In this document: in pieces, positions 1 to 64,000 of the stretch
Layout: each line of letters begins with the position of its first letter
How positions within the stretch are numbered: position 1 is the stretch's first letter
Source of the DNA: a candidate division WOR-3 bacterium
GTDB lineage: Bacteria > Hydrothermota > 32-111
Direction of reading: 5' to 3'
Length of the DNA: 64,000 bases
Assembly: GCA_037481815.1 (NCBI GenBank)
Contig: JBBFKX010000002.1
Coordinates: forward strand, 15,300 to 79,299
The notes under the pieces: model-generated
Database searches by the model: none
Seen by the model: the letters and a program-made list of their open reading frames with translations, nothing else
Told to the model about the DNA's origin: nothing
Translations under genes and position numbers: made by a program

Positions 1-293
1 GTGCTTTCAATGTTCAATCTGTTAAAATGACATATGTTCCTTTCATCTATTATACACTCGGACTGATTCCAATGGGAATAATACAGGTTTTTGCAAAAGG
101 TTTTTATTCACTTTTAAACACAAAAACACCTTTATATGTCTCAGGTGTTTCGATGGTTTTGAACATACTTTTGAACATAATTCTTCTGCCAAAATTTAAC
201 CTTGCAGGTATCGCTTTTGCCACTTCACTTTCATACTGGTTCCATGCAACCTATCTTTATTTTAAACTGAAAAAAAATCTGGAAAGAATATGA
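1..293 (+). CDS. C-terminal fragment of a polytopic membrane protein, possibly MurJ/MviN-like or Wzx-like flippase (5' end outside window)
   Basis: Reading frame is open from the window edge (no stop upstream of the ATG at 27); translation is hydrophobic with TM-like segments; placed directly upstream of acpS. Family assignment is from composition only. Confidence 0.35.
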   Translation, partial: AFNVQSVKMTYVPFIYYTLGLIPMGIIQVFAKGFYSLLNTKTPLYVSGVSMVLNILLNIILLPKFNLAGIAFATSLSYWFHATYLYFKLKKNLERI

Positions 294-664
294 AGATATC
301 AAATGGGATAGATATCATAGAAGTTAAAAGGATAAAAGATAAATTTGAAAAAAATCAAAAATTCAAAGAGAAAATTTTTACTGAAAACGAATTGAACCAA
401 GTGAAGGGGCTTGAAATAGAATATATAGTTCTTGCAGGAAAATGGGCTTCAAAAGAAGCATTTTCAAAAGCACTTGGAACAGGTATAGGAAAAGAACTTG
501 ATTGGAAAGATATGGAGATCATAAACGATATCAATGGAAAACCTGAAATAAGAATTTCTCAGAATCTTATCAAAAAATATAAAATAGATCAGATCTCTCT
601 TTCGATTTCACATATAAAAGATTATGCCATAGCATCAGTTTTTATTCTTTTCAACCAAACTTGA
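290..664 (+). CDS. acpS: holo-[acyl-carrier-protein] synthase (4'-phosphopantetheinyl transferase)
   Basis: 124 aa; N-terminal GIDIIEVKRI motif and WASKEAFSKALGTGIG core typical of AcpS; size typical. Confidence 0.8.
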   Translation: MKISNGIDIIEVKRIKDKFEKNQKFKEKIFTENELNQVKGLEIEYIVLAGKWASKEAFSKALGTGIGKELDWKDMEIINDINGKPEIRISQNLIKKYKIDQISLSISHIKDYAIASVFILFNQT

Positions 665-3217
665 AATCTTTTTCTTGATACCCTTTATTGAAAGGTTATC
701 ATCCTTTTCAACTTTTGAAATTTTTATGAGATATTCTTTATACATTTTAATCAAGTATTTAAAATTTTCATTTGAAATCAATTTATAAATAGTAATAAAT
801 TCCTCATAATTATTCAAATCACCTAAAAGTTGCATATATCTTAAAGTTGAAGAAAATTCTGATAGATAATTCGATATCGATTGACGAACAACTCTATCCT
901 CTTCCTTATCAATCTTTTTCACAAAAAGTTCAACAAGATCAAACTTATGTTTTCTAAAACATTCAAGAATCTCAACTTTTAATCTGTAACTTCCTTTATC
1001 GTAATGCTCCAGTAAAAATGTTAAATCAACTGTTGTATCAAGATTTCCAATAGCAAAAACTGAAAGTTCTTTGATTTTTTGATCTGGATAAGAAAGGTGT
1101 TCTTTCAATGTCTGGAATGATCTATTGTATTTCGCCTGTGAAAGTATATAGATTATATTTTTTTTCGTATTTTTATCTTCGCTCCTGTTCAACTTTTCGA
1201 TCAATTTGTCTTTTAAAATATCTGAACAGTTTTTGAACAGATAGTTCATCGCTTCAAGTTCAAGTCCATCATCGGTTGAGATTTTTTTATCAAGAACATA
1301 TTTTACAGATTCATTTTCCCGTTTTAAAAGTATTTTTCTTGCTTTTTCAACTTTATAAAAGTTATCCCTTACAGCCCACTCTGATGAGATTTCAAATATT
1401 TTTTCTATCGGTAAATCTTCTGAAACAAAAAATGTATCCGGTTCTTTCTTTTCTTCAACAAATCCAACATCAACACCAAATCCATAATATTTGTTTATCC
1501 AACTGATTGAATCTTTGTTTGATTGCTTTGAATAAAAATCTTTCCCTTCACAGTCAATAAAAAGTCCAATACCTGAAAATCCTCTCGATTCGTTCACATC
1601 TCCATTTGAAAGTTTTTCACTTGAAAAATAGGAGTCGTTCCCTTTTTTATCAAGAAATATTCCAACAGAGTTGTTTAAGCCAACACCCTGACCACCTGAA
1701 ACGGTATAGTTGTCATCACCCTTCTGATCGATCAAAACCCCATAAGCAAAATCATGTCCTTCTCCTTGCGATGGACCATACCTTGAAAAGAACATATCAT
1801 CACCTGAATAATCGAACAAACCACCCACAGAAAGATGAATCCCGGATCCCTGTGCATACTGTGCTGAAGAGTAATAATCGTTTCCAGAAAAATCGAAAAG
1901 AAGTCCAACACTGTGCCAGTAACTTCCTCCCTGCCCAAAAACAGAGGAGAAATAGTTATCGTTCCCTTTATAATCAACAAGAATTCCGACTCCACCACAT
2001 GTTCTTGGTCTTAAACCAAATCCAAAGCCCTGACTCATCGAAAGATAATCGTTTTCAAGTAAAGGTGCATGCTTGAAAAATGTTCCTGATATATAATGGT
2101 CGTCACCTGAAGAATCAACAAGTATACCAGTACCTTTAACAAAACCAAATCCCTGTGAAAATGCAGAAGAATAATATATATCGTTTCCAGATTTATCGAT
2201 CAACTCTCCCCTTCCAAAGTAGCCCGCACCCTGCGTGAAAAATCCTCCTGAATAAAAATCGTTTCCACCACCATCATAAAGTTGTGAAAATCCTATAAAA
2301 GCTGCCCCCTGTGAAAAGTTGTATGTTTTATAAAAATCGTTACCATTAAGATCGAACAAAAAATTGACACCGTTTATTGCACCACAGGAAACCTTAAAAC
2401 TGTCTGTTGAAATATACTGGTCATCTCCATCAAAATCTATAATAAACCTGATTCTTTTTGTATAAGGATAAACAACCCCACAACTGTTAAAATATTTATC
2501 ATCACCACCAAGATCAATTATAAAATCATATTCATCATAATATGAGTTTGAATAAAAATCTCCAATAAACAATCTCCCATTTGAAAGAAAAGTATCAACA
2601 GGATAGAGTTGTCCATTAACAAAAAGTTCGATTATTCTTTTTTTAAAATTTTCAGTTAAAATTTTTACCTTTTCAAAGTCAGAATTTACCAGATAAGAAT
2701 AATTTACAAGGGAATCAACCTTTAAAGAATTAGTATCAATATTTATACCAAGAGATTGCTCTATCCTTCCTTTATATAGATAAGACAATGATTCTTCAAA
2801 AAAAAGTAATGGAATAATCTGTAAAATATCTCGACTTTTTTCAACATTTATTTTAATTTTTTCTCTCAAAATCTGATTGACATCTCCGGTATATTTTTCA
2901 ACAAGTTCAAAATGGTTTGTGATTTTTTCATAATCATTTTTTTCATAAATTTTATCGTGCAAATTTACAATCGAATCCAAATAAAACTCTCTTTTCTTAA
3001 CAAGTAGCAATGGATTGTTTAAAAGTGTATCTGCAAATGGCATTTTAAAGGAATCGTTAACAGAAAAATCTTTTTTAAAATTGAAATCTTTTTCCTCTAT
3101 ACCAAAATTTCTACCTTTTTCAATTATCATCTTGTAATCCTCTTCTGGAACTTTTGCAAAAATTGTTGAAAAACAAAAAAGTAAAAATAAAAACTTTTTT
3201 AAACTTCCAAAAAACAT
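635..3217 (-). CDS. secreted repeat protein: signal peptide, about 12 tandem ~23-aa Gly/Asp/Tyr-rich repeats (predicted beta-solenoid), C-terminal HEAT-like repeats
   Basis: N-terminal hydrophobic signal-like segment (MFFGSLKKFLFLLFCFSTIFA); repeated units such as LVDYKGNDNYFSSVFGQGGSYWHSVGLLFDFSGNDYY; C-terminal 300 aa alpha-helical with repeating hydrophobic periodicity. No confident family recalled. Confidence 0.6.
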   Translation of the reverse strand: MFFGSLKKFLFLLFCFSTIFAKVPEEDYKMIIEKGRNFGIEEKDFNFKKDFSVNDSFKMPFADTLLNNPLLLVKKREFYLDSIVNLHDKIYEKNDYEKITNHFELVEKYTGDVNQILREKIKINVEKSRDILQIIPLLFFEESLSYLYKGRIEQSLGINIDTNSLKVDSLVNYSYLVNSDFEKVKILTENFKKRIIELFVNGQLYPVDTFLSNGRLFIGDFYSNSYYDEYDFIIDLGGDDKYFNSCGVVYPYTKRIRFIIDFDGDDQYISTDSFKVSCGAINGVNFLFDLNGNDFYKTYNFSQGAAFIGFSQLYDGGGNDFYSGGFFTQGAGYFGRGELIDKSGNDIYYSSAFSQGFGFVKGTGILVDSSGDDHYISGTFFKHAPLLENDYLSMSQGFGFGLRPRTCGGVGILVDYKGNDNYFSSVFGQGGSYWHSVGLLFDFSGNDYYSSAQYAQGSGIHLSVGGLFDYSGDDMFFSRYGPSQGEGHDFAYGVLIDQKGDDNYTVSGGQGVGLNNSVGIFLDKKGNDSYFSSEKLSNGDVNESRGFSGIGLFIDCEGKDFYSKQSNKDSISWINKYYGFGVDVGFVEEKKEPDTFFVSEDLPIEKIFEISSEWAVRDNFYKVEKARKILLKRENESVKYVLDKKISTDDGLELEAMNYLFKNCSDILKDKLIEKLNRSEDKNTKKNIIYILSQAKYNRSFQTLKEHLSYPDQKIKELSVFAIGNLDTTVDLTFLLEHYDKGSYRLKVEILECFRKHKFDLVELFVKKIDKEEDRVVRQSISNYLSEFSSTLRYMQLLGDLNNYEEFITIYKLISNENFKYLIKMYKEYLIKISKVEKDDNLSIKGIKKKISSLVEKNKN

Positions 3218-3837
3218 AAAATTTTTCCTTTTTGATATTTTATCATTGCATTTCTTTTTATTATTCTATTACTAACACCTAAAGATGGGTGGTTGTTGAA
3301 CAAATCAGTTTTTTGATATTCATATTCAAATCCTTCAGATGTTATCATTTCACTCTTTTTAGTTATTGAGAAAAAAGAAACCCTTTTACCTTTCATATTG
3401 AAAAATGTATACTCGGTTTTCGGTTTTATTAAAAATATATCCTCATCTTTTGTCAAAATGTGAATGTTAAACTTTTCAAATTTTGAAATTAAAAGTAGAG
3501 ATGCAAAAAAATGGTCCTTTCTTGAACCAGAAACACCCGTTGCATAAATATTTTTAAAACCTTTTTCAACAGCATAGTTTATTGCAAGTTCAAGATCTAT
3601 AAAATCTTTTTTTACAGGGAACTTTTCTTTTTTTATAAAAGATGGGATTTTTTGTTCATCTATTGAATCAAAATCACCTATAACAATTTTAGGAAGCAAC
3701 CCTTTGGGAAGTTTATCATATCCTCCATCAGCAGCTACGATATATTTAAAACTTTTAATTATTTTTTCAGAACATAAATCTTCCCCGTTAGCAACTATCA
3801 AAACTTCTTTTTCTGTAAACATTATTTTAATATACAA
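3199..3837 (-). CDS. thiamine pyrophosphokinase
   Basis: 212 aa; AADGG and GDFDS motifs characteristic of the TPK catalytic domain. Confidence 0.7.
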   Translation of the reverse strand: MYIKIMFTEKEVLIVANGEDLCSEKIIKSFKYIVAADGGYDKLPKGLLPKIVIGDFDSIDEQKIPSFIKKEKFPVKKDFIDLELAINYAVEKGFKNIYATGVSGSRKDHFFASLLLISKFEKFNIHILTKDEDIFLIKPKTEYTFFNMKGKRVSFFSITKKSEMITSEGFEYEYQKTDLFNNHPSLGVSNRIIKRNAMIKYQKGKILCFLEV

Positions 3838-3860
3838 CTCTATAAAATTTAAGTCAACAT

Positions 3861-3890
3861 AAAAAAAGTGGGATGATAATCATCCCACTT
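3861..3890 (-). terminator. Rho-independent terminator-like hairpin downstream of the 3918..6194 gene
   Basis: Perfect 9-bp stem GTGGGATGA / TCATCCCAC (3868-3876 and 3880-3888) with a 3-nt loop, followed on the minus strand by a U-run (plus-strand A7 at 3861-3867); lies immediately 3' of the minus-strand stop. Confidence 0.5.
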
Positions 3891-3917
3891 GATTAAAAAA
3901 TGATTAAAAATTTACGA

Positions 3918-6194
3918 TTACTTTATAATGAACAAAAATTTTCCTTTTACAACATTTTTCGGTGTTTCAAGTTTAAAGAAATAGATATCAGAGGAAAACT
4001 TTTCTTTTTTCAAATCAACGATTATCTCCCTATTTACACCATTAAAATCAAGATTCTTAACAACTCTCCCATTTTTATCATAAATTTTTAAGTTTATTTT
4101 TCCTTTTACAGATTCAGAAAAAGTTGCATAGAATATGTTTGAAGTTATAGTTGAAACTTTTGTTTTTAGATCGATCTTCTCTTCTTTTGAAATTTCTTCA
4201 ATATTTGTCAACTCACTCGCTTTGAAAAGGTTATGTAAAAGTTCAACATAATCACCTTGTAATATACCATTCATAACAGACCAATCAGAAGGAAATATGT
4301 TGAGTCCTATCACTCCACCATAAGGTTGAGGAAGATCTCTATAGCCCAAAAGCCACTCACCATCATCCCACCTTGCAACAGTATCTGCACCAGGATTTAA
4401 AACAATATAATCTCTAAACATGTCGCTTAAATTTGTAACATTATCCATAAATGGGTGACCCACAACAAAAGTTCCAAGGTTTGCTGTAGTAAAATGGTTA
4501 TCACCATTTAAACTCTTAAATGGATTTATTAAAGTATCCATTATTCCACCTTCAAGATTGTTCCCATTATAATACCATGAAAAACCTCCGGTAATAACCC
4601 ATTTGCCTGAGTTTACAAATGAAAGAAGTGTATCTCCCATTGCTATTTTATCCAAATAACTATTGTCGGGATATGTGAAAACCATATCATAAAATGATAG
4701 ATCGTTACTGTTTGGTAAGTAAGTTGCTGCATTCATATAATCAATATTTCCGAAATCTGGGAACTCTTCTATCTGTTTTATTATGTTTGGTGAATTATCA
4801 TCAGCAACAGCCCAGAGTATATTTGGAGAATTGCCATATATCCAATACATATCAATATTTTCCAATATTTCTGACAATACATTATAATACGCATATTCAA
4901 TAGTCATTGTGGTTGCTATTATTCCTCCCTTATTTTGTCTTGAAATTAAAAGTAGAGTATCTATTGAATCAGCAGATAACAAAACAACATAAGAATTTTC
5001 TGGTAAATTTATCAGCCCCCCATGAGAAACAGAATTCCAATTAACAAGTGTCGTTGAATCTTCCTTAGAAAACTCATTTAAAAGAGGATGCCAACCATTT
5101 AATATCGCTACTGAATCAGTAGATCTTGAAGCCATCGTAAATCCAAAAGGCATTTCAACACCACTCCAATCATAAGAACTATAGGTTGCTCCATTTATCT
5201 GTAATATACCACCGTTGTTAACCCAATCTTCATATTTTGTTCTGTTGTTTGAAATCGCTTCATAAAAACTTCTCTCCTGTTGTGAAGCAAATATACATTT
5301 TTGAAATCTTGAAAGGTCAACAAGACCAATCTCGCTTTCATTAAAATGATGGAAAGCTATATTATACTTATAAAAAACATCTTCATTTGAGGTTGACCCC
5401 CATGGAGCATGGTTTTCAAAATACGCAATCCTTGTTTTGGCAAATCCAAGATCAAATCTGTAAGCACTGGTTCCATAATATGTGCTAATCCAGAGATCAT
5501 TCCCATCAAAAGCAACACCTTCTCCATAATTTGACATATCCGGATTAGGAAAACTATCAAGAATAATTGGTGGATCAACAGAAATATCAAGTTGTTTTAC
5601 ATACTCTGTAATATTATCAAGAACCCATAGAGTTGAATCTTTTCCACAATAAGCCATATCCATTGGCCAACCGATAACAGATGAAATGTGTATTGTATCA
5701 ATAATGTGAATCAAAGTATCTGTTACAAAAATATAACCAGCAGTGGATGCTATATAAAGATTTCGCCCGTCAGATGTAACACCTCTTGTGTTTACTCCTC
5801 CAGGAGAAATGAAAGTAGTAACATGGGTTCCATTCTTTTCAATTTTGTGAATACTTCCATTCGTCCAATCTGAAATATATAATCTTTCTCCCACTATTCC
5901 TATTCCGAATATGTATCCTGTAGTTGCCATCGTAAAGGAATCTATTGTTCCATAAATATAATCTATTCTATAAACTTTCGCAGGATTGGAATAGGTGTTC
6001 GCTAAATAAAAATATCTTCCATCAAACTCAAGTCCATTTGAATTTGTTCTATTATAATTCAATGTATCTATTACAGTTTCATTGATGCTAATACTTTTTA
6101 TATTAACATTTTCACTGTTAGCACCTGTTGGATCAAATGGGAAAAGATAAATGAAAAAAGATAAAAGTAAAAAGAAAAGTACTAATTTTTTCAC
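3918..6194 (-). CDS. secreted protein with type IX secretion system C-terminal sorting domain (Por_Secre_tail-like)
   Basis: N-terminal signal peptide (MKKLVLFFLLLSFFIYLFPF); last ~70 aa (LKIYDKNGRVVKNL...DIYFFKLETPKNVVKGKFLFIIK) fit the T9SS CTD pattern; body unassigned. Confidence 0.65.
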   Translation of the reverse strand: MKKLVLFFLLLSFFIYLFPFDPTGANSENVNIKSISINETVIDTLNYNRTNSNGLEFDGRYFYLANTYSNPAKVYRIDYIYGTIDSFTMATTGYIFGIGIVGERLYISDWTNGSIHKIEKNGTHVTTFISPGGVNTRGVTSDGRNLYIASTAGYIFVTDTLIHIIDTIHISSVIGWPMDMAYCGKDSTLWVLDNITEYVKQLDISVDPPIILDSFPNPDMSNYGEGVAFDGNDLWISTYYGTSAYRFDLGFAKTRIAYFENHAPWGSTSNEDVFYKYNIAFHHFNESEIGLVDLSRFQKCIFASQQERSFYEAISNNRTKYEDWVNNGGILQINGATYSSYDWSGVEMPFGFTMASRSTDSVAILNGWHPLLNEFSKEDSTTLVNWNSVSHGGLINLPENSYVVLLSADSIDTLLLISRQNKGGIIATTMTIEYAYYNVLSEILENIDMYWIYGNSPNILWAVADDNSPNIIKQIEEFPDFGNIDYMNAATYLPNSNDLSFYDMVFTYPDNSYLDKIAMGDTLLSFVNSGKWVITGGFSWYYNGNNLEGGIMDTLINPFKSLNGDNHFTTANLGTFVVGHPFMDNVTNLSDMFRDYIVLNPGADTVARWDDGEWLLGYRDLPQPYGGVIGLNIFPSDWSVMNGILQGDYVELLHNLFKASELTNIEEISKEEKIDLKTKVSTITSNIFYATFSESVKGKINLKIYDKNGRVVKNLDFNGVNREIIVDLKKEKFSSDIYFFKLETPKNVVKGKFLFIIK

Positions 6195-6254
6195 ACTCCC
6201 TCCTTTTAAGTTTAAATTTATTATAGACCTTTAAATAAAAATTTCAACAAAAAT

Positions 6255-8579
6255 CTACTCAAACTCAACAATCGTTACTCCATCTCCCCCCTCTTCGATT
6301 GGAGCCGGATAATATTTTTTTATAAATTTTACCTTTTTAAAAAATTCCCTTATGTTCTCCTTTAATATCCCTTTTCCATGGCCATGTATTATTCTCACTC
6401 TTTTAAGCCCTGCAACCGATGCTTTTAGAATGTAATTTTCAACCTCTTCCAAAGCTTCATTAACATACTTTCCCCTCAAATCCAACTCATCAGTTATCTC
6501 TTCTCCTATATAAAATTTTTTTTCTACACCACCCTTTCTCTCAACTCTGTTAACAATATTTTCTATATTCGTTTTTAAAATAACTCCATTAACATCAAGA
6601 GTCACTTTGTCTTTCTCTATACTTTTTACAAAACCTTCAACTCTATCTTTCAGTTGAACAAAATCTCCAATCTTAATTTTAAGATTTTTTTCAATGTGAG
6701 GTTTAAAATCATCTTCTTTTAAAACAACTTTTTCTTCAAGAAATTTTCTAAAATCTTTTATTATATTTTTATTTTCATCCTTATCTTTTTTGTTATACAA
6801 TTCTTTAACCACCCTTTCAAACTTACTCCTTATAGTATCTATTTCCTGATTGATTTTTGTTCTATATTCTTTTTCAAGAGAATTCTTTTTGCTCAAATAA
6901 TCTTCCAGCTCTTTTCTTGTAATCTCCTCAATTTTTTGTTGGCTCTTTTTTAACAGTTCCAACTTTTCCTTTTCTTTTTCTAACAACTCAATTTTTTTCT
7001 GATACTCTTTTATCAGTTCTGAATAATCAAGAAAATCTTTTCCAACAATCCTATAACTCTCCTGAATTATCTTTTCTGGAAAATTGTATTTTTTCAAAAG
7101 AGAAAACATCCCCGATTGACCCACGGTTCCATATTCAAGTTCAAAATATGGAGTATTTTTTTCAAAATCGTATTTCATAGCAGAACACATAATTTTTTCA
7201 TTTTTTAATGCAAATTCTTTTATCGGATCATAGTGTGTTGTAAAAATAACCGTTGAATTCTTTTCAAGAAAATCACTGACCAATGAAATTGCAAAAGATG
7301 TTCCCTCTTTTATAGATGTTCCAGTACCTATCTCATCAAGAAGTATTAAAGAGTTTTCATCACAATTTTCAACTATCCTTTTGTAGTTTATAAGATGGGA
7401 TGCAAATGTAGAAACTCCCTCTTCAAGTGATTGATCATCTCCTATATCACAAAAAATTTTTTCAAACAATCTGATTTTTGAATATTCGCTTGCACATACT
7501 GGAAGACCAAGTTTTGTAAGGATAACCGAGATGCCTATTGTTTTCAAAACAGCAGTTTTCCCTCCCATATTCGGACCGGTTATCAAAAGAGATTTCCCAT
7601 TCTCCACTTTTATGTTAACAGGTTTTGCTTCATTTTTTTTAACTTTTTTTATTATTGGATGGTAAACCCTTATCAGATCGATTTCATCAGCGATCTCAAC
7701 AAAATTTGCCTCATATTCATTCATAAAAATAACTATAGAATTTATAAAATCAATATCAGGGATAAACTTTGAAAAAATAGAAAATAATGAAATGTCTGAA
7801 ACAATTCCTTCTTTTAAATCTTCAAGAATTTTTGCTATCTCAAGACGCTCTTCCTCTTTCAATTCGTTCAACCTGTTATTCAAAAATACCAGTTCTTCAG
7901 GTTCAATAAAAACTGTTTTCTTAGTGTTTGAATAGGAATGGAAAACACCTTTAATTCTGTTCTTTTCGTGGACATCAACCTGTAACACTATTCTGTTGTC
8001 AACAATCGTTATGTTACTATCACTCAAATACTGTTCATATTTCTTTAGAATTTTTGAGATAACCTTATCCTGAGATGATATCAAAATATTAATATTTTTT
8101 CTTATCTGTAAAAGATTCGTTGAGGCATCATCTCTTATCTTTCCATCGTTGTTAACAATTTTTTCAAGTTTATCTTTGAACGAAAAAATTTTTTGAATAT
8201 CGAACTGAAAATCAAAAAATGAATAAAAGTAATTTTTATCGAGTTTTAGAAATTTTATCGAATAATCGATAGAATTTTTAATCTCGAGAAGATCTTGCTC
8301 AACTATATGTCCATTAAGGTTTTTCAACCTCAAACTTATATCATCAATATTTGAGAATCCATTAAAGGAAAGATTCGGGAAAATTTTTTGACTGTATATA
8401 AGAACATTTTGTTTGAAATTTAAATACTCATCTGTATTTGATAAATATGATAATTCATAAAATTTTTTCTTTGTGGATTTTAAAAGGGAATGTTTTTTAT
8501 ATTCTTCAAGTACAATATTTAATTCTAACTTTTCCCTTTCCCTAAAATTTTCTGACATTCTTAAAAATTTCAGTATCAA
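6255..8579 (-). CDS. mutS2: endonuclease MutS2 (MutS domain plus C-terminal Smr domain)
   Basis: 774 aa; Walker A GPNMGGKT, MutS ATPase region, C-terminal Smr-like segment (RVRIIHGHGKGILK). Confidence 0.85.
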   Translation of the reverse strand: MILKFLRMSENFREREKLELNIVLEEYKKHSLLKSTKKKFYELSYLSNTDEYLNFKQNVLIYSQKIFPNLSFNGFSNIDDISLRLKNLNGHIVEQDLLEIKNSIDYSIKFLKLDKNYFYSFFDFQFDIQKIFSFKDKLEKIVNNDGKIRDDASTNLLQIRKNINILISSQDKVISKILKKYEQYLSDSNITIVDNRIVLQVDVHEKNRIKGVFHSYSNTKKTVFIEPEELVFLNNRLNELKEEERLEIAKILEDLKEGIVSDISLFSIFSKFIPDIDFINSIVIFMNEYEANFVEIADEIDLIRVYHPIIKKVKKNEAKPVNIKVENGKSLLITGPNMGGKTAVLKTIGISVILTKLGLPVCASEYSKIRLFEKIFCDIGDDQSLEEGVSTFASHLINYKRIVENCDENSLILLDEIGTGTSIKEGTSFAISLVSDFLEKNSTVIFTTHYDPIKEFALKNEKIMCSAMKYDFEKNTPYFELEYGTVGQSGMFSLLKKYNFPEKIIQESYRIVGKDFLDYSELIKEYQKKIELLEKEKEKLELLKKSQQKIEEITRKELEDYLSKKNSLEKEYRTKINQEIDTIRSKFERVVKELYNKKDKDENKNIIKDFRKFLEEKVVLKEDDFKPHIEKNLKIKIGDFVQLKDRVEGFVKSIEKDKVTLDVNGVILKTNIENIVNRVERKGGVEKKFYIGEEITDELDLRGKYVNEALEEVENYILKASVAGLKRVRIIHGHGKGILKENIREFFKKVKFIKKYYPAPIEEGGDGVTIVEFE

Positions 8580-9024
8580 TTAAGATTTTATAATATTTTA
8601 AAGTTAAACTTTCTTCAAAATAATTTCGGAAATTTTTAGTCAAAACAAAAGAGTTTAAAAAATTTAAAATACCACCAACTATAAGAAAAGTCAAAAAACC
8701 CCAAACGATAATTCCCATAATTTTATCAAAGATAACAACAGGTGTTTTTTTCAAAATATTCACAAGAAGTAAAACAAAAAGTATTATCAAAGAAAAAATA
8801 ATTAAAAGAAGTATAAAAAATGAAAGAAATTTTAAAAGATTTCCCTCAAGTTTAATAAATTTAACCAGAAAGTTTGAAAATAAAACAAAATTTTTTAAAG
8901 TTAAAAAGAAAGATAAAATTAAAGCGAATATGTAACCAAATGGTGTCAAAATTCCTCTAAAAAAACCTAAAACAGAACTTATGAGGATTAAAGTCGATGA
9001 TACTATATCGACTATGTTCATCAA
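8542..9024 (-). CDS. CvpA-family membrane protein
   Basis: 160 aa, four predicted TM helices; typical cvpA position and size next to mutS2; assignment by architecture. Confidence 0.5.
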   Translation of the reverse strand: MMNIVDIVSSTLILISSVLGFFRGILTPFGYIFALILSFFLTLKNFVLFSNFLVKFIKLEGNLLKFLSFFILLLIIFSLIILFVLLLVNILKKTPVVIFDKIMGIIVWGFLTFLIVGGILNFLNSFVLTKNFRNYFEESLTLKYYKILIDTEIFKNVRKF

Positions 9025-9028
9025 TAAT

Positions 9029-9232
9029 TTAATCCTTCATAATGTTTGAGCGATAACTCTTCCTTATTGCCTGAATTCTTTCTCTTTTCTTTATTTCACT
9101 TGGTTTTTCATAAAACTGATGTTTCTTTATTTCACTTAAAATTCCTGCTTTTTCACACAATCTTTTAAATCTTTTTAAAGCAGCATCAAAAGATTCACCT
9201 TCTCTTACTTTAACTCCTGGCATTAACATCAC
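9029..9232 (-). CDS. rpsU: 30S ribosomal protein S21
   Basis: 67 aa, basic; [20 protein letters not shown] motif is the S21 signature. Confidence 0.85.
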
Positions 9233-9342
9233 CTCACTTCGTTAAAATTTTAAAGGTATTATATTAAAATAATCCTTTTTGTCAACATTTTTTTAGTTTT
9301 TATGAAAAAATTAAAAAATTTTCGTAAAATAAAAATAAGGTA

Positions 9343-9370
9343 TTGACAAAATAAAAAAATTTTATATAAT
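9343..9370 (+). promoter_or_regulatory. sigma70-like promoter (TTGACA, 16-nt spacer, TATAAT) immediately upstream of the OmpA-family gene
   Basis: Exact TTGACA at 9343-9348 and TATAAT at 9365-9370 in a 146-bp intergenic region; only 8 nt to the ATG at 9379, implying a leaderless or very short-leader transcript if functional. The background is AT-rich, so a chance match is possible. Confidence 0.35.
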
Positions 9371-9378
9371 TTTTTTAG

Positions 9379-10395
9379 ATGAAAAAGAAAGTTAAAATTC
9401 TGCTCATTTTCTTTTTGATCTTTTCCTCACTTGTTTTCGGGAAGGGGTTGGGGAAGATAGAATTAAATAAAGGTTTTTCCGGTTTTGGAGGGAATTGTTT
9501 GATTTCAATTTTTCCTAATTTTTCTAATTCTTCTTCCCTAACGAATTTTTTTAATTTGAGAGGTAATGAAGGTTTTCTGGTTGCAAATGTTTTTTCCGAG
9601 GAAGATAACATCGAAGTGGATGCTCTGATTTTTATAGGTAAAGAAAAATTTTTTGTTGAAGATGGAAATCGTAAAATAAAATTAAAAGAAGGAAATTATA
9701 AAGTTAAAATATTAGCAGATGAAATGAATCCTTTAGAGGATAACATAAATATAGTAAAAGATTCAACAGTGGTAAAAATTTTTCAATTAAAACCGGTATC
9801 CAAAAAAGTTGAAATTAAAGGCAAAATTCTGGACTTTGAAAACAATAGTCCCATTTCATTCTATTTTGATGCAAGGAATTGTAAAAACTATTACGAATGT
9901 TACTATGATTCATTAACCGGTACATTTAAAATAAAAGGTTTTGTTGGTCTCTGTACTCTTGAAATCTATCCTTATGGGAATTACATGCCATTGAAAAGAG
10001 AGATAAATTTATCCGAAACTTGTGATACTTTTCCTTCAATATTTGTATTGAAAGACAATGTTACAAAATCCTTCAACACCCTATTCTTAAAAAATGGGTC
10101 GATTCTTGATAAAAATTCTTTTACTGAACTCGATAAAATTGTAAATATTTTGAACGATTATCCAACATTAAAAATCAGAATATGTTCCTTTACAGATGAT
10201 TCCGGGAAAGCAGAGGATAATCTAAAATTGTCAGAGAAAAGATGCGAGACGGTTAGGGAATATTTATTGGAGAGAGGTATTGAACAGGAGAGAATATCTA
10301 TTAAAGGTTTTGGAGAAACGATGAATCTTTTTGACAATGAAACAAAAGAGAACAGGTTAAAAAATAGAAGGGTTGAGATAACTTTTTACAGGTAA
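9379..10395 (+). CDS. OmpA-family outer-membrane/peptidoglycan-associated protein
   Basis: Signal peptide; C-terminal OmpA-like domain (FTDDSGKAEDNLKLSEKRCETVREYLLERGI...NRRVEITF). Confidence 0.75.
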   Translation: MKKKVKILLIFFLIFSSLVFGKGLGKIELNKGFSGFGGNCLISIFPNFSNSSSLTNFFNLRGNEGFLVANVFSEEDNIEVDALIFIGKEKFFVEDGNRKIKLKEGNYKVKILADEMNPLEDNINIVKDSTVVKIFQLKPVSKKVEIKGKILDFENNSPISFYFDARNCKNYYECYYDSLTGTFKIKGFVGLCTLEIYPYGNYMPLKREINLSETCDTFPSIFVLKDNVTKSFNTLFLKNGSILDKNSFTELDKIVNILNDYPTLKIRICSFTDDSGKAEDNLKLSEKRCETVREYLLERGIEQERISIKGFGETMNLFDNETKENRLKNRRVEITFYR

Positions 10396-10396
10396 A

Positions 10397-10810
10397 CTAT
10401 TCTCCAAAAACCTTTAATATTATTCTCTTTTCTCTCATCCCATCAAATTCAAAATAAAAAATTCTTTCCCAAACACCAAGATCAAGTTTTGAATCTGTTA
10501 TCGGAATAATAACCTGATGGTTGATCAGGATTCTTTTAAGATGTGCATCACCATTATCTTCACCAGTATTATGATGTTTATAATCTCTTCTTTCGGGTGC
10601 AAGTTTCTCAAGCCACTCAAAAATGTCCTGCCACAACCCTTCCTCATAATCGTTAACAAGAATACCTGATGTGATATGCATACTTGATACAAGAACAAAA
10701 CCTTCTTTAACTTTACTATCCTTTACAATCTTTTCAACCAAATCGGTTATATGAACTATATCTTTTCGTTTTTTTGTTTTTATCTTTAAATATTCAGTTT
10801 TGATTATCAA
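10397..10810 (-). CDS. YjbQ/UPF0047-family protein (secondary thiamine-phosphate synthase-like)
   Basis: 137 aa; conserved HITSGI and [15 protein letters not shown] motifs typical of YjbQ. Confidence 0.75.
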
Positions 10811-11936
10811 AGAACACCTCCTTTAATTTTTTTCTATAGGTTTCAACTGAATCCAATCTATCATATTTAAAATCAGGATAAATTTTCTTCCAATCATTTA
10901 CAACTTTTTCGATTAAAGATTTCAAAGCCATATGATTGTTGTTTTCAAATATGTACAATTTTTTATAATCTTTCAACAACTCTTTAGCAGGTGTCAAATT
11001 TGAAGCTATTATAATTTTACCACATTTTGCCGCCTCAAAGATCACTCTACCAGATGTCTCTGGCCAGATAGAAGGGAATATGAGAACATCAAAACTGGCT
11101 AAAACCTGATCGATTTTCTCACTTTCGAATTTACCTTTAACTGATATCCTTTTATCTTTAACTTTATTTTTAACATCACCCCATAAAAGTAGTTTTATAT
11201 TTCCATCTTTTATAAGTTTAAAAGATTTTAAAACCGTATGTAACCCTTTATGGTAAGCTGAATGACCGATAAAAGCAAAAACAGGGTATTCTTCCTTTTC
11301 CCTTTTTTTACATAAAATATCCTTTTGAAAATTTTTTAAAACAACACTTTTATCATTTAAATTCAAAAATCTGTTCGTTATTTCAAAAGATTTTTTTGAA
11401 GGGTAAATAATTTTATCGATGTATAAAAAAATTTCGTCAAAAAATTTTTTTCGATTTTTATACCAGTTCAACCTTTTCATAAACAATGCTAAAAATGGGA
11501 ATAGAAGATCTCTTATCTGTCTTGTGATTGGAAGAAAAGGATATTTATCCATATAGCAATAGATGCAGTTTCTTCCATAAGGTCCGGAGCATAACATTTT
11601 TCTGTTGTTTATAAGAACCACTCTTTCACAGATAGAGTAATAATCATGAGAGACAAAACCAATTTTTATATTTTTCTTTTTGACTACATTTAAAATTTTT
11701 GGGGTAATGAATTTCAATGAATGAAGCAACAGTAAATCAAAATCTTCATTTCCAATCTTATTGAAAAAATCTTCATCATTTAAAAAATTTTTATCTTTTT
11801 TAACTATCAAAATTCTTCTATCATTCACTCCTGTAAATGATGTTAAAATTTTTTCATCATCAAGAGCTAATTCTTTTACAAACAGCGATGAACCACCATC
11901 ATCTTTGAACTCATCTATATAGTGTAAAATTTTCAT
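10794..11936 (-). CDS. glycosyltransferase, GT-B fold (family 4-like)
   Basis: 380 aa; C-terminal [21 protein letters not shown] resembles the GT4 E-x7-E region. Confidence 0.65.
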
Positions 11937-13135
11937 AACAAATACTCCAGAATTTTTTCAAACTGTATTACGAACCTATTTTTGTCAAAAGGTCCATCTT
12001 TATATCCTTCAACTGCTTTACTACCTTTTAATGAAGTTAATCTTGCATTATAGGATAAATTTTCTTTTAGGTTTTTATCAAGGTATAACTGCTTGAGATA
12101 ATTGTAAGTCAAAATATAATCCTGAAAAGGAACAAGGAAGCCATTGAATCCATTTTTCACAATATAGCATGACCCCCAGCAGTATGAGTTAATTGTAGGG
12201 ATACCATAGGAGTGTGCTTCAACACTCACGATACCAAACGATTCGGCTATCGAAGGTAAAAGGAAAACATCAGTGTTTAAAAAGAGTTCCTCTTTCTTTT
12301 TTTCTGATACATGGGGATAGTAAATTATAAAATCTTCATTTAAACTTCTAAAATATTTTTTATCGATCTTCCCTACGATTGTGAATCTTATATTTTTAAA
12401 TTCAGAATATAACATTTTTGTTGCTTTCAAACTCGTTTCTATCCCTTTTTCATAATTCTGCCTTCCAATAGAGAGAATATTGAAAATACCATTTCCACCT
12501 TTTGAGGTTTTTTCAGGAATGTTAATGTAAGAGTTCAATTGAAAAACTTTTTTTCCAAATTTTTCCAAATAATCTCTCTCATAGGAGTTCAGACAGATCA
12601 AAATATCAGAAAGTTCATATAAACTTTTATAATAAGGATGAAAAAACTCATATGAAAACCTTTCGGTATGAGGTAATGTCGAATGGATTAAAGGTATAAA
12701 AACTGTTTTTCTACCATATTTTTTAGAATAAAAAAGTGCAGGGTAAACTATCGATGAAAAAGGAAGAAAACCTGTTATGATGATATCATACTTTTTTACA
12801 TTTTTTTTAAGATTTAATACTAAGGATGGGGATAAAATTTTAAAATTCAAAGTGTAATATTTTAAAAGGCCCATCTCTTCAAAATATTCCATTATCCTGT
12901 TCTTATATGGGAAATTTATAAGAAAAAACCTTTTTATCAAAGAACCATAAAAATTTTCCTCGGTTTCTAACATTTTATCATTTTTTTCATAAGAATCATC
13001 TGATACCTTTAAAGTATAAACATCAACATCAAAACCTTTTTCTTTAAGGAAATCAAAAATTTGTTTTGAATACACTTCTGAACCTGAAACAACAGGGAAA
13101 AACCTGTTAAAAACTAGTAAAAATTTTTTAGCCAT
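11933..13135 (-). CDS. glycosyltransferase, GT-B fold (family 4-like)
   Basis: 400 aa; ESFGIVSVEAHSYGIPTI motif typical of GT4. Confidence 0.7.
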   Translation of the reverse strand: MAKKFLLVFNRFFPVVSGSEVYSKQIFDFLKEKGFDVDVYTLKVSDDSYEKNDKMLETEENFYGSLIKRFFLINFPYKNRIMEYFEEMGLLKYYTLNFKILSPSLVLNLKKNVKKYDIIITGFLPFSSIVYPALFYSKKYGRKTVFIPLIHSTLPHTERFSYEFFHPYYKSLYELSDILICLNSYERDYLEKFGKKVFQLNSYINIPEKTSKGGNGIFNILSIGRQNYEKGIETSLKATKMLYSEFKNIRFTIVGKIDKKYFRSLNEDFIIYYPHVSEKKKEELFLNTDVFLLPSIAESFGIVSVEAHSYGIPTINSYCWGSCYIVKNGFNGFLVPFQDYILTYNYLKQLYLDKNLKENLSYNARLTSLKGSKAVEGYKDGPFDKNRFVIQFEKILEYLL

Positions 13136-14462
13136 TCTTTTTGCCTATGTATGTAATTTTTATTTTTTCCTTTGTTTCAATCTTTAAATGTAATTTCCCT
13201 TTTACGACTTTGAAATAAAAAGGAGATTTTTTTGATAAGATTTCTGTGTCATTGTGTTTTATTAAAATCTCTTTATCTTCAGGATAATAAACGATCAAAT
13301 ACTCACAATCCTCATCACTCTCCAAAAAAATCTCACCTTCTTTTGACACGAATCTTCCAACAGGAAAATTTTTATCAAGAAAAGAAAAGCCCTTTCCGAT
13401 GTAAAGATCATCTATTCCAAAAGTGATAGAATTTTTTAAATTTGGTATTTCGTTAAAACTTGAAACCACTTTTACCTTTTCGTAAAACACCTCTTCGATT
13501 GGGAAAGGATTAAAACTCTTATCGAGGAAATCTTCAACCCTTCTTGCATTTAGCAAAAATTTTCTTTTAAATCTGATAAAAAGAATTTTTGGAAACTCTA
13601 TCAACAATGAAAATAATATTTTCAAATGTAGAAGATTTTTTTTTAAAAATCTTGTTTTAAGAAAAAACATTTTTGTTAACAAAAGATTTTTAAAAGATAA
13701 AAATTTCAATAGAAAATAGTACTGATTTTTTAAAATTAAAAATTCTTTTCTCTTTGAAAAATTTTTAAAACTTCCAGAGTACTCATGATAACATACCGCA
13801 TCCCTGACAAACCCAATTTTGAAATCTGTTTCAGTTAAAATTCTCATCGAAAGATCAGCATCTTCATAAAAGGACGAATAAGAAAAATCAAAAAGTCCTG
13901 TTTTATTTAAAACTTCCTTTTTTATTCCAAAACAACCACCTGTTAAAAGGATGTTTGAATCTCTGGAAAATTCTACATCATCGTTTAAACCATAATCTCG
14001 ATTTTTAGCAAAACCTGCAAGATTCAATACCAGTCCTGTCGAGTTTATTATATCCCTTTTACCATTAAATTTTATAAGGGGAATCGCTGCTCCGATATCC
14101 TCATTTAAAAAGATCCTGTCAAAGTTTTCCAAAAAATCTTTATCCAAAATGATATCGTTGTTCATCACAAGAAGTATATCAGCACCAGAATAGAAGAAAT
14201 AATTTAATCCAAAATTGTGTGAAACATAACCAAAATTTTTGTTGACTCTTGTAACTTTAACTGCAGGAAACAATCTATGAACATCTTCAACTGAAGAATC
14301 GTTTGAACAGTTATCTATAAGATGAACTATATAATTTTTATAAGTTTGCTTAAAAATCGAATCGATGGATTCAAAGAAAACATCTTTCAATAATGAACTT
14401 CCATTAAAATTGACTATCTGAACTATGTAAAGATTTTTCTTCATAAAAATTCTTTGATGCAT
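13128..14462 (-). CDS. glycosyltransferase family 2-like protein with C-terminal extension
   Basis: N-terminal GT-A-like region (IVQIVNFNGSSLL, DNCSNDSS, DED-like motifs); 444 aa. Confidence 0.6.
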   Translation of the reverse strand: MHQRIFMKKNLYIVQIVNFNGSSLLKDVFFESIDSIFKQTYKNYIVHLIDNCSNDSSVEDVHRLFPAVKVTRVNKNFGYVSHNFGLNYFFYSGADILLVMNNDIILDKDFLENFDRIFLNEDIGAAIPLIKFNGKRDIINSTGLVLNLAGFAKNRDYGLNDDVEFSRDSNILLTGGCFGIKKEVLNKTGLFDFSYSSFYEDADLSMRILTETDFKIGFVRDAVCYHEYSGSFKNFSKRKEFLILKNQYYFLLKFLSFKNLLLTKMFFLKTRFLKKNLLHLKILFSLLIEFPKILFIRFKRKFLLNARRVEDFLDKSFNPFPIEEVFYEKVKVVSSFNEIPNLKNSITFGIDDLYIGKGFSFLDKNFPVGRFVSKEGEIFLESDEDCEYLIVYYPEDKEILIKHNDTEILSKKSPFYFKVVKGKLHLKIETKEKIKITYIGKKNG

Positions 14463-15286
14463 CTTTTTAAAGCATCATCAAATGGTGGCATTTCTTTAAT
14501 TCCAAGGTCATTTAATCTTATACTTTTCAAAGCACAATTTTTCGGAATCTTTTCAATCAGTTCATCACTTCTGATATTTATTTTTACATTTTTTTTCAGA
14601 TAATCTCTTATCATTTTAGCAACTTCAATATAAGAAACCTTGCCCAAGTTTACAAGATGTAAAATCCCGGAAACGGTTCTGTCTTTCTTCAGTAATTCTT
14701 CCATCTTTAAAGATAAATCCAAGGCGTATGTTGGAGAAGTGAGTATGTTATATAAAGAGACATCTTTTCCATCGATTATCTTTTTTATCGTAAATCCTAT
14801 TACATTATGACCTGGGGTAAAGTTCCCATATCCAAAAATTTCATCAGTTCTTATTATCAGAGCATCAGGATTGTTTTCCAAAATCAATATTTCACCTTTA
14901 AATTTAGAAAATCCGTAAACGGTTTTCGGTTCAGGAGAATCTGATTCAATATATTCTTCCCCTTTTTCACCATTAAAAACAAATCCAGTAGAAAGGTGAA
15001 CAAACTTTATACCAAGTTCTTTTGAAATCTTTGCAAGTTCGCTCGGTGCATATGCATTTATTTTCAGTGATTCTTCAGGATTTTTTTCACAATAATAAAT
15101 GTTTGTGATTCCTGCACAGTTAATACATATATCAATTTTATTTTCCTTAACAAACAGATAAAATTTTTCATAATTCACTATATTCAAATCCCCATGTGAA
15201 ACTGCAAAGACCTTAAATTCTCTTTTAAAATTTTCTGCAAGATATTTCCCAAGAAGACCTCCACTTCCCAAAATTAAAACATTCAT
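14441..15286 (-). CDS. NAD(P)-dependent sugar reductase/epimerase, RmlD-like (dTDP-4-dehydrorhamnose reductase family)
   Basis: GSGGLLG Rossmann motif, YGFSK catalytic Y-x3-K, 281 aa. Confidence 0.6.
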   Translation of the reverse strand: MNVLILGSGGLLGKYLAENFKREFKVFAVSHGDLNIVNYEKFYLFVKENKIDICINCAGITNIYYCEKNPEESLKINAYAPSELAKISKELGIKFVHLSTGFVFNGEKGEEYIESDSPEPKTVYGFSKFKGEILILENNPDALIIRTDEIFGYGNFTPGHNVIGFTIKKIIDGKDVSLYNILTSPTYALDLSLKMEELLKKDRTVSGILHLVNLGKVSYIEVAKMIRDYLKKNVKINIRSDELIEKIPKNCALKSIRLNDLGIKEMPPFDDALKRCIKEFL

Positions 15287-15341
15287 ATCCCCCTCCTGAC
15301 AGCGAAATAACCATCAAATTTTTTATAATAATTAGAAAAAT

Positions 15342-16469
15342 TCATAATTTCCATTTAACAGGTATTTTTACAAAACCCAAATGTGTTTTTTTTGCTCCAT
15401 CAACCTCAAATGAAGAAGCAAAATCTATATGATCGTAAGGAAATCTGTTATGAACATCATAGAATGCAATGGAAATATAATATTTACCTGGATTCAGGTT
15501 TACTGGATTGAAAGAAAAACTTATTTCACCATAATCTTTGAGATCAACATATCTCCCTTCATAATCATAGATGTTTGGACCAGATATCACATTTGAAAAT
15601 TGATCGGTTATTGAAAACCCAAAGATTCCCTTATCAACTTTTCCATTTTTTTTATACCTGACCTTAAAAGATATTTCCTTTCGTTCGAAAGAAGAATATC
15701 TATTGTTTTCGCATAATATTTCAACTATCTCTATCTCTCTGCTTCCTCTTCTTATTATATTTTTTGATGGATCATTCTCTTTTTTCGAAAGATAATTTGA
15801 AACAACATCTTCCGGATTTCCAATATCAACGATCTCACCATTTTCAAGAAGTGCTACCCTGTCCGAAAATCTTGAGATCAGTCCCATATCATGTGAAACA
15901 AAAAGTATTGTAACTCCTTCATTTTTTAGATTCTCAACTTTTTCAAGACATTTCCTCTGAAAATGGATATCTCCAACAGCAAGTACTTCATCTATAATGA
16001 GTATCTCTGGATTTGAAAATATGGCAACAGAAAATCCCAATCTGATATACATCCCCGTTGAATACTCTTTTACCTTCATATCAACATAATTTCCCAATTC
16101 TGAAAACTCTAGAATCTTATCGTATATCGAGTTTATATATTTTTTTGAAAATCCCATAATCGTTCCATAAAGAAAGATGTTCTCCTTACCAGATAACTCA
16201 GGGTTGAATCCAATTCCAAGACCAAGGAAGGGAGAAACTTTACCATAAACCCTTACTGTACCTTTATCAGGTTTTAATATTTTTGAAACTATCGATAATA
16301 GAGTTGTTTTCCCGGAACCATTGGCACCTATTAAAGAAAAAAACTCGTTTTTCGAAACATCAAAGGAAATATTTTTTAATGCCTCAATTTTTTTCTTTTT
16401 AAAAAAACCAACATTGGGATAGTATGTTAAAGCAACATCTTTTAAAGATATAACAATGTTACTTTTCAT
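15342..16469 (-). CDS. polysaccharide ABC exporter ATP-binding protein (Wzt/TagH-like) with C-terminal extra domain
   Basis: Walker A GANGSGKTT, signature LSGKEN-like region, Walker B IIDEVLAVGD; about 130-aa C-terminal extension as in Wzt. Confidence 0.8.
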   Translation of the reverse strand: MKSNIVISLKDVALTYYPNVGFFKKKKIEALKNISFDVSKNEFFSLIGANGSGKTTLLSIVSKILKPDKGTVRVYGKVSPFLGLGIGFNPELSGKENIFLYGTIMGFSKKYINSIYDKILEFSELGNYVDMKVKEYSTGMYIRLGFSVAIFSNPEILIIDEVLAVGDIHFQRKCLEKVENLKNEGVTILFVSHDMGLISRFSDRVALLENGEIVDIGNPEDVVSNYLSKKENDPSKNIIRRGSREIEIVEILCENNRYSSFERKEISFKVRYKKNGKVDKGIFGFSITDQFSNVISGPNIYDYEGRYVDLKDYGEISFSFNPVNLNPGKYYISIAFYDVHNRFPYDHIDFASSFEVDGAKKTHLGFVKIPVKWKL

Positions 16470-17218
16470 AAACTCTTAACCATCCTATCCTCATAAATGT
16501 TGAATATAAGATATCCAATAAGTACAAAAATTATTGCGAAGAAAATGGAATTTATAGTAACTGTTACATCTGGTAGATTTGAATAAAAAAGTATATTCTG
16601 GATCCCTATAACATAAACAGCAACAGGGTTTATAAGATACAGGTGAATAAAATTGTATGGCACGAGTTCAAATGGGTAAAATACTGGACATAGAAAAAAT
16701 AATGCCTGAACAAGTATCTCCCATCCTGCCTTAACATCTTTGAAAAAAACATAAATTATGGAAAGAATTGTTGATATACCAAAAAGAAAAAATGAAAATA
16801 TTATAATGTAAGGAATAAAAAACAGAGAAATAAAAGGAAAAGATTTGTTTATAACGATATAGAAAATTATGTAAATCACATATTCAAAAAAAACTATTAT
16901 AAGATTTGAAATAACAAGTGATAATGGTAAAATCAACCTTTCGATCTTAACCTTTAAAATCAATTCTCTGTTTCTGTGGAATAACTGTAAGGATTGTGTT
17001 GTTGTATTGACAAAAAATCTCCATAAAGTTGTTCCAGCAAGAATAAAAAGTGGATAATTTTTCATGTTGAATCTCATAAACCTGTTAAAAACGATATAGA
17101 TTATGATCATCAAAAAGAGAGGTTCAAAAATTATCCAGAAAAAGCCCAACAATGAATTTTTATATTTCGTTTTAAGATCTGATTTTATGAGTTCAACTAT
17201 TAGATCAAGATTTATCAT
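16466..17218 (-). CDS. ABC-2 type polysaccharide exporter permease (Wzm/TagG-like)
   Basis: 250 aa, about 6 TM helices, translationally coupled to the Wzt-like ATPase. Confidence 0.7.
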   Translation of the reverse strand: MINLDLIVELIKSDLKTKYKNSLLGFFWIIFEPLFLMIIIYIVFNRFMRFNMKNYPLFILAGTTLWRFFVNTTTQSLQLFHRNRELILKVKIERLILPLSLVISNLIIVFFEYVIYIIFYIVINKSFPFISLFFIPYIIIFSFFLFGISTILSIIYVFFKDVKAGWEILVQALFFLCPVFYPFELVPYNFIHLYLINPVAVYVIGIQNILFYSNLPDVTVTINSIFFAIIFVLIGYLIFNIYEDRMVKSL

Positions 17219-17270
17219 AAATGTATTTTAACAGAGATTGTTTATCAGTCAAGAATATAATCGGGTTGTA

Positions 17271-17299
17271 TTGACTATTTAACTATGTTATGTTATAAA
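17271..17299 (+). promoter_or_regulatory. sigma70-like promoter (TTGACT, 17-nt spacer, TATAAA) upstream of dapB
   Basis: TTGACT at 17271-17276 and TATAAA at 17294-17299 in the divergent intergenic region; the ATG of dapB is at 17306, so the leader would be very short. Confidence 0.3.
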
Positions 17300-17305
17300 T
17301 AAATT

Positions 17306-18091
17306 ATGATAAGAGTTGGAGTTAATGGTTGTGCTGGAAAGATGGGAAGCATCTTATGCTATAAGATCCTTCATGAGGATGATATTGTATTGACTGAAGC
17401 TTTTGAAAAAGCAGGTTCAGAATTTATTGGAAAGGACCTTGGAATAGTTCTTGGTATAGAAGAGTGGAAATTGAATATAAAAGAACTCTCAGTATCTGAA
17501 AAATACAAAATGGATATACTTGTAGATTTTTCAACGGAAGAGGGATTTTTAAATTCTCTTGAGTATTCTTTTACCCAAAAAATTCCTTTCATCTCCGGAA
17601 CAACCGGACTTTCAGAAGAAAGTTTAAAAAAAATGAAAAATTATTCTAAAGACATTCCAATCCTATACTCATCAAATATGTCAACTGGTATAAACTCGAT
17701 TTTAAACGCCCTGGAAGATATGAAAGATATTCTTAATGACAGGAAAAGAGATATTGAAATTATTGAGTACCATCATAACAAAAAAAAGGACTCACCAAGC
17801 GGAACAGCACTTATGATCGCAGAAAAAATATCAGAACTTACAAAAAGAGGCATCAACAAAACTGGAACAGTAAACTTTCCAAGAAACGATGAGATAAGGA
17901 TACATTCTTTAAGGCTTGGGGAAATATATGGTTATCATAAAGTGATAATCTCGGGAAACGGTGAAACAATCGAAATATCACATACAGCATTATCAAGAGA
18001 AACTTTTGCGAATGGAGTTATTCAAAGCATAAAGTTTTTATCGGACAAAAAGAATGGCTTATACTCGCTTTCAGACATCAAAAGGAGTTAA
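17306..18091 (+). CDS. dapB: 4-hydroxy-tetrahydrodipicolinate reductase
   Basis: 261 aa; N-terminal GxxGxxG-like NAD site (VGVNGCAGKMGS); position in a lysine operon. Confidence 0.8.
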   Translation: MIRVGVNGCAGKMGSILCYKILHEDDIVLTEAFEKAGSEFIGKDLGIVLGIEEWKLNIKELSVSEKYKMDILVDFSTEEGFLNSLEYSFTQKIPFISGTTGLSEESLKKMKNYSKDIPILYSSNMSTGINSILNALEDMKDILNDRKRDIEIIEYHHNKKKDSPSGTALMIAEKISELTKRGINKTGTVNFPRNDEIRIHSLRLGEIYGYHKVIISGNGETIEISHTALSRETFANGVIQSIKFLSDKKNGLYSLSDIKRS

Positions 18092-18092
18092 A

Positions 18093-19238
18093 ATGTTCTC
18101 TCAAAATCTTGAAAAACTTCCACCGTACCTTTTTGATCAAATAGATAAAATGAAAAAAAGTATAAAAAATCCTATAGATTTTGGTGTGGGAGATCCAGAT
18201 CTACCAACCCCAAAAATCATCGTTGATGAGATGATCAAAAATGTTAAAAAATCGGAATACCACAAATATCCCCCATATGAAGGCATTTCTGAATTAAAAA
18301 AAGAGATCTCGATATATTTTAAAAACAGATTCTCAGTGAAAGTTGATCCAGAAAAAGAGATACTAGTTTTAATAGGTTCAAAAGAAGGTATCGCACATTC
18401 ACTTGAAGCATTTATGAATAAAGGAGATAAAGTTTTTATACCTTCAATATGCTATCCGGTTTACAAAAATCAAACGATTTTAAAAGGTGGTATTCCCATA
18501 GAATACAGGATAAGTTATGAAAACAAATTCATACCTGATATAGAGGAAATAAAAAAGAAGATAGACAAAAAAACAAAAATTCTTTTTTTAAACTTTCCGA
18601 ACAATCCAACGGGAACAAAGGTCCAAAAAAGATTTTACGACGATATATACGAACTGTGCTCGAAAAAAAATATATTCGTGTTAAACGATAATGTTTATTC
18701 TGAAATATATTTTGATGATGATCCTCCCCCATCTTTTTTAGAATCAGATAAAAACAAGGATATATCCTGTGAGTTTCACTCTTTTTCGAAGATTTTCAAT
18801 ATGACGGGCTGGAGGATTGGCTTTATGGTTGGAAATCAAAAAATGATCGAGACGGTAAAAAAAATAAAAACGAACACAGATTCTGGAGTTTTTATTCCAA
18901 TCCAGTTAGCTGCCGTTAAAGGTTTAAAAAACTTTGAAAAGATTAAAAAAGATAACATAAAGGTTTACAAAAAAAGGATGGATATCCTTTCACAGGAACT
19001 TTACAGAAAAGGTTTTGAATTCCATAAACCGGTTGCAACTTATTACCTTTTCTCAAAAACCTTGAAAAATATGGATTCCCTATCTTTTACAAAATTACTT
19101 TTACAAAAAACTGGTATAGTTACAACTCCCGGCATAGGTTTCGGAAAAGATGGTGATAGGTTTATCAGATTTTCTATAACTTTAAACGAAAAAGATTTTT
19201 ATAGAGGAATAGAAAAAATAAAAAGATTAAAAATTTAA
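18093..19238 (+). CDS. dapL: LL-diaminopimelate aminotransferase (class I aminotransferase, DapL-like)
   Basis: LPPYLF motif near N-terminus, PLP-lysine region SFSKIFNMTGWRIG; start moved to the internal ATG at 18093 to avoid overlap with dapB. Confidence 0.7.
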   Translation: MFSQNLEKLPPYLFDQIDKMKKSIKNPIDFGVGDPDLPTPKIIVDEMIKNVKKSEYHKYPPYEGISELKKEISIYFKNRFSVKVDPEKEILVLIGSKEGIAHSLEAFMNKGDKVFIPSICYPVYKNQTILKGGIPIEYRISYENKFIPDIEEIKKKIDKKTKILFLNFPNNPTGTKVQKRFYDDIYELCSKKNIFVLNDNVYSEIYFDDDPPPSFLESDKNKDISCEFHSFSKIFNMTGWRIGFMVGNQKMIETVKKIKTNTDSGVFIPIQLAAVKGLKNFEKIKKDNIKVYKKRMDILSQELYRKGFEFHKPVATYYLFSKTLKNMDSLSFTKLLLQKTGIVTTPGIGFGKDGDRFIRFSITLNEKDFYRGIEKIKRLKI

Positions 19239-20414
19239 ATGGCTTTAATAGTAAAAAAATTTGGCGGGACATCTCTTGCAACGCCAGATCTTATAAAACA
19301 TCTTGCAAAAAAAGTTGCTCTGGATATTAAATCCGGAAACAAGGTTGTTGTTGTTGTTTCTGCAATGGGTAAAACAACAAACGAACTTATATCGATGGCT
19401 AAATCCTTAACCTCAAATCCCGATCAAAGAGAAATGGATATGCTATTAACAGCAGGCGAGAGGATATCGATGTCATTGTTTTCGATGGCTTTGAATTCCC
19501 TTGATATAAAAGCATACTCTTTCACAGGTTCTCAGGTTGGAATCATAACAACATCAACTCACACTGATGCTAAAATTATTACCGTAAAAGGTGAAAGGTT
19601 ACTTGAAGCGTTATCAAATGGAATAACACCAATAATTGCTGGATTTCAAGGGGTATCTTCTACAAAAGAGATCACAACTCTTGGAAGAGGCGGTTCGGAT
19701 ACAACCGCGGTTGCAATAGCGGCTTTTTTGAAAGCTGATCTGTGTGAGATCTATACTGATGTTGATGGAGTCTATAAAGTTGATCCAAGGATTATCCCTG
19801 AATCAAAAATAATTAAAAAAATATCCTATGATGAGATGCTTTTGATGTCACATTTGGGTTCGAAAGTTTTACATCCAAGATCCGTTGAGATCGCTAAAAA
19901 ATATAAAATACCGATTGTTGTAAAATCATCTTTTAATGAAGGAGAAGGAACAATGGTAACCAACATTGAAAACATTGAATCTCCAGGTATAAACAGTATA
20001 AGCGTAAAGGATGATCTCGCGCTTGTTAATATGAAAACTGGAGATTTGGGTCTTGTTAAATTTTTGAATGATCTAAACGAAAAAGATTTGAAAATCGAAC
20101 TGTTTATTACAAAAAGTTTGGAAAATATTTCACTTGTGATCTCCCAGGATAAAGTCAACGATCTTTTACCTCTTGTTGAAAACTTTTCAAACTCATTGAG
20201 TATCAGCAGTGATATCTCTTTAATATCACTTATCGGAGAAGGTATTTCAGAGGATAAAAACATTATCAAAACAATAATCGAAATAGTTTCAAAATATGAT
20301 AAGGATATATTTGGAATATTCACCAACAAAATTTCTTACACGATAGTTACTAAAAGGGCTTACAAAGAAAAAATTGTTAAAGAGGTAGGTAAAAGATTTG
20401 AACTTATCAAATAG
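19239..20414 (+). CDS. lysC: aspartate kinase
   Basis: N-terminal KFGGTSL and VVVVSAMGKTTNEL motifs; 391 aa. Confidence 0.85.
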   Translation: MALIVKKFGGTSLATPDLIKHLAKKVALDIKSGNKVVVVVSAMGKTTNELISMAKSLTSNPDQREMDMLLTAGERISMSLFSMALNSLDIKAYSFTGSQVGIITTSTHTDAKIITVKGERLLEALSNGITPIIAGFQGVSSTKEITTLGRGGSDTTAVAIAAFLKADLCEIYTDVDGVYKVDPRIIPESKIIKKISYDEMLLMSHLGSKVLHPRSVEIAKKYKIPIVVKSSFNEGEGTMVTNIENIESPGINSISVKDDLALVNMKTGDLGLVKFLNDLNEKDLKIELFITKSLENISLVISQDKVNDLLPLVENFSNSLSISSDISLISLIGEGISEDKNIIKTIIEIVSKYDKDIFGIFTNKISYTIVTKRAYKEKIVKEVGKRFELIK

Positions 20415-21375
20415 AAATGTGAATATCGCTCTTGTAGGAGCAACAGGTCTTGTTGGAAGAGAATTTTTAAAACTTGTTGAAGAAAGGGATTTCCCTTTTA
20501 AACAGTTGTATCTTTTTTCTTCAAAAAAAAGTGCTGGAACAAAATTTAAAGTAAAAGGTAAAATCCATACTGTTAAAGAGTTTGATAAAGATGATTTTCA
20601 AAATATAGATCTTGCATTCTTTGCTACTTCTGCGGAAGAATCCACAAAATATATAGAAGAGATTAAAAAATTTAAAACGGTTTGCATAGACAACTCTTCA
20701 GCTTTCAGATTGAAAAAAAATATTCCCCTTGTGGTCCCTGAGATAAATTTTCATATGATAAAAAGTAGAACAAAAATAATAGCTAATCCAAACTGTTCTA
20801 CGATACAACTCGTTTTGGTATTAAACAGTTTGTTAACAATTGAAAAAATACATTCCGTGAACGTTTCAACATACCAGGCGATATCAGGTGCAGGGAAAGA
20901 TGCTTTGACAAAATTCTTTGAACAAAAAGATGGTAGATATAAAAAGGGAGAACCAGTTTTTTTCAATAACCTAATACAACACATCGGGAATTTTAATCAA
21001 GATTGGTGCGAAGAGGAAAATAAAATAATCAACGAAACAAGGAAAATTTTAAACGAAAAGAGTTTAAATGTTTCTGCAACAACCATTAGAGTTCCTGTTA
21101 TAAATTCTCACACTGAGGTTGTTATGGTAGAGTTTAAAAGAAAAATTGATTTCAAAAAGGTAGTTGAAGTCCTTCAAAAAACCCCATATCTGATACTGTT
21201 AAAAGAAACCGACCCTATCTCTGTCTCTGGAACCAACCTTGTTTTTGTTTCCCGCCTAAGAAAAGATAAATTCTTAGATAACAGAATCCATTTTGTTATT
21301 ACTGCGGACAACCTAAGAATAGGTGCTGCCCTCAACGGTATAAAAATAGCCGAAAGGATAATATATGAAAGTTAA
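20398..21375 (+). CDS. asd: aspartate-semialdehyde dehydrogenase
   Basis: VGATGLVG NAD motif; active-site region NPNCSTIQL; the ORF-track start is a TTG overlapping lysC, and an in-frame GTG at 20416 is an alternative. Confidence 0.85.
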   Translation: MNLSNRNVNIALVGATGLVGREFLKLVEERDFPFKQLYLFSSKKSAGTKFKVKGKIHTVKEFDKDDFQNIDLAFFATSAEESTKYIEEIKKFKTVCIDNSSAFRLKKNIPLVVPEINFHMIKSRTKIIANPNCSTIQLVLVLNSLLTIEKIHSVNVSTYQAISGAGKDALTKFFEQKDGRYKKGEPVFFNNLIQHIGNFNQDWCEEENKIINETRKILNEKSLNVSATTIRVPVINSHTEVVMVEFKRKIDFKKVVEVLQKTPYLILLKETDPISVSGTNLVFVSRLRKDKFLDNRIHFVITADNLRIGAALNGIKIAERIIYES

Positions 21376-22525
21376 AATAATTTTTTTGATTTTGTTTCTT
21401 ACAAACATTTACCTTTTTTCTGCTTTCGATGACGCAATCATTGTTTCTGAAATAAATATAGATTCAACCAATTTCCCCTATTTAAATTTGAATATTGAGA
21501 TCCCATCTAAGGATATAATTTTTTTAAAGGATAGTTTAGGATATTTTTCAAAAATAAACATCATATTCACCTTTTTAAAAGGAAATGATAATCCCATACT
21601 TTCAAAAGAAATAGATACAACAATAAAATATGATACTTTCCCATCATCCATTGATACGCTGATAATAAAATTTAAAAACATTTCTTTAAATGTTCCAGAG
21701 GAAACAAAAAAATTGGTAATAAGTATTCTCGACAAAAAAACCGATAGATCAAAAAATTTTATTTTTAAAGTCGAGATACCAAAGATACCACAGACAGGCA
21801 ACTATCTTAAAAGTTTTTCAATAATAAATGGAACAAATGGTTCATTTTTCGCTGGAGAAACGATAAAAGTTGAAACTAAATTATTTAAAAGGAATGAGAA
21901 ACAGGGAAACTACAATCTTTTGATAATCGATCAAAACGAAAGGATAGTTTTCAAGAAAAAGTTCGCTTCTAAAAATTTAACTGATACCCTTTTGATAATC
22001 AAGGAACTTTATGGTGGGAAATACAGGTTGAAAATCGAATATATTGAAGATAATAAAATCACAAATTTTCTAACAAAAGACCTGTTTATAAAATTCTCAT
22101 TCATAAACTCGGAAAATGAATTCCAGGATATTTTAAACGCTTTATCTTATATCGCTAAATGGGATGAATTAGATAAACTGAAAAAATCCACAAAAGAAAA
22201 TAGAGAGGAAGAATGGAACAGGTTCTGGATAAAACAGATTTCAGAACCTATTATAACAACGAATATTTCTTATGCTGAATTTATGGAGAGGTACAACTAT
22301 TCGAATAAAAATTTTTCAGGATTCAAAAAAGGTTATAGAACAGATTTTGGAAGGATATATATAATTTATGGGAAACCTGATGAAATTGAAAGACATCCAT
22401 TTGATAAAGATAGTAAGCCATATGAGATCTGGTACTATTACAAAAACAACATACAGTTTATCTTTGTTGATGTAAATGGCTACGGAGAATATGTTCTACA
22501 GAATTATCTTGAACAGTTGAGGTGA
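21365..22525 (+). CDS. secreted GWxTD-like domain protein
   Basis: Signal peptide; C-terminal WNRFW...GYRTDFGRIYIIYGKPDE...YEIWYY segment resembles the GWxTD domain signature. Confidence 0.5.
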   Translation: MKVKIIFLILFLTNIYLFSAFDDAIIVSEINIDSTNFPYLNLNIEIPSKDIIFLKDSLGYFSKINIIFTFLKGNDNPILSKEIDTTIKYDTFPSSIDTLIIKFKNISLNVPEETKKLVISILDKKTDRSKNFIFKVEIPKIPQTGNYLKSFSIINGTNGSFFAGETIKVETKLFKRNEKQGNYNLLIIDQNERIVFKKKFASKNLTDTLLIIKELYGGKYRLKIEYIEDNKITNFLTKDLFIKFSFINSENEFQDILNALSYIAKWDELDKLKKSTKENREEEWNRFWIKQISEPIITTNISYAEFMERYNYSNKNFSGFKKGYRTDFGRIYIIYGKPDEIERHPFDKDSKPYEIWYYYKNNIQFIFVDVNGYGEYVLQNYLEQLR

Positions 22526-23841
22526 ATATGAGAATTTTTAAAATTTTGATTTTGACACTTTTTTCAATAAATGTTTTTGCAAACTATGATGTATCGATTA
22601 CATCTTTTAAAGCAAAAGATAACATACATCAAATATTTTATGATATCCAGTTCTACGCAAAGGATATCACGTATAAAAATGTCGATGGAAAAAATACCGG
22701 GATTCTACATTTTAAAATTTTTGTTAAAAACCTTGAAACATCACAGGAAATATATGATGAATGGAATTCAAAATCTTATATTTCACAATCTGAACAACTC
22801 AACAGAGAAATGTTCCTTCTCGATCGATCATCTTTTATCCTCTCTCCTGCAAAATATGAAATAAGAAGTTTGATAGTTGATTCTTTTTCAAAAAAGGAGT
22901 TTTCAAAAATCGATACGATAATTTTAGAAACTTTTGACAGTAAACCAACAATTTCAAATATACTTGTAGGATACACCGTAAAAAAAGATTCTCTTGAAGG
23001 TAAATTTACAAGAAACGGATATTCAGTTACTCCAAATCCATCAAAAATATTTACTCTTGTGAACCCTTTGATTTATCTGTATTTTGAAATTTATAATTTA
23101 CACAACAAAGAATATACTCTTGATTACCTTATATACAATGATAAAGATTCATTGATCACAACAATAAAAGGTGAAAAGAAAATATCGCCTCCTTTCGATT
23201 TTGTTGTGAATAACTTTTTCAACACTCTTGGTTTTAAAGATGGAAAGTATAGATTGGATGTCAAAATAAAATATGATGATAAAGAAATTCTTCAATCAAC
23301 AAATTTTGAAAAAATTTCAAACCTCTATACAGGCAGAGAAACCAAATATATTCTAACAGAAGAGGAAATGAAATATTATTCTTTAATAGATTATATTGCA
23401 ACTCCTTCCGAGTTAACACAGTTCAAATCCATAAAAGATGAAAAAGCAAAACATAATTTCCTTCTAAATTTCTGGGAAAGGAGAGATATCGATAAAACAA
23501 ACGATAAACTCGAATCTTTGAAAGATTTTATCTTAAAAGTTAAATATGTCAGAAAAAATTTTTCATCGGGTGGAGAAGATGGCTATCTTTCAGCGAGAGG
23601 AAGGATATATTTAAAATATGGTCCACCGGATGAAACATTACTTGTTCCGATGAGTAAAGGATCAAAAAATTATGATTCCTGGATTTATTATTCGAAAGGT
23701 GGCATGCAGTTCATCTTTATGGATATAAAAGGATTTGGTAAATATGAACTTATATATACAAATGTTATGGAAGAGGAGATACCACAAAATTGGACAAATT
23801 ACATTGACGATTACAATATAATCCAATTTTATAGAAATTAA
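22522..23841 (+). CDS. secreted GWxTD-like domain protein (paralog of upstream gene)
   Basis: Signal peptide; C-terminal FWERRD...GYLSARGRIYLKYGPPDE...YDSWIYY segment parallels the upstream gene. Confidence 0.5.
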   Translation: MNMRIFKILILTLFSINVFANYDVSITSFKAKDNIHQIFYDIQFYAKDITYKNVDGKNTGILHFKIFVKNLETSQEIYDEWNSKSYISQSEQLNREMFLLDRSSFILSPAKYEIRSLIVDSFSKKEFSKIDTIILETFDSKPTISNILVGYTVKKDSLEGKFTRNGYSVTPNPSKIFTLVNPLIYLYFEIYNLHNKEYTLDYLIYNDKDSLITTIKGEKKISPPFDFVVNNFFNTLGFKDGKYRLDVKIKYDDKEILQSTNFEKISNLYTGRETKYILTEEEMKYYSLIDYIATPSELTQFKSIKDEKAKHNFLLNFWERRDIDKTNDKLESLKDFILKVKYVRKNFSSGGEDGYLSARGRIYLKYGPPDETLLVPMSKGSKNYDSWIYYSKGGMQFIFMDIKGFGKYELIYTNVMEEEIPQNWTNYIDDYNIIQFYRN

Positions 23842-23842
23842 A

Positions 23843-25414
23843 ATGAAAAATTTTGATATTATTGTTGTAGGTTCAGGAATCGCTGGTTTAACTTTCGCAT
23901 TCAAGATTGCACCTTATGTTAACAATGTTTGTTTGATAACCAAGAAAAGTATTGAGGACTCAAACACAAACTATGCTCAGGGAGGAATCGCTGCTGTTTT
24001 TGGAGAAGATGATTCTTTTGAACTTCATATAAAGGATACTATCGAAACGGGAAGATATCTATCACATAAGGATGCTGTTGAGATAATGGTTATGAACGGT
24101 CCCAAACTCGTTCTGGAACTCAAAGAACTTGGAGCAAAATTTGAAATAGATGAAAATGGGAAATTTAAACTTGGTAAAGAAGGTGGGCATTCAAGAAGAA
24201 GGATTGTTCATGCCGGCGATTATACGGGATATGAAATTGAAAAAACACTTATAGAAAATATAAAAACCTACAACAATGTTTTGATGTTCACCAACCATTT
24301 TGTCTGTGATCTGATCGTTGATGAAAACAACCTATGCCAGGGTGTTTATGTTCTCGATGTTGAAAAAAATGAGATAGAGCCATATTTCTCTCAGTTCGTG
24401 GTGATCGCAACAGGCGGATGTGGTCAGGTTTACAAATTTACAACAAATCCCATGATCGCAACAGGTGATGGTATTGCGGTTTCATATCTTGCAAATGCCA
24501 AAATAGCAAACATGGAGTTCTTTCAATTTCATCCTACAGCTTTATACAACTCCGAAGAGATGGGGAGATCTTTTTTGATCTCCGAAGCTGTGAGAGGTGA
24601 AGGAGCATTTTTAAAATTGAAAGATAACAGGCAATTCATGCATAAATACAGCGAAAAAAAATCTCTTGCTCCAAGAGATATCGTTGCAAGAGCCATAGAT
24701 AATGAATTAAAACTTTCAGGAGAAGATTTTGTTTACCTTGACCTCTCTCCTTTCACAGAGAAAAAATTTAAAGAAAGATTTCCCAAAATATATGAAAAGT
24801 GTAAACAGATGAACATAAATGTTCCCTATGAACCGATACCTGTTGTTCCAGCAGCACATTATTCGTGTGGTGGTATTTATACTGATACAAATGCAAGGAG
24901 TTCTATTAAAAACCTCTATGCAATAGGTGAAGCCGCATGTACGGGAGTTCATGGAGCAAACAGATTGGCATCAAATTCATTGCTTGAAGCTCTTGTTTTC
25001 GCTGATCAGGCCTTTCGTGATGTGAGGGAAAAATTGAAAGAACCTTTTGAAACCACTGTTCCAGGATTTTACAGTCAGCCAAAACCTATAGATCAAGAAA
25101 CAAGGAAAATTTTGTTCGAATTGAGAAGAAAACTTAAAGAGATAATGTGGAAGAAGGTTTCAATCGTAAAAACTGTAAAATCTTTAAAAGAAGCTGATGA
25201 GCAACTAAACATTCTATCAGAAACATTTTTCAATCTTGAAAATTACAATACTGTTGAATATTTTGAGGTCAGAAATATGATAATAGTTTCAAAAATTATA
25301 ATAAACTCAGCACTCAAAAGAAAAGAATCGAGAGGATTACATTTTGTAAAAGATTATCCTGAAGAGAAAAAGGAATATTTACATGATACAATTATTCAAA
25401 AGGAGGTTTTATGA
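23843..25414 (+). CDS. nadB: L-aspartate oxidase
   Basis: FAD-binding N-terminus IIVVGSGIAGL, flavoprotein core (HYSCGGI, RLASNSLLEALVF); 523 aa. Confidence 0.85.
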   Translation: MKNFDIIVVGSGIAGLTFAFKIAPYVNNVCLITKKSIEDSNTNYAQGGIAAVFGEDDSFELHIKDTIETGRYLSHKDAVEIMVMNGPKLVLELKELGAKFEIDENGKFKLGKEGGHSRRRIVHAGDYTGYEIEKTLIENIKTYNNVLMFTNHFVCDLIVDENNLCQGVYVLDVEKNEIEPYFSQFVVIATGGCGQVYKFTTNPMIATGDGIAVSYLANAKIANMEFFQFHPTALYNSEEMGRSFLISEAVRGEGAFLKLKDNRQFMHKYSEKKSLAPRDIVARAIDNELKLSGEDFVYLDLSPFTEKKFKERFPKIYEKCKQMNINVPYEPIPVVPAAHYSCGGIYTDTNARSSIKNLYAIGEAACTGVHGANRLASNSLLEALVFADQAFRDVREKLKEPFETTVPGFYSQPKPIDQETRKILFELRRKLKEIMWKKVSIVKTVKSLKEADEQLNILSETFFNLENYNTVEYFEVRNMIIVSKIIINSALKRKESRGLHFVKDYPEEKKEYLHDTIIQKEVL

Positions 25415-25698
25415 ACATAAGAATTACAGGTAAACATCTTGAAATTTCACCAGAAATAAAAAATTTTATTGAAGAATCCTTAAAACACCTTGAAAAATTT
25501 GAACATAATATAATCGATTGTAATGTAGTGGTCGAATTGAATGGAAGAAGATATAAAGTCGAAATAGATGTTGATGTAAAAAAACATAGATTCGTTTCTT
25601 CAGATGAATCTTTCGATCTCATGACATCGATAGATAAAGCGATTGATAAAATGAAAACCCAGCTTAAAAAGTTTGAGGAGAAAAAACATGACAGATAA
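25411..25698 (+). CDS. hpf: ribosome hibernation-promoting factor (HPF/RaiA family, short form)
   Basis: 95 aa; MNIRITGKHLEISPEIK N-terminus is the classic HPF start. Confidence 0.8.
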   Translation: MNIRITGKHLEISPEIKNFIEESLKHLEKFEHNIIDCNVVVELNGRRYKVEIDVDVKKHRFVSSDESFDLMTSIDKAIDKMKTQLKKFEEKKHDR

Positions 25699-26686
25699 TG
25701 TAAAACAAAGAAGTGAGTTGAGCGTAGAAGACCTTTTTAAAGACAACAAAGAGGAATTAGTTTTGAAAGTGGTGTCAGGGAACAACGGGATGACAAACCT
25801 TATTAAAAGCAAAGAGGTTATAAATGCTGGACTCGCTTTTGCAGGATATACAGAACATATTCAAAAAAGCTCCATAATAGTTGCCGGTGATGTAGAACTT
25901 GATTTTTTTAACAACCTGAACAGTTCAAAGAGAAAGCTCTTTTTAAACTCAATCTTTGAAAAAGGATGTGCTGCTTTATTTATCGTAACTGAAAGAAATA
26001 TCCCTAAAATAATAAAAATACTTTCAAACAAAAAAGGTATCCCGGTTATTACAAGTAATAAAACTATATACAATACGATAAATAAACTCTCACTTTACCT
26101 TTCAAGCAAACTTGCTGAATCGATAACAAAACATGGAACACTTGTAGATATTTATGGTGTTGGAGTTTTACTTACAGGCAAAAGTGGAATCGGGAAAAGT
26201 GAGTGTGCTCTTGATCTTGTAGATAGAGGTCATCGTCTCGTTGCTGATGATGCTGTTAAAATTTATAAAAGAGGAGAGCATATTTTAATGGGAACAGGGA
26301 TTGCACCTGATTCGTCAATCCAATATCATATGGAAGTCAGAGGTGTCGGAATACTCGATATAGCCAAAATATTTGGGATAAGAGGTGTCAGATTGCACAA
26401 AAGAATCGAGATTGAGATAAACCTGATAGAATGGAAACCTGACACTGATATCGAAAGGGTCGGACTCAAAGAGGAAACATCCAACATTCTCGGAGTCGAA
26501 ATCCCTTTAGTTAAAATACCACTTTTACCAGGTAAAAATATTTCAGTTATAGCAGAAGTTGTAGCACTTAACCATCTTTTAAAAATTTCAGGTTATGACA
26601 CGAGCAAGGTCTTCAATGCTACACTGATAAAACTTATGCAGGAAAAAGCAAAAAAACTGGCAAGACTTGATGAGGACGAAGAATGA
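25673..26686 (+). CDS. hprK: HPr kinase/phosphorylase
   Basis: P-loop GKSGIGKSE followed by LVADD; 337 aa; the start may instead be the ATG at 25688. Confidence 0.85.
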   Translation: MRRKNMTDNVKQRSELSVEDLFKDNKEELVLKVVSGNNGMTNLIKSKEVINAGLAFAGYTEHIQKSSIIVAGDVELDFFNNLNSSKRKLFLNSIFEKGCAALFIVTERNIPKIIKILSNKKGIPVITSNKTIYNTINKLSLYLSSKLAESITKHGTLVDIYGVGVLLTGKSGIGKSECALDLVDRGHRLVADDAVKIYKRGEHILMGTGIAPDSSIQYHMEVRGVGILDIAKIFGIRGVRLHKRIEIEINLIEWKPDTDIERVGLKEETSNILGVEIPLVKIPLLPGKNISVIAEVVALNHLLKISGYDTSKVFNATLIKLMQEKAKKLARLDEDEE

Positions 26687-27063
26687 TATACGGAATTTTT
26701 ACAGGTCATAACAATTTTGCATACGAAACAGTTAAAAGCTGCGAAAGTATAATCGGTGATCAGCAAAACTATTCAACAATTTCAAACAGAGAACTTTCAA
26801 ACGATGAGATCTATGAGCAGTTTGAAAAAATTTTAAAAACTCATCCTGATTGTAAAGAGTTTTTCATATTTATAGATTTCTATGGCTCTTCAATCTCACT
26901 TCCTGCAATAAAGATTAAACAGAAAACAGAAAAGGAAACAATTAAACTCATATTCGGGTATAATCTTCCGATGGTTATCGATTTTTTTCTTCACAGGAAT
27001 AAATTGACTGGAGAACAACTTTTCGAAAAAATCATCGATGTTGGAAAAAGAGGTATAAGATGA
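26683..27063 (+). CDS. PTS EIIA component, mannose-family-like (orphan, regulatory)
   Basis: 126 aa; N-terminal IFTGHNNFA with the conserved His position of EIIA-Man; no EIIC/EIID in the window. Confidence 0.6.
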   Translation: MIYGIFTGHNNFAYETVKSCESIIGDQQNYSTISNRELSNDEIYEQFEKILKTHPDCKEFFIFIDFYGSSISLPAIKIKQKTEKETIKLIFGYNLPMVIDFFLHRNKLTGEQLFEKIIDVGKRGIR

Positions 27064-27530
27064 AAATATTAAGGATAGATGACAGGTTGATCCATGGACA
27101 GATAATCGCTGGATGGCTACCAAATCTTGGTATTTCAAACATTTTGCTTTTCAACGAATCTTTACCTTTAGATATGTTACAGATCTATAAAAATATGATA
27201 CCGGAAGATGTAAATCTCCAGATTATTGATATAAATCATATTGATATGATCCCTGATAAAAACTCTTCCATATACCTTTTTGAAAATATAAAAACCTTAA
27301 AAAATAATTTGAACAAACTTGAAAATATCAGTTTTGACATTTTTAATCTTGGTGGAATGAGGAACAAAGATAACAAACAAAAAATCTTGGATTTTATTTA
27401 TATGGATGAAACAGATATAGAAGATTTCTTCGCTATAGTAAAAAGTTTGAAATTAAAAAAAATCAACGCTCAACAGTTGCCAACAACACAATCTTATGAT
27501 ATAAAGAGAATTCTCGAAAGAAGGAGTTGA
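27060..27530 (+). CDS. PTS EIIB component, mannose/sorbose-family-like (orphan, regulatory)
   Basis: N-terminal [10 protein letters not shown] motif containing the phosphorylatable His of EIIB-Man/Sor. Confidence 0.65.
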
Positions 27531-27531
27531 G

Positions 27532-29202
27532 ATGAAAAAGAAAAATAGGACAAGAAGTTTACTGACAACTATAATCATCACAGTTATTCCCTTTTATGTT
27601 GCTTTCCTATTCATCATTCTTTTCTTTATCGAATACAGAAACATTTCACATCATAACAAAGATACTGAGGATTATTTTAGAAGTATAATGGATAACTATT
27701 CATTTTCATCAGCAAATTACATCCAGAGAGATGATACAAATGGTATATTAATCATATTAAACAATTTTTTAAAAATGCCTGACTTTAAATTTGCTCTGGT
27801 TCTTGATTCAAACCTTCAAATATTCAACTATCTGAAGAGCGATAATAAAAATGAAATGATCATCTCAAAAGAAATCGCTAAAAATTCTATACAAGATCTG
27901 AAGATTTTAAAAGAGTTTAACAAAAATCTTCTAATCGATGTCTATTATTCACCTATATATTATGAAATGAACGGAGAAAGAAAACCTTTAGGTGTTCTCT
28001 GTGTCGGTTTATCAAGAGGTGAAAATGTAAATGCGATAATAAGTATACTCCTTCAGACATTTGCGATAATAGCGGTTTCGCTTATTCTATTTTTCCTGAT
28101 TTTACTCCTTCTTTACAGAAGAATAAAAAATCCTATAGCGATGATAACACAGGAGATGAAACAGATAAATGAGGGAAAGGGTAATATAGAAAACCGTAAA
28201 ATAACCGTAGAAGCAGAGAGAGAAATAAATGAGTTGATCGAGGAGTTCAACAAGGTTCTTGATTTTCTTTATAATATAAAAAATAATGTTTCGATCATAA
28301 CAAACCAATTAAATGAACACATTGAACTTTTATCATCTTCATCTGAGGAACTAACCGCCTCATCGGAAGAAATCACTTCAACGATCCAGGAAATTTCTCA
28401 GAATTCCTCTGAACAGGCAAAAAAAATCGAAGAGGTTTTCCAGAAAACAGAATCAACAAAATCAAGTATAAACACATCTTTTGATAAAACAAAGATGAAC
28501 GAGGAATTCTCTTCAAAGATTAACGAAGTCACAATCACAGGAAAAGAACTATCAAAAAAAGCTGTTGAAAAGATTGAAACAATCATAAACAGTTCGAATG
28601 AACTTTATGAAAAAATAAAAGATATAAATGAAAAACAGGAAAAAATATCTATAATAACCGACACTATAGAATCGATAACCAACAGAACAAACATTTTATC
28701 ACTCAACGCATCGATTGAAGCTGCAAGAGCTGGAGAGTATGGAAAAGGATTTCAGGTTGTAGCAGAAGAGATAAGAAAACTTGCTGAAAAATCCCAAGAA
28801 TCTGCGTTGGCTATACATGGAATAATAAATGAAATCAAAAGTTCAATAGAAATACTCATAAATCAAAGTAGATCAAACGAATTTGTCCTTAACGAAGGGA
28901 AAGATGTAATCATGAATACATCCGAGGTTCTTGAAAATATAAGCAACAGCATATCTTCAATAACCGAAAACAATAAGAGCATCTCAAATGAAATTAAAAA
29001 TGTAAAAGCGATTATAGATGAGTTCAGTTTAACGATAAACGAGGTGGTAAAAATCTCCGAGACAAACGCTTCAGCAAGTGAGGAGATCGCTGCAAGTATA
29101 GAACAACAGGGAGCTTCAATAGAAGAGTTGGCTTCAAGTGCCCAACAACTTTATGAAATAATCGGAAAACTTAAAGATATAGTTAATAAGTTTCAGGGAT
29201 GA
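27532..29202 (+). CDS. methyl-accepting chemotaxis protein
   Basis: Two TM segments flanking a ~150-aa periplasmic region, HAMP, highly conserved signalling segment [33 protein letters not shown]. Confidence 0.85.
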
Positions 29203-29203
29203 A

Positions 29204-29791
29204 TCACAACCTTTGAAGGATCATCTTTGAAACAGCTTTGAGTGTTTCAAACACACCGATTCCCTGAGTTGCAACCGCTTCAAAATATGGTACATTCCAG
29301 GGATTCAACGCCTGTTGTAGATCCTCTATCGATGAAATATTCGGTAGATCCCTTTTGTTGTACTGCATTACAAATGGGATGTCTTCTATTTTAAGGTTAT
29401 GCTCAGCAAGATTTTCAAGAAGATTGTCAACACTTTCTATGTTATCTTCAAACCTTTCAATCTGTGAATCAGCAACAAATACTATTCCATCAACTCCTTT
29501 AAGGATCAATTTTCTTGATGCGTTATAATAGATTTGCCCTGGCACGGTGTAAAGTTGAAATTTTGTTTTAAAACCTTTTACTGAGCCAATATCCATAGGT
29601 AAAAAATCAAAAAACAAAGTCCTGTCCATCTCTGTTGCAAGAGAGATCATCTTTCCTCTTGTCTCTGGACTTATCTTGTTGTATATCACTTTCAAATTTG
29701 TTGTTTTCCCTCCTAAACCTGTTCCATAGTAAACTATCTTAAATGTTATCTCTCTTGATGAGTAATTAATAACTGACAACTTTTCCTCCAA
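29204..29791 (-). CDS. mglA: Ras-like small GTPase MglA
   Basis: 195 aa; near-identical signature blocks to MglA ([56 protein letters not shown]). Confidence 0.85.
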
Positions 29792-29793
29792 TT

Positions 29794-30291
29794 TTACTTG
29801 AACAGATCATCAAGTTCACTTTCTGCTGCCTTTTTGAAATCTTCGTTAAAAGTATCTTTCATTCTTTCTGTGTTACTGCTCAATTTAGCAAATATATTGT
29901 TGAAAATCCTTTCGAGTTCAGTAACAGTTGTTTTGATTCTTATTCTGATAAGTCCAAGGTTTGTGGTTTTACCAAAAATAACAACGAGGATTATTCTTGA
30001 TAGAATTATTGTTATATAAATATTTTCCTGTTTACCCTGATGAAAAAGTTCTGTAAACTCATCTTCACCTATAAGTAATGCAAGTTGACTCGTTGCTGCA
30101 AAATCTGCTGCTGCAAGTGAGCCAAACGAAACAAGGTCAAGGTTTGAAATATTTCCAACAGAAGTAATAAGTTGTCCTGCCTTGTCGACAAGAAGTAGTG
30201 CAGTTGCGTTTGTCGATGTTAAAAGTTTGTTTAATGAGTTATTTATATCCCAGAAATCTTGTTCAAATATGCTCAGATTTTCATAACTCAA
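29794..30291 (-). CDS. mglB: Roadblock/LC7-domain protein, MglB-like GAP partner of MglA
   Basis: 165 aa; immediately upstream of and co-oriented with mglA; roadblock-like composition and size. Confidence 0.65.
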
Positions 30292-30299
30292 AAATCCTC

Positions 30300-31223
30300 C
30301 TATCTATTTGAACATTCCTCTTTCTTCAAAAGGTTCTGATACTTTTCATTCAAAAATCTTCTTAACTCCTCAACAAGTTCAGGATTATTTTTAAGGTGTT
30401 TAAACCTTTGCTGTCTGAAAAGGAAATCCTCTAACGGTCTCTCTCTTTTTGGCTTAACATTCACCTTATATTTACCATTTTCATATTCATAAACATTCCA
30501 GAAATGTGTTGAAACAGCAAGTTCTGCAAGTTCAACTGTTTCAGATGGCTCTGAGCCCCAACCAAGTGGACATGGGGAAAGAACATCTATGAACGATGGA
30601 CCATCAACTTTTAAAGCTTTTTTTACTTTTTCAACAAAATCGTTCCAATAAAAAATAGATGCCTGTGCTACATAAGGAATATTGTGTGCGATCATGATTT
30701 CTGTAAGATCCTTTCTGTGTTGCATTTTTCCTTTGATACTTTTTCCAGCAGGACTTGTGGTGGTGTTTGCTCCAAAAGGTGTTGCTGAAGATCTCTGGAT
30801 ACCTGTGTTCATATATGCACCGTTATCATAACACACATACAAAAGTTTATGCCCTCTTTCCATCGCACCTGATAAAGATTGTAAACCGATATCATAGGTC
30901 CCACCATCACCACCAAAAGCGATTATGTTTATATCCTTGTTAATCTTCCCTTTTTTCTTTAAAGCTCTGTACGCACTTTCGATTCCACTCGCTGTTGCTG
31001 CTGAATTTTCAAAAGCGTTATGCATAAAAGGAACCTTCCACGATGAATATGGGTATATCGTTGAAACTACCTCCATACATCCGGTTGCTCCAACAAAAAC
31101 CGTATTCTCACCTGCCGCAGCAGCGATAAGTCTTAAAATTATTGTTCCCCCACACCCAGCACATGCTCTATGTCCCGGGGTGAACAGATTGCCTTTACTT
31201 GCTAACTCTTTTATATTTGCCAT
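30300..31223 (-). CDS. porB: pyruvate/2-oxoacid:ferredoxin oxidoreductase beta subunit (TPP-binding)
   Basis: GHRACAGCGG motif, TPP-binding GGDGG region; 307 aa. Confidence 0.85.
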   Translation of the reverse strand: MANIKELASKGNLFTPGHRACAGCGGTIILRLIAAAAGENTVFVGATGCMEVVSTIYPYSSWKVPFMHNAFENSAATASGIESAYRALKKKGKINKDINIIAFGGDGGTYDIGLQSLSGAMERGHKLLYVCYDNGAYMNTGIQRSSATPFGANTTTSPAGKSIKGKMQHRKDLTEIMIAHNIPYVAQASIFYWNDFVEKVKKALKVDGPSFIDVLSPCPLGWGSEPSETVELAELAVSTHFWNVYEYENGKYKVNVKPKRERPLEDFLFRQQRFKHLKNNPELVEELRRFLNEKYQNLLKKEECSNR

Positions 31224-31232
31224 TTTTTACTC

Positions 31233-32408
31233 CTACTCTCTAACAGTTATATATCTGACAGGATCACCTTTACCATTCTTTTCAGTGAAATCTTTAATAT
31301 CATAAAAAACTTTTTCGATATCATCAACATCAATATCCCTTCCCCCAAGGCCATAAACATAATCTCTCAAAATTGGCTTTGATGAGGAAATATACAAAGC
31401 AGATTTGATATCGTTGAAAAGATGCCCACCGGTTCCTGAGAACATATCACTCCTATCAAAAACAGCACAACCTTTAATATTTTTTAAAGATTCAATTATA
31501 TCTTCCTCAAAGAATGGTCTATAGAATCTTATTTTTAATGATCCAACTTTATGACCATCTTTTCTTAGTTTATCAACAACATATCTTATCGTTCCAGCTG
31601 TTGAACCAAGAGCAACAAGACAATACTCAGCATCATCCATCATATATTTTTCAACAACATTATAATTTCTTTTCATGTTTTTGTTAAAATCTTTCAGAAT
31701 CTCTTTTATCTTAGTTTTAGATTCTCTTATAAAGTTTGCCTGCTGGACCTTCACTTCCATATAATAATCCTGTAAAGCAAGAGGCCCGACGGTTATGGGA
31801 TTATCAACATCAAGAATATTGTACGGTGTCTTTGGTTCGCCAAGGTATTTTTTTACCTCCTCATCATCATACATCTCAACTCTTTGCATAGCATGGGAGA
31901 TTATGAAACCATCTGTTGTAACCATCGATGGAAGAAAAAGATTTTCAGAAATTTTTACAGCCAGAATCGTTTGATCGTAAGCCTCCTGTGGATCTTCTGA
32001 AAAAATCTGTATCCAGCCAGCATCCCTTGAAGCCATTGTATCAGAATGATCACAGTGTATGTTTATTGGAGCGGATAATGCTCTGTTGACTTCACATATT
32101 ACTATTGGCAACCTTAAACCACCTGCTATAAATAGAATTTCATGCATAAGAGCAAGTCCCTGCGATGAAGTCCCTGTCATAACTCTTGCCCCAGCTGCCG
32201 ATGCACCAACACAGGCTGAAATCGCTGAATGTTCAGATTCTGTTGGAACAAAAACTGTATCAACTTCTCCGTTATTAACAAAGGAAGAAAATATTTGAAC
32301 TATTTCCGTAGCAGGGGTTATTGGATATGCAGCGACAACATCAGGATTTATCTGTCTCATCGCTTCAGCCATAGCTTCATTACCCGTTTTTGCAACTATT
32401 TTTGACAT
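31233..32408 (-). CDS. porA: pyruvate/2-oxoacid:ferredoxin oxidoreductase alpha subunit
   Basis: 391 aa; conserved N-terminal MTGNEA-like region of the alpha subunit; operon context. Confidence 0.8.
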   Translation of the reverse strand: MSKIVAKTGNEAMAEAMRQINPDVVAAYPITPATEIVQIFSSFVNNGEVDTVFVPTESEHSAISACVGASAAGARVMTGTSSQGLALMHEILFIAGGLRLPIVICEVNRALSAPINIHCDHSDTMASRDAGWIQIFSEDPQEAYDQTILAVKISENLFLPSMVTTDGFIISHAMQRVEMYDDEEVKKYLGEPKTPYNILDVDNPITVGPLALQDYYMEVKVQQANFIRESKTKIKEILKDFNKNMKRNYNVVEKYMMDDAEYCLVALGSTAGTIRYVVDKLRKDGHKVGSLKIRFYRPFFEEDIIESLKNIKGCAVFDRSDMFSGTGGHLFNDIKSALYISSSKPILRDYVYGLGGRDIDVDDIEKVFYDIKDFTEKNGKGDPVRYITVRE

Positions 32409-32426
32409 TTTATTTCTCCTTATAAA

Positions 32427-32702
32427 TCATTTCTCTTCTTTTATCATATCGATAGCATCAAAAGGACAAACCTTACTACAGATACCACAACCTTTGCAGT
32501 GATCATAATCTATTCCTATCATTTTTCCATCTTTTATTATAATCGATGAATCAGGACAAAAAAGCCAGCACTGTAAACACTGTTTACATTTGTCACTCTT
32601 ATACAAAGGTTTTTCAGATCTCCAGTCACCAGTTTTGAATTCTTCCGCTGTTCCACCTTTTACTATAAGAGCTATATCAACTTCTTTCCAATTTTTTTTC
32701 AT
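32427..32702 (-). CDS. porD: pyruvate:ferredoxin oxidoreductase delta subunit (2x[4Fe-4S] ferredoxin)
   Basis: 91 aa; two CxxCxxCxxxCP-type cysteine clusters. Confidence 0.8.
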   Translation of the reverse strand: MKKNWKEVDIALIVKGGTAEEFKTGDWRSEKPLYKSDKCKQCLQCWLFCPDSSIIIKDGKMIGIDYDHCKGCGICSKVCPFDAIDMIKEEK

Positions 32703-33280
32703 TCTGAAACAACCTCCTCATAAGCCCTTTTTATGGATTTGATGTTTCCATCAACAACTTCGGGCTTATTTGCAAATTTCTTTTTCAATTTCTCTTCAGT
32801 ATCTTTTAACATTCTTTCAAAATCAAGAATTTTTGTCACCTTAACCAATGCCCCAAACATGGGTGTGTTAGGTTTATTTGCACCTATTTCTTCCAGAGAA
32901 ATTTTTGAAGCATCAACAGTATAGATTTTTATATTCTTATTGATCTTATATTTCTCTCTTATCTCTGATGGTTTTTTTACAGTGTTAACTATAAGTATTC
33001 CACCATCTTCCATTCCAGAAGTGGTATCAACTGTATCCATAAGCGATTGATCAAGAACCACAACAACATCGGGATTTTTGATCGGGGAATGTATCGTTAT
33101 CTCTTTGTCGGACAACCTGTTAAAAGATTGAACCGGTGCTCCCATTCTTTCAGGTCCATACTCTGGAAAAGCCTGGATATATTTACCTGTAGCCAGAGCT
33201 GAATCTGCAAAAAGAAGTGCAACAGTTTTTGCTCCCTGACCACCACGTCCATGCCATCTGATCTCAAAAAAATCTTTCAT
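32699..33280 (-). CDS. porG: pyruvate:ferredoxin oxidoreductase gamma subunit
   Basis: 193 aa; RWHGRGGQGAKT motif typical of the gamma subunit. Confidence 0.8.
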   Translation of the reverse strand: MKDFFEIRWHGRGGQGAKTVALLFADSALATGKYIQAFPEYGPERMGAPVQSFNRLSDKEITIHSPIKNPDVVVVLDQSLMDTVDTTSGMEDGGILIVNTVKKPSEIREKYKINKNIKIYTVDASKISLEEIGANKPNTPMFGALVKVTKILDFERMLKDTEEKLKKKFANKPEVVDGNIKSIKRAYEEVVSE

Positions 33281-33388
33281 CGTTTAACCTCCGATTCATT
33301 AAAACTATATTATATTTTAACTCTTTTTAAAGTCAAGAAAATTTTCTTTTCTATTGATTTATTGCTTAAAACAATTAAACTATCATTT

Positions 33389-34408
33389 ATGGAATCTATA
33401 TATAACTATACTTTAACAAAGTTGAAAGAAGATCTTGAAAAAAAAGGATTTAAACCTTTTCGAGCTGAACAGATCTACAAATGGTTATATTGTAAAAAAA
33501 TCAACGATTTTACAAAAATGACAGATATCTCTTTAAAAGAGAGAGAGATTTTAGAAAAAATCTATGATCTCTCTTTATTTAAAAACTTCTTAGAGTTCAT
33601 TTCAAAAGTTGATAGAACAAAAAAATATCTTTTCAATCTCTCAGAAAATGAGAGTATTGAAACTGTTCTTATGAAAGAAGGTAAAAGGACAACCATCTGT
33701 TTATCTTCACAAACAGGTTGTCCATTAAAATGCAGATTCTGTGCTACAGGGAAAAAAAGTGGTAGAAATCTTTCAATTGAGGAGATTGTAAAACAGTTTA
33801 CAACAATCTACTATTTAAACCCTGAAAGGATTACCAACATAGTTTTTATGGGTATGGGAGAACCTCTTTTGAACCTTTCAAACATTTTTGAAACGATAAA
33901 AATTTTTAACGAAGAAAAAGGTATTAAAATCGGGGCAAGGAAGATTACAATTTCGACTGCGGGAATAGTTGAAGGGATTGAAAGGATCATTGAATTTCCG
34001 CTACAGGTTAAACTTGCCGTTTCTTTGAACAGTGCAATAAAAGAAAAGAGAGAATATCTTATGCCCATAACAAAAACAAACAGCATCTCTGCATTGAAAA
34101 AAGTGTTAAAAAAATATCAGGAAATCAAAAAAAAGAGGATCACTTTTGAATATATAATCATTCCAGGATTCAACGATAGCGAAGAGGATATAAAACAACT
34201 TTTAAAATTTCTTTCAGAATTCGACTGTAAACTCAACCTAATTCCCTACAACAAGACGGGTGGAGAGTTCAGAGAACCAACAGAAAAGGAAATAAAAAAT
34301 TTCTTTGAAAAGGTTTCTGTTCTCAAAGATGCAGTATCTATCAGAAAAAGCAAAGGCAAAGATATTTCAGGCGCATGTGGACAGTTAAAAGGGAAATTCA
34401 TTTCTTAA
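33389..34408 (+). CDS. rlmN: 23S rRNA/tRNA (adenine-C2)-methyltransferase RlmN (radical SAM)
   Basis: Radical-SAM CxxxCxxC (CPLKCRFC), conserved FMGMGEPLLN; start moved to the internal ATG at 33389 (conserved N-terminus begins there). Confidence 0.85.
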   Translation: MESIYNYTLTKLKEDLEKKGFKPFRAEQIYKWLYCKKINDFTKMTDISLKEREILEKIYDLSLFKNFLEFISKVDRTKKYLFNLSENESIETVLMKEGKRTTICLSSQTGCPLKCRFCATGKKSGRNLSIEEIVKQFTTIYYLNPERITNIVFMGMGEPLLNLSNIFETIKIFNEEKGIKIGARKITISTAGIVEGIERIIEFPLQVKLAVSLNSAIKEKREYLMPITKTNSISALKKVLKKYQEIKKKRITFEYIIIPGFNDSEEDIKQLLKFLSEFDCKLNLIPYNKTGGEFREPTEKEIKNFFEKVSVLKDAVSIRKSKGKDISGACGQLKGKFIS

Positions 34409-34913
34409 ACAGAGGATACTTTTTAAAACCTAAAATAGAAGATATAAGATTATAAGGGAACTGTTCGATCTTTGTGTTGAAATTTGTAACACACCAATTA
34501 TAACTTTCCCTTCTATCAGCTATATGGTTTTCTATCGTTGTTATCCTTTTTTGAAGGTTCAGAAAATTTTCATTCGCTTTAAGGTCTGGATATTTTTCTG
34601 CCAATGCAAAAAGTTTTTTTGTTTCTTTACTTAAAGCATTATCAAATTTTGATTTTTCACTTATTTCCATATCATCAGAATAACCACTTCGGATTTTGAT
34701 AACCTTTGCAAGAGTTTCCTGTTCATAGGAAGCATAACCTTTTACAACTTCAATAAGGTTTGTTAACTCATCATTCCTTTGCTTTAAAAGAACATCAATA
34801 TTTGAAAGTGATTGAAATATTCTATTTTTTAAAAATATCAGATCGTTGTAAAGGATTATAAAAATTGTCAAAAGGAAAAACAAAAAAAACAAAAAAATTA
34901 TCATAAAAATCAT
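34398..34913 (-). CDS. LemA-family membrane protein
   Basis: N-terminal TM anchor then helical LemA-like domain; 171 aa. Confidence 0.75.
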   Translation of the reverse strand: MIFMIIFLFFLFFLLTIFIILYNDLIFLKNRIFQSLSNIDVLLKQRNDELTNLIEVVKGYASYEQETLAKVIKIRSGYSDDMEISEKSKFDNALSKETKKLFALAEKYPDLKANENFLNLQKRITTIENHIADRRESYNWCVTNFNTKIEQFPYNLISSILGFKKYPLFKK

Positions 34914-36619
34914 TAAAAACCTCCAATTAAAAAAATTAATATAATTAATAAAATAACCATTATAAAAGACGATATTAGAAAAATGTTAGAATACTTTAAG
35001 AATGTTCTTTCACTGAAATCTGAAATAAAAAGTATTTTATCATCTTTAGAATATACCAGTTCAAGATTTTCATTTTCTTTTCTTTCCATTAATTTTTTAT
35101 CGAAATCTTTTTCCATACTGATTTTTGCTATCTCCCATTCATCACTGTCTATTTGCTCATCTTTGTTAAGGTCAAAGTTTTTCATATAGTCATGGTCCAA
35201 TTTTTTTTCTTTAATAAATTCATTTTTCTCTTTCATATAATCTTTGTTCACAACAGAACCAACAACAAAAACTTCACTCATAACAGGTAAAATCTCTTCT
35301 TCGTATTTTACTTCACCAACATCTTCTGTTGAAAAAAATTTATAAAATGTCTTCGTATAAACCGTTTTATTCTTTAGATTGAATGTGGCATTTTCTGTTT
35401 TCACAGATATCCTGTTCCCGTGTTCATCCTGTACAATAAATTTTTCTGGCAGATACTCTCCAATATGTTCGAGTTGCCATTTTGTTTTTCCCTCACTATC
35501 CTTTACTTTTCTAAATTTTTTGTACTGAAAATACACACATTTTGTTCCTGAAATTGGGGATGGGATTGCATACTCATCGGTTATAAAACCCTTTATTTCA
35601 TTTATCCCAACACTGATCGATTCAATTTTTGAAAATGGTATCGATTCAAGAAAAACTTTAAGTTTGAAAACTTTCACAAATGAAATAAAATAATAGAAAA
35701 TCCCACCAAGAAAAATATAGGAAAGCAGGTTGATTTTACCTATTCTGAAAAGTATTAGAAAACTAAAAAAAATTATTCCAAAAGGTATAAAAAAAGTTTC
35801 CAGCAGATTAAATTTGTTTACAGGGATCCTTTTTTTCTTAAAAATCAGATCATTTGGTTTATAGATATTATATTTAAAATCATATACAAGGTTATTATAA
35901 TCCTTCGTTTTTTTTCTATCAACATATTTTTGGTCATATTCAAAAGAATAAATCCCTTCTTCAAAAAGCAAAGATGAAATCATTGAATATGTTTTTAAAT
36001 CAAAAAAAAGTTCTTCAACAAAATTTTCAGAGTAGTTCAAATCTTCATAAAAGACCGAAGAAAAATTTTTTAAGGATTCATAAAATTTAAAAAAATTTTC
36101 ACTTTTCGAATACTTTGAAAAATTTTTAAGATTTGTATAATTTATCCTTTCCTGCTCAAATTTCAAAAGTATATTTTTTTCATGGGAATACAAGTAGAAT
36201 TCAAAATTTGACTGTAACAGTAGTTTTTTTAAATTAACATTTTCAATTCTTGTTTTATCAATTCCAGCCAAAAAAAGCAACCTATCATTTTTAGAGATTG
36301 TTATCTCACCTTTTTCAGTAAAAAATTTATATGCCTGTTCATCATACCTAAAAGTGGACACATCTGCAACCTTTATAGATGAGATATCATGATCTGAAAG
36401 TACAACAGATTTAATATTAATGGAATTCAGTAAATCTTTAATCTTTTCTAACTCTTCCTTATTTTCAGATCTTTTTAATACAGCCCAACCTTTTCCAATA
36501 AATTTCTGTTTTAGGGTATAAACATCGATTTTGGTAGTATGAAAAATTTGTTCAAAAAATTCTTTGTCAACGGATTCTGTTCTATCAAAGATACATTTTA
36601 TAAAAAGTTTAAACTCCAT
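34913..36619 (-). CDS. large membrane protein, C-terminal half GIDE-like (TM pair, ~220-aa domain, terminal TM); N-terminal 265 aa unassigned
   Basis: Start codon overlaps the LemA stop (translational coupling); topology TM-TM-soluble-TM fits bacterial GIDE-domain proteins known to pair with LemA; assignment from architecture only. Confidence 0.4.
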   Translation of the reverse strand: MEFKLFIKCIFDRTESVDKEFFEQIFHTTKIDVYTLKQKFIGKGWAVLKRSENKEELEKIKDLLNSINIKSVVLSDHDISSIKVADVSTFRYDEQAYKFFTEKGEITISKNDRLLFLAGIDKTRIENVNLKKLLLQSNFEFYLYSHEKNILLKFEQERINYTNLKNFSKYSKSENFFKFYESLKNFSSVFYEDLNYSENFVEELFFDLKTYSMISSLLFEEGIYSFEYDQKYVDRKKTKDYNNLVYDFKYNIYKPNDLIFKKKRIPVNKFNLLETFFIPFGIIFFSFLILFRIGKINLLSYIFLGGIFYYFISFVKVFKLKVFLESIPFSKIESISVGINEIKGFITDEYAIPSPISGTKCVYFQYKKFRKVKDSEGKTKWQLEHIGEYLPEKFIVQDEHGNRISVKTENATFNLKNKTVYTKTFYKFFSTEDVGEVKYEEEILPVMSEVFVVGSVVNKDYMKEKNEFIKEKKLDHDYMKNFDLNKDEQIDSDEWEIAKISMEKDFDKKLMERKENENLELVYSKDDKILFISDFSERTFLKYSNIFLISSFIMVILLIILIFLIGGF

Positions 36620-36690
36620 CTTTTGATTATATAATTATCTAAACCAATTTCAATACTTGAACATTCTTTTTTAAAATATATAATTTTAGG

Positions 36691-37257
36691 ATGTATAAAA
36701 AAGAGATTGAAAGAAGGTTTCTTGTTATCGATAAAAACTATTCTAAAAAGATATCATTTTTTAACAGGAAAAGAATAATTCAGGGATACTATAGGTCCGA
36801 GGATTTAAAAAAAATAAAAGGTGTTGATGAAATTTTAAAAAAAAATCCTGAATTTATAAATAAAATCGTTAGAATAAGAATTGAAAATAAAAGAGATATC
36901 TTTTTTACACTAAAAAAAGGTGAAGGAATTGAAAGGGATGAATTTGAAATAAAACTTGATTTCGATGAAAAAATTTACAAATTTATGAAAAGTGATAAAA
37001 AAGTTCTGTCAAAAATAAGAGGAGAATTTTTCATTGAAGGATATAAAGCAATTTTAGACAGATATACCAAAAGATACAGAGGGATTGAAATAGTTGAAAT
37101 CGAATTTAAAACCGAACCCGAAGCAAAAAAGTTTCAACCTTCAAAAAGCTTAGTCGAGATAACCAATCTTAATGAGTTATCAAATATGAGTCTCTATTTT
37201 AAGGATGAAAAAGAAATAATTAAAAAAGTTGAGGAGAATTATGGTTATAAAAATTAA
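36691..37257 (+). CDS. CYTH-domain protein (triphosphate tunnel metalloenzyme-like)
   Basis: N-terminal EIERRFLV matches the CYTH ExExK-type start; 188 aa. Confidence 0.55.
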   Translation: MYKKEIERRFLVIDKNYSKKISFFNRKRIIQGYYRSEDLKKIKGVDEILKKNPEFINKIVRIRIENKRDIFFTLKKGEGIERDEFEIKLDFDEKIYKFMKSDKKVLSKIRGEFFIEGYKAILDRYTKRYRGIEIVEIEFKTEPEAKKFQPSKSLVEITNLNELSNMSLYFKDEKEIIKKVEENYGYKN

Positions 37258-38248
37258 AAACAGGATAATAAAGAAGGGGGATATTTTTATCATCGCTGAA
37301 GGAGGGGTTAACCATAACGGTGACATGAATCTAGCAAAAGAACTTATCGTTAAAGCGAAAGAGGCAGGAGCTGATGCTATAAAGTTTCAAACATATAAAA
37401 CAGAAAAGTTGATAATAAAAAACAAAAAAACAGAGAACTTTTTTAATATGATAAAAAGATTGGAACTCTCTGAAGAAGATTTTATAAAATTAAAGGATTT
37501 CGCAATAAAAAATGATATAATCTTTCTTTCAACACCAGATGAGGAAGATTCTTTAAATTTCCTGCTCTCATTAAATCTTCCTGCTATAAAAATAGGTTCA
37601 GGTGAAGCAAACAATATCGATTTTCTCATAAAAGTTGCAAAAACGAAAAAAGTAGTTTTGATATCAACAGGATGCTGTAACGAAGAAGAAATCGATAGAA
37701 TCTATCAAACCGTATACCCTTTGAATAAAAAGATGATACTTATGCATTGTATTTCAGAATACCCTGCTAAGATAGAATCTTTAAACCTTCAATTTATAAA
37801 AAAAATGATAAAAAAATATAATTGCCCGATTGGATTTTCTGATCACACTACTTCCATATTTACTCCATCGATTGCATACATACTTGGGGCAACAGTTATT
37901 GAAAAACATTTTACGCTTGATAAAAATCTTCCAGGACCAGACCATTCATCTTCTCTTGATGTTGGTGAATTCAAAAGTATGGTTAACTTGATTTATGAAA
38001 CAAAGGAAGCACTCGGTAAAGATATAAGGAAGATAACTGAAAGCGAGGACAGGATGAGAAAGTTCATAAGAAAATCTCTTTTTTCCAAAAGTGAGATAAA
38101 AAAAGGTGAAACCTTAACAAAAGAAAATACAATCCTTTTAAGACCAGAAATAGGGATAAGGGCTGATCAGGCAACAAAAGTTTATGGAAAAAGGATAAAA
38201 ATTAAAAAAAATAAATTTAAACCAATATTTTCAAATGAGATAGATTAG
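37229..38248 (+). CDS. N-acylneuraminate-9-phosphate / nonulosonic acid synthase family (NeuB/PseI/LegI-like)
   Basis: IIAEGGVNHNGDMNLAKELIVKAKEAGADAIKFQTYK is the NeuB-family TIM-barrel signature; start ambiguous (37229 or 37241). Confidence 0.8.
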   Translation: MRRIMVIKIKNRIIKKGDIFIIAEGGVNHNGDMNLAKELIVKAKEAGADAIKFQTYKTEKLIIKNKKTENFFNMIKRLELSEEDFIKLKDFAIKNDIIFLSTPDEEDSLNFLLSLNLPAIKIGSGEANNIDFLIKVAKTKKVVLISTGCCNEEEIDRIYQTVYPLNKKMILMHCISEYPAKIESLNLQFIKKMIKKYNCPIGFSDHTTSIFTPSIAYILGATVIEKHFTLDKNLPGPDHSSSLDVGEFKSMVNLIYETKEALGKDIRKITESEDRMRKFIRKSLFSKSEIKKGETLTKENTILLRPEIGIRADQATKVYGKRIKIKKNKFKPIFSNEID

Positions 38249-38403
38249 AAGATGGTGTATATGAATGGAGAAATTGTTGTTGATGTGAATAAAAAGATCA
38301 ATAAACCTAAAAGTAAAATTATGATAATAAGAGGGAGTAACCAGTATTTTTTCTTTTTCAACAAAAATTTCATCAAAGATTTCAGAGTTTTTAAAAATCC
38401 CAT

Positions 38404-38778
38404 TTAGAACGGCTCCTCAATATCAAATTCATCTTCCACATATTTGTTGTAATACGAACTCTCTTGTTTTTTTATATTCTTATAAAACCTTTTATCCATA
38501 ATGTAAAGTATCGGCTTAAACATTAAAAAAATTATATAATAGATTATAACTACTATCAATACTGTAAAAAGAAATGCAACAAACAAAAAGAGTTTATCCA
38601 ACAATTTTTTAGCAATAAATAATTTTTTCGGTAAAAATATTAAAAATAAGAGTGAAACCACTGTTAATGAAAAGAAAAAAATTTTCAGTAATCCAAATTT
38701 TCTAAAGATAAAGGTTAACATTAAAAATATTAAAACTACCTGAACGGATTTTAACCTTTCAATCATTCCTTTTTTCAA
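38404..38778 (-). CDS. small hypothetical membrane protein (3 predicted TM helices)
   Basis: 124 aa, hydrophobic, last gene of the long minus-strand gene string; no family recalled. Confidence 0.35.
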   Translation of the reverse strand: MKKGMIERLKSVQVVLIFLMLTFIFRKFGLLKIFFFSLTVVSLLFLIFLPKKLFIAKKLLDKLFLFVAFLFTVLIVVIIYYIIFLMFKPILYIMDKRFYKNIKKQESSYYNKYVEDEFDIEEPF

Positions 38779-40549
38779 TTTTAAAATCTCCCTTTTTTCT
38801 TACCTGTTCTTCTTTTCGTAACAGAAAATTACCAATTATTAAAACATCTATATCGGTTTCGATGAAAGTTTTAAAAGCATCTTCAGGATTTTCAACTATC
38901 GGCTGTCCCCTTACATTGAAGGATGTGTTTATGACCATAGGACATCCTGTCCTTTCATAAAAATTATAGATTAGCGAATAAAACAGTGGGTTACTCTCTT
39001 TGCTCACAAGTTGAACTCTTGAAGTAAAATCTGAATGGACCACAGATGGGAACTGTGTGATACTTTTCCTAAGAATTTTAAAATCATGTGTGATAAACTC
39101 TTCAGTGTTTTTAAAATCATCTTTAATTTCACATACTGTTAACATATAATGAGTGGGATAACCCTTTTTAAAAATCAGTTCATATTTATCTTCGAGAACA
39201 GCAGGTGCAAGTGGCCTGAAAGATTCTCTGAACTTAATCTTCATGTTCATTATTTTTTGCATTTCAGGATCCGTTGGATCACCTAAAATACTTCTATTTC
39301 CTAAAGCTCTTGGCCCATACTCCATTTTCCCCTGAAACCATCCAACAACTTTTTTCTTGAGTATCTCTTCACAACCAATAACATCAGGATTGGTTATTTT
39401 TTTGTAAACACCATTTAATCTTTTTAAACTTTCCTCGATCTCATGATCTGAATATTCTGTTCCAAGAAAAGAATAATTCTGACAACCCCTGATATTCAAA
39501 TTATAATATCTGTTCGCAACATACAAAGCGGCTCCAAGTGAACCACCAGCATCCCCTGATGCAGGTTGAATAAAAAATTTTTCAGGTTTATAAGATTCTA
39601 AAACTTTAGAATTCGCAACACAGTTTAAACCAACCCCTCCCCCGATTATCAAGTTTTTTTCTTTCGTTTCACTTTTCAACTTTAAAGCCATTTTTATAAG
39701 AATCTCCTCTAAAACCTTCTGAACAGAAGCAGCAATGTCTGCATACACTTCGTTTAAAGGTTGTTCTTCTTTTCTAATCTTTATTCCAAAAAGTTTTTCC
39801 ATCTGTTTCCCACACATCTGTAAACCATTCTGGAAATCAAAAAATTTCAAATTCAATCTGTAAGATCCATCATCTTTGATATCTATCAAATTCTCTTTTA
39901 TCAGAGAAACATACCGTGGAACACCATAGGGGGCAAGCCCCATCAATTTGTATTCACCTGAATTAACTTTAAATCCAGTAAAATAGGTAAATGTTGAATA
40001 AAACATCCCTAAAGAATGCGGATAATCTATAGAATATAGGATCTTTATGCTTTTATCATCAACAACTCCAAGAGTTGTTGTTTCCCATTCTCCAACACCA
40101 TCGTTTACCATAAATGCTGCTCTTTCAAGATCAGATGGATAGAAGGAAGAAGATATGTGTGAAACATGATGTGGAACATAGAATATTTTATAATTCCCCT
40201 TAATCAATTTTCTTAATTTAGATTCAGTATAAAGTTTATCTTTAATCCACAACGGTAAAGAAGTGAAAGCAAACTCAAAATTTTTCGGCGTCGAATAAAT
40301 CAGATTTTCAATTATTCTTTCAAATTTCAAAATCGGTTTATCATAGAAAACAATTGCTTTCAGATTTCCAGGATCAAAATCGAACTTTTTTTTAAGAATC
40401 TCTATTGATAACTCTGGTAACCTTTCATCAAATTTTATTTTAGAAAACCTTTCTTCCTGAAGAGCAGCAATAACCTTACCTTTTTTTATGTACGTTACAG
40501 ACGAATCGTGAAACAATGCCGAAATTCCTAAAATTTCTATTTCACTCAT
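38759..40549 (-). CDS. carbamoyltransferase (NodU/CmcH/TobZ family)
   Basis: 596 aa; N-terminal ILGISALFHDSSVTYIKKGKVIAALQEERFSKIK matches the carbamoyltransferase N-domain. Confidence 0.8.
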   Translation of the reverse strand: MSEIEILGISALFHDSSVTYIKKGKVIAALQEERFSKIKFDERLPELSIEILKKKFDFDPGNLKAIVFYDKPILKFERIIENLIYSTPKNFEFAFTSLPLWIKDKLYTESKLRKLIKGNYKIFYVPHHVSHISSSFYPSDLERAAFMVNDGVGEWETTTLGVVDDKSIKILYSIDYPHSLGMFYSTFTYFTGFKVNSGEYKLMGLAPYGVPRYVSLIKENLIDIKDDGSYRLNLKFFDFQNGLQMCGKQMEKLFGIKIRKEEQPLNEVYADIAASVQKVLEEILIKMALKLKSETKEKNLIIGGGVGLNCVANSKVLESYKPEKFFIQPASGDAGGSLGAALYVANRYYNLNIRGCQNYSFLGTEYSDHEIEESLKRLNGVYKKITNPDVIGCEEILKKKVVGWFQGKMEYGPRALGNRSILGDPTDPEMQKIMNMKIKFRESFRPLAPAVLEDKYELIFKKGYPTHYMLTVCEIKDDFKNTEEFITHDFKILRKSITQFPSVVHSDFTSRVQLVSKESNPLFYSLIYNFYERTGCPMVINTSFNVRGQPIVENPEDAFKTFIETDIDVLIIGNFLLRKEEQVRKKGDFKIEKRND

Positions 40550-42404
40550 ATTTGAAATCTTTAATATACGATTTTAAAATTTGACGAACATTACCTTCAG
40601 AATTTGTGAAATCATCAACCATTTTTTCAATTTTATCATTCTCTAACTTCTCCACTAAAAGAATTTTAAAGATCTTATCAAACCTTGTTTTTTCTATCTG
40701 TTCCTCTTCTCTATACAGTTCCTCATAAAGTTTTTCTCCTTTTCTTATTCCAGTATAAACTATCTTTATATCCTTATGGGGAACATAACCATACATTCTT
40801 ATAATGTTCTCTGCAATATCATTTATTTTTACGGGTTTCCCCATATCGAGCATAAATGTTTCCCCACCTTCTCCAATACCTGCTGCTTCGAGACAAAGTG
40901 TTACCGCTTCCGCAATCGTCATAAAATATCTTGTCATATTTTTATCTGTTACCGTAACTGGCCCCCCGTTTTTTATCTGTTCTTCAAAAATTGGAATAAC
41001 ACTTCCCCTTGATCCAAGAACATTTCCAAATCTTACAGCGAAGTATTTTGTCAGAGGATCTTTCTGAGAAACAACAAGCATTTCTCCAATCCTTTTTGTA
41101 GCACCCATTATCGAAGATGGTTTAACAGCTTTATCAGTTGATATATAAAGAAATCTTTTAACCTTCCCTTTCGATGCTTTAATTAGATTGAAAGTTCCTA
41201 AAATATTTGTTTTTACAGATTCATAAGGGAATTCTTCACATATTGGGACATGTTTTAAAGCTGCAGCATGAAAGATGATGGATATTTTTTCTTTTTCAAT
41301 AACCTTTACCATATCTGAAAAATTCCTGATATCAGCAAGAACTATTTTTATATCTTTTGAATATCTCTGCTTCATTCTTTCCTTAAGATAAAAAAGTTCA
41401 GTTTCGTTTATATCAAGTGCATACACATTTGCAGCTTTAAATTTAACAACCTGGTTTATAATCTCACTACCGATCGATCCAGCAGCACCTGTAACAAGTA
41501 CATTCTCTCCATCAAGATAACTGCCTATCAATCCAAGATCATATGAAACCTTTTCTCTCCCCAAAAGGTCTGTAATGTCTATATTTCGTACATCTTTTGA
41601 AGATACTTTCCCATCAACAATACTATCAACCGATGGAAGAACTTTTATTTCTTTACATCCACTTTTTTCCAAATTTCTGTATATCTTCTGTAAATTTTCT
41701 CTATCAAGAGATGGTATCGCTATCAGTACAGTGTAACAATCGTTCTCCTTCATTACACTTTTTAAAATCTCGCTCCCACCAACAACCTTTAATCCATGAA
41801 TCCTGTTTCCTTTTTTCTTTGGATCATCATCAATGAATAGGATAGGATTGTACTCACTTTTTCTTGAAAGCATATCCCTTACAATCTGTTCACCAGCATC
41901 CCCTGCACCATAGATAATAATTTTTTTCCTTTTTTCCATCTCCCTTCGACCTTCAAAAGAGAGCAAAAACCTTTTTAAACTTCTCAAAGTCAAAAGAAAC
42001 CAGAGTGAGAAGAAATAATCAAGAAAAAAAACCGATCTAGGTAAAAAGGAAAGAATTTGATTCTTCAAAAAGAATAGAGATATGTAAAAGGAAATAAACT
42101 GTGAAAAAGTCAGTGCGATTCCAAGTTTTATAGCATCCTTAAAAGAAAAATACCTCCAGTTGAAAGAATATATATCAAAAATAAACAGAAAAAAAATTTT
42201 GGAAACAATAAAAATTGGAAGGAAGTTTTTATAGAGTTTAAAATTTAAAAAGACCTCCGTTATACTGAATCTGATACTGAATGAAAGAAAATATGATAAT
42301 GTGAAAAGAAACAGATCAAACAGAACAAAAAAAATTATTCTTTTCAGATAACTAGGTTTAAACAGATCTTCTTTCAAAAAATTCTTTAATCTTTTTATAA
42401 ACAT
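40542..42404 (-). CDS. membrane-anchored UDP-sugar 4,6-dehydratase (CapD/PglF/WbpM family)
   Basis: N-terminal 4 TM helices, two Rossmann regions (IIIYGAGDAGEQI and LVTGAAGSIGSEI); start uncertain, the ORF-track start 42458 overlaps the upstream gene by about 100 nt. Confidence 0.8.
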   Translation of the reverse strand: MFIKRLKNFLKEDLFKPSYLKRIIFFVLFDLFLFTLSYFLSFSIRFSITEVFLNFKLYKNFLPIFIVSKIFFLFIFDIYSFNWRYFSFKDAIKLGIALTFSQFISFYISLFFLKNQILSFLPRSVFFLDYFFSLWFLLTLRSLKRFLLSFEGRREMEKRKKIIIYGAGDAGEQIVRDMLSRKSEYNPILFIDDDPKKKGNRIHGLKVVGGSEILKSVMKENDCYTVLIAIPSLDRENLQKIYRNLEKSGCKEIKVLPSVDSIVDGKVSSKDVRNIDITDLLGREKVSYDLGLIGSYLDGENVLVTGAAGSIGSEIINQVVKFKAANVYALDINETELFYLKERMKQRYSKDIKIVLADIRNFSDMVKVIEKEKISIIFHAAALKHVPICEEFPYESVKTNILGTFNLIKASKGKVKRFLYISTDKAVKPSSIMGATKRIGEMLVVSQKDPLTKYFAVRFGNVLGSRGSVIPIFEEQIKNGGPVTVTDKNMTRYFMTIAEAVTLCLEAAGIGEGGETFMLDMGKPVKINDIAENIIRMYGYVPHKDIKIVYTGIRKGEKLYEELYREEEQIEKTRFDKIFKILLVEKLENDKIEKMVDDFTNSEGNVRQILKSYIKDFKYE

Positions 42405-43518
42405 ATTTCTGCTCCATAACAGAGAGTCCAGTAAAAAATGGAATAGCAACAAGTTCATCAGATATTTTTTCAGTTACAGGGAAATCTCCATTTTTAAAAC
42501 CAAAAATTTTTTTATAGAAGGGTTGAAGGTGTATTGGATAAAAATACCTTTTTGAAGATATTCCACTTTTATTTAAAAATTCTATTAACTCGTTTCTAAT
42601 CTTTTTATCCACAAATATATAAAATAAAAACCATGAATTCTTTTGCCCTTCAATCAAAGAAGGCAACTTTATCTCCTTTATTCTATTCAACAACTCCATA
42701 TATCTTTTCGCAACATTCTCTCTTCTTTTTAAAATTTCTTCCAGATTTTCCATCTGTGCCAAGCCAATAGCTGAATTTATATCACTAACCCTGAAATTGT
42801 ATCCAAGATATCTATGTATAAAGTTCGGGTCACCTTCCATCCTTCCCTGATTTCTTAACGCTTTAAGATAAAGATAGAGTTTTTTATCATCGGTTACAAT
42901 CATTCCACCTTCACCTGTTGTAATCTGCTTATTCGGATAGAAAGCGAAAACTGCCCCCCTCCCAAAAATACCAGATTTTTTACCTTTAAATTCACTCCCA
43001 AGCGATTCTGACGAATCCTCAAACAATAAAAGATTGTAATCGTTACATAACTCTTCGATCTTTTGATAATCACACAGATTCCCAAGAATGTCTACCGAGA
43101 GGATACCTTTTAAAATTTTTCCATTTTTTTTGTTCACAATTTTTTTGCCCTTTTTTTTATAATCACTTTTTATCTTCCTTTCGATCAGATCAGGAGAAAT
43201 ACACAAACTCTTTTCATCTATATCGACAAAAACCGGACTTGCATTACAGTACAAAATCGAATTTGCAGATGCTATGAATGAAAAAGGGGTTGTAATTATT
43301 TCATCGTTACTTTGAATTCCAGCTGCTTTTAAAAGTAGGAAGAGTCCAGCGGTTCCAGATGATACCATAACGGCATATTTTCTACCAACATAATCTTTAA
43401 ATATGTTCTCAAATTTCTCTGTATATTCCCCCATGCTGAGTTTTTCAGATTTAAGCAGAAAATCCACATACTTTTTTTCATTACCTTTAAAATACAAACC
43501 AGATAATGGAATCTTCAT
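42358..43518 (-). CDS. DegT/DnrJ/EryC1/StrS-family PLP aminotransferase
   Basis: 386 aa; N-terminal LSMGEYTEKFENIFKDYVGRKYAVMVSSGTAGL and PLP-Lys region FYPNKQITTGEGGMI. Confidence 0.85.
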   Translation of the reverse strand: MKIPLSGLYFKGNEKKYVDFLLKSEKLSMGEYTEKFENIFKDYVGRKYAVMVSSGTAGLFLLLKAAGIQSNDEIITTPFSFIASANSILYCNASPVFVDIDEKSLCISPDLIERKIKSDYKKKGKKIVNKKNGKILKGILSVDILGNLCDYQKIEELCNDYNLLLFEDSSESLGSEFKGKKSGIFGRGAVFAFYPNKQITTGEGGMIVTDDKKLYLYLKALRNQGRMEGDPNFIHRYLGYNFRVSDINSAIGLAQMENLEEILKRRENVAKRYMELLNRIKEIKLPSLIEGQKNSWFLFYIFVDKKIRNELIEFLNKSGISSKRYFYPIHLQPFYKKIFGFKNGDFPVTEKISDELVAIPFFTGLSVMEQKYVYKKIKEFFERRSV

Positions 43519-43519
43519 A

Positions 43520-44545
43520 TCATTTCTTTTTCAAAAAGATTTTTCTTCCTTTCCTTGATGCATCATATATAGCCATAATAAGTTCAAGAGATTTCCTTCC
43601 CTCTAAACCATCAGTCAACGGCACACTATCCTTTTCAAGTGAGTTTAAAACATTCTCATAATATGCAAAATGTCCTTCACCGTAAACATTCTTTGGAACA
43701 TAGTTAACCTTTTCAATCATAGCATCGTCATCATCATATTTTTCGAATTCCCATTTTTCAATCCTGTTCAGAGCTGTTCCCCCGATTTTGACTGTCCCTT
43801 TTTCACCGATAACCGTGATCGAACCTTCATAGTTTCTTGGATAGGTTAGCATCGTTACCTGTATAACACCCAAAGCTCCATTTTTATATCTTAAAACTGC
43901 TCCACCTGTATCCTCTGTTTCTATCTTTCGTGCGAGTCGTGCAGTTATTGAAACAACTTCTTTAACTTCTCCACCGAGCCAGACCATAAGATCAACATAA
44001 TGGGATGCCTGATTCAAAAAAGCACCACCATCATACTTCCATGTCCCTCTCCACTTTGCCTGTTCATAATACTCTTGTGGCCTATTCCAGTATACGGTTG
44101 TATTTATAAAATATATTCTTTCAAACCTGTTTTTTTCAATTGCACTTTTTAAAAGTTGAACAGTTGGGTTTAATCTGTTCTGTTTAACAACAAAAAGTTT
44201 GACTTTATTTTTTTTACATTCATTTATAAGTTGATCGGCATCCTTGAGATTTACAGCCATCGGTTTTTCGGTTAGAACATTTATTTTTCTTCTTGCTGCC
44301 ATCATACCATGAATCGGATGTAATCCTGAAGGAGTACAGATAGATAAAAGGTCAAGTTCCTCATTTGAAAGCATATCTTCGAGATTTTTGTAGTATGGTA
44401 CATCAAACCTTTCAGCTGATCTTTTTGCTTTTTCTAAAACTATATCGCACACAGCAACAAGTTTTATTCTTTCATTGAATTTTTCATATACCTCAAAATG
44501 TTTTTCAGATATTCTGCCACATCCAACAAGCCCAACTCTTATCAT
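43520..44545 (-). CDS. Gfo/Idh/MocA-family NAD(P)-dependent sugar oxidoreductase
   Basis: N-terminal IRVGLVGCGRISEKH Rossmann motif; 341 aa. Confidence 0.8.
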   Translation of the reverse strand: MIRVGLVGCGRISEKHFEVYEKFNERIKLVAVCDIVLEKAKRSAERFDVPYYKNLEDMLSNEELDLLSICTPSGLHPIHGMMAARRKINVLTEKPMAVNLKDADQLINECKKNKVKLFVVKQNRLNPTVQLLKSAIEKNRFERIYFINTTVYWNRPQEYYEQAKWRGTWKYDGGAFLNQASHYVDLMVWLGGEVKEVVSITARLARKIETEDTGGAVLRYKNGALGVIQVTMLTYPRNYEGSITVIGEKGTVKIGGTALNRIEKWEFEKYDDDDAMIEKVNYVPKNVYGEGHFAYYENVLNSLEKDSVPLTDGLEGRKSLELIMAIYDASRKGRKIFLKKK

Positions 44546-45486
44546 ATAACACCTCTAAAATATTGTATCGTTTTAGAGAGCCCTAATTCAATGGGAACAC
44601 CATTCTTGTATCTTAAAACTTTCCTTGCAAGTGTTAGATCAGGTTTTCTCTTAACAGGGTCATCAGCAGGCAAATCTTTAAAAACTATCTTTGATTTTGA
44701 TTTTGTTAATTTTATAATCGTTTGTGCTAAATCGATAATCTTGATCTCTTCATCTGAACCAAGGTTTACAGGGCCTGTAAAGTTAGGTTCACTATCGCTT
44801 AATTTTATAATACCCTCTATAAGATCATCTATATAACAAAAAGATCTTGTTTGTGTCCCATCTCCATAAACAGTTATATCACGATTTCCAAGGGCCTGGA
44901 CGATAAAATTTGAAACAACTCTACCATCATCTTTTGACATATATTCTCCATAGGTGTTGAATATTCTACAAACTTTTACTTCAATATTAAAATTTCTATA
45001 ATATTCAAAAGTTAAAGTTTCAGCCACCCTTTTTCCTTCATCATAACAAGCCCTAACACCTATAGGGTTTACATTCCCCCAATAATTTTCATTCTGTGGG
45101 TGCACCAGTGGATCTCCGTATATTTCAGATGTTGAACTTAGAATAAACTTTGAACCAGTTTTTTTTGCAACCTCAAGCATATTCATTGTTCCTATAAAAT
45201 TTGTTTTCAAAGTTTCCAGAGGATATTTTTGATAAAATTTTGGGGAAGCCATTGAAGCAAGATGAAAAATTTTTTTTATGTCCCTGTATTCTATCTGTAT
45301 TTTTTTAGAAACATCTTTTTTAAAAAATTCAAAATTTTTAAACTTTTTTAAAATTTTTAAATTTTCAAGTGAACCAGAGGAAAGGTTATCAATTCCTAAA
45401 ACTCTCTCTCCTCTTTTCAACAGGTATAACGAAAGATTTGTTCCAATAAAACCAGCACAACCAGTTATCAAGTTTATTTTTACCAT
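44542..45486 (-). CDS. NAD-dependent nucleotide-sugar epimerase/dehydratase (UDP-glucuronate decarboxylase-like)
   Basis: ITGCAGFIG motif, Y-x3-K (YDEGKR); 314 aa; adjacent to a UDP-sugar 6-dehydrogenase. Confidence 0.65.
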   Translation of the reverse strand: MVKINLITGCAGFIGTNLSLYLLKRGERVLGIDNLSSGSLENLKILKKFKNFEFFKKDVSKKIQIEYRDIKKIFHLASMASPKFYQKYPLETLKTNFIGTMNMLEVAKKTGSKFILSSTSEIYGDPLVHPQNENYWGNVNPIGVRACYDEGKRVAETLTFEYYRNFNIEVKVCRIFNTYGEYMSKDDGRVVSNFIVQALGNRDITVYGDGTQTRSFCYIDDLIEGIIKLSDSEPNFTGPVNLGSDEEIKIIDLAQTIIKLTKSKSKIVFKDLPADDPVKRKPDLTLARKVLRYKNGVPIELGLSKTIQYFRGVI

Positions 45487-46802
45487 CCGATCCCTTTATA
45501 GTTTTTCGAACTTTTCTTTTCAGGGAAAATGTTCACAAGATCTACGACTATAAGTTCCTTTTTGTTATATGAGTTCAACAATTCTCTGTAAGAGTTGTCT
45601 CTATTGGCAACAACAACGAGTTCTACATTATCCAGAAATTTTTGTGGATCCTCTACAAGAATTTCAGAAATATGTTTTATCTCTCTTTCAATATATTCTT
45701 TATTGGAACCAACCAGTTTTGAAAGTTTTACATTTTCATCATATATTAAAACATTTTTACCTTTACCTAAAAGTTTCTCAACAAGAACAACCGATGGAGA
45801 TTCTCTTAAATCATCTGTCCCACTTTTAAATGTTATACCCATCACTCCAATTCTATTTACCTTTTCTTTTAAGATTAAATCAAAAGCCCAATCGATATGA
45901 AGATCGTTGGAATCCATTATATTTTCGATTATAGGTAAAGATAATCCATTCCTTTTGGATTCATAAGACAAAGCTCTTACATCCTTCGGTAAACATGAAC
46001 CACCGAATGCGAATCCTGGTTTTAAATAATATTCAGATATATTTAGTTTTCTATCCATAAGGAAAAGTTCCATCACTTCTCTGCTATCGATCCCTTTCTT
46101 TTTACATATTCTTGCGATTTCATTAGCGAAACCAACTTTTAACCCATGAAAGGTGTTGTTAACATATTTAAGCATTTCAGCAGTTTTTATAGATGTTACG
46201 ATAAATGGCGCTTCAAGAAATGAATACATCTGTCTTATTATCCTTTCACTCGCCTCACATTCACAACCTATAAGAGTATAAGGAGGGTTATAGAAATCGT
46301 TTACAGCATTACCTTCCCTTAAGAATTCAGGATTTGACAGAACATCAAAATCTTTTTTCCTTTTCTTTCCACTTATACTCTGGACTATCTCGGCATACTT
46401 ATCAACGGTTCCGGGCATCGATGTTGACCTTATGAGTATAAGGTACTCTCTTTCAAAATTTTCCTTTTTCCTCAAAGCATCACCTATCTGTTGGGCAGTT
46501 TTAAAAATGTATGAAAGATCAACCTCTCCAGTTTCTGAAGACGGAGTTCCTACACAGATCAATGCGATATTGGTATTCTTAACCGCATACTCAAAATCAT
46601 CTGTTGCCTCAAGATTCCCGGCTTTTACAACTTTTGATACTATCTCATTGATATAGGGTTCAACTATAGGGGATCTTCCATTGTTGACTTCAGAGATTTT
46701 TATATCGTTTATCTCAACCCCTATAACTTTGTATCCCTGCTCTGCCAAACATGCAGCGGATATTATACCAACATAACCCAAACCAAAAACAGCGATCTTC
46801 AT
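45480..46802 (-). CDS. nucleotide-sugar 6-dehydrogenase (UDP-glucose dehydrogenase-like)
   Basis: N-terminal KIAVFGLGYVG, catalytic Cys region GFAFGGSCLPKD; 440 aa. Confidence 0.8.
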   Translation of the reverse strand: MKIAVFGLGYVGIISAACLAEQGYKVIGVEINDIKISEVNNGRSPIVEPYINEIVSKVVKAGNLEATDDFEYAVKNTNIALICVGTPSSETGEVDLSYIFKTAQQIGDALRKKENFEREYLILIRSTSMPGTVDKYAEIVQSISGKKRKKDFDVLSNPEFLREGNAVNDFYNPPYTLIGCECEASERIIRQMYSFLEAPFIVTSIKTAEMLKYVNNTFHGLKVGFANEIARICKKKGIDSREVMELFLMDRKLNISEYYLKPGFAFGGSCLPKDVRALSYESKRNGLSLPIIENIMDSNDLHIDWAFDLILKEKVNRIGVMGITFKSGTDDLRESPSVVLVEKLLGKGKNVLIYDENVKLSKLVGSNKEYIEREIKHISEILVEDPQKFLDNVELVVVANRDNSYRELLNSYNKKELIVVDLVNIFPEKKSSKNYKGIGW

Positions 46803-48967
46803 TTTTCACCTTCTTTTGTATGATAATGATAATAATAATGATAATAGTAATATTTCCCATAGAAACTTTCGGTGTTAACATTGTTAAAAACAAAACCAAC
46901 TAATGGTATATTAAGATTTTTCAACAATTTTTTTGTATAGTGTAACTCTCTTTTTTTCGCTTTTTTAAATTGAACAACCCAGAGTAAACCATCCGATAAC
47001 CTTGAAATTATTGTAGGGTCTGCAACCGAAAGTATCGGAGAAGTATCAACTATGATAAAATCAAACATCCCTTTTAACTGTTCAAAAATTTTTCTTGTCA
47101 ATTTCCCTTCAAGTAGTTCAGTTGAATGAGATGTCCTTTCACCATAAGGTATTATCCATAGATTCTCAATTCCACTTGGATATATAACCTTTTCAACACT
47201 TGTTTCCCCTTTCAGTATGTTTGTAAAACCTTTATCAAAACTTAAATTAAACATTTTATCGATCACAGGTCTTCTCAAATCTCCATCTATCAAAAGAACC
47301 TTTTTGTCCAGTTGTGCTAAAACGATGCTAAGGTTTGATGCGGTAGTTGATTTCCCTTCACCTTTTGTGGCTGATGATACAACGATTATTTGGGGAGTTT
47401 TTGTTCCTTCGGAAAGATATAAAAGGTTTGTTCGAAGAATTTTATACGATTCAACAATCGGTGAATTTTCTGGAACTTCAGTTAAAAGTTTACTCCTTTC
47501 ACTAACCATCGTTTTCCCATTTTTGAGTTTAATCAAAGGGATATTACCAATTATATTAACTTTTAATTCTCTTTCAATTTCATCTATATCCTTTACAGAA
47601 TCGTCTATATATTCTTTAATAAACACTGCACCTATTCCCAGTATTATGGCAAGAAAGAATCCAAAAAGATAATTTCTGTTTTTCTTTGGTAAAACTGGAT
47701 TTTTATTCAACACAGGTTTATCTATTATCTTTACAGAACCAAGTTTACCAGCTTCTGCCACTTTTGCCTCTTCAAATTTTCCTTTCAACATCAGATAAAG
47801 TTCCTCTGAAACTTTTTTATTTCTTTCAAGTCGTGCAAGCATAAGTTCCTGATATGGGATCTTTTTCATCTTATCTTCAAAAATTTTTATCACATTGTTT
47901 AACGCTTCAATCATCGACTCCTTAACTTTTATTTCAAGTTGAACCGATACGATTTCGTCCATAAGACTTTTTGAATAATCCAAAGGATTGGTTGCGAAAT
48001 ATTTTTCAGTCAAAGATTTTTTACTGTTGGTCACTATGTTGTTTTTCAAATTTTCAACCCTTATCTTTATCTCCTTCATTTTCGGATGTGATGTGTCGTA
48101 TCCAAGTGATAGAAAATATGCATAGGATGACTGTAAAGAATCGAGTTCCTTCATAGATCTTTCAAGGAAGGGATTAAGTTCATTCAAAAATCCTTCAGCC
48201 ATCATTTTGTTCGACTGGGAAAGGTTCTCTTTTAGATAATTCAATTTTGCAAGAAGCATCTCCCTTTCAACATAGTTCTGTTTTTTCTGACCTTCAAAAT
48301 TTGATATCATATCAACAAGTTTTGAGGTCTCTTCGGTGAGTTCGATAATAGAATTATTCTCTTTAAACTTTTTTAAATTTTCTTCATTTATTTGTAGATC
48401 ATTTTCTATTTTAGTTAACTGTTCTTCGAGAAATTTTCTCACCTCACTCAATTCTCCCCTAGTCATTTCAAGGTTAATATTGTAATACTGCTCAACTATG
48501 ATTTTTGTTATATAGAAAGCATCCTCTGGACTCTTATCATTATAGATTATTTTCAAAATATCAGTATCCTTAACCGGGATCACTGTGAGATTTTTTTTGA
48601 GATATGATATCCTTGCTTCTTTTTCTTTAAATTTACCTATATAAAGAGAGTCAAGATAACCACTGTTTGATATAACATTTTCGACTCTTTCAAAAAGAGT
48701 TCTGGATTGAACCATTTCTATGTGGTTATTTATAACAGTTTGTCTTGGATTTAGATCCCTTATAGGTAAAAATGAAAGTCCTTTATCACTTGTTTCAATT
48801 AGTATCAGTGAAGTAGATTGATAGGTTGGTTTTGTAATTTTCGTTATCAAAAAAACAAGAACGATCACAATAAAAAATGTTGTTAAAAACAAAATTTTAT
48901 TCTCGAGTAAAAGAAAAAAATATGTCTTTAACTCTTTTCCTTCCTCTTCTATAACCCTCTCCGGCAT
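46799..48967 (-). CDS. polysaccharide co-polymerase / tyrosine autokinase (Wzc-like BY-kinase)
   Basis: Wzz-like N-terminal TM plus coiled coil, second TM, Walker A SSATKGEGKST, C-terminal Tyr-rich tail YGKYYYYHYYYHYH. Confidence 0.75.
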   Translation of the reverse strand: MPERVIEEEGKELKTYFFLLLENKILFLTTFFIVIVLVFLITKITKPTYQSTSLILIETSDKGLSFLPIRDLNPRQTVINNHIEMVQSRTLFERVENVISNSGYLDSLYIGKFKEKEARISYLKKNLTVIPVKDTDILKIIYNDKSPEDAFYITKIIVEQYYNINLEMTRGELSEVRKFLEEQLTKIENDLQINEENLKKFKENNSIIELTEETSKLVDMISNFEGQKKQNYVEREMLLAKLNYLKENLSQSNKMMAEGFLNELNPFLERSMKELDSLQSSYAYFLSLGYDTSHPKMKEIKIRVENLKNNIVTNSKKSLTEKYFATNPLDYSKSLMDEIVSVQLEIKVKESMIEALNNVIKIFEDKMKKIPYQELMLARLERNKKVSEELYLMLKGKFEEAKVAEAGKLGSVKIIDKPVLNKNPVLPKKNRNYLFGFFLAIILGIGAVFIKEYIDDSVKDIDEIERELKVNIIGNIPLIKLKNGKTMVSERSKLLTEVPENSPIVESYKILRTNLLYLSEGTKTPQIIVVSSATKGEGKSTTASNLSIVLAQLDKKVLLIDGDLRRPVIDKMFNLSFDKGFTNILKGETSVEKVIYPSGIENLWIIPYGERTSHSTELLEGKLTRKIFEQLKGMFDFIIVDTSPILSVADPTIISRLSDGLLWVVQFKKAKKRELHYTKKLLKNLNIPLVGFVFNNVNTESFYGKYYYYHYYYHYHTKEGEK

Positions 48968-48976
48968 AAAAACTCC

Positions 48977-50284
48977 TTAAAGTTTAATGATATTCTTGCT
49001 CTTAACCTTTTTAAAACCATTTCTCGTATCAAATATGATCTTTGCATTTTTTGCAACCATTTCATAATCAAAAGAAGAGTGGTCTGTCAGAAGAATAACA
49101 CAATCAAATTTTCTTATTTCATTCTCTTTAATACTCTTTAAAACTTTTACCTTCTTATGTTCACCCTTTTCGTCTATAAAACTGTTAACCATTGGATCAT
49201 AAACCGTTACCAAAGCTCCCATCTCTTTCAACAGATGGTATACCTCAAGAGCAGGCGATTCTCTTAGGTCATCAATATCTTTTTTATAAGTTATCCCCAT
49301 CAACAAAATTTTTGAACCATTTAGTGTTTTTTTATATTTATTTAAAATCTCTGTAACCTTATTCAAAACAAATCTCGGCATGTTTGAATTTACATCTGAA
49401 GCAAGTTCAATAAATCTGTTGTAGTAATCATACATCTTTGCTTTCCAGGAAAGATACATAGGATCGAGAGGTATACAATGACCACCGATTCCAGGTCCTG
49501 GATAAAATGGCATAAAACCAAAAGGTTTTGAAGATGCTGCCTCTATTACATTCCAGATATCTATTCCCATCCTATGACACATGATTGCAAGTTCGTTTAC
49601 AAGTCCTATATTCACTGCTCTGAACGTATTTTCCAGTAATTTCACCATTTCAGCTTCCTCAGGGGAATTAACCGTTATCACCTTCTCTATAACCTGTTCA
49701 TACAACATTTTTGTGATCAGTGTATCTTTATCAGTTATTCCTCCAACAACTTTTGGAGTATTTTTTGTATTGTATCTGGGATTACCTGGATCAACCCTTT
49801 CTGGAGAAAATGCAACAAAAAAATCTTTTCCCACTTTATAACCAAAATTTGAAACTCTTTCAGCAATAAGTTCTCTTGTAGTTCCTGGGTAGGTAGTAGA
49901 TTCCAGAACTATAAGCATATCTTTATGAAGATATTTAACTATCTCATCCATTGCACCGGTGATATATGATACATCTGGATCTTTACTTTTTTGAAGTGGA
50001 GTCGGAACGGCTATCAAAACACAATCAGATTTTTTTACAACAGAATAATCGGTAGTGGGTAAAAATCTTTTGTTAACAACATCTTTAACATCTTTATTAT
50101 CAACATCAAGAATATACGACTCGCCCTTTTTTAAAAGTTCAACTTTCTCTCTCAATAGATCTATTCCATAAACAAAAAAACCTGCTTTTGCGAATTCAAC
50201 AGCAAGCGGTAAACCAACATAACCAAGACCAACTACCGAGATTACAGATTTTTTATCTTTAACCTTTTGAAGTAGAACACTCAT
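48977..50284 (-). CDS. UDP-N-acetylhexosamine 6-dehydrogenase (WecC/TviB/WbpA-like)
   Basis: N-terminal ISVVGLGYVGLPLA, catalytic Cys region GPGIGGHCIPLDP; 435 aa. Confidence 0.8.
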   Translation of the reverse strand: MSVLLQKVKDKKSVISVVGLGYVGLPLAVEFAKAGFFVYGIDLLREKVELLKKGESYILDVDNKDVKDVVNKRFLPTTDYSVVKKSDCVLIAVPTPLQKSKDPDVSYITGAMDEIVKYLHKDMLIVLESTTYPGTTRELIAERVSNFGYKVGKDFFVAFSPERVDPGNPRYNTKNTPKVVGGITDKDTLITKMLYEQVIEKVITVNSPEEAEMVKLLENTFRAVNIGLVNELAIMCHRMGIDIWNVIEAASSKPFGFMPFYPGPGIGGHCIPLDPMYLSWKAKMYDYYNRFIELASDVNSNMPRFVLNKVTEILNKYKKTLNGSKILLMGITYKKDIDDLRESPALEVYHLLKEMGALVTVYDPMVNSFIDEKGEHKKVKVLKSIKENEIRKFDCVILLTDHSSFDYEMVAKNAKIIFDTRNGFKKVKSKNIIKL

Positions 50285-50300
50285 GAAAATCCTCCTTTAT

Positions 50301-50915
50301 TTATATTACAAGTAAAGATATTATATAATCCAAATACTCATCTATGTCAATAGAATTAACTCTTTCCATCTGGTAAGGCTCAAAATCTACTGGAATCTTT
50401 CTATTCTTTAAAAAATCTTTTACATTAAATATATAAAATGCACCGTTCTGCCTATATATATTTTTGTAAGGAATTAGAATTAAACCATCTTCCGATGAAA
50501 AGAACATGTGTTCTTTGTTTTCAATTTTTTCTACAGAGATTACAGTTTTTTTCTTTTCTGAAAACAAAAATAGAGCTTCTTTTAAATCATTTTTGCTTCT
50601 CAAAGGTGATGTCGGTTGAAGTAAAATTATAACATCATCATTTTTCATTTTATATTTTTTGATCATATATAAAATCAATAGATCCATAGTAGTAGTCGCT
50701 TTTGCGAGTCGTTTAGGCCTTAAATCAAAAACGACTTTTGAATGCATTAAAGAGCCCATCCTTTTGTCTGAAGAAACTATAATTTTATCAAAAATTTCAG
50801 ATTCAATGGCAAAATCTAAGGTTATTTCAAAAAGAGTTTTTCCTGAAATCCTCACAAAATTTTTATTTTTAACCCTTCTGCTTTCACTTTTAGCAGGTAT
50901 TAAAGCGTAAATCAT
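50301..50915 (-). CDS. acylneuraminate (nonulosonate) cytidylyltransferase-family protein
   Basis: N-terminal ALIPAKSESRRVKNKN resembles the IPAR-x-S-x-R/KN motif of CMP-sugar synthetases; 204 aa. Confidence 0.65.
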   Translation of the reverse strand: MIYALIPAKSESRRVKNKNFVRISGKTLFEITLDFAIESEIFDKIIVSSDKRMGSLMHSKVVFDLRPKRLAKATTTMDLLILYMIKKYKMKNDDVIILLQPTSPLRSKNDLKEALFLFSEKKKTVISVEKIENKEHMFFSSEDGLILIPYKNIYRQNGAFYIFNVKDFLKNRKIPVDFEPYQMERVNSIDIDEYLDYIISLLVI

Positions 50916-50917
50916 TT

Positions 50918-53900
50918 TTATCCAAAGAATATATCTCCAAAAGTTTCCTTTTCAATTTTTTCATCTCTTTTTTCTAACTCTTGATTTTTTTCTTCAAACC
51001 ATCTTTCTAAAGACACTCTTTCCATCTTTTCTTTTTCCATATCCTCTTTTTCTTTCTTAGAGATATCCGGTATTCTATGTTCTTCAGTCTTTCTTTCCCC
51101 AGAAATTTCATGTTGCATCTTTTCCTGTAAGGTCTCACTCATCCTATCCTTTTCCTCATTCAATTTTTTAATCTCTTCTTCAAGATTTTTGATCACATTA
51201 TCTTTTTGTTCATAATCAACTTTCTTTGAAGAAACTTCATGTTTTAACCTGTTATTTTCCTTAATGAGATTTTCGATCTTCATTTTTAAATCTTTTATGG
51301 TTTCATCCTTTTTATTGATTTCGACAGATAGATCCTTTTGGTATAGAGATTCATTATCTTTTGCAAGTTCTATTTTTTCATGTAAGATCTTCAACTGCTG
51401 CTTTTTTTCTTCAATCTCATTCAAAGTCTTTTCTTTTTCCAAATCATATTTTTCTTTTTCAACTTTTGAGATTTCAACTTCTTTCTTAATCTGTTCATAC
51501 ATACCTTTCATCTTTTCGATTTCATTTTTTATCTGCTCATACTGTTTTTGCATCTGTTTTTCTATTCCAGCAATTTTGATCATCTTTTGTGTTGTTTCGG
51601 TAAACTCTTTTTTAAGATTCTCAGTTTTTACTTGAAGATCAATATATTCCTGCTGAAGAGATTGCCTGCTTTCCGTTATTTTAGCGATTTCTGACTTTTT
51701 ACCATTTATTTCCTCATTTATTGTAAAGAGCTCTTTTCTCATATTCAAAAGAAGTTTTTCTTTTTCAGCCAGTTCCATCTCAATGTTCTTTTTGATATTT
51801 TCAATTTTTTCAAGACCTAAAACGGCAGCCAGTTTTCTTTCCTGATTTTTTCTTAAAATTATTATTTCGTCCAACTTATTCTTTATCTTTAATAGTTGAT
51901 TTAAACTCATCTTGGTTTCTATTATTTGCGGAGAATCTCCTTCAACCGGTTTGAATTCTCTTATATTTGGAAAATCTGTTTCAATCTTTTGAATCTTTTC
52001 TTCAAGTTCACCAAGATCGATTCTCTTTTCATTTATAGTTGTGTTCAGTCTTATTTCTTCTTTCTTCAAAGATTCTATTTCATTTTCAAGAGATTCCTTT
52101 TGTAACTGAAGATCTTCGATATCCATCATCGACATTTTAAGCGTGTTCTGTATCTCTTCAAGTTTTTCATTTTCCTGTTTTATCCTATTTCCTATCTCTT
52201 TTGATTCTTTTTCCTTTTCAAGCAACCATCTGGTTATCTCATCCTTATCATTTTTTAAAGAAACGAGTTCGTTGTTAAGTTCTATGATCTCTTCATCGAT
52301 CCGATTCTTCTCTTTTTCAAGATCTTCTATAACACCTGATGTCTCTTTGATTCTTTTTTGAAAATTATTTTCAAATTCATTGAGTTCTCTCTTCTTTTCT
52401 TCTATAATCTTTTCCAGATTCTCCTTTTCTTTTAAAACCTGCTCAGTTTCTTTTTTTGAAAGTTGAAGTCTGTTTTCATTTTCATCGAGCAATTCTTTCA
52501 ATTCTTTTTCTTTTATCTGGCATTCTTTTTCCTTTTGACTTAACTCTTGTTCGAACTCCAGCAGTACCTTTTTCAACTCTTCTATTTTCAAATTTTTTGC
52601 TTCGATTTCTCTATCCAGTTCATTTTTTTGATTATTTATTTTTTCGAGTTCGAGTAAAAGTTGTTTTCTCTCCTGTTCCTTTCCGTTGAAATTTTCAAGT
52701 ATCATTTCAGCATTAACTTTTAGCTGCTCAAGTTCCTGCTTATCCTCTTCTATCTGTGAAGTTAGTTTTTCTTTCTCTTTCCTCAATTTTAACACTTCAT
52801 CAAAAATATTTTCCTTTTCTCTTTTTAACTCCTCTATTTCTCCAGCAAGTCCTTTTTTCTGTTTTTCAAACTCGTTCATCTCGTTCCTTATTTCAGTATA
52901 TCTATCTGAAAAACCTGAATACTCCCTCATCAATTCATCCAGTTTTTTCTCTTCCTTTTTGATGGAATTCACAAGTTGGAGTAGTTCTCCATTTTTTGCC
53001 TTTATTTCCTTTTCAAGGGTATCTTTTCGTTTTTCATCATTTTTTATTATTCCTGAAAGTTCATTGAAGTATGATTCTTTAGTTTTTATTTCTTTTTCCT
53101 TTTCATTAAGTTTTTCAGTCAAAATGTTATATTCCAAATCTAATTTTTTGAGCGTTTGGCTTTTTTCATCGATTTCATCTTCTATTTTTTTAATATTGTT
53201 TTTCAATCGCTCTTCAGTTTTTTCAAGATCATCTATAACCTTTCTTGTTTTTTGATTTTCTTCTTTTAAATCATCTCTTTCTTTTTCGTATTGTTTTATG
53301 GTCCTTTTCAAATCGTTTATCTTTTCTGTCAATTCGAGTTCATCACCAAGAGAAACTCCCATGCCGGATTCGATTTTTTCGAGATATTTTTTCTTATCAT
53401 TTATCTTTTGTTCTAAAAGATTTAAACTGTTTTCATCCTCTTCAAATTTTTTCTTTAAACTTGAATATCTTTTTTCAAGATTTTTTAATTGCTCGGTTTT
53501 CTCCTTTTCCTCTTCTTTCAAAGATTCAAGATTTTTGCTGACCTTTTCAAAAGCAGTTTTGTTCTCTTCTAGTTCTCGTCTTAAAATTTCATTTTTCCTT
53601 TCTTCCTCTTCATTTTCCTTTCGTAGTTCAGAGAGTTTCTTCTCTTCCAGATCATATTTCGCTTTCAACTCTTCAAAGTCCTGTAATGTACCATTTTTTT
53701 CTTTTCTTATATTTTCAAGTTCTTTTAATATTTTTTCCTTTTCTCTCTTTCTTTCCTCAATATCTATTTCAAGATTAGTTATCTCCATTTCAATTGATTC
53801 TTTCTTTTTATTCAAATCATCAACTGTTTTCTCTTTTTCCTTCGTTAACCTTTCGATCTCTTTTTTTAATTCATCTAATCTTTTTTCCCTTTCATTTATT

Positions 53901-54850
53901 TCTTTTGTTAAATTTTTTAAAAGTGTTGTTTGTTCATCGATTTTTTTTCTAAGTTCTTTTTCTTCTATTGACTTCTTCATAAGGTTGGAAACTATCCTGT
54001 TTAACTCCTCATTCTTCTGAATGATTTCCCTTTCCAATTTTTCAAAATCAACTCTTCCTTCAATATCTTTTGATTTTATATGCTCAACGGTTTCAACTGT
54101 TTCGTTTATTTCCTCTCTATTTTCCTCTTTTATCTGTTCTTTCAATTCTTGTTCGACATAGTTTTTTTCTTCTAAAAACTCTTCTTTTATATTCTCTTTC
54201 TCTATTTCTTCTTCTTTTTTCTCGCTTTCAACTTCAAGATCAGTGATATCTATTTCCTGCAGTTTTTCAACAAGGTCCTTGGCAACATTCTCTTCATTTT
54301 TTTTATCAAGATCTATCTCGTTGATATATTCTGTTCTATACCCTGTTTCCTCTGATGATAATTCCTCTTTTAGATTGTCTATAGGAATGGTTTCTTTTTT
54401 CTGTTCGTCAGAAATTATTTCTTCTTTCTTTTCAGGTTCTTCAATTTTTTCAAATGTTTCATCCTTCTGTAAGAAACTCTCTTTTTCATCTGTTTCTATT
54501 TTTTCTTCCACTGTTTCAATTTTTTCAAACACATCAAGAAGATCTCCTATACTTTCCTCATGGGGGGGCTCCATAATGGTTTCATCTTTGGTTGAATCAA
54601 CCTTTTGTTCTGTAACAACAGTTTCTGAATCAAAAGTATCAAGAATATCTGAAAGATCAGAAACTATATCTTCTGTTATATTCTTATCATCTTCAAGGGA
54701 TTCTTCTTTCGTTTCTTCATTCTTACTAATTTCTTTTGATGCTACTTTTATACCTTTTTTCTTTTTTAAAACTACTTTTTTTTGTTCTTCACTCTTTTTT
54801 ATTTCATTTTCATCTCTTTCTGATTCATCCTTTTTTCTAAAAAACATCAT
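50918..54850 (-). CDS. giant coiled-coil protein (1310 aa, Lys/Glu-rich, no recognisable catalytic domain)
   Basis: Continuous heptad-like K/E/L/I periodicity over about 1000 aa, acidic low-complexity N-terminal ~250 aa; start 9 nt after the xerD-like stop; antisense frames are low-complexity S/F artefacts. Confidence 0.7.
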   Translation of the reverse strand: MMFFRKKDESERDENEIKKSEEQKKVVLKKKKGIKVASKEISKNEETKEESLEDDKNITEDIVSDLSDILDTFDSETVVTEQKVDSTKDETIMEPPHEESIGDLLDVFEKIETVEEKIETDEKESFLQKDETFEKIEEPEKKEEIISDEQKKETIPIDNLKEELSSEETGYRTEYINEIDLDKKNEENVAKDLVEKLQEIDITDLEVESEKKEEEIEKENIKEEFLEEKNYVEQELKEQIKEENREEINETVETVEHIKSKDIEGRVDFEKLEREIIQKNEELNRIVSNLMKKSIEEKELRKKIDEQTTLLKNLTKEINEREKRLDELKKEIERLTKEKEKTVDDLNKKKESIEMEITNLEIDIEERKREKEKILKELENIRKEKNGTLQDFEELKAKYDLEEKKLSELRKENEEEERKNEILRRELEENKTAFEKVSKNLESLKEEEKEKTEQLKNLEKRYSSLKKKFEEDENSLNLLEQKINDKKKYLEKIESGMGVSLGDELELTEKINDLKRTIKQYEKERDDLKEENQKTRKVIDDLEKTEERLKNNIKKIEDEIDEKSQTLKKLDLEYNILTEKLNEKEKEIKTKESYFNELSGIIKNDEKRKDTLEKEIKAKNGELLQLVNSIKKEEKKLDELMREYSGFSDRYTEIRNEMNEFEKQKKGLAGEIEELKREKENIFDEVLKLRKEKEKLTSQIEEDKQELEQLKVNAEMILENFNGKEQERKQLLLELEKINNQKNELDREIEAKNLKIEELKKVLLEFEQELSQKEKECQIKEKELKELLDENENRLQLSKKETEQVLKEKENLEKIIEEKKRELNEFENNFQKRIKETSGVIEDLEKEKNRIDEEIIELNNELVSLKNDKDEITRWLLEKEKESKEIGNRIKQENEKLEEIQNTLKMSMMDIEDLQLQKESLENEIESLKKEEIRLNTTINEKRIDLGELEEKIQKIETDFPNIREFKPVEGDSPQIIETKMSLNQLLKIKNKLDEIIILRKNQERKLAAVLGLEKIENIKKNIEMELAEKEKLLLNMRKELFTINEEINGKKSEIAKITESRQSLQQEYIDLQVKTENLKKEFTETTQKMIKIAGIEKQMQKQYEQIKNEIEKMKGMYEQIKKEVEISKVEKEKYDLEKEKTLNEIEEKKQQLKILHEKIELAKDNESLYQKDLSVEINKKDETIKDLKMKIENLIKENNRLKHEVSSKKVDYEQKDNVIKNLEEEIKKLNEEKDRMSETLQEKMQHEISGERKTEEHRIPDISKKEKEDMEKEKMERVSLERWFEEKNQELEKRDEKIEKETFGDIFFG

Positions 54851-54858
54851 CCCCCCTT

Positions 54859-55752
54859 TTAACTTCTTGGATGGAATCTATCGTAAATCTTCGTAAGTTG
54901 TTTTTTATTAACATGAGTATATATCTCAGTCGTCATAATGCTTGAGTGTCCCAACATTTCCTGCACACTTCTCAGATCCGCTCCTCCCTCTATCAGATGT
55001 GTTGCAAAAGAATGTCTGAGAATATGAGGGTGCAATCTCTTTTGAATACCCAAATGTTTTACTCTTTTTTTCAAAATGTTCCATACATCCATTCTTGTTA
55101 GTTTTTTCCCTGTTCTGCTCAAAAACAAATATTCACTTTTATATTTTTCAAAAAAACTTCTATAATTCCTCAAATATTCTTGAATACTGTTTAAAGCTAT
55201 TCGATTCAAAGGAACAATTCTTTCCTTCATTCTCTTCCCTAAAACCTTTATAAAACCTTCTTCATAAAATACTGATTCGATTTTTAAATTTATAACCTCG
55301 GAAACTCTTAATCCCGCACCATACATGGTCTCCAAAATCGCTTTATCCCTTTTATCAAAAGGATCATCGCTATTTATGGAATTCAATATCAAGGTTGTTT
55401 CTTCAAGTGTTAGATAATCAGGCAAATTTTTTGAAATTTTTGGTGGAGATATATTTTCTGTCGGGTCTTTATCTATGATCTTTTCCCTATAGATAAAACT
55501 ATAAAAATTTTTCAAAGAGGTCAATTTTCTAGAAAGTGTTCTTCCATTTAAACCTAACATCGAGAGTTCCTTTAAAAAAAATTCAATAATGTTTTCATCA
55601 GCTTCAAAAACATCTTTTTTAAAATTTTCACAAAACTGTATATACTGGGCTATATCATTAAGATAAGCGTCGACAGTCAGATCAGAGCATCCCTTTTCAG
55701 ATATAAGAAAATTTTTAAAATCCGATAAAACATTGTTTTTATAAGACATCAA
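54859..55752 (-). CDS. tyrosine site-specific recombinase, XerC/XerD-like
   Basis: 297 aa; C-terminal catalytic box HILRHSFATHLIEGGADLRSVQEMLGHSSIMTTEIYTHV with the catalytic Tyr. Confidence 0.85.
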   Translation of the reverse strand: MMSYKNNVLSDFKNFLISEKGCSDLTVDAYLNDIAQYIQFCENFKKDVFEADENIIEFFLKELSMLGLNGRTLSRKLTSLKNFYSFIYREKIIDKDPTENISPPKISKNLPDYLTLEETTLILNSINSDDPFDKRDKAILETMYGAGLRVSEVINLKIESVFYEEGFIKVLGKRMKERIVPLNRIALNSIQEYLRNYRSFFEKYKSEYLFLSRTGKKLTRMDVWNILKKRVKHLGIQKRLHPHILRHSFATHLIEGGADLRSVQEMLGHSSIMTTEIYTHVNKKQLTKIYDRFHPRS

Positions 55753-57112
55753 AAGAATCTCCCTTAAATGGTATTATTACATTCTCATACCCATTTTCTT
55801 TTAAAGCATCTTTTAAAGAGTTTATCTGTTTTTCTTCTCCATGAACCAGGTATATTTCTTTTTTAGGGTTTATATTTTTAACATAGTTGATAAGGTCGTT
55901 TCTATCAGCATGTGCTGAATATTCATTCATGATAACAACTTCAGCTTTCAATCTATACTCTTCACCAAAAATTTTTACTTTTTCTTCTTTTTCAACTATT
56001 TTCCTACCAAGTGTATTCGATGCCATAAAACCTGTGATCAAAATTGTATTTGAAGGATTTTCAATATTATTTTTAAGATGATGCAAAATTCTGCCTGCCT
56101 CACACATACCACTTGCTGAAATGATTATCTTTGATTCTCTCATGCTATTTAACTTCTTTGATTCCTCAACACCCTGAATGTAATATAGTCCATCAAAATT
56201 AAAGGGATCTTTGTTAAAGTTAAAAAGATTCATCATATCACTATCATAACATTCGGGATGTTCCTTGAACACTTTGGTTATATTAACAGTCAAAGGCGAA
56301 TCAACAAAAATGTTCATCCCTAAGTCATAACCTTCTTCTTTTAACATAAAAAGATCATACAAAAGTTCCTGGGTTCTTCCAACAGAAAATGCTGGGACGA
56401 TCAGATTTCCCTTCTTTCTTTTTACACTTTCAATAACTTTCTTTAAATTTTCTCTACTCTCTCTTATATCAGGATGTGTTCTGTCTCCATAGGTTGATTC
56501 CATAATCAAAAAATCTACATCTTTTATTATATCAGGATTTCTTATGATCGGAAGATGTTTCCTCCCCAGATCACCTGTAAAAAGCATCTTCTGCCCATCC
56601 TTTTCAAAAAGAATTTGAGATGAACCCAAAATGTGTCCTGCATCTAAAAATGTGACTTTAAGATCTTTATCGATTTCCAGTTCAGAGTAATAATTGATCC
56701 CTTTAAAATATTTAAAAGAAAGTTCGACATCTTTTACTGTATAGATAGGTTGTTTATTTTCGGGATTTTTGTTTTTTTTGTTTAAAAATTCTATATCTTT
56801 CTCATGAATATGCGCACTATCAAGAAGCATCGGTTTTAAAAGATCAACCGTTGCATAGGTAGACACGATTTCCGAATCATATCCTTGTTTCACAAGATTG
56901 GGTATGTTTCCAGAATGATCTATGTGAGCGTGGGATAATAAAACCATATTCAAAGATTTTGGATCAAAAGGAAAATTTAAATTTGCAATTTCACTTTCCT
57001 TTCTCCTTCCCTGAAAAAGGCCACATTCAACAAGAATTCTCTTTCGATCAGTTTCGAGAAGGAACTTGGAACCTGTAACCTCTTTTGTTGCACCAAAGAA
57101 TGTAATCTTCAT
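55739..57112 (-). CDS. beta-CASP family metallo-beta-lactamase-fold ribonuclease-like protein
   Basis: 457 aa; MBL HxHxDH motif (SHAHIDHSG) followed by a beta-CASP region; 3' end overlaps the xerD-like start by 14 nt. Confidence 0.7.
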   Translation of the reverse strand: MKITFFGATKEVTGSKFLLETDRKRILVECGLFQGRRKESEIANLNFPFDPKSLNMVLLSHAHIDHSGNIPNLVKQGYDSEIVSTYATVDLLKPMLLDSAHIHEKDIEFLNKKNKNPENKQPIYTVKDVELSFKYFKGINYYSELEIDKDLKVTFLDAGHILGSSQILFEKDGQKMLFTGDLGRKHLPIIRNPDIIKDVDFLIMESTYGDRTHPDIRESRENLKKVIESVKRKKGNLIVPAFSVGRTQELLYDLFMLKEEGYDLGMNIFVDSPLTVNITKVFKEHPECYDSDMMNLFNFNKDPFNFDGLYYIQGVEESKKLNSMRESKIIISASGMCEAGRILHHLKNNIENPSNTILITGFMASNTLGRKIVEKEEKVKIFGEEYRLKAEVVIMNEYSAHADRNDLINYVKNINPKKEIYLVHGEEKQINSLKDALKENGYENVIIPFKGDSFDVL

Positions 57113-57113
57113 T

Positions 57114-57749
57114 TTAAATCCTGATATTAAAATCTTTCAGTACATCACTAAATTTTTTCGCTTCACCAAAAAATCCATGACCTGGAAAAATTTTTGTTTC
57201 CTTATTTATATTTGAAAATATTTTTTTTATCGATCCGATTATACTTTTATAATCACCTCCAAAAAGATCTGTCCTTCCTATTCCCTCTGTAAAAATTAGA
57301 TCACCAGAAATTATATTGTTTCCGATCTTTAAAGTTATTGATCCCGGGGTATGTCCCGGAGTCGAAAGGACATTTATTATTTCTTGATCAAAACAAAACG
57401 AATAACCTTCATCTAAGATGACTTCGGGTTGTGGAGAGATGTAATTATTTCCAATATAGTAGGACATATTCAATTCAGGGTCCAGTAAAAAATCGTAATC
57501 TTTAACTCCAACACATATTGGTATGTCGAAATAATTCTTCAAATAAAGATTGCCTGAAATATGATCATAATGACCATGAGTGTTCACTATTTTTTCAGGA
57601 ATCAAGCCATTACCTTTTATGTAATCAACCACCATCTTTCCATCAGCAGGATCAATAATAATGGTTTTTTTATCCTTTGATATAAGAAAATAGGTGTTTG
57701 TTTCAAGTTCACCATTTACAAGACAATCTATTTTTAAATTTGATTCCAT
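57114..57749 (-). CDS. metallo-beta-lactamase-fold hydrolase (glyoxalase II-like)
   Basis: 211 aa; THGHYDHISG metal-binding motif; 1-nt gap to the downstream beta-CASP gene. Confidence 0.75.
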   Translation of the reverse strand: MESNLKIDCLVNGELETNTYFLISKDKKTIIIDPADGKMVVDYIKGNGLIPEKIVNTHGHYDHISGNLYLKNYFDIPICVGVKDYDFLLDPELNMSYYIGNNYISPQPEVILDEGYSFCFDQEIINVLSTPGHTPGSITLKIGNNIISGDLIFTEGIGRTDLFGGDYKSIIGSIKKIFSNINKETKIFPGHGFFGEAKKFSDVLKDFNIRI

Positions 57750-57833
57750 AATTTATAAGTTTAACAAAAATTCCCAATAAATCAATATAATATTATATAT
57801 TTACTTTTCAAAATTTATTGATAATATTACACT

Positions 57834-59069
57834 ATGCTGAATCTAAGAAAAAGTATTGATTATTACAAATATGTTTTTCAAAGAATAGATAAAAATGCTT
57901 ATTTTTATCTATCCGGGAACCTCCTTTCAGGTTTTGGATTTGCTGCTTTTTCACTTCTTTTTAACATCTATTTAAAAAGTTTAAACATAGGTGAATCTAA
58001 AATCGGGAACCTTTTATCAATCGGAACGTTTACAACAGCGATACTCATCTTACCAGCAGCGTATATTGTAAAAAGAACGGATTTGAAAAAATTTTTTGTT
58101 TTATCTCCCCTTTTAACTGTTGTGGGGTATTTGATAGCCATTCAAAGTTCTACTTTTACTTTTAGAATTATTGGATTTATCCTCGCTGGAATTGCAGGTG
58201 CTTTCACATCAGTTATCGGTGGTCCTTTTATTATGTCGGTTTCAGATGAAAAAACAAGGACTTTTTTATTTTCGTTGAGCCAGGCAACAATGTTGACCGC
58301 GGGGATAAGTGGAAACCTGATATCAGGTTTTTTGCCAAACATCATCAAAAAGTTTGGCTTATCAGATGTCCTATCTTTAAAATATGCGATATTTTTCCAT
58401 CTTTTTTTCGTTTTTTTATCATTATATTTTTTTTCAAAAATAAAAACAAAAAGACTTTACAGTTCAACTTTTAAAGACAAAATCAAATTTAATACAAATC
58501 TAAAGATTCTCTTTTATTTAATTCTACCCCCTCTAATAATAGGTCTTGGGGCAGGTATGACTATTCCTTTTTTGAATATCTATTTTAAAACAATATTTCA
58601 TCTTTCATCATCACAGATAGGTATAATTTTTTCGATAGCCCAAATGTTAACAATTTTAGGTTCGTTAATTTCTCCATTGATCGCCAGAAGACTCGGACTC
58701 ATAAACACAATAATCATTACACAACTCATTTCTATTCCTTTTCTATTCTTTTTGGGTTTCTCTTCATATTTTCCTCTCGTTCTTATATCATTTTTTTTAA
58801 GAAACGCTTTAATGAACATGGCTTCCCCTCTCTCTTCAAATTTTTCTTTAGAAATAGTTGACAAAGAGGATAGACCTTTTACCAGTGGACTACTTTCACT
58901 GGCATGGCTTGCTTCATGGGGACTCACAGCAAACTTTGGAGGGTATTTTATAGAAAAAAGTGGTTATAAGATTCCTTTCACATTTACCATCTTATGTTAT
59001 TTCACATCTTCAATACTTTATCTGTTACTCCTAAAACCACTCGAAAAAAGTTTTAAAACCTCAAAATAA
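57834..59069 (+). CDS. MFS transporter
   Basis: 411 aa, about 12 TM helices in a 6+6 arrangement. Confidence 0.7.
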   Translation: MLNLRKSIDYYKYVFQRIDKNAYFYLSGNLLSGFGFAAFSLLFNIYLKSLNIGESKIGNLLSIGTFTTAILILPAAYIVKRTDLKKFFVLSPLLTVVGYLIAIQSSTFTFRIIGFILAGIAGAFTSVIGGPFIMSVSDEKTRTFLFSLSQATMLTAGISGNLISGFLPNIIKKFGLSDVLSLKYAIFFHLFFVFLSLYFFSKIKTKRLYSSTFKDKIKFNTNLKILFYLILPPLIIGLGAGMTIPFLNIYFKTIFHLSSSQIGIIFSIAQMLTILGSLISPLIARRLGLINTIIITQLISIPFLFFLGFSSYFPLVLISFFLRNALMNMASPLSSNFSLEIVDKEDRPFTSGLLSLAWLASWGLTANFGGYFIEKSGYKIPFTFTILCYFTSSILYLLLLKPLEKSFKTSK

Positions 59070-62000
59070 ATTTTATACCACTGTTGAAATTACCCTGTTC
59101 ATCCCTTTCGGTAATAAAACTTGAATTCTTTCCAAATCGATATTCGATTTTAAACTGGTCTTTAGAAAAAGAAAAAATATCATGTGTATATGATAGATAC
59201 AATTTTTTACCTATATACTTACCAACAGAAAGTTTCGCACTTTTATCTTTTTCTAAAAGTGTTGTATTCAAATCAAGTTGATCAACCCCTATCGATGAGG
59301 ATATAAGATTCAAATATCTGTTTCTAAGATATATTTGTAAAGCTTTTTCTGGAAGAGTTCTTGTAAAATCATTAAAATTTGTAATATTGTTTAAAGTAGT
59401 ATTAAAACTCAAAACACTCAAAATATTTTCTATCGACATCAAAGGATCTGAACTTACTATTATTTGAGGATTTGAAGCACTTCCTTTTACATTTATACTT
59501 ATTCTCGCTTCTTTTCTTTCATCTCCTTCGCTGAACAAAACATCTGTACTTGCAAGAATATCCAAGAATGGATCGATGTCTTTGGAACTCTGTTGAAATG
59601 TAAAAATTCCTCGTTCTATTAAAAATCTTTTCTCAAGATAAAAATATGTTCCTCTTATTACTTCAGCGTTGCCTGTTATACTGTATTTTAAGTTTTCCTT
59701 TTTAAGTTTAACCTCACCTTTCAGTTCAACATCAACAAAATTGTTTTTAAGCCATAAGTTCCCTTCGGATATGAACAGAAGATCAAGGTTCGTTTTATAT
59801 CCCGATTGTGGTGACAATCCACTTTCCTGAGATTTTATAAAGAATGGGAAATTGGAAACACCTTCGTTGATAAAAATTCTGCCAGTAGTGGTTACCTGAG
59901 TTTGATCACCCAATATTTTCAACGAACATTTTGCAAAAGCATCAACATAATCTAAACCATTTGAATGAACACCATCTGCTAAAATATCGAAAGAATAGTT
60001 ATCCAGAGTCCAGTTTTTCTTTTTTACTCTTCCTGTAAGTTTAACCTTACCCTTTTCTGTGAATCCATTCAATTCTATGTCTTTTAGATAATTCCCATAA
60101 CATACACCTTGCCCTGTGACATTTCTAATTTCGGTTCCAAGTTTTACAATATAAATGTTTGAAGAGTCAACAAAAACATTTCCATAGATTTGTGGATCAG
60201 ATAAAGTCCCGGAAATTTTACCTTCAAGTTCTAATCCTTTTTTTGTTTCAACTGTGAATACATTTTTCAAGGGAACGAAATATTTCCCATCAATATTATT
60301 CAATTTGACATTTAAGTTAAGTTCGGAGTCGAAAATTTTCGAAAAATCTTTGATCGAAATTTCCCCAAACATGTAGGAAACATTTTCATCGTTGTATAAA
60401 TTAAAATAATTTAATTTTAATAATTTATTTTCAAGTTCACAATTGAAATCGATAGAATCTATTTTGAGTTCATAGTAATTTATATCCTTAACTTTTCCCG
60501 AAAAATTGACACTTTTTTTATAATCAGAAATAAGCCCTTTTCCATAAATTAAGGCATCACCAGATATTTCAAAACCTGTAAAATATCTTGTAAGCAAAAG
60601 ATTTTTATCCATAACTTCAAAGTCAAAATCAAACATGTTTTGTGAATTCATCAGATCAAGATGAACATATCCCTCTTTACCTTCAAGGGAAACACCTTTT
60701 ATGGTCAAATCATTTCTGGAGATTTTTATATCAATAGGTTTTGTTAACCTTAGAAAATCAACATCTGTTTTGAGTTCAAGTTTATCTATATTCCCTGAAA
60801 ATTCATAATCCTTTTCTTTAAACTCACCGTTAAGTCCCAAACTAATGGTTATTAGTTCTGAAACAGCATCCAGATCAAGATAAACTTTATCATTTTCCTT
60901 TTTTATTTCAGCGTAAAGGATGTCAAGATTCTTTTTAAATATTTTTCCATTCAAAGCATAAAAATTACCCACAAGATTTTTCAATGAATTATCAGCAAAA
61001 ACAAACTTTGAGTTGAAAGATAGAAAACTTATAAAACTGTTATTCAAGTTAAAATCCTTCACCACAAAAGAATTTTCACAAGATATATACCCTTTTTTAC
61101 CTCTCAGATTTATCCAGCCATCTGCATTTCCACTCAGAGATACTTTCTTATCAATTTCGGTAATGAAACTGAGCGGGAATTTATCGAACGTAACTGTTAG
61201 ATTTTCCCTTTGGTTCCCGAATCTGCCATCAACACACATAAATCCCTGGTTTAGATATAAATTGAGATTTTTTGCAAATATTTCATCTTTTTTTAAAGTA
61301 AAAATTCCATCCAAAAGCAAACCATCAAACTCTCCATAAGAACCTTTTACTGAATCCAGATTTACGGTTATGTATGTTAAAAAATCTGTTTTAAAATTCA
61401 CATTTCCGTAAAATCTATTTTTTTTCAAATCCACATTACTTATAAAACTTTCAAGAGATAAAGAATCAAATTTTAATAAAAATTCCCCATTTAACCCTTT
61501 GTCAAAATCGATGAAACCTTTCGCACTCAAACATAGATTTTTATCATTACATTCAATTTTTTTAAAGTTCAAAGTATCAAATCTGAAAAATATTTCACCC
61601 TTTAAATCTTTAAATGAGAAGCTGTTGTAGCCAATCCTTTTTATATCAAAACTAAAATCCGCATTTTCAAGAGATGGTGAAAAAAGACAACTCGCTGAAA
61701 TTTTCCCATCGATATTAAACTTTTTTCTTTCAAATTCAAATTTTCCGTTCGAAATTTTTGTTTCAAAATTTTTAACAAACAAAAAGGTATCCTTTAATAT
61801 CAAACTGAACTCAGAATTGATATTATCAGAGATGATCGAATTGTTGAGGATTATTGAGTCCATTAGAAAATAAGATATTTCTCCTTCAATCTCTTTCACT
61901 TTAAAAGTATCAACAGTTAAATCAAGAAATTTATAGTAGGCAAAAATCAGGTCTTTTTTTATATTTATCGATGACAAAAACTTCGAATTTGTGAAAATGT

Positions 62001-62481
62001 TACCTTTATAAACGATTTTAACATTCGAAACTTCAACATTGTTTAAATCAATTTTTAAATTATTTTCAAAATGTGGTAACAAAAAGTTAAACTTAAAATC
62101 TTTTAGATTCAATTCTTTATTCTCAGATTTATAATTTTGTTGTCCTTCCTTTATTTCAGCCATCACACCCTCAACAAAAAATTTATTTACCATCAACCTT
62201 TTAAACAAAAAAGAAGATAAACTCAAAGATATGTTAATCTTTTTGATAGAAAGTTTTACTTTTTCATTTTCAAATGTTAGATTTTTAAACTGGAACCTAT
62301 TCAGATTACCTTTTAAATTAGAAATTTCACACTTCCCATTAAACGATTTTGAAATAAAATTTTCGACTCCCGACTTTATCCATCTATTAAACACACCAAA
62401 ATTTAAAAGTAGAACATATGTTAAATAGAAAAAGAGAACAAAAAAAAGTAACAATAAAAGCCATATTTTTCTTCTTTTCAT
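59053..62481 (-). CDS. TamB-like translocation and assembly module protein (DUF490-type C-terminus)
   Basis: 1142 aa; single N-terminal TM anchor, long beta-rich body, C-terminal LSVGKYIGKKLYLSYTHDIF...KIEYRF region as in TamB; start abuts the upstream Omp85 gene. Confidence 0.65.
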   Translation of the reverse strand: MKRRKIWLLLLLFFVLFFYLTYVLLLNFGVFNRWIKSGVENFISKSFNGKCEISNLKGNLNRFQFKNLTFENEKVKLSIKKINISLSLSSFLFKRLMVNKFFVEGVMAEIKEGQQNYKSENKELNLKDFKFNFLLPHFENNLKIDLNNVEVSNVKIVYKGNIFTNSKFLSSINIKKDLIFAYYKFLDLTVDTFKVKEIEGEISYFLMDSIILNNSIISDNINSEFSLILKDTFLFVKNFETKISNGKFEFERKKFNIDGKISASCLFSPSLENADFSFDIKRIGYNSFSFKDLKGEIFFRFDTLNFKKIECNDKNLCLSAKGFIDFDKGLNGEFLLKFDSLSLESFISNVDLKKNRFYGNVNFKTDFLTYITVNLDSVKGSYGEFDGLLLDGIFTLKKDEIFAKNLNLYLNQGFMCVDGRFGNQRENLTVTFDKFPLSFITEIDKKVSLSGNADGWINLRGKKGYISCENSFVVKDFNLNNSFISFLSFNSKFVFADNSLKNLVGNFYALNGKIFKKNLDILYAEIKKENDKVYLDLDAVSELITISLGLNGEFKEKDYEFSGNIDKLELKTDVDFLRLTKPIDIKISRNDLTIKGVSLEGKEGYVHLDLMNSQNMFDFDFEVMDKNLLLTRYFTGFEISGDALIYGKGLISDYKKSVNFSGKVKDINYYELKIDSIDFNCELENKLLKLNYFNLYNDENVSYMFGEISIKDFSKIFDSELNLNVKLNNIDGKYFVPLKNVFTVETKKGLELEGKISGTLSDPQIYGNVFVDSSNIYIVKLGTEIRNVTGQGVCYGNYLKDIELNGFTEKGKVKLTGRVKKKNWTLDNYSFDILADGVHSNGLDYVDAFAKCSLKILGDQTQVTTTGRIFINEGVSNFPFFIKSQESGLSPQSGYKTNLDLLFISEGNLWLKNNFVDVELKGEVKLKKENLKYSITGNAEVIRGTYFYLEKRFLIERGIFTFQQSSKDIDPFLDILASTDVLFSEGDERKEARISINVKGSASNPQIIVSSDPLMSIENILSVLSFNTTLNNITNFNDFTRTLPEKALQIYLRNRYLNLISSSIGVDQLDLNTTLLEKDKSAKLSVGKYIGKKLYLSYTHDIFSFSKDQFKIEYRFGKNSSFITERDEQGNFNSGIKFILRF

Positions 62482-64000
62482 CAGAACGGATTCCCTATAC
62501 TGAAATAATATTTCATATCTTCTGCTACATTAAAAGGCTTTGCAACATCAATTCTCAATGTGCCAAACATTGTATTATAAAAAATTCCTATTCCACCTGA
62601 TAAAACAAAATCCTTTAAGTTGAAGTTAAAGTCAAAATATTTTTTTAACATTCCTGTGTCAAAAAAATAAATTATACCAAAAGATTTGTAAGCTTTAACT
62701 CTTAACTCATAATTAAGGTTTATCAAAAAATTCCCTGATCTTGTGCCGAGATCATTCAAAGGTCCTATGGAGTCCTGCTGAACACCTCGAACACTTGTTA
62801 ATCCTCCAAGGGTGAATTGTTCGTTTATAGATATACCTCTTTCATATGAAACTCCGTAAGGGAGAATTATACCTGTTCTTATTCTAAACATATTCACAAG
62901 TTGTTCTTTATAGCCATAATAATTTGAATTTTCATAAACAAATCTATAAAAATTGTTATAACCTCTCAAAAATCCCCCAGCGAGATCAAATTTTACCATT
63001 GAATAAACACCTTTTGTCGGGAATATCACTTCATCTCTTGAATCAAAATAGAAAATTATGTTTGTTGAATTTGTAGTTACTTTTTCATATCTATAACTTC
63101 TATCTTCAAAAAATGTATCAATGGTACTGATTCTGTATGACCAATTGTTGGAAAATGAATATTGACCAAAAATTCTACTTATACCTGTGTTAAAAACAAA
63201 ATCTTTTTTAAGGTAAAAGGGGTTACTTTCAATGTTGAAACCTATTTGAGAATTGAAAGAATAAAAAGTACTGAAAAGGTAAGGGACTTTGTATCTTAAT
63301 ATTGAATAAAACCATTTATCATACATCATAAATGGATCACTAACAAAAGAGGATGCAGCAGAACTTTCAAGAGAAAGTTTTTCAGCGTTGTTGAAAAGAT
63401 TGTCGTTTCCTATGCCGGTCGAAATCTTAAGTTTATTTGGGAATTGATATAAAACAGCAGATGAAATCCAATTTTTCTTTTTTTCTTCACCATAAAAAAA
63501 AACATTAAGCGATTCTTTTTTCTCCTCAACACCTTCTACCTTAAAATTCAATGAATTGAAGAGATTTGAAGAATAAATCTTTCTCTGGAGATAATATATA
63601 TCTTCCGGGATATACTCTTTCTCTTTATAATTTTGAGTTTCCATTTCAAAAATTTTTTTTGTTGTTATAAAATTTAATGAGTCAAAGTAAATATCTTTTA
63701 TATAAGTTTTCCCTCCTTCTTCTATATTCACATACAAAGCAACTCTGTATCTGTTTTCCTGGGGAACCAGTTCATAATCTACCGACGCATAGATAAATCC
63801 TAAAGAAGCATATCTATCGATAATGTTTATCTGCCTCTGATAGATTTTTCCTATATCGAGAGGAGAATTTTTTTTTAAATCAAGGATTGAAAGTATTTCA
63901 GAAGTTTCAAGTACTTTGTTACCATATATTTTCACATCTGTTATTAAAGTCAAAAAACCTTCGTTGATTTTTATATATATATCCGCTTTATCCGAATCTA
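62481..64000 (-). CDS. Omp85-family outer-membrane protein (TamA/BamA-like), N-terminus outside window
   Basis: POTRA-like segment then beta-barrel with aromatic C-terminus (DVAKPF...YFSIGNPF); the reading frame is open from 63953 to the window edge, so the ORF-track start (a TTG at 63953) is not the true start. Confidence 0.75.
   Translation of the reverse strand, partial: DSDKADIYIKINEGFLTLITDVKIYGNKVLETSEILSILDLKKNSPLDIGKIYQRQINIIDRYASLGFIYASVDYELVPQENRYRVALYVNIEEGGKTYIKDIYFDSLNFITTKKIFEMETQNYKEKEYIPEDIYYLQRKIYSSNLFNSLNFKVEGVEEKKESLNVFFYGEEKKKNWISSAVLYQFPNKLKISTGIGNDNLFNNAEKLSLESSAASSFVSDPFMMYDKWFYSILRYKVPYLFSTFYSFNSQIGFNIESNPFYLKKDFVFNTGISRIFGQYSFSNNWSYRISTIDTFFEDRSYRYEKVTTNSTNIIFYFDSRDEVIFPTKGVYSMVKFDLAGGFLRGYNNFYRFVYENSNYYGYKEQLVNMFRIRTGIILPYGVSYERGISINEQFTLGGLTSVRGVQQDSIGPLNDLGTRSGNFLINLNYELRVKAYKSFGIIYFFDTGMLKKYFDFNFNLKDFVLSGGIGIFYNTMFGTLRIDVAKPFNVAEDMKYYFSIGNPF

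Follow-up and report, generated by a model that had tools for sequence, protein, structure and literature searches.

The minus-strand gene at positions 635..3217 of the window (the whole 64,000-nt stretch of a candidate division WOR-3 contig analyzed here) raises the question of which fold, and which function, lies behind a protein whose central part is built of regular but unfamiliar repeats. The initial annotation described its product as a secreted protein of 860 aa with a signal peptide, about 12 tandem repeats expected to form a β-solenoid or β-helix, and a HEAT/PBS-lyase-like C-terminal region, and suggested a binding scaffold, possibly metal or glycan binding. The ORF check of the window gives exactly this reading frame, starting from an ATG at position 3217, and both the description and the interpretation hold, except for the length of the repeat. 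There are no Rfam matches anywhere in the window.

Domain layout and predicted fold

The 12 tandem repeats fill the central ∼360 aa of the protein (residues 230 to 590), with coils starting at residues 230, 257, 285, 310, 337, 364, 411, 438, 465, 493, 519, and 551. The spacings between the G[ND]D motifs (26, 28, 26, 26, 27, 47, 27, 27, 28, and 26 residues) give a period of ∼27 (26 to 28) residues, not the annotated ∼23; the number of units stands, and the peptides cited as examples are present. Insertions lengthen coils 6 and 11 to 47 and 32 aa, respectively. The repeat unit can be written as G-h-L-h-D-x-x-G-[N/D]-D-x-Y-(5-7 x)-Q-G-x-G-(4-5 x). Its G.D.[YF] pattern is found 12 times, versus 1.1 expected; when the repeat region was shuffled 5000 times, no shuffle contained more than 6. 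No tandem repeat was found at the DNA level, which rules out a recent repeat expansion, and the mean identity between coil cores aligned in register is only 36%. Thus, the repeats appear to be ancient, with each coil individualized.

Like the initial annotation, database searches failed to place this repeat in a known family. Pfam searches showed no match over the repeats of the query even at E≤10, and NCBIfam and PDB sequence searches returned nothing meaningful, the PDB hits (bL27m and a densovirus capsid) being noise. Comparison of the repeat-region profile with all PDB sequences also yielded noise only, with HPr at E=1.5. The HMMs of β-helix enzymes (PF13229, PF05048, PF12708, and others) matched neither the query nor any of its 41 homologs, and our literature search found no description of this β-helix/HEAT family.

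The AlphaFold2 (AF2) model, calculated from the 41-sequence alignment (mean pLDDT, 83.9; pTM, 0.74), shows a signal helix followed by a helical domain (aa ∼25 to 200), a β-solenoid (205 to 583), and an α-solenoid (604 to 857). According to the initial annotation, placement of the repeat in a well-characterized family or a structure prediction devoid of a regular solenoid would speak against its proposal; neither was found, and the predicted β-solenoid is very regular, with pLDDT mostly >90 for residues 200 to 380, and has the right-handed three-sided fold of a parallel β-helix. This β-helix is predicted to occupy residues ∼205 to 590 (1448..2604, minus strand) and comprises 12 coils plus a degenerate leading one; this 13th coil may span residues ∼203 to 229, with strands at 207 to 211 and 214 to 218. 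In the model, each coil includes strand β1 (G-h-L-h-D), a five-residue turn (x-x-G-N/D-D), strand β2 (x-Y-x-x), and a third side with the sequence (S/A)-Q-G-x-G. The third face is weak in the sub-domain AF2 model, which was built from a shallower alignment (pLDDT 63.9).

The N-terminal segment (aa 1 to 21, MFFGSLKKFLFLLFCFSTIFA; 3155..3217, minus strand) resembles a signal peptide, as judged by hydrophobicity, comparison of homologs, and inspection. The assignment was made by eye from the n- and h-regions and the small residues at positions −3 and −1: the segment has an n-h-c layout, is followed by KV, with a putative cleavage site after IFA, and its regions (MFFGSLKK, FLFLLFCFSTIF, and A-K) match the Sec (SPase I) pattern. 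It contains the highest mean Kyte-Doolittle 11-aa window of the protein (2.55), and a hydrophobicity scan detected no further TM-like segments. An equivalent hydrophobic segment is found in 39 of the 41 homologs, several of which have classical AxA sites, in agreement with the annotated signal peptide. A lipoprotein reading was ruled out by eye, as the L-L-F-C sequence before C15 does not fit the lipobox. Neither Pfam nor the homolog search revealed an anchoring, autotransporter, or T9SS sorting domain in the protein. A neighboring ORF does have a T9SS sorting domain (22.2 bits versus a cutoff of 23), so its lack in this family favors a periplasmic location. We read the protein as a probable Sec-exported component of the cell envelope, most likely a periplasmic one. 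Against this view, exported proteins seldom contain HEAT repeats.

RTX-like turns and an invariant residue cluster

In the 12 coils of 41 aligned sequences, the turn and its flanks form a 9-mer, D(96%)-x-x-G(98%)-N/D(84%)-D(100%)-x-Y(98%)-x, that matches the RTX nonapeptide GGxGxDxUx position for position, save for the Asp at position 1. The model is RTX-like as well, with the turn leading into a short strand and the position 8 aromatic residue located as in the RTX pattern. However, RTX β-rolls have two motifs per 18-aa turn, whereas here there is one per 27-aa coil, and RTX proteins carry a C-terminal T1SS signal, whereas this protein has the N-terminal signal-like segment and a HEAT solenoid at the C terminus. 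The query contains no strict GGxGxD or GGxGxDxUx matches and 12 matches, one per coil, to the relaxed pattern xxxGxDxUx; the HemolysinCabind domain (PF00353) has no match in it at E≤10.

The closest solved fold is region IV of the Marinomonas primoryensis protein MpAFP/MpIBP (PDB 3p4g), a Ca2+-bound RTX-like right-handed β-helix. Structure comparison shows 19 to 20% identity to this nonenzymatic helix versus 5 to 11% to the structures of β-helix enzymes. Region IV consists of thirteen 19- to 21-residue coils with the consensus xGTGNDxuxuGGxuxGxux and one RTX-like nonapeptide in each coil of the Ca2+-bound helix (PMC3492233). Both structures are thus right-handed parallel β-helices with a single RTX-like turn per coil, but the coils of the WOR-3 protein are longer (26 to 28 aa), follow a different consensus, include the extra Q-G-x-G side, and, unlike those of MpAFP, have Asp in position 1 of the motif. 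The Thr/Asx ice-binding array of MpAFP is absent, as position 3 of the 9-mer is variable and Thr is not among its five commonest residues. MpAFP, a 1.5-MDa RTX-type surface adhesin that is exported by type I secretion, also differs from this 860-aa protein with its N-terminal signal-like segment in having no counterpart to the N-terminal helical domain, the HEAT tail, or the invariant His/Asp/Arg/Tyr/Trp cluster described below. Sequence homology between the two is undetectable when the repeat profile is compared with PDB sequences (no match to 3p4g at E≤10). Since neither a strict RTX motif nor a HemolysinCabind domain was matched, the likeness to RTX proteins and MpAFP appears to be one of mechanism and fold and not of family membership.

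Other β-helices are more distant. Identity to the helices of the pectin-lyase fold, including PL6 alginate lyases, K5 lyase, tailspike depolymerases, AlgE4/AlgG, NosD, and autotransporter passengers, is 2 to 13%; these families lack a regular Asp-Gly-Asp turn ladder, and the Pfam models Beta_helix, NosD, and Pectate_lyase fail to match the query.

The main argument for a row of bound Ca2+ ions is electrostatic: the solenoid has a net charge of −24, and each coil adds two carboxylates to a stack that follows one edge, an arrangement expected to be unfavorable without cations. Together with the similarities in motif and fold, this suggests that the RTX-like turns bind Ca2+. Since the motif begins with Asp instead of Gly and the coil has 27 instead of 18 to 19 residues, the ion geometry could differ from that in RTX proteins, or the ions could be absent.

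In addition to the Asp ladder, the third face of coils 6 to 11 carries an invariant nonladder cluster, R403, Y433, W434, H461, H488, D489, and R545 (1583..2011, minus strand), delineated from conservation and the AF2 register. Beside it run a Gln ladder (Q396/429/456/484/510) and N516. Among 145 representatives with a median identity to the query of 43%, residues Q396, R403, Q429, Y433, Y454, H461, H488, D489, and R545 are conserved in at least 93% of the sequences. The HEAT, M14, PDZ, and Beta_helix architectures of the family all keep the seven cluster residues, but not H383/P385 and E486. In the AF2 model, the short strands 432-433, 459-460, 487-488, and 513-514 stack, and the register implies that Y433/W434 (coil 7), H461 (coil 8), and H488/D489 (coil 9) would adjoin each other on the face pointing away from the Asp turn. 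A cluster of this kind speaks for a putative site of specific ligand binding or catalysis and against the idea of a passive rod.

Family distribution, modules, and gene neighborhoods

A word-indexed search retrieved >2159 homologs, all of them named “HEAT repeat domain-containing” or hypothetical proteins; the best one, from a WOR-3 MAG, is 92% identical to the query. An exhaustive HMM search with the profile of the repeat domain yielded 4118 representatives (clustered at 50% identity) at E≤1e-3, and for 2229 of these E was ≤1e-30. Almost every match covers the profile from end to end in a single alignment, a sign that the number of coils is fixed. A domain with no Pfam or NCBIfam model and no solved sequence relative accounts for these >4000 clusters. 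When 185,579 species-representative genomes were scanned, 412 stretches encoding relatives were identified. Those with a named phylum come almost entirely from uncultivated candidate phyla of the FCB group (nearly all from WOR-3, TA06, Cloacimonadota, Stahlbacteria, Edwardsbacteria, Latescibacterota, and Hydrothermae), and many others are labeled only as “uncultured bacterium.” The closest genome locus, in a WOR-3 MAG, is 96% identical over the solenoid and has the same local synteny.

The C-terminal α-solenoid of the HEAT/PBS-lyase type (aa ∼601 to 860; 638..1417, minus strand) comprises about 8 helical hairpins, according to Pfam, profile, and AF2 data. The query itself has a HEAT_2 match at aa 670 to 744 (E=1.9e-5; 25.3 bits, versus a cutoff of 27.7), and among the homologs HEAT_2 matches 37 of 41 (best E, 3.7e-30) and HEAT_PBS matches 23 of 41. 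Comparison of the family profile with PDB retrieves alphaRep designs (E down to 6e-71), the phycocyanobilin lyase CpcE (2.8e-11), and YibA (1.6e-6), and the AF2 model contains 17 helices over residues 604 to 857, paired into an antiparallel α-solenoid. At the level of the family, the annotated HEAT/PBS-lyase-like region is clear, and this family differs from other proteins with PBS-lyase HEAT-like/alphaRep repeats (PF13646 and PF03130) in that the repeats are found in an apparently exported protein and joined to a β-helix.

The N-terminal helical domain (aa ∼22 to 204; 2605..3154, minus strand) is family specific. It was defined from its AF2 helices (25 to 37, 60 to 85, 102 to 139, and 182 to 200) and conserved positions (K49, P69, L70, P136, G150, D161, and T162), and it probably caps the β-helix. 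A search of a large protein database with its profile found only two fragments of the family itself, and comparison of this profile with PDB gave no match. In a survey of the best 150 of the 4118 family representatives, the N-terminal domain and the solenoid make up the conserved core, whereas the HEAT tail is an accessory module that variants fused to M14 or PDZ domains lack; both kinds of fusion retain the N-terminal domain. The product of one complete gene (P0216; 1022 aa) has an N-terminal M14 carboxypeptidase domain and no HEAT repeats; together with two relatives at 52 to 53% identity, one of them from Planctomycetota, it forms a set of 3 clusters. Two other representatives, P0251 and P0220, show a weak PDZ match before the solenoid (24.3 to 24.6 bits, versus a cutoff of 27); P0251 lacks HEAT repeats, and P0220, which stops at the end of the profile, may be truncated. 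In P0249, a Pfam Beta_helix region precedes the solenoid. An apparent HEAT-less form of 630 aa (P0166) is an artifact of a split or frameshifted gene: the HEAT segment of the family profile is matched by a second ORF, which overlaps this one on its downstream side.

In the window, there is a 19-nt overlap between the gene and the stop of a thiamine diphosphokinase (TPK) gene, and a holo-ACP synthase (ACPS) gene on the opposite strand converges with it, overlapping it by 30 nt; a MurJ fragment, the T9SS-sorted protein, and MutS2 are also encoded nearby. All-against-all clustering of ORFs from 80 related loci found MurJ, ACPS, and TPK as neighbors in only 10 to 12 of them, all from close relatives, and no neighbor common to more than close relatives. 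The immediate neighbors of the family genes (n=137) belong to 121 different Pfam families, which indicates that there is no universal partner gene. With no conserved partner pointing to a ligand, operon-based inference of function was abandoned. Several same-strand, clade-specific, and tightly adjacent neighbors were seen: an M6 metallopeptidase upstream (6 loci), an M42 aminopeptidase downstream (6 loci), and tandem arrays of ∼150-aa secreted paralogs downstream (6 to 7 loci). PrsW is found among the neighbors in 2 loci.

Possible functions

The structural and mechanistic frame that we consider best, with a probability of roughly 60%, is that of a Sec-exported, Ca2+-rigidified β-helix with a ligand site and a HEAT docking tail. 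The protein would leave the cytoplasm via Sec and most likely stay in the periplasm. Its conserved core would consist of the N-terminal helical cap followed by a right-handed parallel β-helix of 12 to 13 coils, with one RTX-like turn, D-x-x-G-[N/D]-D-x-Y, per 27-residue coil and the resulting Asp pairs stacked along one edge. By analogy with RTX β-rolls and region IV of MpAFP/MpIBP, these pairs could bind a row of Ca2+ ions, which would offset the charge of the acidic ladder and, once the protein has been exported, stiffen the helix into a rod. The coil-specific residues of coils 6 to 11 (Arg, Tyr, Trp, His, His, Asp, Arg, and the Gln ladder), located on another face, would make up a defined site at which a polymeric ligand, be it a peptide or protein or a glycan, is bound and possibly also cleaved or modified. 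The HEAT solenoid would then serve as an exchangeable protein-docking module, with PDZ or M14 carboxypeptidase domains used instead in other lineages. The reading frame, the repeat period, the predicted fold and its nearest solved counterpart, the extent of the family, its conserved residues, and its module combinations are results of the analysis, whereas export, Ca2+ binding, the spatial grouping of the invariant residues, and any ligand or activity are inferences. Points against this frame are the lack of a sequence link to RTX proteins or MpAFP, the departures in motif and coil length, the weak third face of the sub-domain model, the rarity of HEAT repeats in exported proteins, and the absence of a conserved operon partner.

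Two further proposals refine the ligand or activity and are not alternatives to this frame. The protein might be an enzyme and not a scaffold, a member of a new polysaccharide-active family of the pectin-lyase-fold class (lyase, hydrolase, or epimerase) in which Ca2+ and the invariant Arg/His/Asp/Tyr/Trp cluster act on an acidic glycan of the envelope or the environment. We regard this as somewhat unlikely: the Pfam models of β-helix enzymes do not match, the identity to enzyme structures is well below that to the nonenzymatic MpAFP helix, E486 is not conserved in the other architectures, and the survey of immediate neighbors found no glycan-metabolism genes consistently close to the family genes. 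A role in protein or peptide turnover, with the β-helix working with the envelope peptidases of these protein-fermenting phyla as a substrate-capturing or chaperone-like platform or as a serralysin-type module for Ca2+-triggered folding, is unlikely. The M14 fusion, the below-cutoff PDZ fusion, and the M6, M42, and PrsW neighbors all speak for it, as does the established joining of RTX β-rolls to metalloproteases in serralysins. However, these fusions are rare, the adjacencies are each limited to one clade and so together represent about two events, the Pfam families of the immediate neighbors are highly diverse, the M42 neighbor has no signal peptide-like N terminus (by eye, from one N terminus), and the thiamine diphosphokinase, holo-ACP synthase, and MurJ genes next to the query are unrelated to proteolysis. 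As these events are few and phylogenetically clustered, peptide or protein handling is a lead only.

A purely structural role, that of a surface or periplasmic rod resembling an adhesin spacer, with no ligand site and with the Asp ladder formed by metal-free, hydrogen-bonded Asx turns, seems very improbable, even though adhesins and autotransporter passengers (MpAFP, UpaB, HMW1, EtpA, TibA, and Vag8) are among the top structural neighbors. Unlike the variable-length stalks of adhesins, this β-helix has a fixed number of specialized coils and invariant residues outside the ladder; the protein lacks anchoring, autotransporter, and T9SS sorting domains, and 24 stacked carboxylates would be destabilizing without counterions.

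The fold class and the principle of the Ca2+-binding turn are well known, and no long-standing question is solved here. What is new is a 27-residue coil, combined with a probable Sec route, an N-terminal domain as the likely cap, a putative invariant site, and fusion to HEAT repeats; together, these features define a previously undescribed and unmodeled family. Its domain boundaries can now be used for a Pfam-style model. The proposed Ca2+ binding would take the theme of RTX-like β-helices beyond the adhesins and toxins of type I secretion and add a coil geometry of 27 residues to it, making Ca2+-dependent folding a specific biophysical question and offering named residues for mutation.

One bolder proposal, which is tentative and rather unlikely, is that the 27-residue-coil β-helix is itself the catalytic domain of a new family of Ca2+-dependent envelope enzymes, with R403, Y433, W434, H461, H488, D489, and R545 in the active site and possibly a His-His-Asp metal or acid-base center. 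If so, the enzyme family would be specific to WOR-3, TA06, Cloacimonadota, and allied candidate phyla, its substrate would be a polymer of the envelope or else proteins or glycans from outside, and partners or substrates would be recruited by the HEAT, PDZ, and M14 modules.

Genes flanking the beta-helix/HEAT gene

On its 5' side, the open reading frame (ORF) for the beta-helix/HEAT protein (positions 635 to 3217, reverse strand) adjoins a thiamine diphosphokinase (TPK) gene on the same strand (3199 to 3837; TIGR01378, E = 3.9e-38), the end of which reaches 19 nt into the start of the beta-helix ORF (3199 to 3217). This overlap suggests that the two genes are cotranscribed or translationally coupled. 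Adjacency to TPK is confined to the closest relatives, the TPK gene being found in 10 to 11 of the 80 related loci that were compared. On the 3' side lies a forward-strand holo-ACP synthase ORF (290 to 664; PF01648, E = 1e-17), and the 3' ends of these two convergent ORFs overlap by 30 nt (635 to 664). The start of the synthase ORF in turn shows a 4-nt overlap with the end of an 88-aa forward-strand ORF (27 to 293) that covers an internal portion of MurJ (positions 351 to 431 of 506 in TIGR01695). This ORF was called from an internal ATG and has its own stop at 293, while the true start of MurJ is located upstream of the window edge.

The 758-aa protein encoded at 3918 to 6194 on the reverse strand combines an N-terminal signal-like segment with a C-terminal match to the type IX secretion system (T9SS) type A sorting domain (TIGR04183), which at 22.2 bits falls slightly short of the threshold of 23. 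It also gives a weak, below-cutoff Glu_cyclase_2/beta-propeller-like match (E = 2.8e-4). The near-threshold sorting domain suggests that type IX secretion operates in this organism; the beta-helix/HEAT protein itself does not appear to take that route.

GC content is low throughout the window (25 to 36%). In a search of both strands (1 to 64000), nothing reached the Rfam gathering score, so matches to tRNAs, rRNAs, and riboswitches are absent from these 64 kb.

Gene neighborhoods of the homologs

Peptidase genes adjoin homologs in a clade-specific manner. A gene for an M6 (immune inhibitor A-type) metallopeptidase is found upstream of the homolog at L020, L030, L035, L043, L045, and L058, and an M42 aminopeptidase gene is found downstream of it at L048, L064, L066, L068, L069, and L075. 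In most of these loci, the peptidase gene is on the same strand as the homolog and less than 20 nt away.

In a TA06/WOR-3 clade, the beta-helix/HEAT gene is directly followed by 2 to 13 tandem copies of secreted paralogs of ~145 to 165 aa. Such arrays are located downstream of the homolog at L002 (10941 to 17606), L022, L031, L033, L040, L073, and L074. Cys/Trp motifs are conserved among these paralogs, none of which matches a Pfam family.

A split family member and a doubtful taxonomic label

The family member P0166 (L084, 1951 to 4142) is split: its 630-aa call stops once past the solenoid. A second ORF (3819 to 4142) overlaps this call and extends into the HEAT part of the family profile (E = 6.8e-23). 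A frameshift or an assembly error is the probable cause of the split. Locus L007 (DYMB01000004.1) comes from a metagenome-assembled genome named "Acetofilamentum sp.," a genus placed in Bacteroidota in the NCBI taxonomy, and encodes a homolog 80% identical to the solenoid of the query. This locus clusters with WOR-3/TA06 loci, and its label may therefore be a taxonomic misassignment.

Follow-up and report, generated by a model that had tools for sequence, protein, structure and literature searches.

Background

In functional C-terminal sorting domains (CTDs) of the T9SS, a Gly is conserved at the start of β4 (motif L-β3-β4), and so is a Lys of the final strand (motif C-t.) (PMC11285876). The T9SS-bearing phyla listed in a 2024 review do not include WOR-3, which NCBI taxonomy treats as the phylum Caldifarciminota, directly under Pseudomonadati and outside the FCB group. 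Published genome surveys are silent on secretion in WOR-3, and we found in the literature no report of a T9SS in WOR-3 or Stahlbacteria, two WOR-3 genome papers making no mention of it. Two further groups of described proteins are relevant to the present locus. Type-I glutaminyl cyclases (QCs) adopt a five-bladed β-propeller fold (PMC7948796), and the known bacterial QCs work in the periplasm on Sec substrates (PMC5837995/PMC10653852). Proteins of arCOG01314 are extracellular and combine a signal peptide with a C-terminal anchor or sorting signal (PMC5898192).

Here, we describe a gene within a 64-kb stretch of DNA (hereafter the window) from an uncultured candidate division WOR-3 bacterium. 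In the reading that we favour as the probable one, its product is a stand-alone exported protein of WOR-3 (Caldifarciminota), likely located at the cell surface, which carries a T9SS-type tail behind a binding or scaffolding ectodomain.

Results

The open reading frame at 3918..6194 is real and complete, and comprises, according to the ORF list and its translation, 758 codons plus a stop, starting from a GTG on the minus strand. The initial annotation had placed a secreted 758-aa protein at these positions and was right about the frame; its strand needs to be qualified as minus, and a plus-strand reading, whose translation is full of stops, was rejected. An identical product is on record in a 108-kb Logan contig, and in the alignment the MKK/MKR N-terminus is common to all relatives. 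A ribosome-binding site, GGAGGGAG, can be read at 6196..6203 (minus strand), 4 nt 5' of the GTG, AAGGAGGGAG being read directly 4 nt upstream of this start. Further upstream, a consensus scan located a sigma-70-like, promoter-like site (TTGAAA-16-TATAAT; 6220..6247, minus strand) with 11 of 12 matching positions. This rests on pattern matching only, and in total the region contains no more sites of this kind than shuffling leads one to expect. The clean terminator previously noted behind the gene was recovered by a terminator scan at 3856..3890 (minus strand), where AAGTGGGATGA-TTA-TCATCCCACTT and the subsequent TTTTTATGTT constitute an intrinsic terminator 28 nt beyond the stop codon. Its 11-bp stem includes 5 GC pairs and closes a loop of 3 nt; hairpin and T-run were located at 3890..3866.

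Twelve homologues, full-length or partial, share 41-89% identity with the protein, and one orthologue, on scaffold JBDRZU010000001.1, is 90% identical. The nearest relatives go by the labels of candidate division WOR-3, TA06 or Ca. Stahlbacteria, and the full architecture was found in 8 species genomes only, all of them under the labels WOR-3, TA06 or Stahlbacteria; their alignment contains 56 invariant columns in the middle region. A conserved operon was considered and rejected, as the order MutS2-target-TPK-HEAT is kept only in the close relatives L001 and L013, whereas the L002/L003 and L004 loci have unrelated neighbours instead. The gene stands alone. That it might be a decaying or mis-called frame without function is extremely improbable and effectively refuted by conservation. 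The GTG start would suit such a view, as would the result that the whole protein has no Pfam match above threshold, but the frame is conserved over its full length in the 8 species at the identities given above, its 56 middle-region columns are invariant, its fold is predicted with confidence (pTM 0.76), and it has a ribosome-binding site, a promoter-like site and a terminator of its own.

The sole hydrophobic segment of the protein is formed by residues 1-~20 (MKK followed by LVLFFLLLSFFIYLF), so that the N-terminus reads as a Sec signal peptide. By inspection of hydropathy, the putative signal peptide region (residues 1-~25; 6120..6194, minus strand) consists of MKK and a 15-residue hydrophobic core; it contains no lipobox Cys, and the only Cys residues of the whole protein are at positions 183 and 300. 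Its n/h-region is conserved in all relatives, and AF2 predicts a helix at residues 2-17, followed by a low-confidence linker (18-36). The richness in Gly, Tyr, Thr and Trp pointed out earlier was borne out by comparison with the window's remaining long ORFs, relative to which Trp is enriched 5.7x, Thr 1.6x, Gly 1.4x and Tyr 1.35x, with Lys/Glu at ~0.5x. Such a Trp/Thr/Gly/Tyr-rich and Lys/Glu-poor make-up is typical of extracytoplasmic β-rich proteins. Furthermore, the organism is a diderm, since BamA-like, TamB and OmpA genes are present in the window. The signal peptide-like N-terminus, the composition and the diderm host together suggest that the protein is exported.

Its last residues (~678-758; 3921..4163, minus strand) appear to constitute a T9SS type-A-like CTD, as indicated by profile matches, AF2 and conserved motifs. 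The TIGR04183 model scores 22.2 bits (E=1e-4) over residues 693-753 (model positions 14-69 of 72), narrowly missing its cut-off of 23, and PF18962 scores 16.9 bits (E=0.0077; residues 686-750) without reaching its cut-off of 27. Extending to residue 753 of 758, the match lies at the extreme C-terminus, as a sorting domain requires. Within the family, TIGR04183 matches 11 of the 13 members at E<=0.01 (best E=3.8e-7) and PF18962 matches 10 of them; the latter is also precomputed on the relatives P0003, P0004, P0006, P0010 and P0014, and two distant orthologues pass the curated TIGR04183 cut-off (L010 with 32.0 bits, L012 with 34.1 bits). Because of the terminal position, the recurrence in 11 of 13 members and these orthologues, we regard the match as beyond chance. 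The Por_Secre_tail domain proposed by the initial annotation is thus upheld for the family, whereas the window protein alone stays under both curated cut-offs. Likewise, of the two models suggested there for an HMM check, TIGR04183 matches marginally below its cut-off, and the type-B model TIGR04131 gave no match to the 758-aa protein even at E<=10. Another type-B model, CHU_C, has weak matches in 3 of the 13 members.

AF2 places seven strands at residues 678-755 (pLDDT 80-92), predicting a 7-strand Ig-like β-sandwich. Both motifs described for functional CTDs (PMC11285876) are present in the protein: G709, within YDKNGRVV in the β3-β4 loop, is invariant across the CTD alignment, and K750/K752 are located in the last strand, VKGKFLFIIK, the C-terminal end of the protein being ...KGKFLFIIK. 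Y738/F739 are also conserved, and the Gly of 'GxY' is replaced by Asp736. In addition, the tail matches the CTD segments of PorU, PorZ and T9SS-dependent peptidase models. A CTD profile run against PDB sequences returned chance-level Ig-like matches only and retrieved no solved CTD, a negative outcome that carries no information, given the high divergence of CTDs (PMC11285876).

Of the window ORFs that were run against NCBIfam or Pfam, none was recognised as a T9SS core gene, nor was any such gene detected in ~240 kb of related loci, which were partly scanned, and an HMM built from the family CTD found no further CTD-bearing ORFs in the window. As the window holds no T9SS core gene, T9SS-dependent export of the protein is something that we infer. 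Elsewhere in the lineage, an M28 peptidase-fn3 protein encoded 3 kb from an orthologue reaches 32.2 bits with TIGR04183, and GVYF...K tails close several of the ORFs nearby; judged by these tails, the WOR-3 lineage seems to put the CTD signal on other cargo too. The tail had also been taken as a phylogenetic clue to the FCB group and its relatives, which is only roughly right, as the carriers of this family are labelled WOR-3, TA06 or Stahlbacteria, and NCBI taxonomy has WOR-3 outside FCB.

These observations bear on the possibility that the tail is a generic Ig-like or FlgD-like domain, that WOR-3 has no T9SS, and that the protein, exported by Sec, is periplasmic or reaches the surface by another route. 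Such an interpretation would be in line with the sub-threshold scores of the window protein, the window devoid of T9SS genes, and the position of WOR-3 outside FCB and off the list of T9SS phyla. Furthermore, FlgD_ig scores better than Por_Secre_tail on the tail of one subclade and is present in 8 of the 40 module carriers described below. A generic domain would, however, hardly always be the very last one, nor keep the CTD-specific Gly and terminal-strand Lys, and it is further contradicted by orthologues passing the TIGR04183 cut-off, by the matches to CTD segments of PorU, PorZ and T9SS-dependent peptidase models, and by the same tail on nearby peptidases, a typical class of T9SS cargo. We therefore consider the generic domain unlikely and retain the type-A-like CTD, a call that is supported by sequence and predicted fold and that holds at family level.

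The body of the protein, initially left as unassigned, could be assigned by the structure prediction that had been proposed as a check, which yielded a five-bladed β-propeller and two GATase1-like modules (AF2, Foldseek). The propeller (residues ~38-252; 5439..6083, minus strand) is modelled with about 21 strands at pLDDT ~85-91, in a whole-protein model with a pTM of 0.76. Its best Foldseek matches are the type-I QCs 3mbr, 3nol and 2iwa (TMt 0.72-0.77, rmsd 2.6-2.8 Å over ~230 columns). Glu_cyclase_2 (PF05096) scores 20.8 bits against a threshold of 22.3, covering model positions 21-146 of 249 only, and matches 5 of the 13 members at E<=0.01. Weak YncE/NHL profile matches were also obtained. 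The DG/GxG motifs that recur here are structural elements of the blades.

Since propeller matches swamped the Foldseek search with the whole model, the middle region was modelled and searched separately, which retrieved 2gk3, 5xb7 (GH42 middle domain), 3rht, 3fij and 1o1y, that is, the GATase1-like fold. Two modules are predicted in tandem: module A (residues ~255-455; 4830..5432, minus strand), which is ThuA/DUF4350-like and has no Cys nucleophile, and module B (residues ~456-662; 4209..4829, minus strand), of which residues 562-614 are poorly predicted by AF2. Residues 250-675 have no Pfam match at E<=10, and among the relatives GH42M matches one family member. A catalytic class-I glutamine amidotransferase was rejected, as the family alignment has no invariant Cys to complete a Cys-His-Glu triad. 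The elbow of module A reads N-G-A-T, its first conserved His is Asn334 in the WOR-3 family, and the candidate Cys of module B (ITCGFSWY in relatives) has given way to a Gly in the window protein. Judged as class-I GATases, both modules would be non-catalytic, given the missing conserved Cys and closest structures that are themselves non-catalytic and GATase1-like. An internal duplication was likewise rejected (hhalign E=0.26, with only the (W/G)HP motif aligning), and A and B are treated here as distinct sub-types.

Outside the family, modules A/B match as independent units in thousands of proteins, and the set amounts to 3,450 representative clusters. It includes giant carriers, the longest of 4,940 aa, among which as many as 7 copies were found in a single protein. 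Among 40 small module carriers, 9 have a Por_Secre_tail and 8 an FlgD_ig tail, others carrying dockerin, CARDB, TSP3 or CBM56. The Pfam tags on these 40 module carriers are ThuA (6), DUF4350 (2) and ABC_transp_aux (1), and DUF4350 is precomputed on many module relatives. Archaeal carriers bear Loki-/Heimdall-CTERM signals. To judge from these architectures, the modules belong to a large mobile set, present in bacterial and archaeal surface proteins alike and combined there with C-terminal sorting signals of different kinds. The wider module-A set displays nearly invariant His (LExH, PxH, SxHG) and Glu (TLE, LEN) positions, which may represent a functional site, either active or metal-binding; the conserved His/Glu residues of the window protein are H369, H391, E433 and E445.

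Conserved residues of this kind, together with QCs as the closest structures to the propeller (TMt 0.77) and the weak Glu_cyclase_2 matches in 5 of 13 members, could suggest a surface enzyme, with either an active type-I QC propeller or a hydrolytic or metal-dependent His/Glu site in the GATase1-like modules. We rate this as quite improbable: Glu_cyclase_2 remains below threshold with about half of the model covered, identity to QCs is 10-16%, the DG/GxG motifs serve blade structure, and Asn334 occupies the place of the first conserved module-A His, with no conserved Cys nucleophile. Moreover, known bacterial QCs are periplasmic and not T9SS cargo (PMC5837995/PMC10653852). We prefer to read the mature part as an ectodomain for binding or scaffolding and not as a classical enzyme, and the predicted folds would most likely serve glycan or surface-polymer binding, or oligomerisation.

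Discussion

Our model for this protein is as follows. The signal peptide would direct it to Sec for export to the periplasm, and folding would take place there. Its type-A CTD, the predicted 7-strand Ig-like sandwich, would then be recognised by a T9SS-type outer-membrane translocon and probably be cut off by a PorU-like sortase, upon which the mature protein would be set free or anchored at the cell surface. This mature part would expose a propeller of the glutaminyl-cyclase/NHL/YncE type and two ThuA/DUF4350/GldG-like modules of the GATase1 fold without catalytic Cys.

Taken alone, the protein merely joins the many exported ones with a CTD tag, an ordinary type of cargo. Nonetheless, it adds evidence for T9SS-type sorting signals in WOR-3, a phylum that is little known and for the most part uncultured, and its formerly 'hypothetical' body is resolvable into a QC-like propeller and two ThuA/DUF4350-like modules. 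These modules point to a large, poorly annotated extracellular set in Bacteria and Archaea with varied sorting signals. Evolution may have plugged them onto whichever signal the host uses, such as the T9SS CTD in bacteria, Loki-/Heimdall-CTERM in Asgard archaea, or dockerin. The set may be essentially unmodelled. It lends itself well to the building of a new domain model and to functional studies of the surface proteins of microbes. A joint reading, in which WOR-3 runs a CTD-dependent, T9SS-like sorting and the modules form a large, mobile set of ~200-aa extracellular units riding on host-specific signals, is offered tentatively, as a possibility that we do not yet hold to be the probable one.

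Compared with known type-A cargo of the T9SS, such as RgpB of P. gingivalis and mirolase of T. forsythia, the window protein has in common an N-terminal signal peptide, a passenger of several domains and, at the very end, an Ig-like sandwich of ~80 aa and 7 strands (here predicted) with the β3-β4 Gly and the last-strand Lys. It differs in its host, WOR-3/Caldifarciminota being a phylum with no described T9SS, in a score just under the cut-off and the Gly-to-Asp exchange in 'GxY', in lacking an N-terminal Gln (Q-rule) behind the signal peptide, and in a passenger that is neither peptidase nor glycosidase. The predicted propeller resembles type-I QCs (PF05096) in its five blades and its size, yet at 10-16% identity and, unlike these enzymes, fused to further domains and a CTD.

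The modules, in turn, are reminiscent of DUF4350/arCOG01314, GldG (ABC_transp_aux), ThuA and the GH42 middle (trimerisation) domain, with which they share a flavodoxin-type GATase1-like fold. The motifs GG-x-L-x-x-(H/N), (W/G)HP and SxHG are common to the modules and to ectodomains of the DUF4350/ThuA/GldG type, and the setting of a signal peptide plus a C-terminal sorting signal is shared with arCOG01314. In contrast to these ectodomains, the window protein couples sub-types A and B to a propeller and a T9SS-type CTD. The best single structure match to a module is the GATase1-like STM3548 (PDB 2gk3; TMt 0.63, rmsd 4.4 Å), which, unlike the window protein, is cytoplasmic and single-domain, shares 13-16% identity with it, and is itself of unknown function.

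The gene and its putative export signal

The 758-aa target protein is encoded on the minus strand (3918..6194) from a GTG start, whereas a plus-strand reading of the same interval was rejected, its frame being full of stops. AAGGAGGGAG lies 4 nt upstream of the GTG, and an N-terminal MKK or MKR is common to all relatives. As a sigma-70-like site with an 11/12 match precedes the gene (6247..6220, minus) and a strong intrinsic terminator follows it (3890..3866, minus), the gene appears to be transcribed separately. The terminator, already proposed in the initial annotation, comprises an 11-bp stem and a T-run 28 nt beyond the stop. The residue bias noted there was likewise recovered: compared with the window's other long ORFs, enrichment reaches 5.7x for Trp, 1.6x for Thr, 1.4x for Gly, and 1.35x for Tyr, while Lys and Glu stand at ~0.5x. 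The protein is hydrophobic over one stretch only, MKK-LVLFFLLLSFFIYLF at the N-terminus; containing no lipobox Cys, this stretch is read by inspection as a putative Sec (SPase I) signal peptide.

An identical protein is on record in a 108-kb Logan contig (SRR33387333), and the family is small and well conserved (12 clusters, 41-89% identity). This conservation contradicts the idea of a non-functional gene, which we regard as extremely improbable.

The C-terminal domain

The tail had been assigned to the Por_Secre_tail pattern. Both models of the T9SS type-A-like C-terminal sorting domain (CTD) indeed match in the right place, and the family supports the assignment, although the target itself scores below both curated cut-offs: 22.2 bits against 23 for TIGR04183 (E=1e-4, residues 693-753) and 16.9 against 27 for PF18962. 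Several lines raise this match above chance. TIGR04183 was matched in 11 of 13 family members (best 3.8e-7) and PF18962 in 10, and the most distant orthologues exceed the TIGR04183 curated cut-off (L010, 32.0 bits; L012, 34.1 bits). AlphaFold (pTM 0.76) predicted seven strands at residues 678-755 with pLDDT 80-92. Furthermore, the target shares with solved CTDs the two functionally important residues, namely Gly where beta4 begins (G709 in YDKNGRVV) and Lys within the last strand (K750/K752 in VKGKFLFIIK) (PMC11285876). In the "GxYFF" motif, Asp replaces Gly in the target and its two closest relatives (SSDIYFF versus SSGVYFF), a substitution that might explain the slight shortfall in score.

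HMM search gave no match of the target to a type-B CTD, and a sequence profile of the family CTD did not retrieve the solved CTDs, as expected from CTD divergence. Alternatively, the lineage could lack a T9SS and the tail be an Ig/FlgD-like domain of a generic kind. NCBIfam and Pfam scans found no T9SS component among the sizeable ORFs of the 64-kb window; given the orthologue scores and the motifs of the tail, we consider this alternative unlikely and favour a type-A CTD.

Distribution and genomic setting

Only 8 of the GTDB species genomes were found to have the full architecture, under the labels WOR-3, TA06, Ca. Stahlbacteria or "bacterium"; the best match, 90% identical, comes from a WOR-3 scaffold of 1.39 Mb. 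In the NCBI taxonomy WOR-3 is now the phylum Caldifarciminota, directly under Pseudomonadati. The GC content of the window is ~30%.

The order MutS2/Smr, target, thiamin pyrophosphokinase (TPK), HEAT protein is kept only among close relatives, and as more distant members sit in other neighbourhoods, a conserved operon was rejected. The last of these genes (635-3217, minus) encodes an 860-aa protein with a faint HEAT-repeat signal only and no NCBIfam match, and adjoins TPK, the target's downstream neighbour, in the close relatives L001, L006, L008, and L013. In the lineage of loci L002, L007, and L009, an M28-fn3 peptidase with a CTD above threshold (32.2 bits, TIGR04183) neighbours the orthologue, and an S8 peptidase and other ORFs bearing GVYF...K-type tails share this neighbourhood. 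Such tails on peptidases near the orthologue suggest that the signal serves typical cargo in this lineage. At L009 (1-5550 and 15415-18177; also L002/L003/L007), the exported proteins with CTD-like tails form a cluster that includes the S8 peptidase, two unknowns, and the M28-fn3 peptidase, of which the model confirmed the M28 tail only.

Among the products of the window's sizeable ORFs are Wzc, TamB, a BamA-like protein, PFOR, XerD, MglA/B, and enzymes of the Dap pathway and of polysaccharide and nonulosonic-acid biosynthesis. The BamA-like, TamB, and OmpA genes show a diderm envelope. As the BamA-like ORF (62481-64000, minus) is open to the window edge, with POTRA-like sequence continuing upstream, its 490-aa listing from a TTG start is cut by the window end. 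Two large surface-polysaccharide clusters are present (38404-50915 and 10794-17218, both minus): one, adjoining the target, carries Wzm/Wzt-type ABC export, glycosyltransferase, and RmlD functions, and the other is nonulosonic-acid-like (PseB/LegB-like, LegC-like aminotransferase, PseF-like cytidylyltransferase, NodU-like carbamoyltransferase, and Wzc). In Bacteroidota, T9SS cargo is attached to anionic glycan, and either cluster could supply a glycan of this kind.

Elsewhere in the window, a small Ras-like GTPase adjoining an MglB-type GTPase-activating protein (29204-30291, minus) is an MglA/MglB-like polarity/motility switch in a WOR-3 genome. On the plus strand (25673-29202), HPr kinase, a PTS EIIA-man component, and a PTS IIB-sorbose component precede a 556-aa methyl-accepting chemotaxis-like protein. 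Two adjacent overlapping genes (21365-22525 and 22522-23841, both plus) each encode a GWxTD-domain protein (TIGR04514, 91 and 72 bits). A 457-aa beta-CASP/MBL ribonuclease (55739-57112, minus), whose neighbours are an MBL hydrolase and XerD, matches strongly, though below threshold, the "type VII CRISPR-associated Cas14" model (E=9e-126, 421 versus 800 bits) and also archaeal aCPSF1. Finally, a 1,310-aa coiled-coil protein (50918-54850, minus), with only SMC/Rad50-like coiled-coil similarity, lies in the window's most extreme strand skews (AT -0.43, GC -0.36 at 52-54 kb).

The body of the protein

The body, initially left unassigned, is resolved by structure prediction into a five-bladed beta-propeller (~38-252, pLDDT ~88) and two alpha/beta domains (~255-455 and ~456-662) preceding the CTD; Pfam gives no match on the latter two, either in the target or in several small proteins carrying them. 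By Foldseek, the propeller is nearest to type-I glutaminyl cyclases (3mbr, 3nol, 2iwa; TMt 0.72-0.77, rmsd 2.6-2.8 A), alike in fold at just 10-16% identity, in agreement with a sub-threshold Pfam Glu_cyclase_2 match (20.8 versus 22.3 bits, half of the model covered) and weak YncE/NHL matches. Its conserved blade motifs GxxFDG, RGVTSDG, and EGVAFDG look structural.

Modelled separately, the middle region matched GATase1-like folds, the best matches being non-catalytic members: STM3548/2gk3 (TMt 0.63), the GH42 middle domain, 3rht, 3fij, and 1o1y. The family alignment holds no conserved Cys nucleophile in module A (4830-5432, minus) or module B (4209-4829, minus); the elbow of A is N-G-A-T, and in B of the target Gly replaces the Cys. 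We find an enzymatic body improbable, whether it would act as a glutaminyl cyclase, with which the propeller fold would accord, or through a His/Glu site in the modules, and favour a non-enzymatic role.

A widely shuffled module set

Searched exhaustively with HMMER, the profile of the middle region yielded 3,450 representative clusters (1,742 at E<=1e-10, 254 at E<=1e-30), whose matches fall on either half of the profile independently. Re-annotation of 166 of these proteins shows A and B to be independent, shuffled units, with single A (52), A-A (24), and B-B (20) among the architectures, arrays of up to 7 copies, and a largest carrier of 4,940 aa; ~30 terminate in a CTD that the target family's own CTD model detects. 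Among 40 carriers, related Pfam families were ThuA (6), DUF4350 (2), GH42M (2), and ABC_transp_aux/GldG (1), and extracellular partners were Por_Secre_tail (9), FlgD_ig (8), dockerin (2), CARDB (2), TSP3 (1), and CBM56 (1). The wider set conserves PW, GGxLExH, PxH, SxHG, TLE, and LEN in module A, most of which the WOR-3 protein keeps, its first His being Asn334.

The middle modules (4209-5432, minus; carriers P0016-P0224) belong to a very large mobile set of ~200-aa, GATase1-like, extracellular units, partnered by T9SS CTDs in bacteria and Loki-/Heimdall-CTERM in Asgard archaea, and by dockerin too. Among the named relatives are Thor-, Hod-, and Kariarchaeaceae archaea, Methanofastidiosa, and Anaerolineales; DUF4350 is precomputed for many of them. 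The bacterial carriers P0018, P0019, and P0022 pass TIGR04183, and the archaeal P0127 and P0100 score above cut-off on Loki-CTERM and Heimdall-CTERM, respectively. In small archaeal carriers, a single module stands between a signal peptide and a C-terminal sorting signal. This agrees with published work in which DUF4350/arCOG01314 is described as an extracellular flavodoxin-fold domain, GldG/GH42M-like and C-terminally anchored (PMC5898192). This un-modelled, widely shuffled set is the most interesting by-product of our analysis.

Proposed role and comparison with known systems

On balance, the target is probably a Sec-exported protein with a T9SS-type-A CTD and a propeller/module ectodomain. 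The folds and the CTD homology are shown; we infer that, after Sec export, the CTD would serve in crossing the outer membrane, whereupon the protein would be released or surface-anchored. Its ectodomain, a QC-like/NHL-like propeller with two non-catalytic ThuA/DUF4350-like modules, might then function in binding, scaffolding or oligomerisation. A 2024 paper lists the T9SS for Bacteroidota, and secretion systems go unmentioned in two 2025 WOR-3 genome papers and the accompanying supplements. While none is documented for WOR-3 in the literature searched, a CTD-tagged, cargo-type protein is ordinary for FCB-like candidate phyla.

Follow-up and report, generated by a model that had tools for sequence, protein, structure and literature searches.

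A tandem pair of exported GWxTD-domain paralogues between asd and nadB in a candidate division WOR-3 bacterium

In a 64,000-nucleotide stretch of the genome of a candidate division WOR-3 bacterium (contig JBBFKX010000002.1, positions 15,300 to 79,299; hereafter the window), two genes for apparently exported proteins lie between asd and nadB. The locus raises the question of what such a pair does, and whether it belongs to the pathways of its neighbours. An earlier note, made from the DNA alone, had described two tandem secreted GWxTD-like paralogues of 386 and 439 aa within a biosynthetic operon, and had suggested divergence towards two specificities. Two plus-strand open reading frames of these lengths are present, the latter when counted from a GTG codon; they are referred to here as GWxTD-A and GWxTD-B (A and B). 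The features of the locus, in window positions, are:

20398–21375, + strand: asd (aspartate-semialdehyde dehydrogenase), upstream flank; NF011456, 335 bits against a cutoff of 223 (NCBIfam), and Pfam
21354–21358, + strand: Shine-Dalgarno-like AAGGA, 6 nt 5' of the A start codon and inside the end of asd; read from the sequence
21365–22525, + strand: GWxTD-A gene, A-type orthologue; open reading frame with ATG start, 386 aa and stop
21365–21427, + strand: signal peptide of A, about residues 1–21, MKVKIIFLILFLTNIYLFSAF, without a lipobox Cys; hydrophobic N-terminus
21437–21769, + strand: β-sandwich domain 1 of A, residues 25–135
21803–22093, + strand: β-sandwich domain 2 of A, residues 147–243
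22112–22522, + strand: GWxTD domain of A, residues 250–386; TIGR04514 match at residues 257–359, domain model and conserved columns
22519–22522, + strand: Shine-Dalgarno GAGG, within GAGGTGA, 5 nt 5' of ATG 22528; likewise read
22528–23841, + strand: GWxTD-B gene, B-type orthologue, 437 aa and stop from ATG 22528; open reading frame, TIGR04514 and homologues
23377–23769, + strand: GWxTD domain of B with degenerate motif; TIGR04514 at residues 286–390 (439-aa numbering), hhalign to residue 414
23770–23838, + strand: B-specific conserved C-terminal tail (ExIPxNW...); conserved in B-type, absent from A-type proteins
23843–25414, + strand: nadB (L-aspartate oxidase), downstream flank; TIGR00551, 546 bits against a cutoff of 453 (NCBIfam)

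The start of A and the stop of asd overlap, as had been claimed; the overlap is 11 nt. For B, the mechanical reading frame runs from GTG 22522 to 23841 on the plus strand (439 aa), and the true start is more likely ATG 22528, because GAGG lies 5 nt upstream of this codon and the same GAGG would overlap GTG 22522. Near-identical B homologues, including one that is 97% identical, are annotated at 437 aa. With this start A and B are separated by 2 nt, and the 4-nt stop/start overlap at 22522–22525 described earlier is probably an artefact of the GTG start. A gap of 1 nt separates the stop of B from the start of nadB, and dapB, an LL-DAP aminotransferase-like gene, lysC, asd, A, B and nadB follow one another with zero intergenic spacing. 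The placement of the pair inside a tightly packed co-directional array with asd and nadB is thus borne out by the reading frames and the NCBIfam matches. The array around A and B also holds unrelated genes (hpf, hprK, PTS EIIA/EIIB and an MCP). A scan of positions 16800–29600 for promoters and terminators returned matches at chance level and is uninformative on internal transcription units.

Membership of the GWxTD family, proposed earlier as a resemblance, was assessed with TIGR04514 (GWxTD_dom), which matched both proteins far above its cutoff of 28 bits (A, 91.0 bits, E 6e-26; B, 72.2 bits, E 4e-20) and in both over profile positions 3–105 of 105. The Pfam model PF20094 matched A at 56.6 bits (gathering threshold 26.9); it gave no match to the B of the window, and B orthologues at 41–69% identity do carry precomputed PF20094 matches. 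No family other than GWxTD was found in A and B by the Pfam and NCBIfam scan. In public WOR-3 MAGs, homologues of A with 92–93% identity, and near-identical homologues of B, are named 'GWxTD domain-containing protein'. In an alignment of 172 residues the C-terminal regions of A and B are 35% identical (E 2e-18), in agreement with the paralogy claimed before, and by profile–profile comparison (hhalign) the two proteins are homologous across 395 columns (probability 100%, E 8e-65). Overall, A and B are homologous end to end, from the signal peptide through two β-sandwiches to the C-terminal GWxTD domain. They are members of a known domain family of unknown function, and the novelty is therefore modest. 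Exported proteins of about 380–470 aa with the domain at the C-terminus are the typical architecture of this family, and A and B conform to it; they differ in that the name-giving motif is degenerate (GYRTD in A, GYLSA in B) and in that A of the window clade lacks the 'RDPxPxTxxNE' loop motif. The literature searched contained no publication on the family (TIGR04514, PF20094, IPR030959), and an A/B orthologue split with fixed gene order is absent from every family description found.

The age of the pair was assessed across 80 species-level loci. A tandem A-then-B pair, on the same strand and at gene-length spacing, is present in 39 of these, distributed over WOR-3/TA06, Hydrothermae, Zixibacteria and Edwardsbacteria. 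Its order is fixed: in every pair the first gene scores as A-type, the second one as B-type. In a reciprocal best-hit test outside the window clade, 21 of 22 first genes were closer to the window-clade A and 22 of 22 second genes to B. Because of this orthology, and because the pair occurs in several phyla, the duplication predates these lineages; A and B form a two-gene module that is old and strongly conserved across several FCB-group phyla. At 37 of the 80 loci there is one A-type gene and no B next to it, so that the partner is either not universally required or located elsewhere in those genomes. The earlier idea of tandem duplication with divergence holds as far as paralogy is concerned, but not as a local event. 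A duplication within one lineage, followed by divergence towards separate, parallel specificities, would be compatible with clear paralogues of one architecture that no longer agree at many of the conserved positions; that A and B fall into distinct orthologue groups in several phyla, and in constant order, points instead to an old duplication and makes this explanation improbable. Horizontal acquisition of the pair was also considered and rejected: the GC content of 0.26–0.29 is only slightly below that of the flanks (0.30–0.37), and synteny is kept down to about 35–40% identity.

The N-termini of A and B are signal-peptide-like and have no lipobox, as are those of 49 of 51 A-type and 24 of 28 B-type homologues, which bears out the signal peptide noted earlier on each protein. 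No transmembrane segment beyond the signal peptide was found in either. An exported location of A and B is well supported. In the AF2 model of A (pLDDT 89.5), a helix at residues 2–15 falls in the signal peptide, the first β-strand begins at residue 25, and two sandwiches and an α+β domain are predicted. The GWxTD domain modelled alone (pLDDT 91.1, pTM 0.85) is predicted to fold as a helical bundle followed by a four-stranded sheet. For this confident domain model no counterpart was found in the PDB. Searching the PDB by sequence and by profile with A, B, A1 and A3 likewise gave nothing meaningful; the best matches were an unrelated HIN-type protein (E 0.0078) and, for the domain, one at E 0.42. 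The sandwiches recall exported proteins with multiple Ig-like or MG domains (FN3-like sandwiches, the MG domains of alpha-2-macroglobulin and complement, the Wzt carbohydrate-binding domain), but at an identity of only 5–15%; this likeness is generic to the fold and extends to no functional motif. Small α/β units of the BLIP-like, DUF4309 and BamE-like kinds scored near noise, covered one third of the domain and have nothing equivalent to the helical bundle that precedes the sheet in GWxTD. The structural matches to A and B included no enzyme fold and no substrate-binding-protein fold.

The reading that we favour, with about even confidence, is that of an exported, envelope-associated binding pair, old and co-inherited, and probably heteromeric. 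A and B, Sec-exported, non-lipoprotein paralogues that each have two Ig-like sandwiches and a GWxTD domain, would cooperate outside the cytoplasm, probably as parts of one heteromer. The two partners would not contribute equally. The GWxTD domain of A carries the motifs FW, GYRTDFG, IERHPF, KPYEIWYYY and FxFVD; D327 is conserved in 100% and H344 in 96% of A-type proteins, and R309 and N314 are also among the conserved residues. In most of the family the signature reads GWxTD. In A it is G-Y-R-T-D, the W being replaced by Y throughout the window clade, and in B it is G-Y-L-S-A, with both T and D replaced (GYxSD in sister clades). B thus has GYLSARG in place of GWxTDxG and DETLLVP in place of DEIERHP; the position of the His is without consensus in B-type proteins, and those of the window clade have Ala in place of the Asp. 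The B-type tail, absent from A-type proteins, has its own conserved residues (E416, 100%; W422, 93%). Purifying selection on both genes is strong, with dN/dS of 0.05–0.09 for A and 0.03–0.04 for B, as compared to 0.07–0.14 for asd; B as a decaying copy was rejected on the basis of its value, which lies below that of asd.

Two proteins that act as partners would explain this asymmetric conservation no less well than two parallel specificities would, and the latter are further disfavoured because B has lost most of the conserved polar positions without a new conserved set, the added tail being what distinguishes it. A may contribute the conserved polar/aromatic site of the family (TD, IERHPF, KPYEIW), B would be a partner under constraint, with a degenerate site and a conserved C-terminal tail of its own, and the GWxTD domain would serve as a ligand- or partner-binding module rather than a catalytic one. 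However, the His, Glu, Arg and Asp that are conserved in A could equally be catalytic. A could then be an enzyme acting outside the cytoplasm, such as a hydrolase of peptidoglycan or another envelope polymer with an Asp/Glu/Arg/His site, and B a catalytically dead regulatory partner. D327, E342, R343, H344, K351 and E354, which A-type proteins keep invariant or nearly so and which B has lost, would suit such a site, as would peptidoglycan-related neighbours (LD-carboxypeptidase, M15, M23, MurJ); we nevertheless consider an enzyme unlikely.

The binding pair that we favour would have its target in the cell envelope, in peptidoglycan or outer-membrane biogenesis. This link of the pair to the envelope is inferred from gene neighbourhoods. 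An ABC ATPase and two MacB_PCD/FtsX permeases lie directly upstream on the same strand in 21 of the 39 pair loci, and in 4 loci MurJ follows the pair and overlaps the end of B. Further envelope neighbours are LD-carboxypeptidase (14 loci), POTRA/Omp85 (11), M15 D-Ala-D-Ala dipeptidase (7) and CdsA (7); one B-like homologue adjoins LpxL, GT9 and an M23 peptidase, and the envelope-themed neighbours in the window clade are the diaminopimelate genes. Cytoplasmic housekeeping neighbours are equally frequent (rimO in 26 loci and ftsY in 16; nadB, hpf and hprK in the window). Since each class of context largely corresponds to one clade, the number of independent context events is small.

Two of these contexts suggest more specific roles. 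The transporter genes could mean that A and B serve a type VII (MacB/FtsX/LolCE-like) ABC mechanotransducer as its working partner in the periplasm, as EnvC serves FtsEX, and have become unlinked from their transporter in the present genome. The 21 loci, however, essentially represent a single clade, Zixibacteria together with bins of similar placement. A transporter of this kind adjoins the pair neither in the window nor at the loci of the MurJ type, and none was found among the scanned window ORFs of at least 150 aa; we rate this role as unlikely. The second context is that of the window itself, where the pair might be tied to aspartate-family metabolism, by capturing or sensing diaminopimelate, lysine or aspartate-derived compounds, or by coupling the supply of peptidoglycan precursors to the wall. 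The zero spacing from dapB to nadB, and an arrangement kept to about 35–40% identity, speak for such a tie. The asd–A–B–nadB order is confined, however, to 8 of the 80 species-level loci, all from one clade, and so the placement described earlier holds for the clade of the window and not for other lineages, in which the contexts are unrelated. Taken together with the lack of a substrate-binding-protein or enzyme fold and the presence of hpf, hprK, PTS EIIA/EIIB and an MCP in the same array, this makes a metabolic role very improbable. Neither A nor B is an enzyme of lysine/diaminopimelate or NAD synthesis, given their folds, their export signals, the lack of family matches other than GWxTD and the other contexts in other phyla, and the pair in the window should not be taken as part of lysine or NAD biosynthesis. 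Under the favoured reading of an envelope binding pair, A and B would in the window clade simply be co-transcribed inside a housekeeping array.

In other bacteria the GWxTD domain is also found in some membrane proteins of the Peptidase_M56 (BlaR1) type, distant from A and B, which carry one copy or, often, two after the membrane domain and are encoded directly downstream of a BlaI-type (Penicillinase_R) repressor gene. In these proteins the domain occupies the extracytoplasmic position of the penicillin-binding sensor domain of BlaR1/MecR1. The A and B of the window, in contrast, have no M56 domain (HExxH) and no adjoining BlaI-type gene, their neighbours being asd and nadB; they share with the BlaR1-type system the domain only, not the system. 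Long proteins with two GWxTD domains were considered as natural A–B fusions and rejected as such, as they are M56-type membrane proteins with two similar copies. The two-copy M56 proteins support the view of a binding or sensor module that acts in pairs and outside the cell.

The association of the pair with MurJ, Omp85, type VII ABC transporters and diaminopimelate genes suggests a further, tentative reading, which is possible but well short of probable: A and B may form an unrecognised core extracytoplasmic complex of the FCB-group envelope, in which a new fold would bind an intermediate or a machine of peptidoglycan or outer-membrane biogenesis, the same fold being reused as a BlaR1-type sensor. 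The old A/B pair with its asymmetric site conservation turns an anonymous domain into a testable candidate envelope factor, as do the reuse of this extracytoplasmic domain as a BlaR1-type sensor and the recurrent envelope-gene neighbours. The family concerned is large and strongly constrained and lies in housekeeping operons of many poorly studied phyla. It comprises 11,809 clusters at 50% identity; a search with two peptide patterns only found GWxTD proteins in at least 563 species genomes, and matches occur also in Melioribacteraceae, Ignavibacteriales and Chlorobiaceae bins.

The two GWxTD-domain genes, A and B, lie between asd and nadB within a tightly packed co-directional array and are the only GWxTD genes in the whole window. 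The relevant features are:

17306-29202 (+), array of twelve genes, every gap at most 2 nt, in the order dapB, LL-diaminopimelate-aminotransferase-like gene, aspartate kinase (lysC), asd, A, B, nadB, hpf, hprK, PTS EIIA(Man), PTS EIIB(Man), methyl-accepting chemotaxis protein (MCP)
ORF ending at 21375 (+), asd, aspartate-semialdehyde dehydrogenase (NCBIfam NF011456, 335 bits, cutoff 223)
21365-22525 (+), A, 386 aa from ATG in the mechanical ORF list
22522-23841 (+), mechanical ORF of B, 439 aa from GTG
ORF starting at 23843 (+), nadB, L-aspartate oxidase (NCBIfam TIGR00551, 546 bits, cutoff 453)

The ATG of A at 21365 is preceded by AAGGA at 6 nt, and the first 11 nt of A are shared with the end of asd. 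The GTG at 22522 falls within GAGGTGA, the GAGG of which is spaced 5 nt, correct for the ATG at 22528; moreover, a B homologue at 97% identity and a gene call in a relative both have 437 aa. Because of this spacing and these lengths, B was taken as 22528-23841 and probably starts at ATG 22528. This leaves a gap of 2 nt after A, and the 4-nt overlap between the stop of A and the start of B described in the earlier note is thus probably not present. The stop of B lies 1 nt from nadB. A scan for promoters and terminators around the pair gave chance level only, and the GC content of the pair (0.26–0.29) is slightly under that of the flanks. For the second array gene LL-diaminopimelate aminotransferase was the best family, yet the score remained below the equivalog cutoff. 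HprK together with soluble EIIA and EIIB, with neither EIIC nor EIID nearby, resembles a purely regulatory PTS remnant.

Family membership was assessed with profile searches and pairwise alignment. TIGR04514 (GWxTD_dom) was matched across the full model by A (91.0 bits) and B (72.2 bits), far over the cutoff of 28; Pfam PF20094 matched A at 56.6 bits and left B unmatched. The C-terminal 172 residues of A and B are 35% identical (BLASTP, E 2e-18). The observation of two GWxTD-like paralogues with similar C-terminal regions is hereby confirmed. Family profiles built from 51 A-type and 28 B-type sequences aligned over 395 columns (probability 100%, E 8e-65), and the entire architecture is therefore common to A and B, beyond the C-terminus. 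The pair belongs to an already named family of unknown function; near-identical public MAG proteins bear the GWxTD name, and named homologues are annotated 'GWxTD domain-containing protein' throughout.

The AF2 model of A, made from the A-type alignment, was confident (pLDDT 89.5, pTM 0.78) and predicts an N-terminal helix corresponding to the signal peptide, then beta-sandwich domains at residues 25-135 and 147-243, and at residues 250-386 a C-terminal domain of the alpha+beta type. A model of the GWxTD domain only (pLDDT 91.1, pTM 0.85) has five or six helices and, after them, a sheet of four strands. Foldseek gave no hits for it at E≤0.001 and hence no convincing counterpart among solved structures, nor did profile searches of PDB sequences find any. 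Among the A-type sequences 49/51 have a Sec-signal-like N-terminus with no lipobox, and among the B-type sequences 24/28 do.

Homologues came from WOR-3, Stahlbacteria, KSB1, Zixibacteria, Ignavibacteria, Bacteroidota and Marinimicrobia MAGs. Two peptide patterns, with one genome per species, found them in at least 563 species, and an exhaustive profile search yielded 11,809 clusters at 50% identity (7,990 at E≤1e-10). Among 80 species-level loci, 39 carry a same-strand pair of GWxTD domains spaced as in consecutive genes, 37 carry a single domain and have space for a second gene, and the other 4 are truncated. For all pairs, the A profile scores higher on the first gene and the B profile on the second. 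Outside the window's clade, first genes were nearer to the A of that clade in 21/22 cases and second genes nearer to B in 22/22. Sequence comparison thus assigns A and B to separate orthologue groups that keep one order in WOR-3/TA06, Hydrothermae, Zixibacteria, Edwardsbacteria and some Ignavibacteria-labelled bins. Given this split and order across lineages, the duplication is old; the tandem duplication of the earlier note, if taken as a local event, is not borne out.

A and B are real genes under tight constraint, with dN/dS values against three close relatives of 0.05–0.09 (A) and 0.03–0.04 (B), those of asd and nadB being 0.07–0.14 and 0.01–0.03. Column conservation over 69 A-type and 41 B-type sequences revealed an asymmetry. 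A-type proteins conserve D327 (100%), I-E-R-H-P-F (H344, 96%) and K-P-Y-E-I-W. B-type proteins retain the structural Gly, Pro, Trp and Phe, conserve Glu, Arg, Lys and Pro more weakly, show no consensus at the His position and end in an additional conserved tail (E416, 100%; W422, 93%). On these residues, A may be a catalytic subunit. In the window's clade, B has the motif GY(L/R/I)SARG, in which Ala replaces the motif Asp (SD is kept in sister clades), and the 'RDPxPxTxxNE' loop motif is gone from A and partly retained in B. Motif loss in this clade looks complementary between A and B, a pattern that would suit an A/B heteromer. The motif-bearing stretches read as follows:

22100-22522 (+), A, TD, IERHPF and KPYEIW retained, 'RDPxPxTxxNE' loop gone
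23374-23838 (+), B, 'RRD...E' partly retained, SA, LLV and KN in place of TD, IERHPF and KPYEIW

The genomic context differs between lineages, each context class being largely one clade. The order asd-A-B-nadB, with the entire dapB-to-EIIB array, is retained in relatives down to ~35–40% identity and is limited to one clade (8/80 loci). The insertion into a biosynthetic operon therefore stands for the window's clade and not elsewhere; this position in the operon is specific to the clade and carries no evident metabolic meaning. One MAG with this WOR-3-type array (DYMB01000004.1, A 56% identical) is titled 'Acetofilamentum sp.' and placed in Bacteroidaceae by NCBI, a label that looks doubtful. 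At 21 pair loci an ABC ATPase and two MacB_PCD/FtsX permeases precede A and B, after which come another ABC ATPase, an ABC-2 permease and GAF/PP2C; from such loci the pair may be the partner of a type VII ABC transporter. At four WOR-3/Hydrothermae loci (L016, L019, L029 and L041; e.g. L029 4535-9662) an M48 peptidase precedes A and B, and MurJ and then ScpB follow them, MurJ beginning ~45 nt before B ends. Single A-type genes, from KSB1, Bacteroidota, Marinimicrobia and others, have rimO-like genes (26 loci) and ftsY (16) upstream, and LD-carboxypeptidase (14), POTRA/Omp85 (11), M15 D-Ala-D-Ala dipeptidase (7) and CdsA (7) nearby, mostly downstream. One B-like homologue precedes LpxL-, GT9- and M23-type genes. 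By association, these recurring neighbours in peptidoglycan supply, flipping and trimming, outer-membrane insertion and LPS suggest an envelope role for the pair.

Long proteins with two GWxTD stretches proved to be Peptidase_M56 (BlaR1-type) membrane proteins with a HELAH motif, in which GWxTD domains, singly or in twos, follow the membrane domain and are themselves followed by TonB_C or a beta-sandwich (P0081, P0115, P0121, P0149, P0167, P0187, P0233). In L090 1860-4009 a Penicillinase_R (BlaI-type) repressor gene lies directly upstream of one such gene. The sensor of BlaR1-type transducers is extracytoplasmic and lies after the M56 domain. GWxTD occupies this position and therefore serves there as a module for extracytoplasmic recognition, in many cases with two copies; no description of this signalling architecture was found. 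The M56 proteins support an extracytoplasmic location of GWxTD, binding or sensing rather than the catalysis considered for A, and functioning in pairs. Overall, the best-supported working model is that A and B would form an exported, envelope-associated binding pair; its possible rivals are the catalytic A subunit and the type VII ABC transporter partnership named above.

Other features of the window are:

29204-30291 (-), directly after the array, Ras-like small GTPase and Roadblock/LC7 protein, an MglA/MglB-like polarity pair kept at the array end in all relatives examined
10794-17218, surface-polysaccharide region: glycosyltransferases, epimerase, Wzm/Wzt-type ABC exporter
37229-50915, second such region: NeuB, carbamoyltransferase, Polysacc_synt_2/PglD-like protein, DegT aminotransferase, two UDP-glucose/GDP-mannose dehydrogenases, Wzz/GNVR P-loop protein, cytidylyltransferase
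635-3217, 3918-6194, 34913-36619 and 50918-54850 (-), four large ORFs (860, 758, 568 and 1310 aa), no Pfam match at E≤1e-5
54859-55752 (-), tyrosine recombinase (Phage_integrase and SAM-like N domain, XerC/D-like), adjoining a beta-CASP RNase
9379-10395 (+), OmpA-family protein
59053-62481 (-), TamB-like protein, 1142 aa

The TamB-like and OmpA-family proteins are consistent with a diderm envelope.

Follow-up and report, generated by a model that had tools for sequence, protein, structure and literature searches.

A hpf-hprK locus with mannose-family EIIA and EIIB and no adjoining permease in a candidate division WOR-3 bacterium

The classical mannose-class transporters of the phosphotransferase system (PTS) include ManXYZ of Escherichia coli, LevDEFG of Bacillus subtilis and SorFBAM of Klebsiella. 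Mannose-family EIIB proteins also take part in the control of sigma-54 activators, from LevE to LevR in B. subtilis and from MpoB/ManL to ManR in Listeria. To date, regulatory PTS are on record for the EIIA-Ntr and EIIA-Man proteins of proteobacteria. A PTS cluster in the rpoN region has been described for proteobacteria (PMC2405797), Xanthomonas (PMC6916182) and Pelobacter (PMC3543383), and the pairing of hprK with EIIA-Man is described in alpha-, beta- and delta-proteobacteria and in Xanthomonas (PMC2405797, PMC6916182). The loss of IIB, IIC and IID from an ancestral rpoN cluster has already been proposed (PMC2405797), and the PTS of Geobacteraceae has been termed "vestigial" next to that of Pelobacter, which has the full set (PMC3543383). 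A permease-less regulatory PTS, encoded by hprK-manX(ptsM, EIIA-Man-like)-ptsO, occurs in Brucella, Sinorhizobium and Rhizobium, and permease-less relays of HprK and EIIA-Man are functional in Brucella and Rhizobium (PMC2937029, PMC13104625).

The DNA analysed here, called the window, is a 64-kb stretch (contig JBBFKX010000002.1) of the ~1.4-Mb genome of a candidate division WOR-3 bacterium, and it was inspected together with 10-kb flanks at related loci. Here it is tentatively proposed, with a joint probability of about 0.48, that four of its genes (hpf, hprK, EIIA and EIIB) are what remains of the front half of an ancient rpoN/hpf-region PTS cluster, cut directly after EIIB, and that they serve a WOR-3 relay detached from the permease, in which the phosphorylation state of EIIA and EIIB would be the signalling output for carbon/energy status.

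Gene content of the locus

The locus (Table 1) has nadB upstream, and downstream a gene for a chemoreceptor (MCP) followed by a convergent mglA. The open reading frames and domain identities given in a sequence-only reading of the same DNA were confirmed by Pfam and TIGR profile scores, and its assignment of the EIIA and EIIB subfamilies was borne out by matches to PF03610 and PF03830 above the cutoffs. ATGA start/stop overlaps join nadB to hpf, hprK to EIIA (4 nt) and EIIA to EIIB. An AAGGAGG Shine-Dalgarno sequence precedes hpf, and a GAGGAG stands 7 nt before the hprK ATG; a TTG start at 25673, giving 337 aa, is also possible for hprK. The description of these genes as back to back with 4-nt overlaps holds for hprK/EIIA and EIIA/EIIB, whereas the overlap of hpf with hprK is 11 nt, or 26 nt with the TTG start. 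Because spacing is near zero throughout the window, where 37 of the 42 same-strand neighbouring pairs are ≤10 nt apart (median spacing -4 nt), the tight packing of the four genes is not distinctive.

Table 1. Genes of the locus and the adjoining chemoreceptor gene (positions within the window)
Gene	Product	Coordinates	Strand	Length (aa)	Profile matches
hpf	Ribosome hibernation-promoting factor, short form	25411..25698	+	95	PF02482, 73.8 bits; TIGR00741, 77.1 bits (cutoff 40.9)
hprK	HPr(Ser) kinase/phosphorylase, full-length	25688..26686 (ATG start)	+	332	TIGR00679, 313.4 bits (cutoff 240)
EIIA	Mannose-family EIIA, stand-alone	26683..27063	+	126	PF03610, 41.3 bits (cutoff 21.4)
EIIB	Mannose/sorbose-family EIIB, stand-alone	27060..27530	+	156	PF03830, 81.6 bits (cutoff 27)
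MCP	Transmembrane chemoreceptor	27532..29202	+		PF00015, 114 bits; HAMP

HprK carries both the N- and the C-terminal domain (PF02603 and PF07475) and matches the solved HprK/P 1ko7 over residues 27-318, covering the two domains (E = 1.7e-58). Its Walker A motif (GKSGIGKSE), the signature MEVRGVGIL and the C-terminal phosphorylase region PGKNISVIAEVVALN align with the Staphylococcus xylosus enzyme, the consensus of the HprK/P signature being (I/L/M)E(I/V)RG(I/L/M/V)G(I/V)(I/L/M) (PMC2937029). The dN/dS values are 0.03 for hprK and 0.03-0.06 for hpf, which precedes hprK in most related loci.

EIIA contains IFTGH, with His9 as the predicted phospho-histidine, and matches the solved EIIA-Man 3lfh (E = 2.4e-10) and the E. 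coli structure 1pdo (E = 2.6e-5). In an alignment that includes E. coli IIA-Man (A2), His9 is invariant and falls on His10 of E. coli ManX, and Asp65, aligned to E. coli Asp67, is conserved in at least 90% of the sequences. The gene has a dN/dS of 0.05-0.12. All scores against the NCBIfam transporter models stay below the trusted cutoffs (TIGR00824, 40 vs 98.35; AgaF, 61.7 vs 130; ManX, 42.9 vs 400 bits), and by this measure EIIA is a divergent member of the superfamily and no equivalog of a characterised transporter subunit.

In EIIB the predicted phospho-histidine is His12, the counterpart of E. coli His175, which stands in a ten-residue loop motif and is invariant together with R5, D7, R9, L10, G13, Q14 and W19 in two alignments with E. 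coli IIB-Man (A1 and A3). The protein matches E. coli IIB-Man 1vsq at E = 1.4e-10, its AF2 model has a pLDDT of 93.3, and the best ten PDB folds for that model are all mannose-family EIIB (TM 0.70-0.80), among them 1ble, 1nrz, 3lfj, 1vsq, 3eye, 3p3v, 5t5d and 8yri. As for EIIA, the score against the transporter-subunit model is below the cutoff (TIGR00854, 53.3 vs 163.6 bits); dN/dS is 0.09. About eight diverged WOR-3 lineages share the catalytic His, Asp and Walker A residues. HprK/P, EIIA and EIIB are intact with their catalytic residues kept, and purifying selection acts on hpf, hprK, EIIA and EIIB alike.

The full cluster and its reduced forms

Sensitive phmmer/hmmsearch searches in six frames found no HPr, EI, IIC, IID, RpoN, PtsN or YvcK in the 64-kb window, from which rapZ is also absent, and Pfam scans covering 48 of the 54 window ORFs that reach 90 aa gave no match to a PTS permease, HPr, EI or a che gene product; the rest, lysC, asd and the genes for four POR subunits, were identified from the Pfam matches of their orthologues in lineage L002. 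These searches confirm the earlier statement that the window holds no EIIC or EIID. IIC (PF03609) and IID (PF03613) are likewise absent at the loci of seven related WOR-3 lineages. HPr is common in WOR-3, and the matches of searches seeded with a WOR-3 HPr did not extend to the window's lineage.

In other phyla the same genes belong to a longer cluster with the order rpoN-hpf-ptsN-hprK-rapZ-EIIA(Man)-EIIB(Man)-IIC-IID-ptsH-ptsI, which was seen in Elusimicrobia, Nitrospirota, Gemmatimonadota, Firestonebacteria, Goldbacteria, Riflebacteria and Spirochaetia. The presence of RapZ between hprK and EIIA was confirmed in other phyla, and rpoN, ptsN and rapZ adjoin hpf/hprK in relatives such as L016, L017, L025 and L060. 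A mannose-type EIIA beside hprK, taken in the sequence-only reading as unusual, proved to be the rule, with hprK just upstream in 47 of the 72 closest EIIB loci. The full cluster holds an Ntr-type EIIA (ptsN) between hpf and hprK alongside EIIA-Man; this ptsN is missing in the window. Among the 36 hprK-linked loci with sufficient downstream sequence, IIC/IID, HPr and EI directly follow EIIB in 31, and therefore a permease is the normal partner of this EIIA/EIIB subfamily. The remaining five end after EIIB and belong to WOR-3, Calditrichota (Calditrichaceae) and KSB1.

Several reduced forms were found around hpf and hprK, including hpf-hprK-EIIA without EIIB in WOR-3 (L094), hpf-hprK-HPr-EI in TA06 (L096), hpf-hprK-MlaD in Zixibacteria (L097) and hpf-hprK-EIIA-EIIB-MlaD in Calditrichaceae (L015). 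Two WOR-3 loci (L038 and L014) have IIB-GH57-IIC-IID-HPr-EI with no adjoining EIIA or upstream hprK, an arrangement that L028 also keeps. From L038, L014 and L094 it follows that the PTS cluster is found broken at different points within WOR-3.

Fate of the phosphate and competing readings

In the proposed relay, phosphoenolpyruvate would phosphorylate an EI encoded elsewhere, which would hand the phosphate to an HPr also encoded elsewhere, and from HPr it would pass to His9 of EIIA and on to His12 of EIIB. HprK/P would phosphorylate the regulatory serine of HPr according to metabolic state and so throttle this flow, with EIIB as an extra terminal phospho-acceptor. The signalling output of EIIA and EIIB may be likened to that of ManX (EIIA-Man) in alpha-proteobacteria. 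Counted in favour of a relay detached from the permease are the lack of a PTS permease, HPr and EI in the 64 kb and two features of EIIB. For every deep WOR-3 pair, EIIB identity divided by HprK identity gives 0.46-0.72, vs 0.71-1.17 in permease-linked pairs of similar HprK identity, a comparison of one clade and non-independent pairs that uses alignments and local annotation made within the analysis. Also, a Pro and a Gly that 90% or more of the 30 permease-linked EIIBs share are not retained in the window's WOR-3 clade; the EIIBs from the truncated loci of Calditrichota and KSB1 look fully canonical. The fast divergence of EIIB in the WOR-3 clade leans slightly towards a regulatory relay without a permease. 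Against such a relay stand the canonical EIIBs of the Calditrichota and KSB1 loci and the WOR-3 lineages that keep IIB-GH57-IIC-IID-HPr-EI in a phylum where the cluster is broken at various points. To our knowledge, mannose-family EIIBs have no established biochemical role other than sugar phosphorylation at IIC/IID, and the transfer of IIC-IID-HPr-EI together in a single rearrangement is more parsimonious than one combined with a deletion. The sequence-only reading of an orphan regulatory relay is a legitimate one with strong proteobacterial precedent, while its orphan status holds for the window only.

A serious contender, at somewhat under even odds, is that the PTS is split but complete for transport, with EIIA and EIIB serving a mannose-class IIC/IID encoded at another genomic site. 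A rearrangement would have broken the operon, and ptsH and ptsI, and perhaps a GH57 gene, probably stayed with the IIC/IID genes. One rearrangement would suffice to produce the locus, and the usual position of IIC/IID, HPr and EI right after EIIB, the dispersed arrangements of L038, L014 and L094, the frequency of HPr in WOR-3 and the fully retained catalytic loop and fold of EIIB, at its low dN/dS, are all in keeping with it. However, no IIC/IID lies within 64 kb, EIIB, measured against HprK, diverges more quickly than in any of the permease-linked pairs compared, the WOR-3 clade has lost two otherwise near-invariant EIIB residues, and both EIIA and EIIB score far under the NCBIfam trusted cutoffs for transporter subunits.

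An extension of the permease-detached relay, which is possible but speculative, would place it in a streamlined WOR-3 family, and perhaps in Calditrichota and KSB1, that has long kept EIIB with no permease genome-wide. A soluble four-step EI->HPr->EIIA->EIIB relay would there be gated by HprK/P, and EIIB, as the terminal protein with a phosphorylated histidine, may have become a signalling protein with a new target, which in the window's sub-lineage could be among the adjacent inserted motility/chemosensory genes.

A direct signal of carbon status from phosphorylated EIIB or EIIA to the downstream MCP is improbable. PTS-dependent chemotaxis is known in E. coli and B. subtilis, the MCP begins directly past the EIIB stop (a gap of 1 nt, previously given as 2 nt) with its Shine-Dalgarno sequence inside the end of the EIIB gene, and the adjacency, there with a 4-nt overlap, is kept in L004 and L013 despite 37-40% EIIB identity. 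However, because the median same-strand spacing in the window is -4 nt, and most neighbouring pairs lie within 10 nt of each other, the 1-nt gap is uninformative, and the adjacency does not count as independent evidence, since the MCP-bearing genomes are collinear over the entire region. An MCP follows EIIB only in the lineages of the window, L002, L012, L004 and L013. Three sister lineages (L092, L093 and L095) have nadB-hpf-hprK-EIIA-EIIB convergent with mglA, which EIIB abuts, and no MCP; it is also absent after EIIB in L015, L024 and L072, and no Calditrichota or KSB1 locus carries one. The MCP itself has an ordinary topology, with two membrane segments predicted from its sequence, an external sensor region, HAMP and the signalling domain, no PTS-related domain was found in it by Pfam, and che genes are lacking in the window. 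The coupling of PTS and chemotaxis suggested earlier is therefore unsupported, given the sister lineages and the near-zero spacing normal in this genome, and the MCP probably stands outside the PTS module.

That EIIA and EIIB are non-functional relics on the way to loss is hardly credible: the still shorter forms in which EIIB, or EIIA as well, is missing (L094, L096 and L097) and the fast divergence of EIIB would fit, but reading frames are intact in at least eight lineages with EIIB identity down to 24-42%, the catalytic His is invariant, the EIIB fold is confidently predicted, and purifying selection (dN/dS 0.05-0.12) largely refutes it.

If EIIB truly has no permease, the locus would extend the idea of a regulatory PTS to EIIB as a terminal signalling phospho-acceptor and, if the proposal is true, to candidate phyla without cultured members; if the permease simply lies at another site in the genome, the result is routine. 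The graded series over phyla, from the full transporter through hprK-EIIA-EIIB, hprK-EIIA and hprK-HPr-EI to hprK alone, offers natural experiments on the roles of HprK and mannose-class phosphocarriers outside Firmicutes.

Comparison with known systems

The EIIA and EIIB of the window have the folds of their counterparts in the classical mannose-class transporters, with the same phospho-histidine sites, at ~20-28% identity; in contrast to those transporters, they have no adjoining IIC/IID, and their genes are linked to hprK and hpf instead of sugar catabolic genes. LevE and MpoB provide a precedent for a phosphorylated mannose-family EIIB as a signalling phosphodonor, and one tied to sigma-54, near whose gene (rpoN) the PTS cluster ancestrally lies. 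However, LevE and MpoB also belong to working transporters, and no LevR/ManR-type regulator or rpoN was seen in the window.

The alpha-proteobacterial hprK-manX-ptsO system is similar in that hprK adjoins a stand-alone EIIA-Man with no permease at the locus. There EIIA-Man is the terminal phospho-acceptor with a regulatory output and HprK gates the relay, as may also be the case for the window. Unlike the window locus, that system has no EIIB, its HprK is without the N-terminal domain and the phosphorylase region, and NPr is encoded adjacently, with linkage to chvI/chvG instead of hpf. Permease absence is genome-wide there, whereas here it is known for the 64-kb window only.

The rpoN-region cluster differs in having rpoN, ptsN, rapZ/yvcK, IIC, IID, ptsH and ptsI, all missing from the window locus. 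The two share the order hpf-hprK-EIIA(Man)-EIIB(Man) and a full-length HprK, and the window EIIB is nearest to the EIIBs of hprK-linked clusters. Because the WOR-3 locus is a shortened form of this cluster, which is common in many phyla, it is a modest variant and not a new system.

Gene content and conservation of the hpf-hprK-EIIA-EIIB module

Four co-directional ORFs fill window 25,411-27,530 (listed in the table with other features). Read directly, the hpf ATG lies in an ATGA overlap with the nadB stop and is preceded by an AAGGAGG site, and the most likely hprK ATG lies 7 nt past GAGGAG, which gives an 11-nt overlap with hpf; EIIA and EIIB both start in ATGA overlaps with the preceding stop, and 1 nt separates the EIIB stop from the ATG of the chemoreceptor gene (MCP). 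Domain searches confirmed each assignment made in the sequence-only reading (HprK/P, EIIA-Man-like and EIIB-Man/Sor-like), and the motifs it quoted, IFTGH in EIIA and [10 protein letters not shown] in EIIB, are present, with their histidines aligned to E. coli ManX His10 and His175, respectively. In its match to the solved structure 1ko7 (E = 1.7e-58), HprK has an intact Walker A motif, signature sequence and phosphorylase region. Solved-structure matches include 3lfh and 1pdo for EIIA and 1vsq and 1ble for EIIB, and the best ten PDB folds for the AlphaFold model of EIIB (pLDDT 93.3) are all mannose-family EIIBs (TM 0.70-0.80). Measured against the NCBIfam families of characterised transporter subunits, EIIA and EIIB both score well under the trusted cutoffs, which makes each a divergent member of its superfamily.

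Features of the window and of related loci (dN/dS against the WOR-3 loci L002 and L012)
Sequence	Feature	Position	Strand	Assignment	dN/dS
Window	hpf	25411-25698	+	PF02482; TIGR00741 over cutoff	
Window	hprK	25688-26686	+	TIGR00679, 313 bits (cutoff 240); both domains	0.03
Window	EIIA, mannose family	26683-27063	+	PF03610, 41 bits (cutoff 21.4)	0.05-0.12
Window	EIIB, mannose/sorbose family	27060-27530	+	PF03830, 82 bits (cutoff 27)	0.09
Window	MCP	27532-29202	+	HAMP + MCPsignal	0.05
Window	dapB to MCP, twelve genes	17306-29202	+		
Window	tandem pair, ~390-440 aa	21365-23841	+	first PF20094 (GWxTD); second without match	
Window	mglA-mglB	29204-30291	-	MglA-like small GTPase, MglB/Roadblock GAP (NF052242, 81 bits)	
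Window	758-aa ORF	3921-6194		no Pfam family at E <= 1e-4	
Window	568-aa ORF	34916-36619		no Pfam family at E <= 1e-4	
Window	188-aa ORF	36691-37254		no Pfam family at E <= 1e-4	
Window	124-aa ORF	38407-38778		no Pfam family at E <= 1e-4	
Window	1310-aa ORF	50921-54850	-	no Pfam match	
L008 (unclassified metagenome contig)	GH57	8461-10620		alpha-amylase/4-alpha-glucanotransferase	
L008	HPr	12151-12420		active-site variant GLHLRAA	
L038 (WOR-3)	GH57	4233-6143		alpha-amylase/4-alpha-glucanotransferase	
L092 (WOR-3)	212-aa protein, gene running off locus	1-228	-	weak HTH_17 hit; PTS_EIIA_2	
L094 (WOR-3)	repeat array	12734-12932		80-bp period, 2.5 copies, 81% match	
L094	cas2, cas1, RAMP, cas6	13184-19105			

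Selection acts on the module proteins, which are conserved and intact. EIIA and EIIB each keep an invariant catalytic His in all lineages examined, including those at 24-42% EIIB identity, and hprK, EIIA and EIIB are judged from sequence to be functional genes and not relics. A MAG assigned to a candidate division WOR-3 bacterium encodes a protein 100% identical to EIIB, and the EIIB relatives at 74-91% are also from WOR-3. The region has a G+C of ~30% and the gene run dapB-aminotransferase-lysC-asd-GWxTD-GWxTD-nadB-hpf-hprK-EIIA-EIIB-MCP, convergent with mglA-mglB-POR; the dapB-to-MCP run is collinear in the WOR-3 loci L002 (GCA_039804105.1, 1.39-Mb contig JBDRZU010000001.1; EIIB 87% identical), L012 (UBA6260), L004 and L013, the last two having only 37-40% EIIB identity.

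The absence of EIIC and EIID from the 64-kb window was confirmed. Six-frame profile and pairwise searches (phmmer/hmmsearch) with HPr, EI, IIC, IID, RpoN, PtsN and YvcK queries matched only the three genes already named, and Pfam scans, which covered 48 of the 54 ORFs that reach 90 aa, gave no match to HPr, EI, che genes or any family of PTS permease; the remaining six (lysC, asd and four POR subunits) were named via Pfam hits of their L002 orthologues. A protein search seeded with the L038 HPr returned 237 close relatives, none from the window's lineage, and the amino-acid composition of the top 150 among 6378 HPr-like cluster representatives singled out no candidate for that lineage. Promoter and terminator scans (16.8-30.5 kb) gave counts no higher than shuffled controls and are thus uninformative on operon boundaries.

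The window also encodes lysine-branch and NAD biosynthesis genes, MglA/MglB, a four-subunit pyruvate:ferredoxin oxidoreductase, TamB, Omp85, a large polysaccharide biosynthesis/export region and two GWxTD-type proteins. The latter, with N-terminal hydrophobic leaders, lie in tandem between asd and nadB and are kept in all related WOR-3 loci, the second being assigned through its L004 orthologue, which has the domain match. The stretch that holds the 1310-aa ORF is strongly skewed in composition (AT skew -0.43, GC skew -0.36 at 52-54 kb). Genes are extremely tightly packed: ~98.7% of the window falls within maximal ORF calls, 26 of its 42 same-strand neighbour pairs overlap, 37 of the 42 are at most 10 nt apart (median gap -4 nt), and twelve genes of unrelated function, dapB to MCP, form one unbroken co-directional run. 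Overlaps were rejected as a sign of functional coupling, being the rule in this genome.

Relation to the rpoN/hpf-region cluster

A single EIIB-alignment scan of species-representative genomes gave 80 loci, annotated by local profile searches with position-aware rules. Of these, 72 extend 2 kb or more upstream, and hprK is located just before EIIA-EIIB in 47 of the 72, so the mannose-type EIIA beside hprK, previously read as unusual, is the common arrangement. It is the Ntr-type EIIA (ptsN), normally found between hpf and hprK, that is missing from the window locus. IIC and/or IID, HPr and EI directly follow EIIB in 31 of 36 hprK-linked loci (at least 5.5 kb downstream). The recurrent full form, rpoN-hpf-ptsN-hprK-rapZ-(yvcK)-EIIA-EIIB-IIC-IID-ptsH-ptsI, in which RapZ was confirmed by Pfam and of which a further independent example was found, is present in Elusimicrobia, Nitrospirota, Gemmatimonadota, Firestonebacteria, Goldbacteria, Riflebacteria and Spirochaetia. 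Five hprK-linked loci end after EIIB, from WOR-3 (L012, L013), Calditrichaceae (L015) and KSB1 (L024, L072), and the genes downstream are mutually unrelated (MCP, MlaD and an opposite-strand sodium:solute symporter). The module is a variant of this known cluster, with EIIB retained and no adjoining permease locus.

Further contexts, reached via HprK homologues, form with L015 a graded series of hpf-hprK reductions in related candidate phyla. WOR-3 L094 has hpf-hprK-EIIA, and a search past its EIIA found no EIIB remnant; TA06 (L096) has rpoN-...-hpf-hprK-HPr-EI, Zixibacteria (L097) rpoN-hpf-hprK-MlaD, and Calditrichaceae (L015) hpf-hprK-EIIA-EIIB-MlaD. Downstream MlaD is shared with Zixibacteria, which suggests an old break after EIIB in the Calditrichaceae group. 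Two other WOR-3 loci, L038 and L014, have IIB-GH57-IIC-IID-HPr-EI-PGI with no upstream EIIA or hprK.

Several features of these relatives were also recorded. The TA06 and Zixibacteria clusters still come after kdsA-kdsD-lptC-(lptA)-lptB-rpoN, as in E. coli. The L094 repeats, which come after hpf-hprK-EIIA and before the cas genes, are possibly a small CRISPR array. In L092, dapB is preceded at ~1.4 kb by the gene of the 212-aa protein, which could bind DNA under PTS control and has no equivalent in the window. A GH57 gene lies between EIIB and IIC in several phyla; in addition to the rpoN/hprK-linked mannose-class PTS of L008 and L038, the arrangement is recorded for loci L019, L020, L023, L027, L035, L039 and L045, and in Elusimicrobia and Firestonebacteria it is deduced from a ~2 kb gap between these genes. 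The placement of GH57 hints that such systems are tied to alpha-glucan/glycogen metabolism. The HPr of the full, rpoN-linked L008 cluster has GLHLRAA in place of the usual GLHARPA, so simple HPr motif searches can miss members of this group.

Proposed regulatory relay, possible split transporter and the adjacent chemoreceptor

The interpretation given in the sequence-only reading is partly supported. Here it is proposed, at a probability of about 0.48, that the module is a regulatory relay detached from a permease. Both proteobacteria and related phyla commonly have purely regulatory reduced forms, and every deep comparison within the window's WOR-3 clade gives an EIIB/HprK identity ratio of 0.46-0.72, as against 0.71-1.17 in permease-linked pairs at similar HprK identity, EIIA having no comparable deviation, although this comparison covers one clade with non-independent pairs and alignments built in this analysis. 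Across the 24 conserved columns of 30 permease-linked EIIBs, the catalytic loop is fully retained in this clade, and a Pro invariant elsewhere and a Gly 90% conserved elsewhere are not. Against the relay, the EIIBs of the cut-off Calditrichota and KSB1 loci look canonical.

A transporter that is complete but split, in which EIIA and EIIB would serve distant IIC and IID, is an alternative only slightly less probable than the relay. IIC/IID are the normal partners of this EIIA/EIIB subfamily, the cluster is broken at differing points within WOR-3, and a single rearrangement would be enough, while the low EIIB/HprK ratios and the lost Pro and Gly favour the relay.

A coupling to chemotaxis, earlier suggested by the EIIB/MCP adjacency, fared poorly: MCP is absent in the sister lineages L095, L092 and L093 (HprK identity 62%, 57% and 50%), where nadB-hpf-hprK-EIIA-EIIB is directly convergent with mglA-mglB-POR, and tight spacing is normal in the window. 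The lower HprK identity of these three suggests that they branch outside the MCP-bearing clade; if so, parsimony places the insertion of MCP later, in the ancestor shared by the window lineage, L012, L002, L004 and L013, which leaves the coupling without comparative support, and a lineage-specific PTS-MCP link is at most conceivable. In the window mglA-mglB is convergent with MCP, and mglA directly abuts EIIB in the three loci lacking MCP; MCP and mglA-mglB may form a motility-polarity module.

The only known substrates of HprK are HPr-family proteins, and EIIA requires a phosphodonor, so EI and HPr are probably encoded elsewhere in the genome. Phosphate would then pass from PEP through EI, HPr-His and EIIA-His9 to EIIB-His12, and HprK/P, responding to metabolites, would phosphorylate the HPr serine and throttle this flow. 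The phosphorylation state of EIIA/EIIB could be read out by sugar uptake through distant IIC/IID or by protein partners.

Comparison with described PTS loci

Literature searches found nothing specific on the PTS of WOR-3 or Caldithrix, and no description of an EIIB retained with EIIA where IIC/IID are not adjacent. In the proposal of Comas, Zúñiga and colleagues, the rpoN cluster ancestral to proteobacteria had ptsK (hprK), EIIA-Man, ptsH and ptsI, and IIB, IIC and IID, which persist in Desulfovibrio vulgaris, were suggested to be lost in most lineages (PMC2405797). Pelobacter carbinolicus has a IIA-IIB-IIC-IID-PtsH-PtsI set, described as 'vestigial' in Geobacteraceae (PMC3543383). The permease-less hprK-manX-ptsO of Brucella and Rhizobium works experimentally as a relay, with EIIA-Man as the terminal phospho-acceptor (PMC2937029, PMC13104625), and Xanthomonas has ptsN-hprK-...-EIIA-Man-ptsH-ptsI, without EIIB or EIIC (PMC6916182). 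Compared with the Xanthomonas and Brucella/Rhizobium loci, the window module has kept EIIB, which is absent in the Xanthomonas locus.
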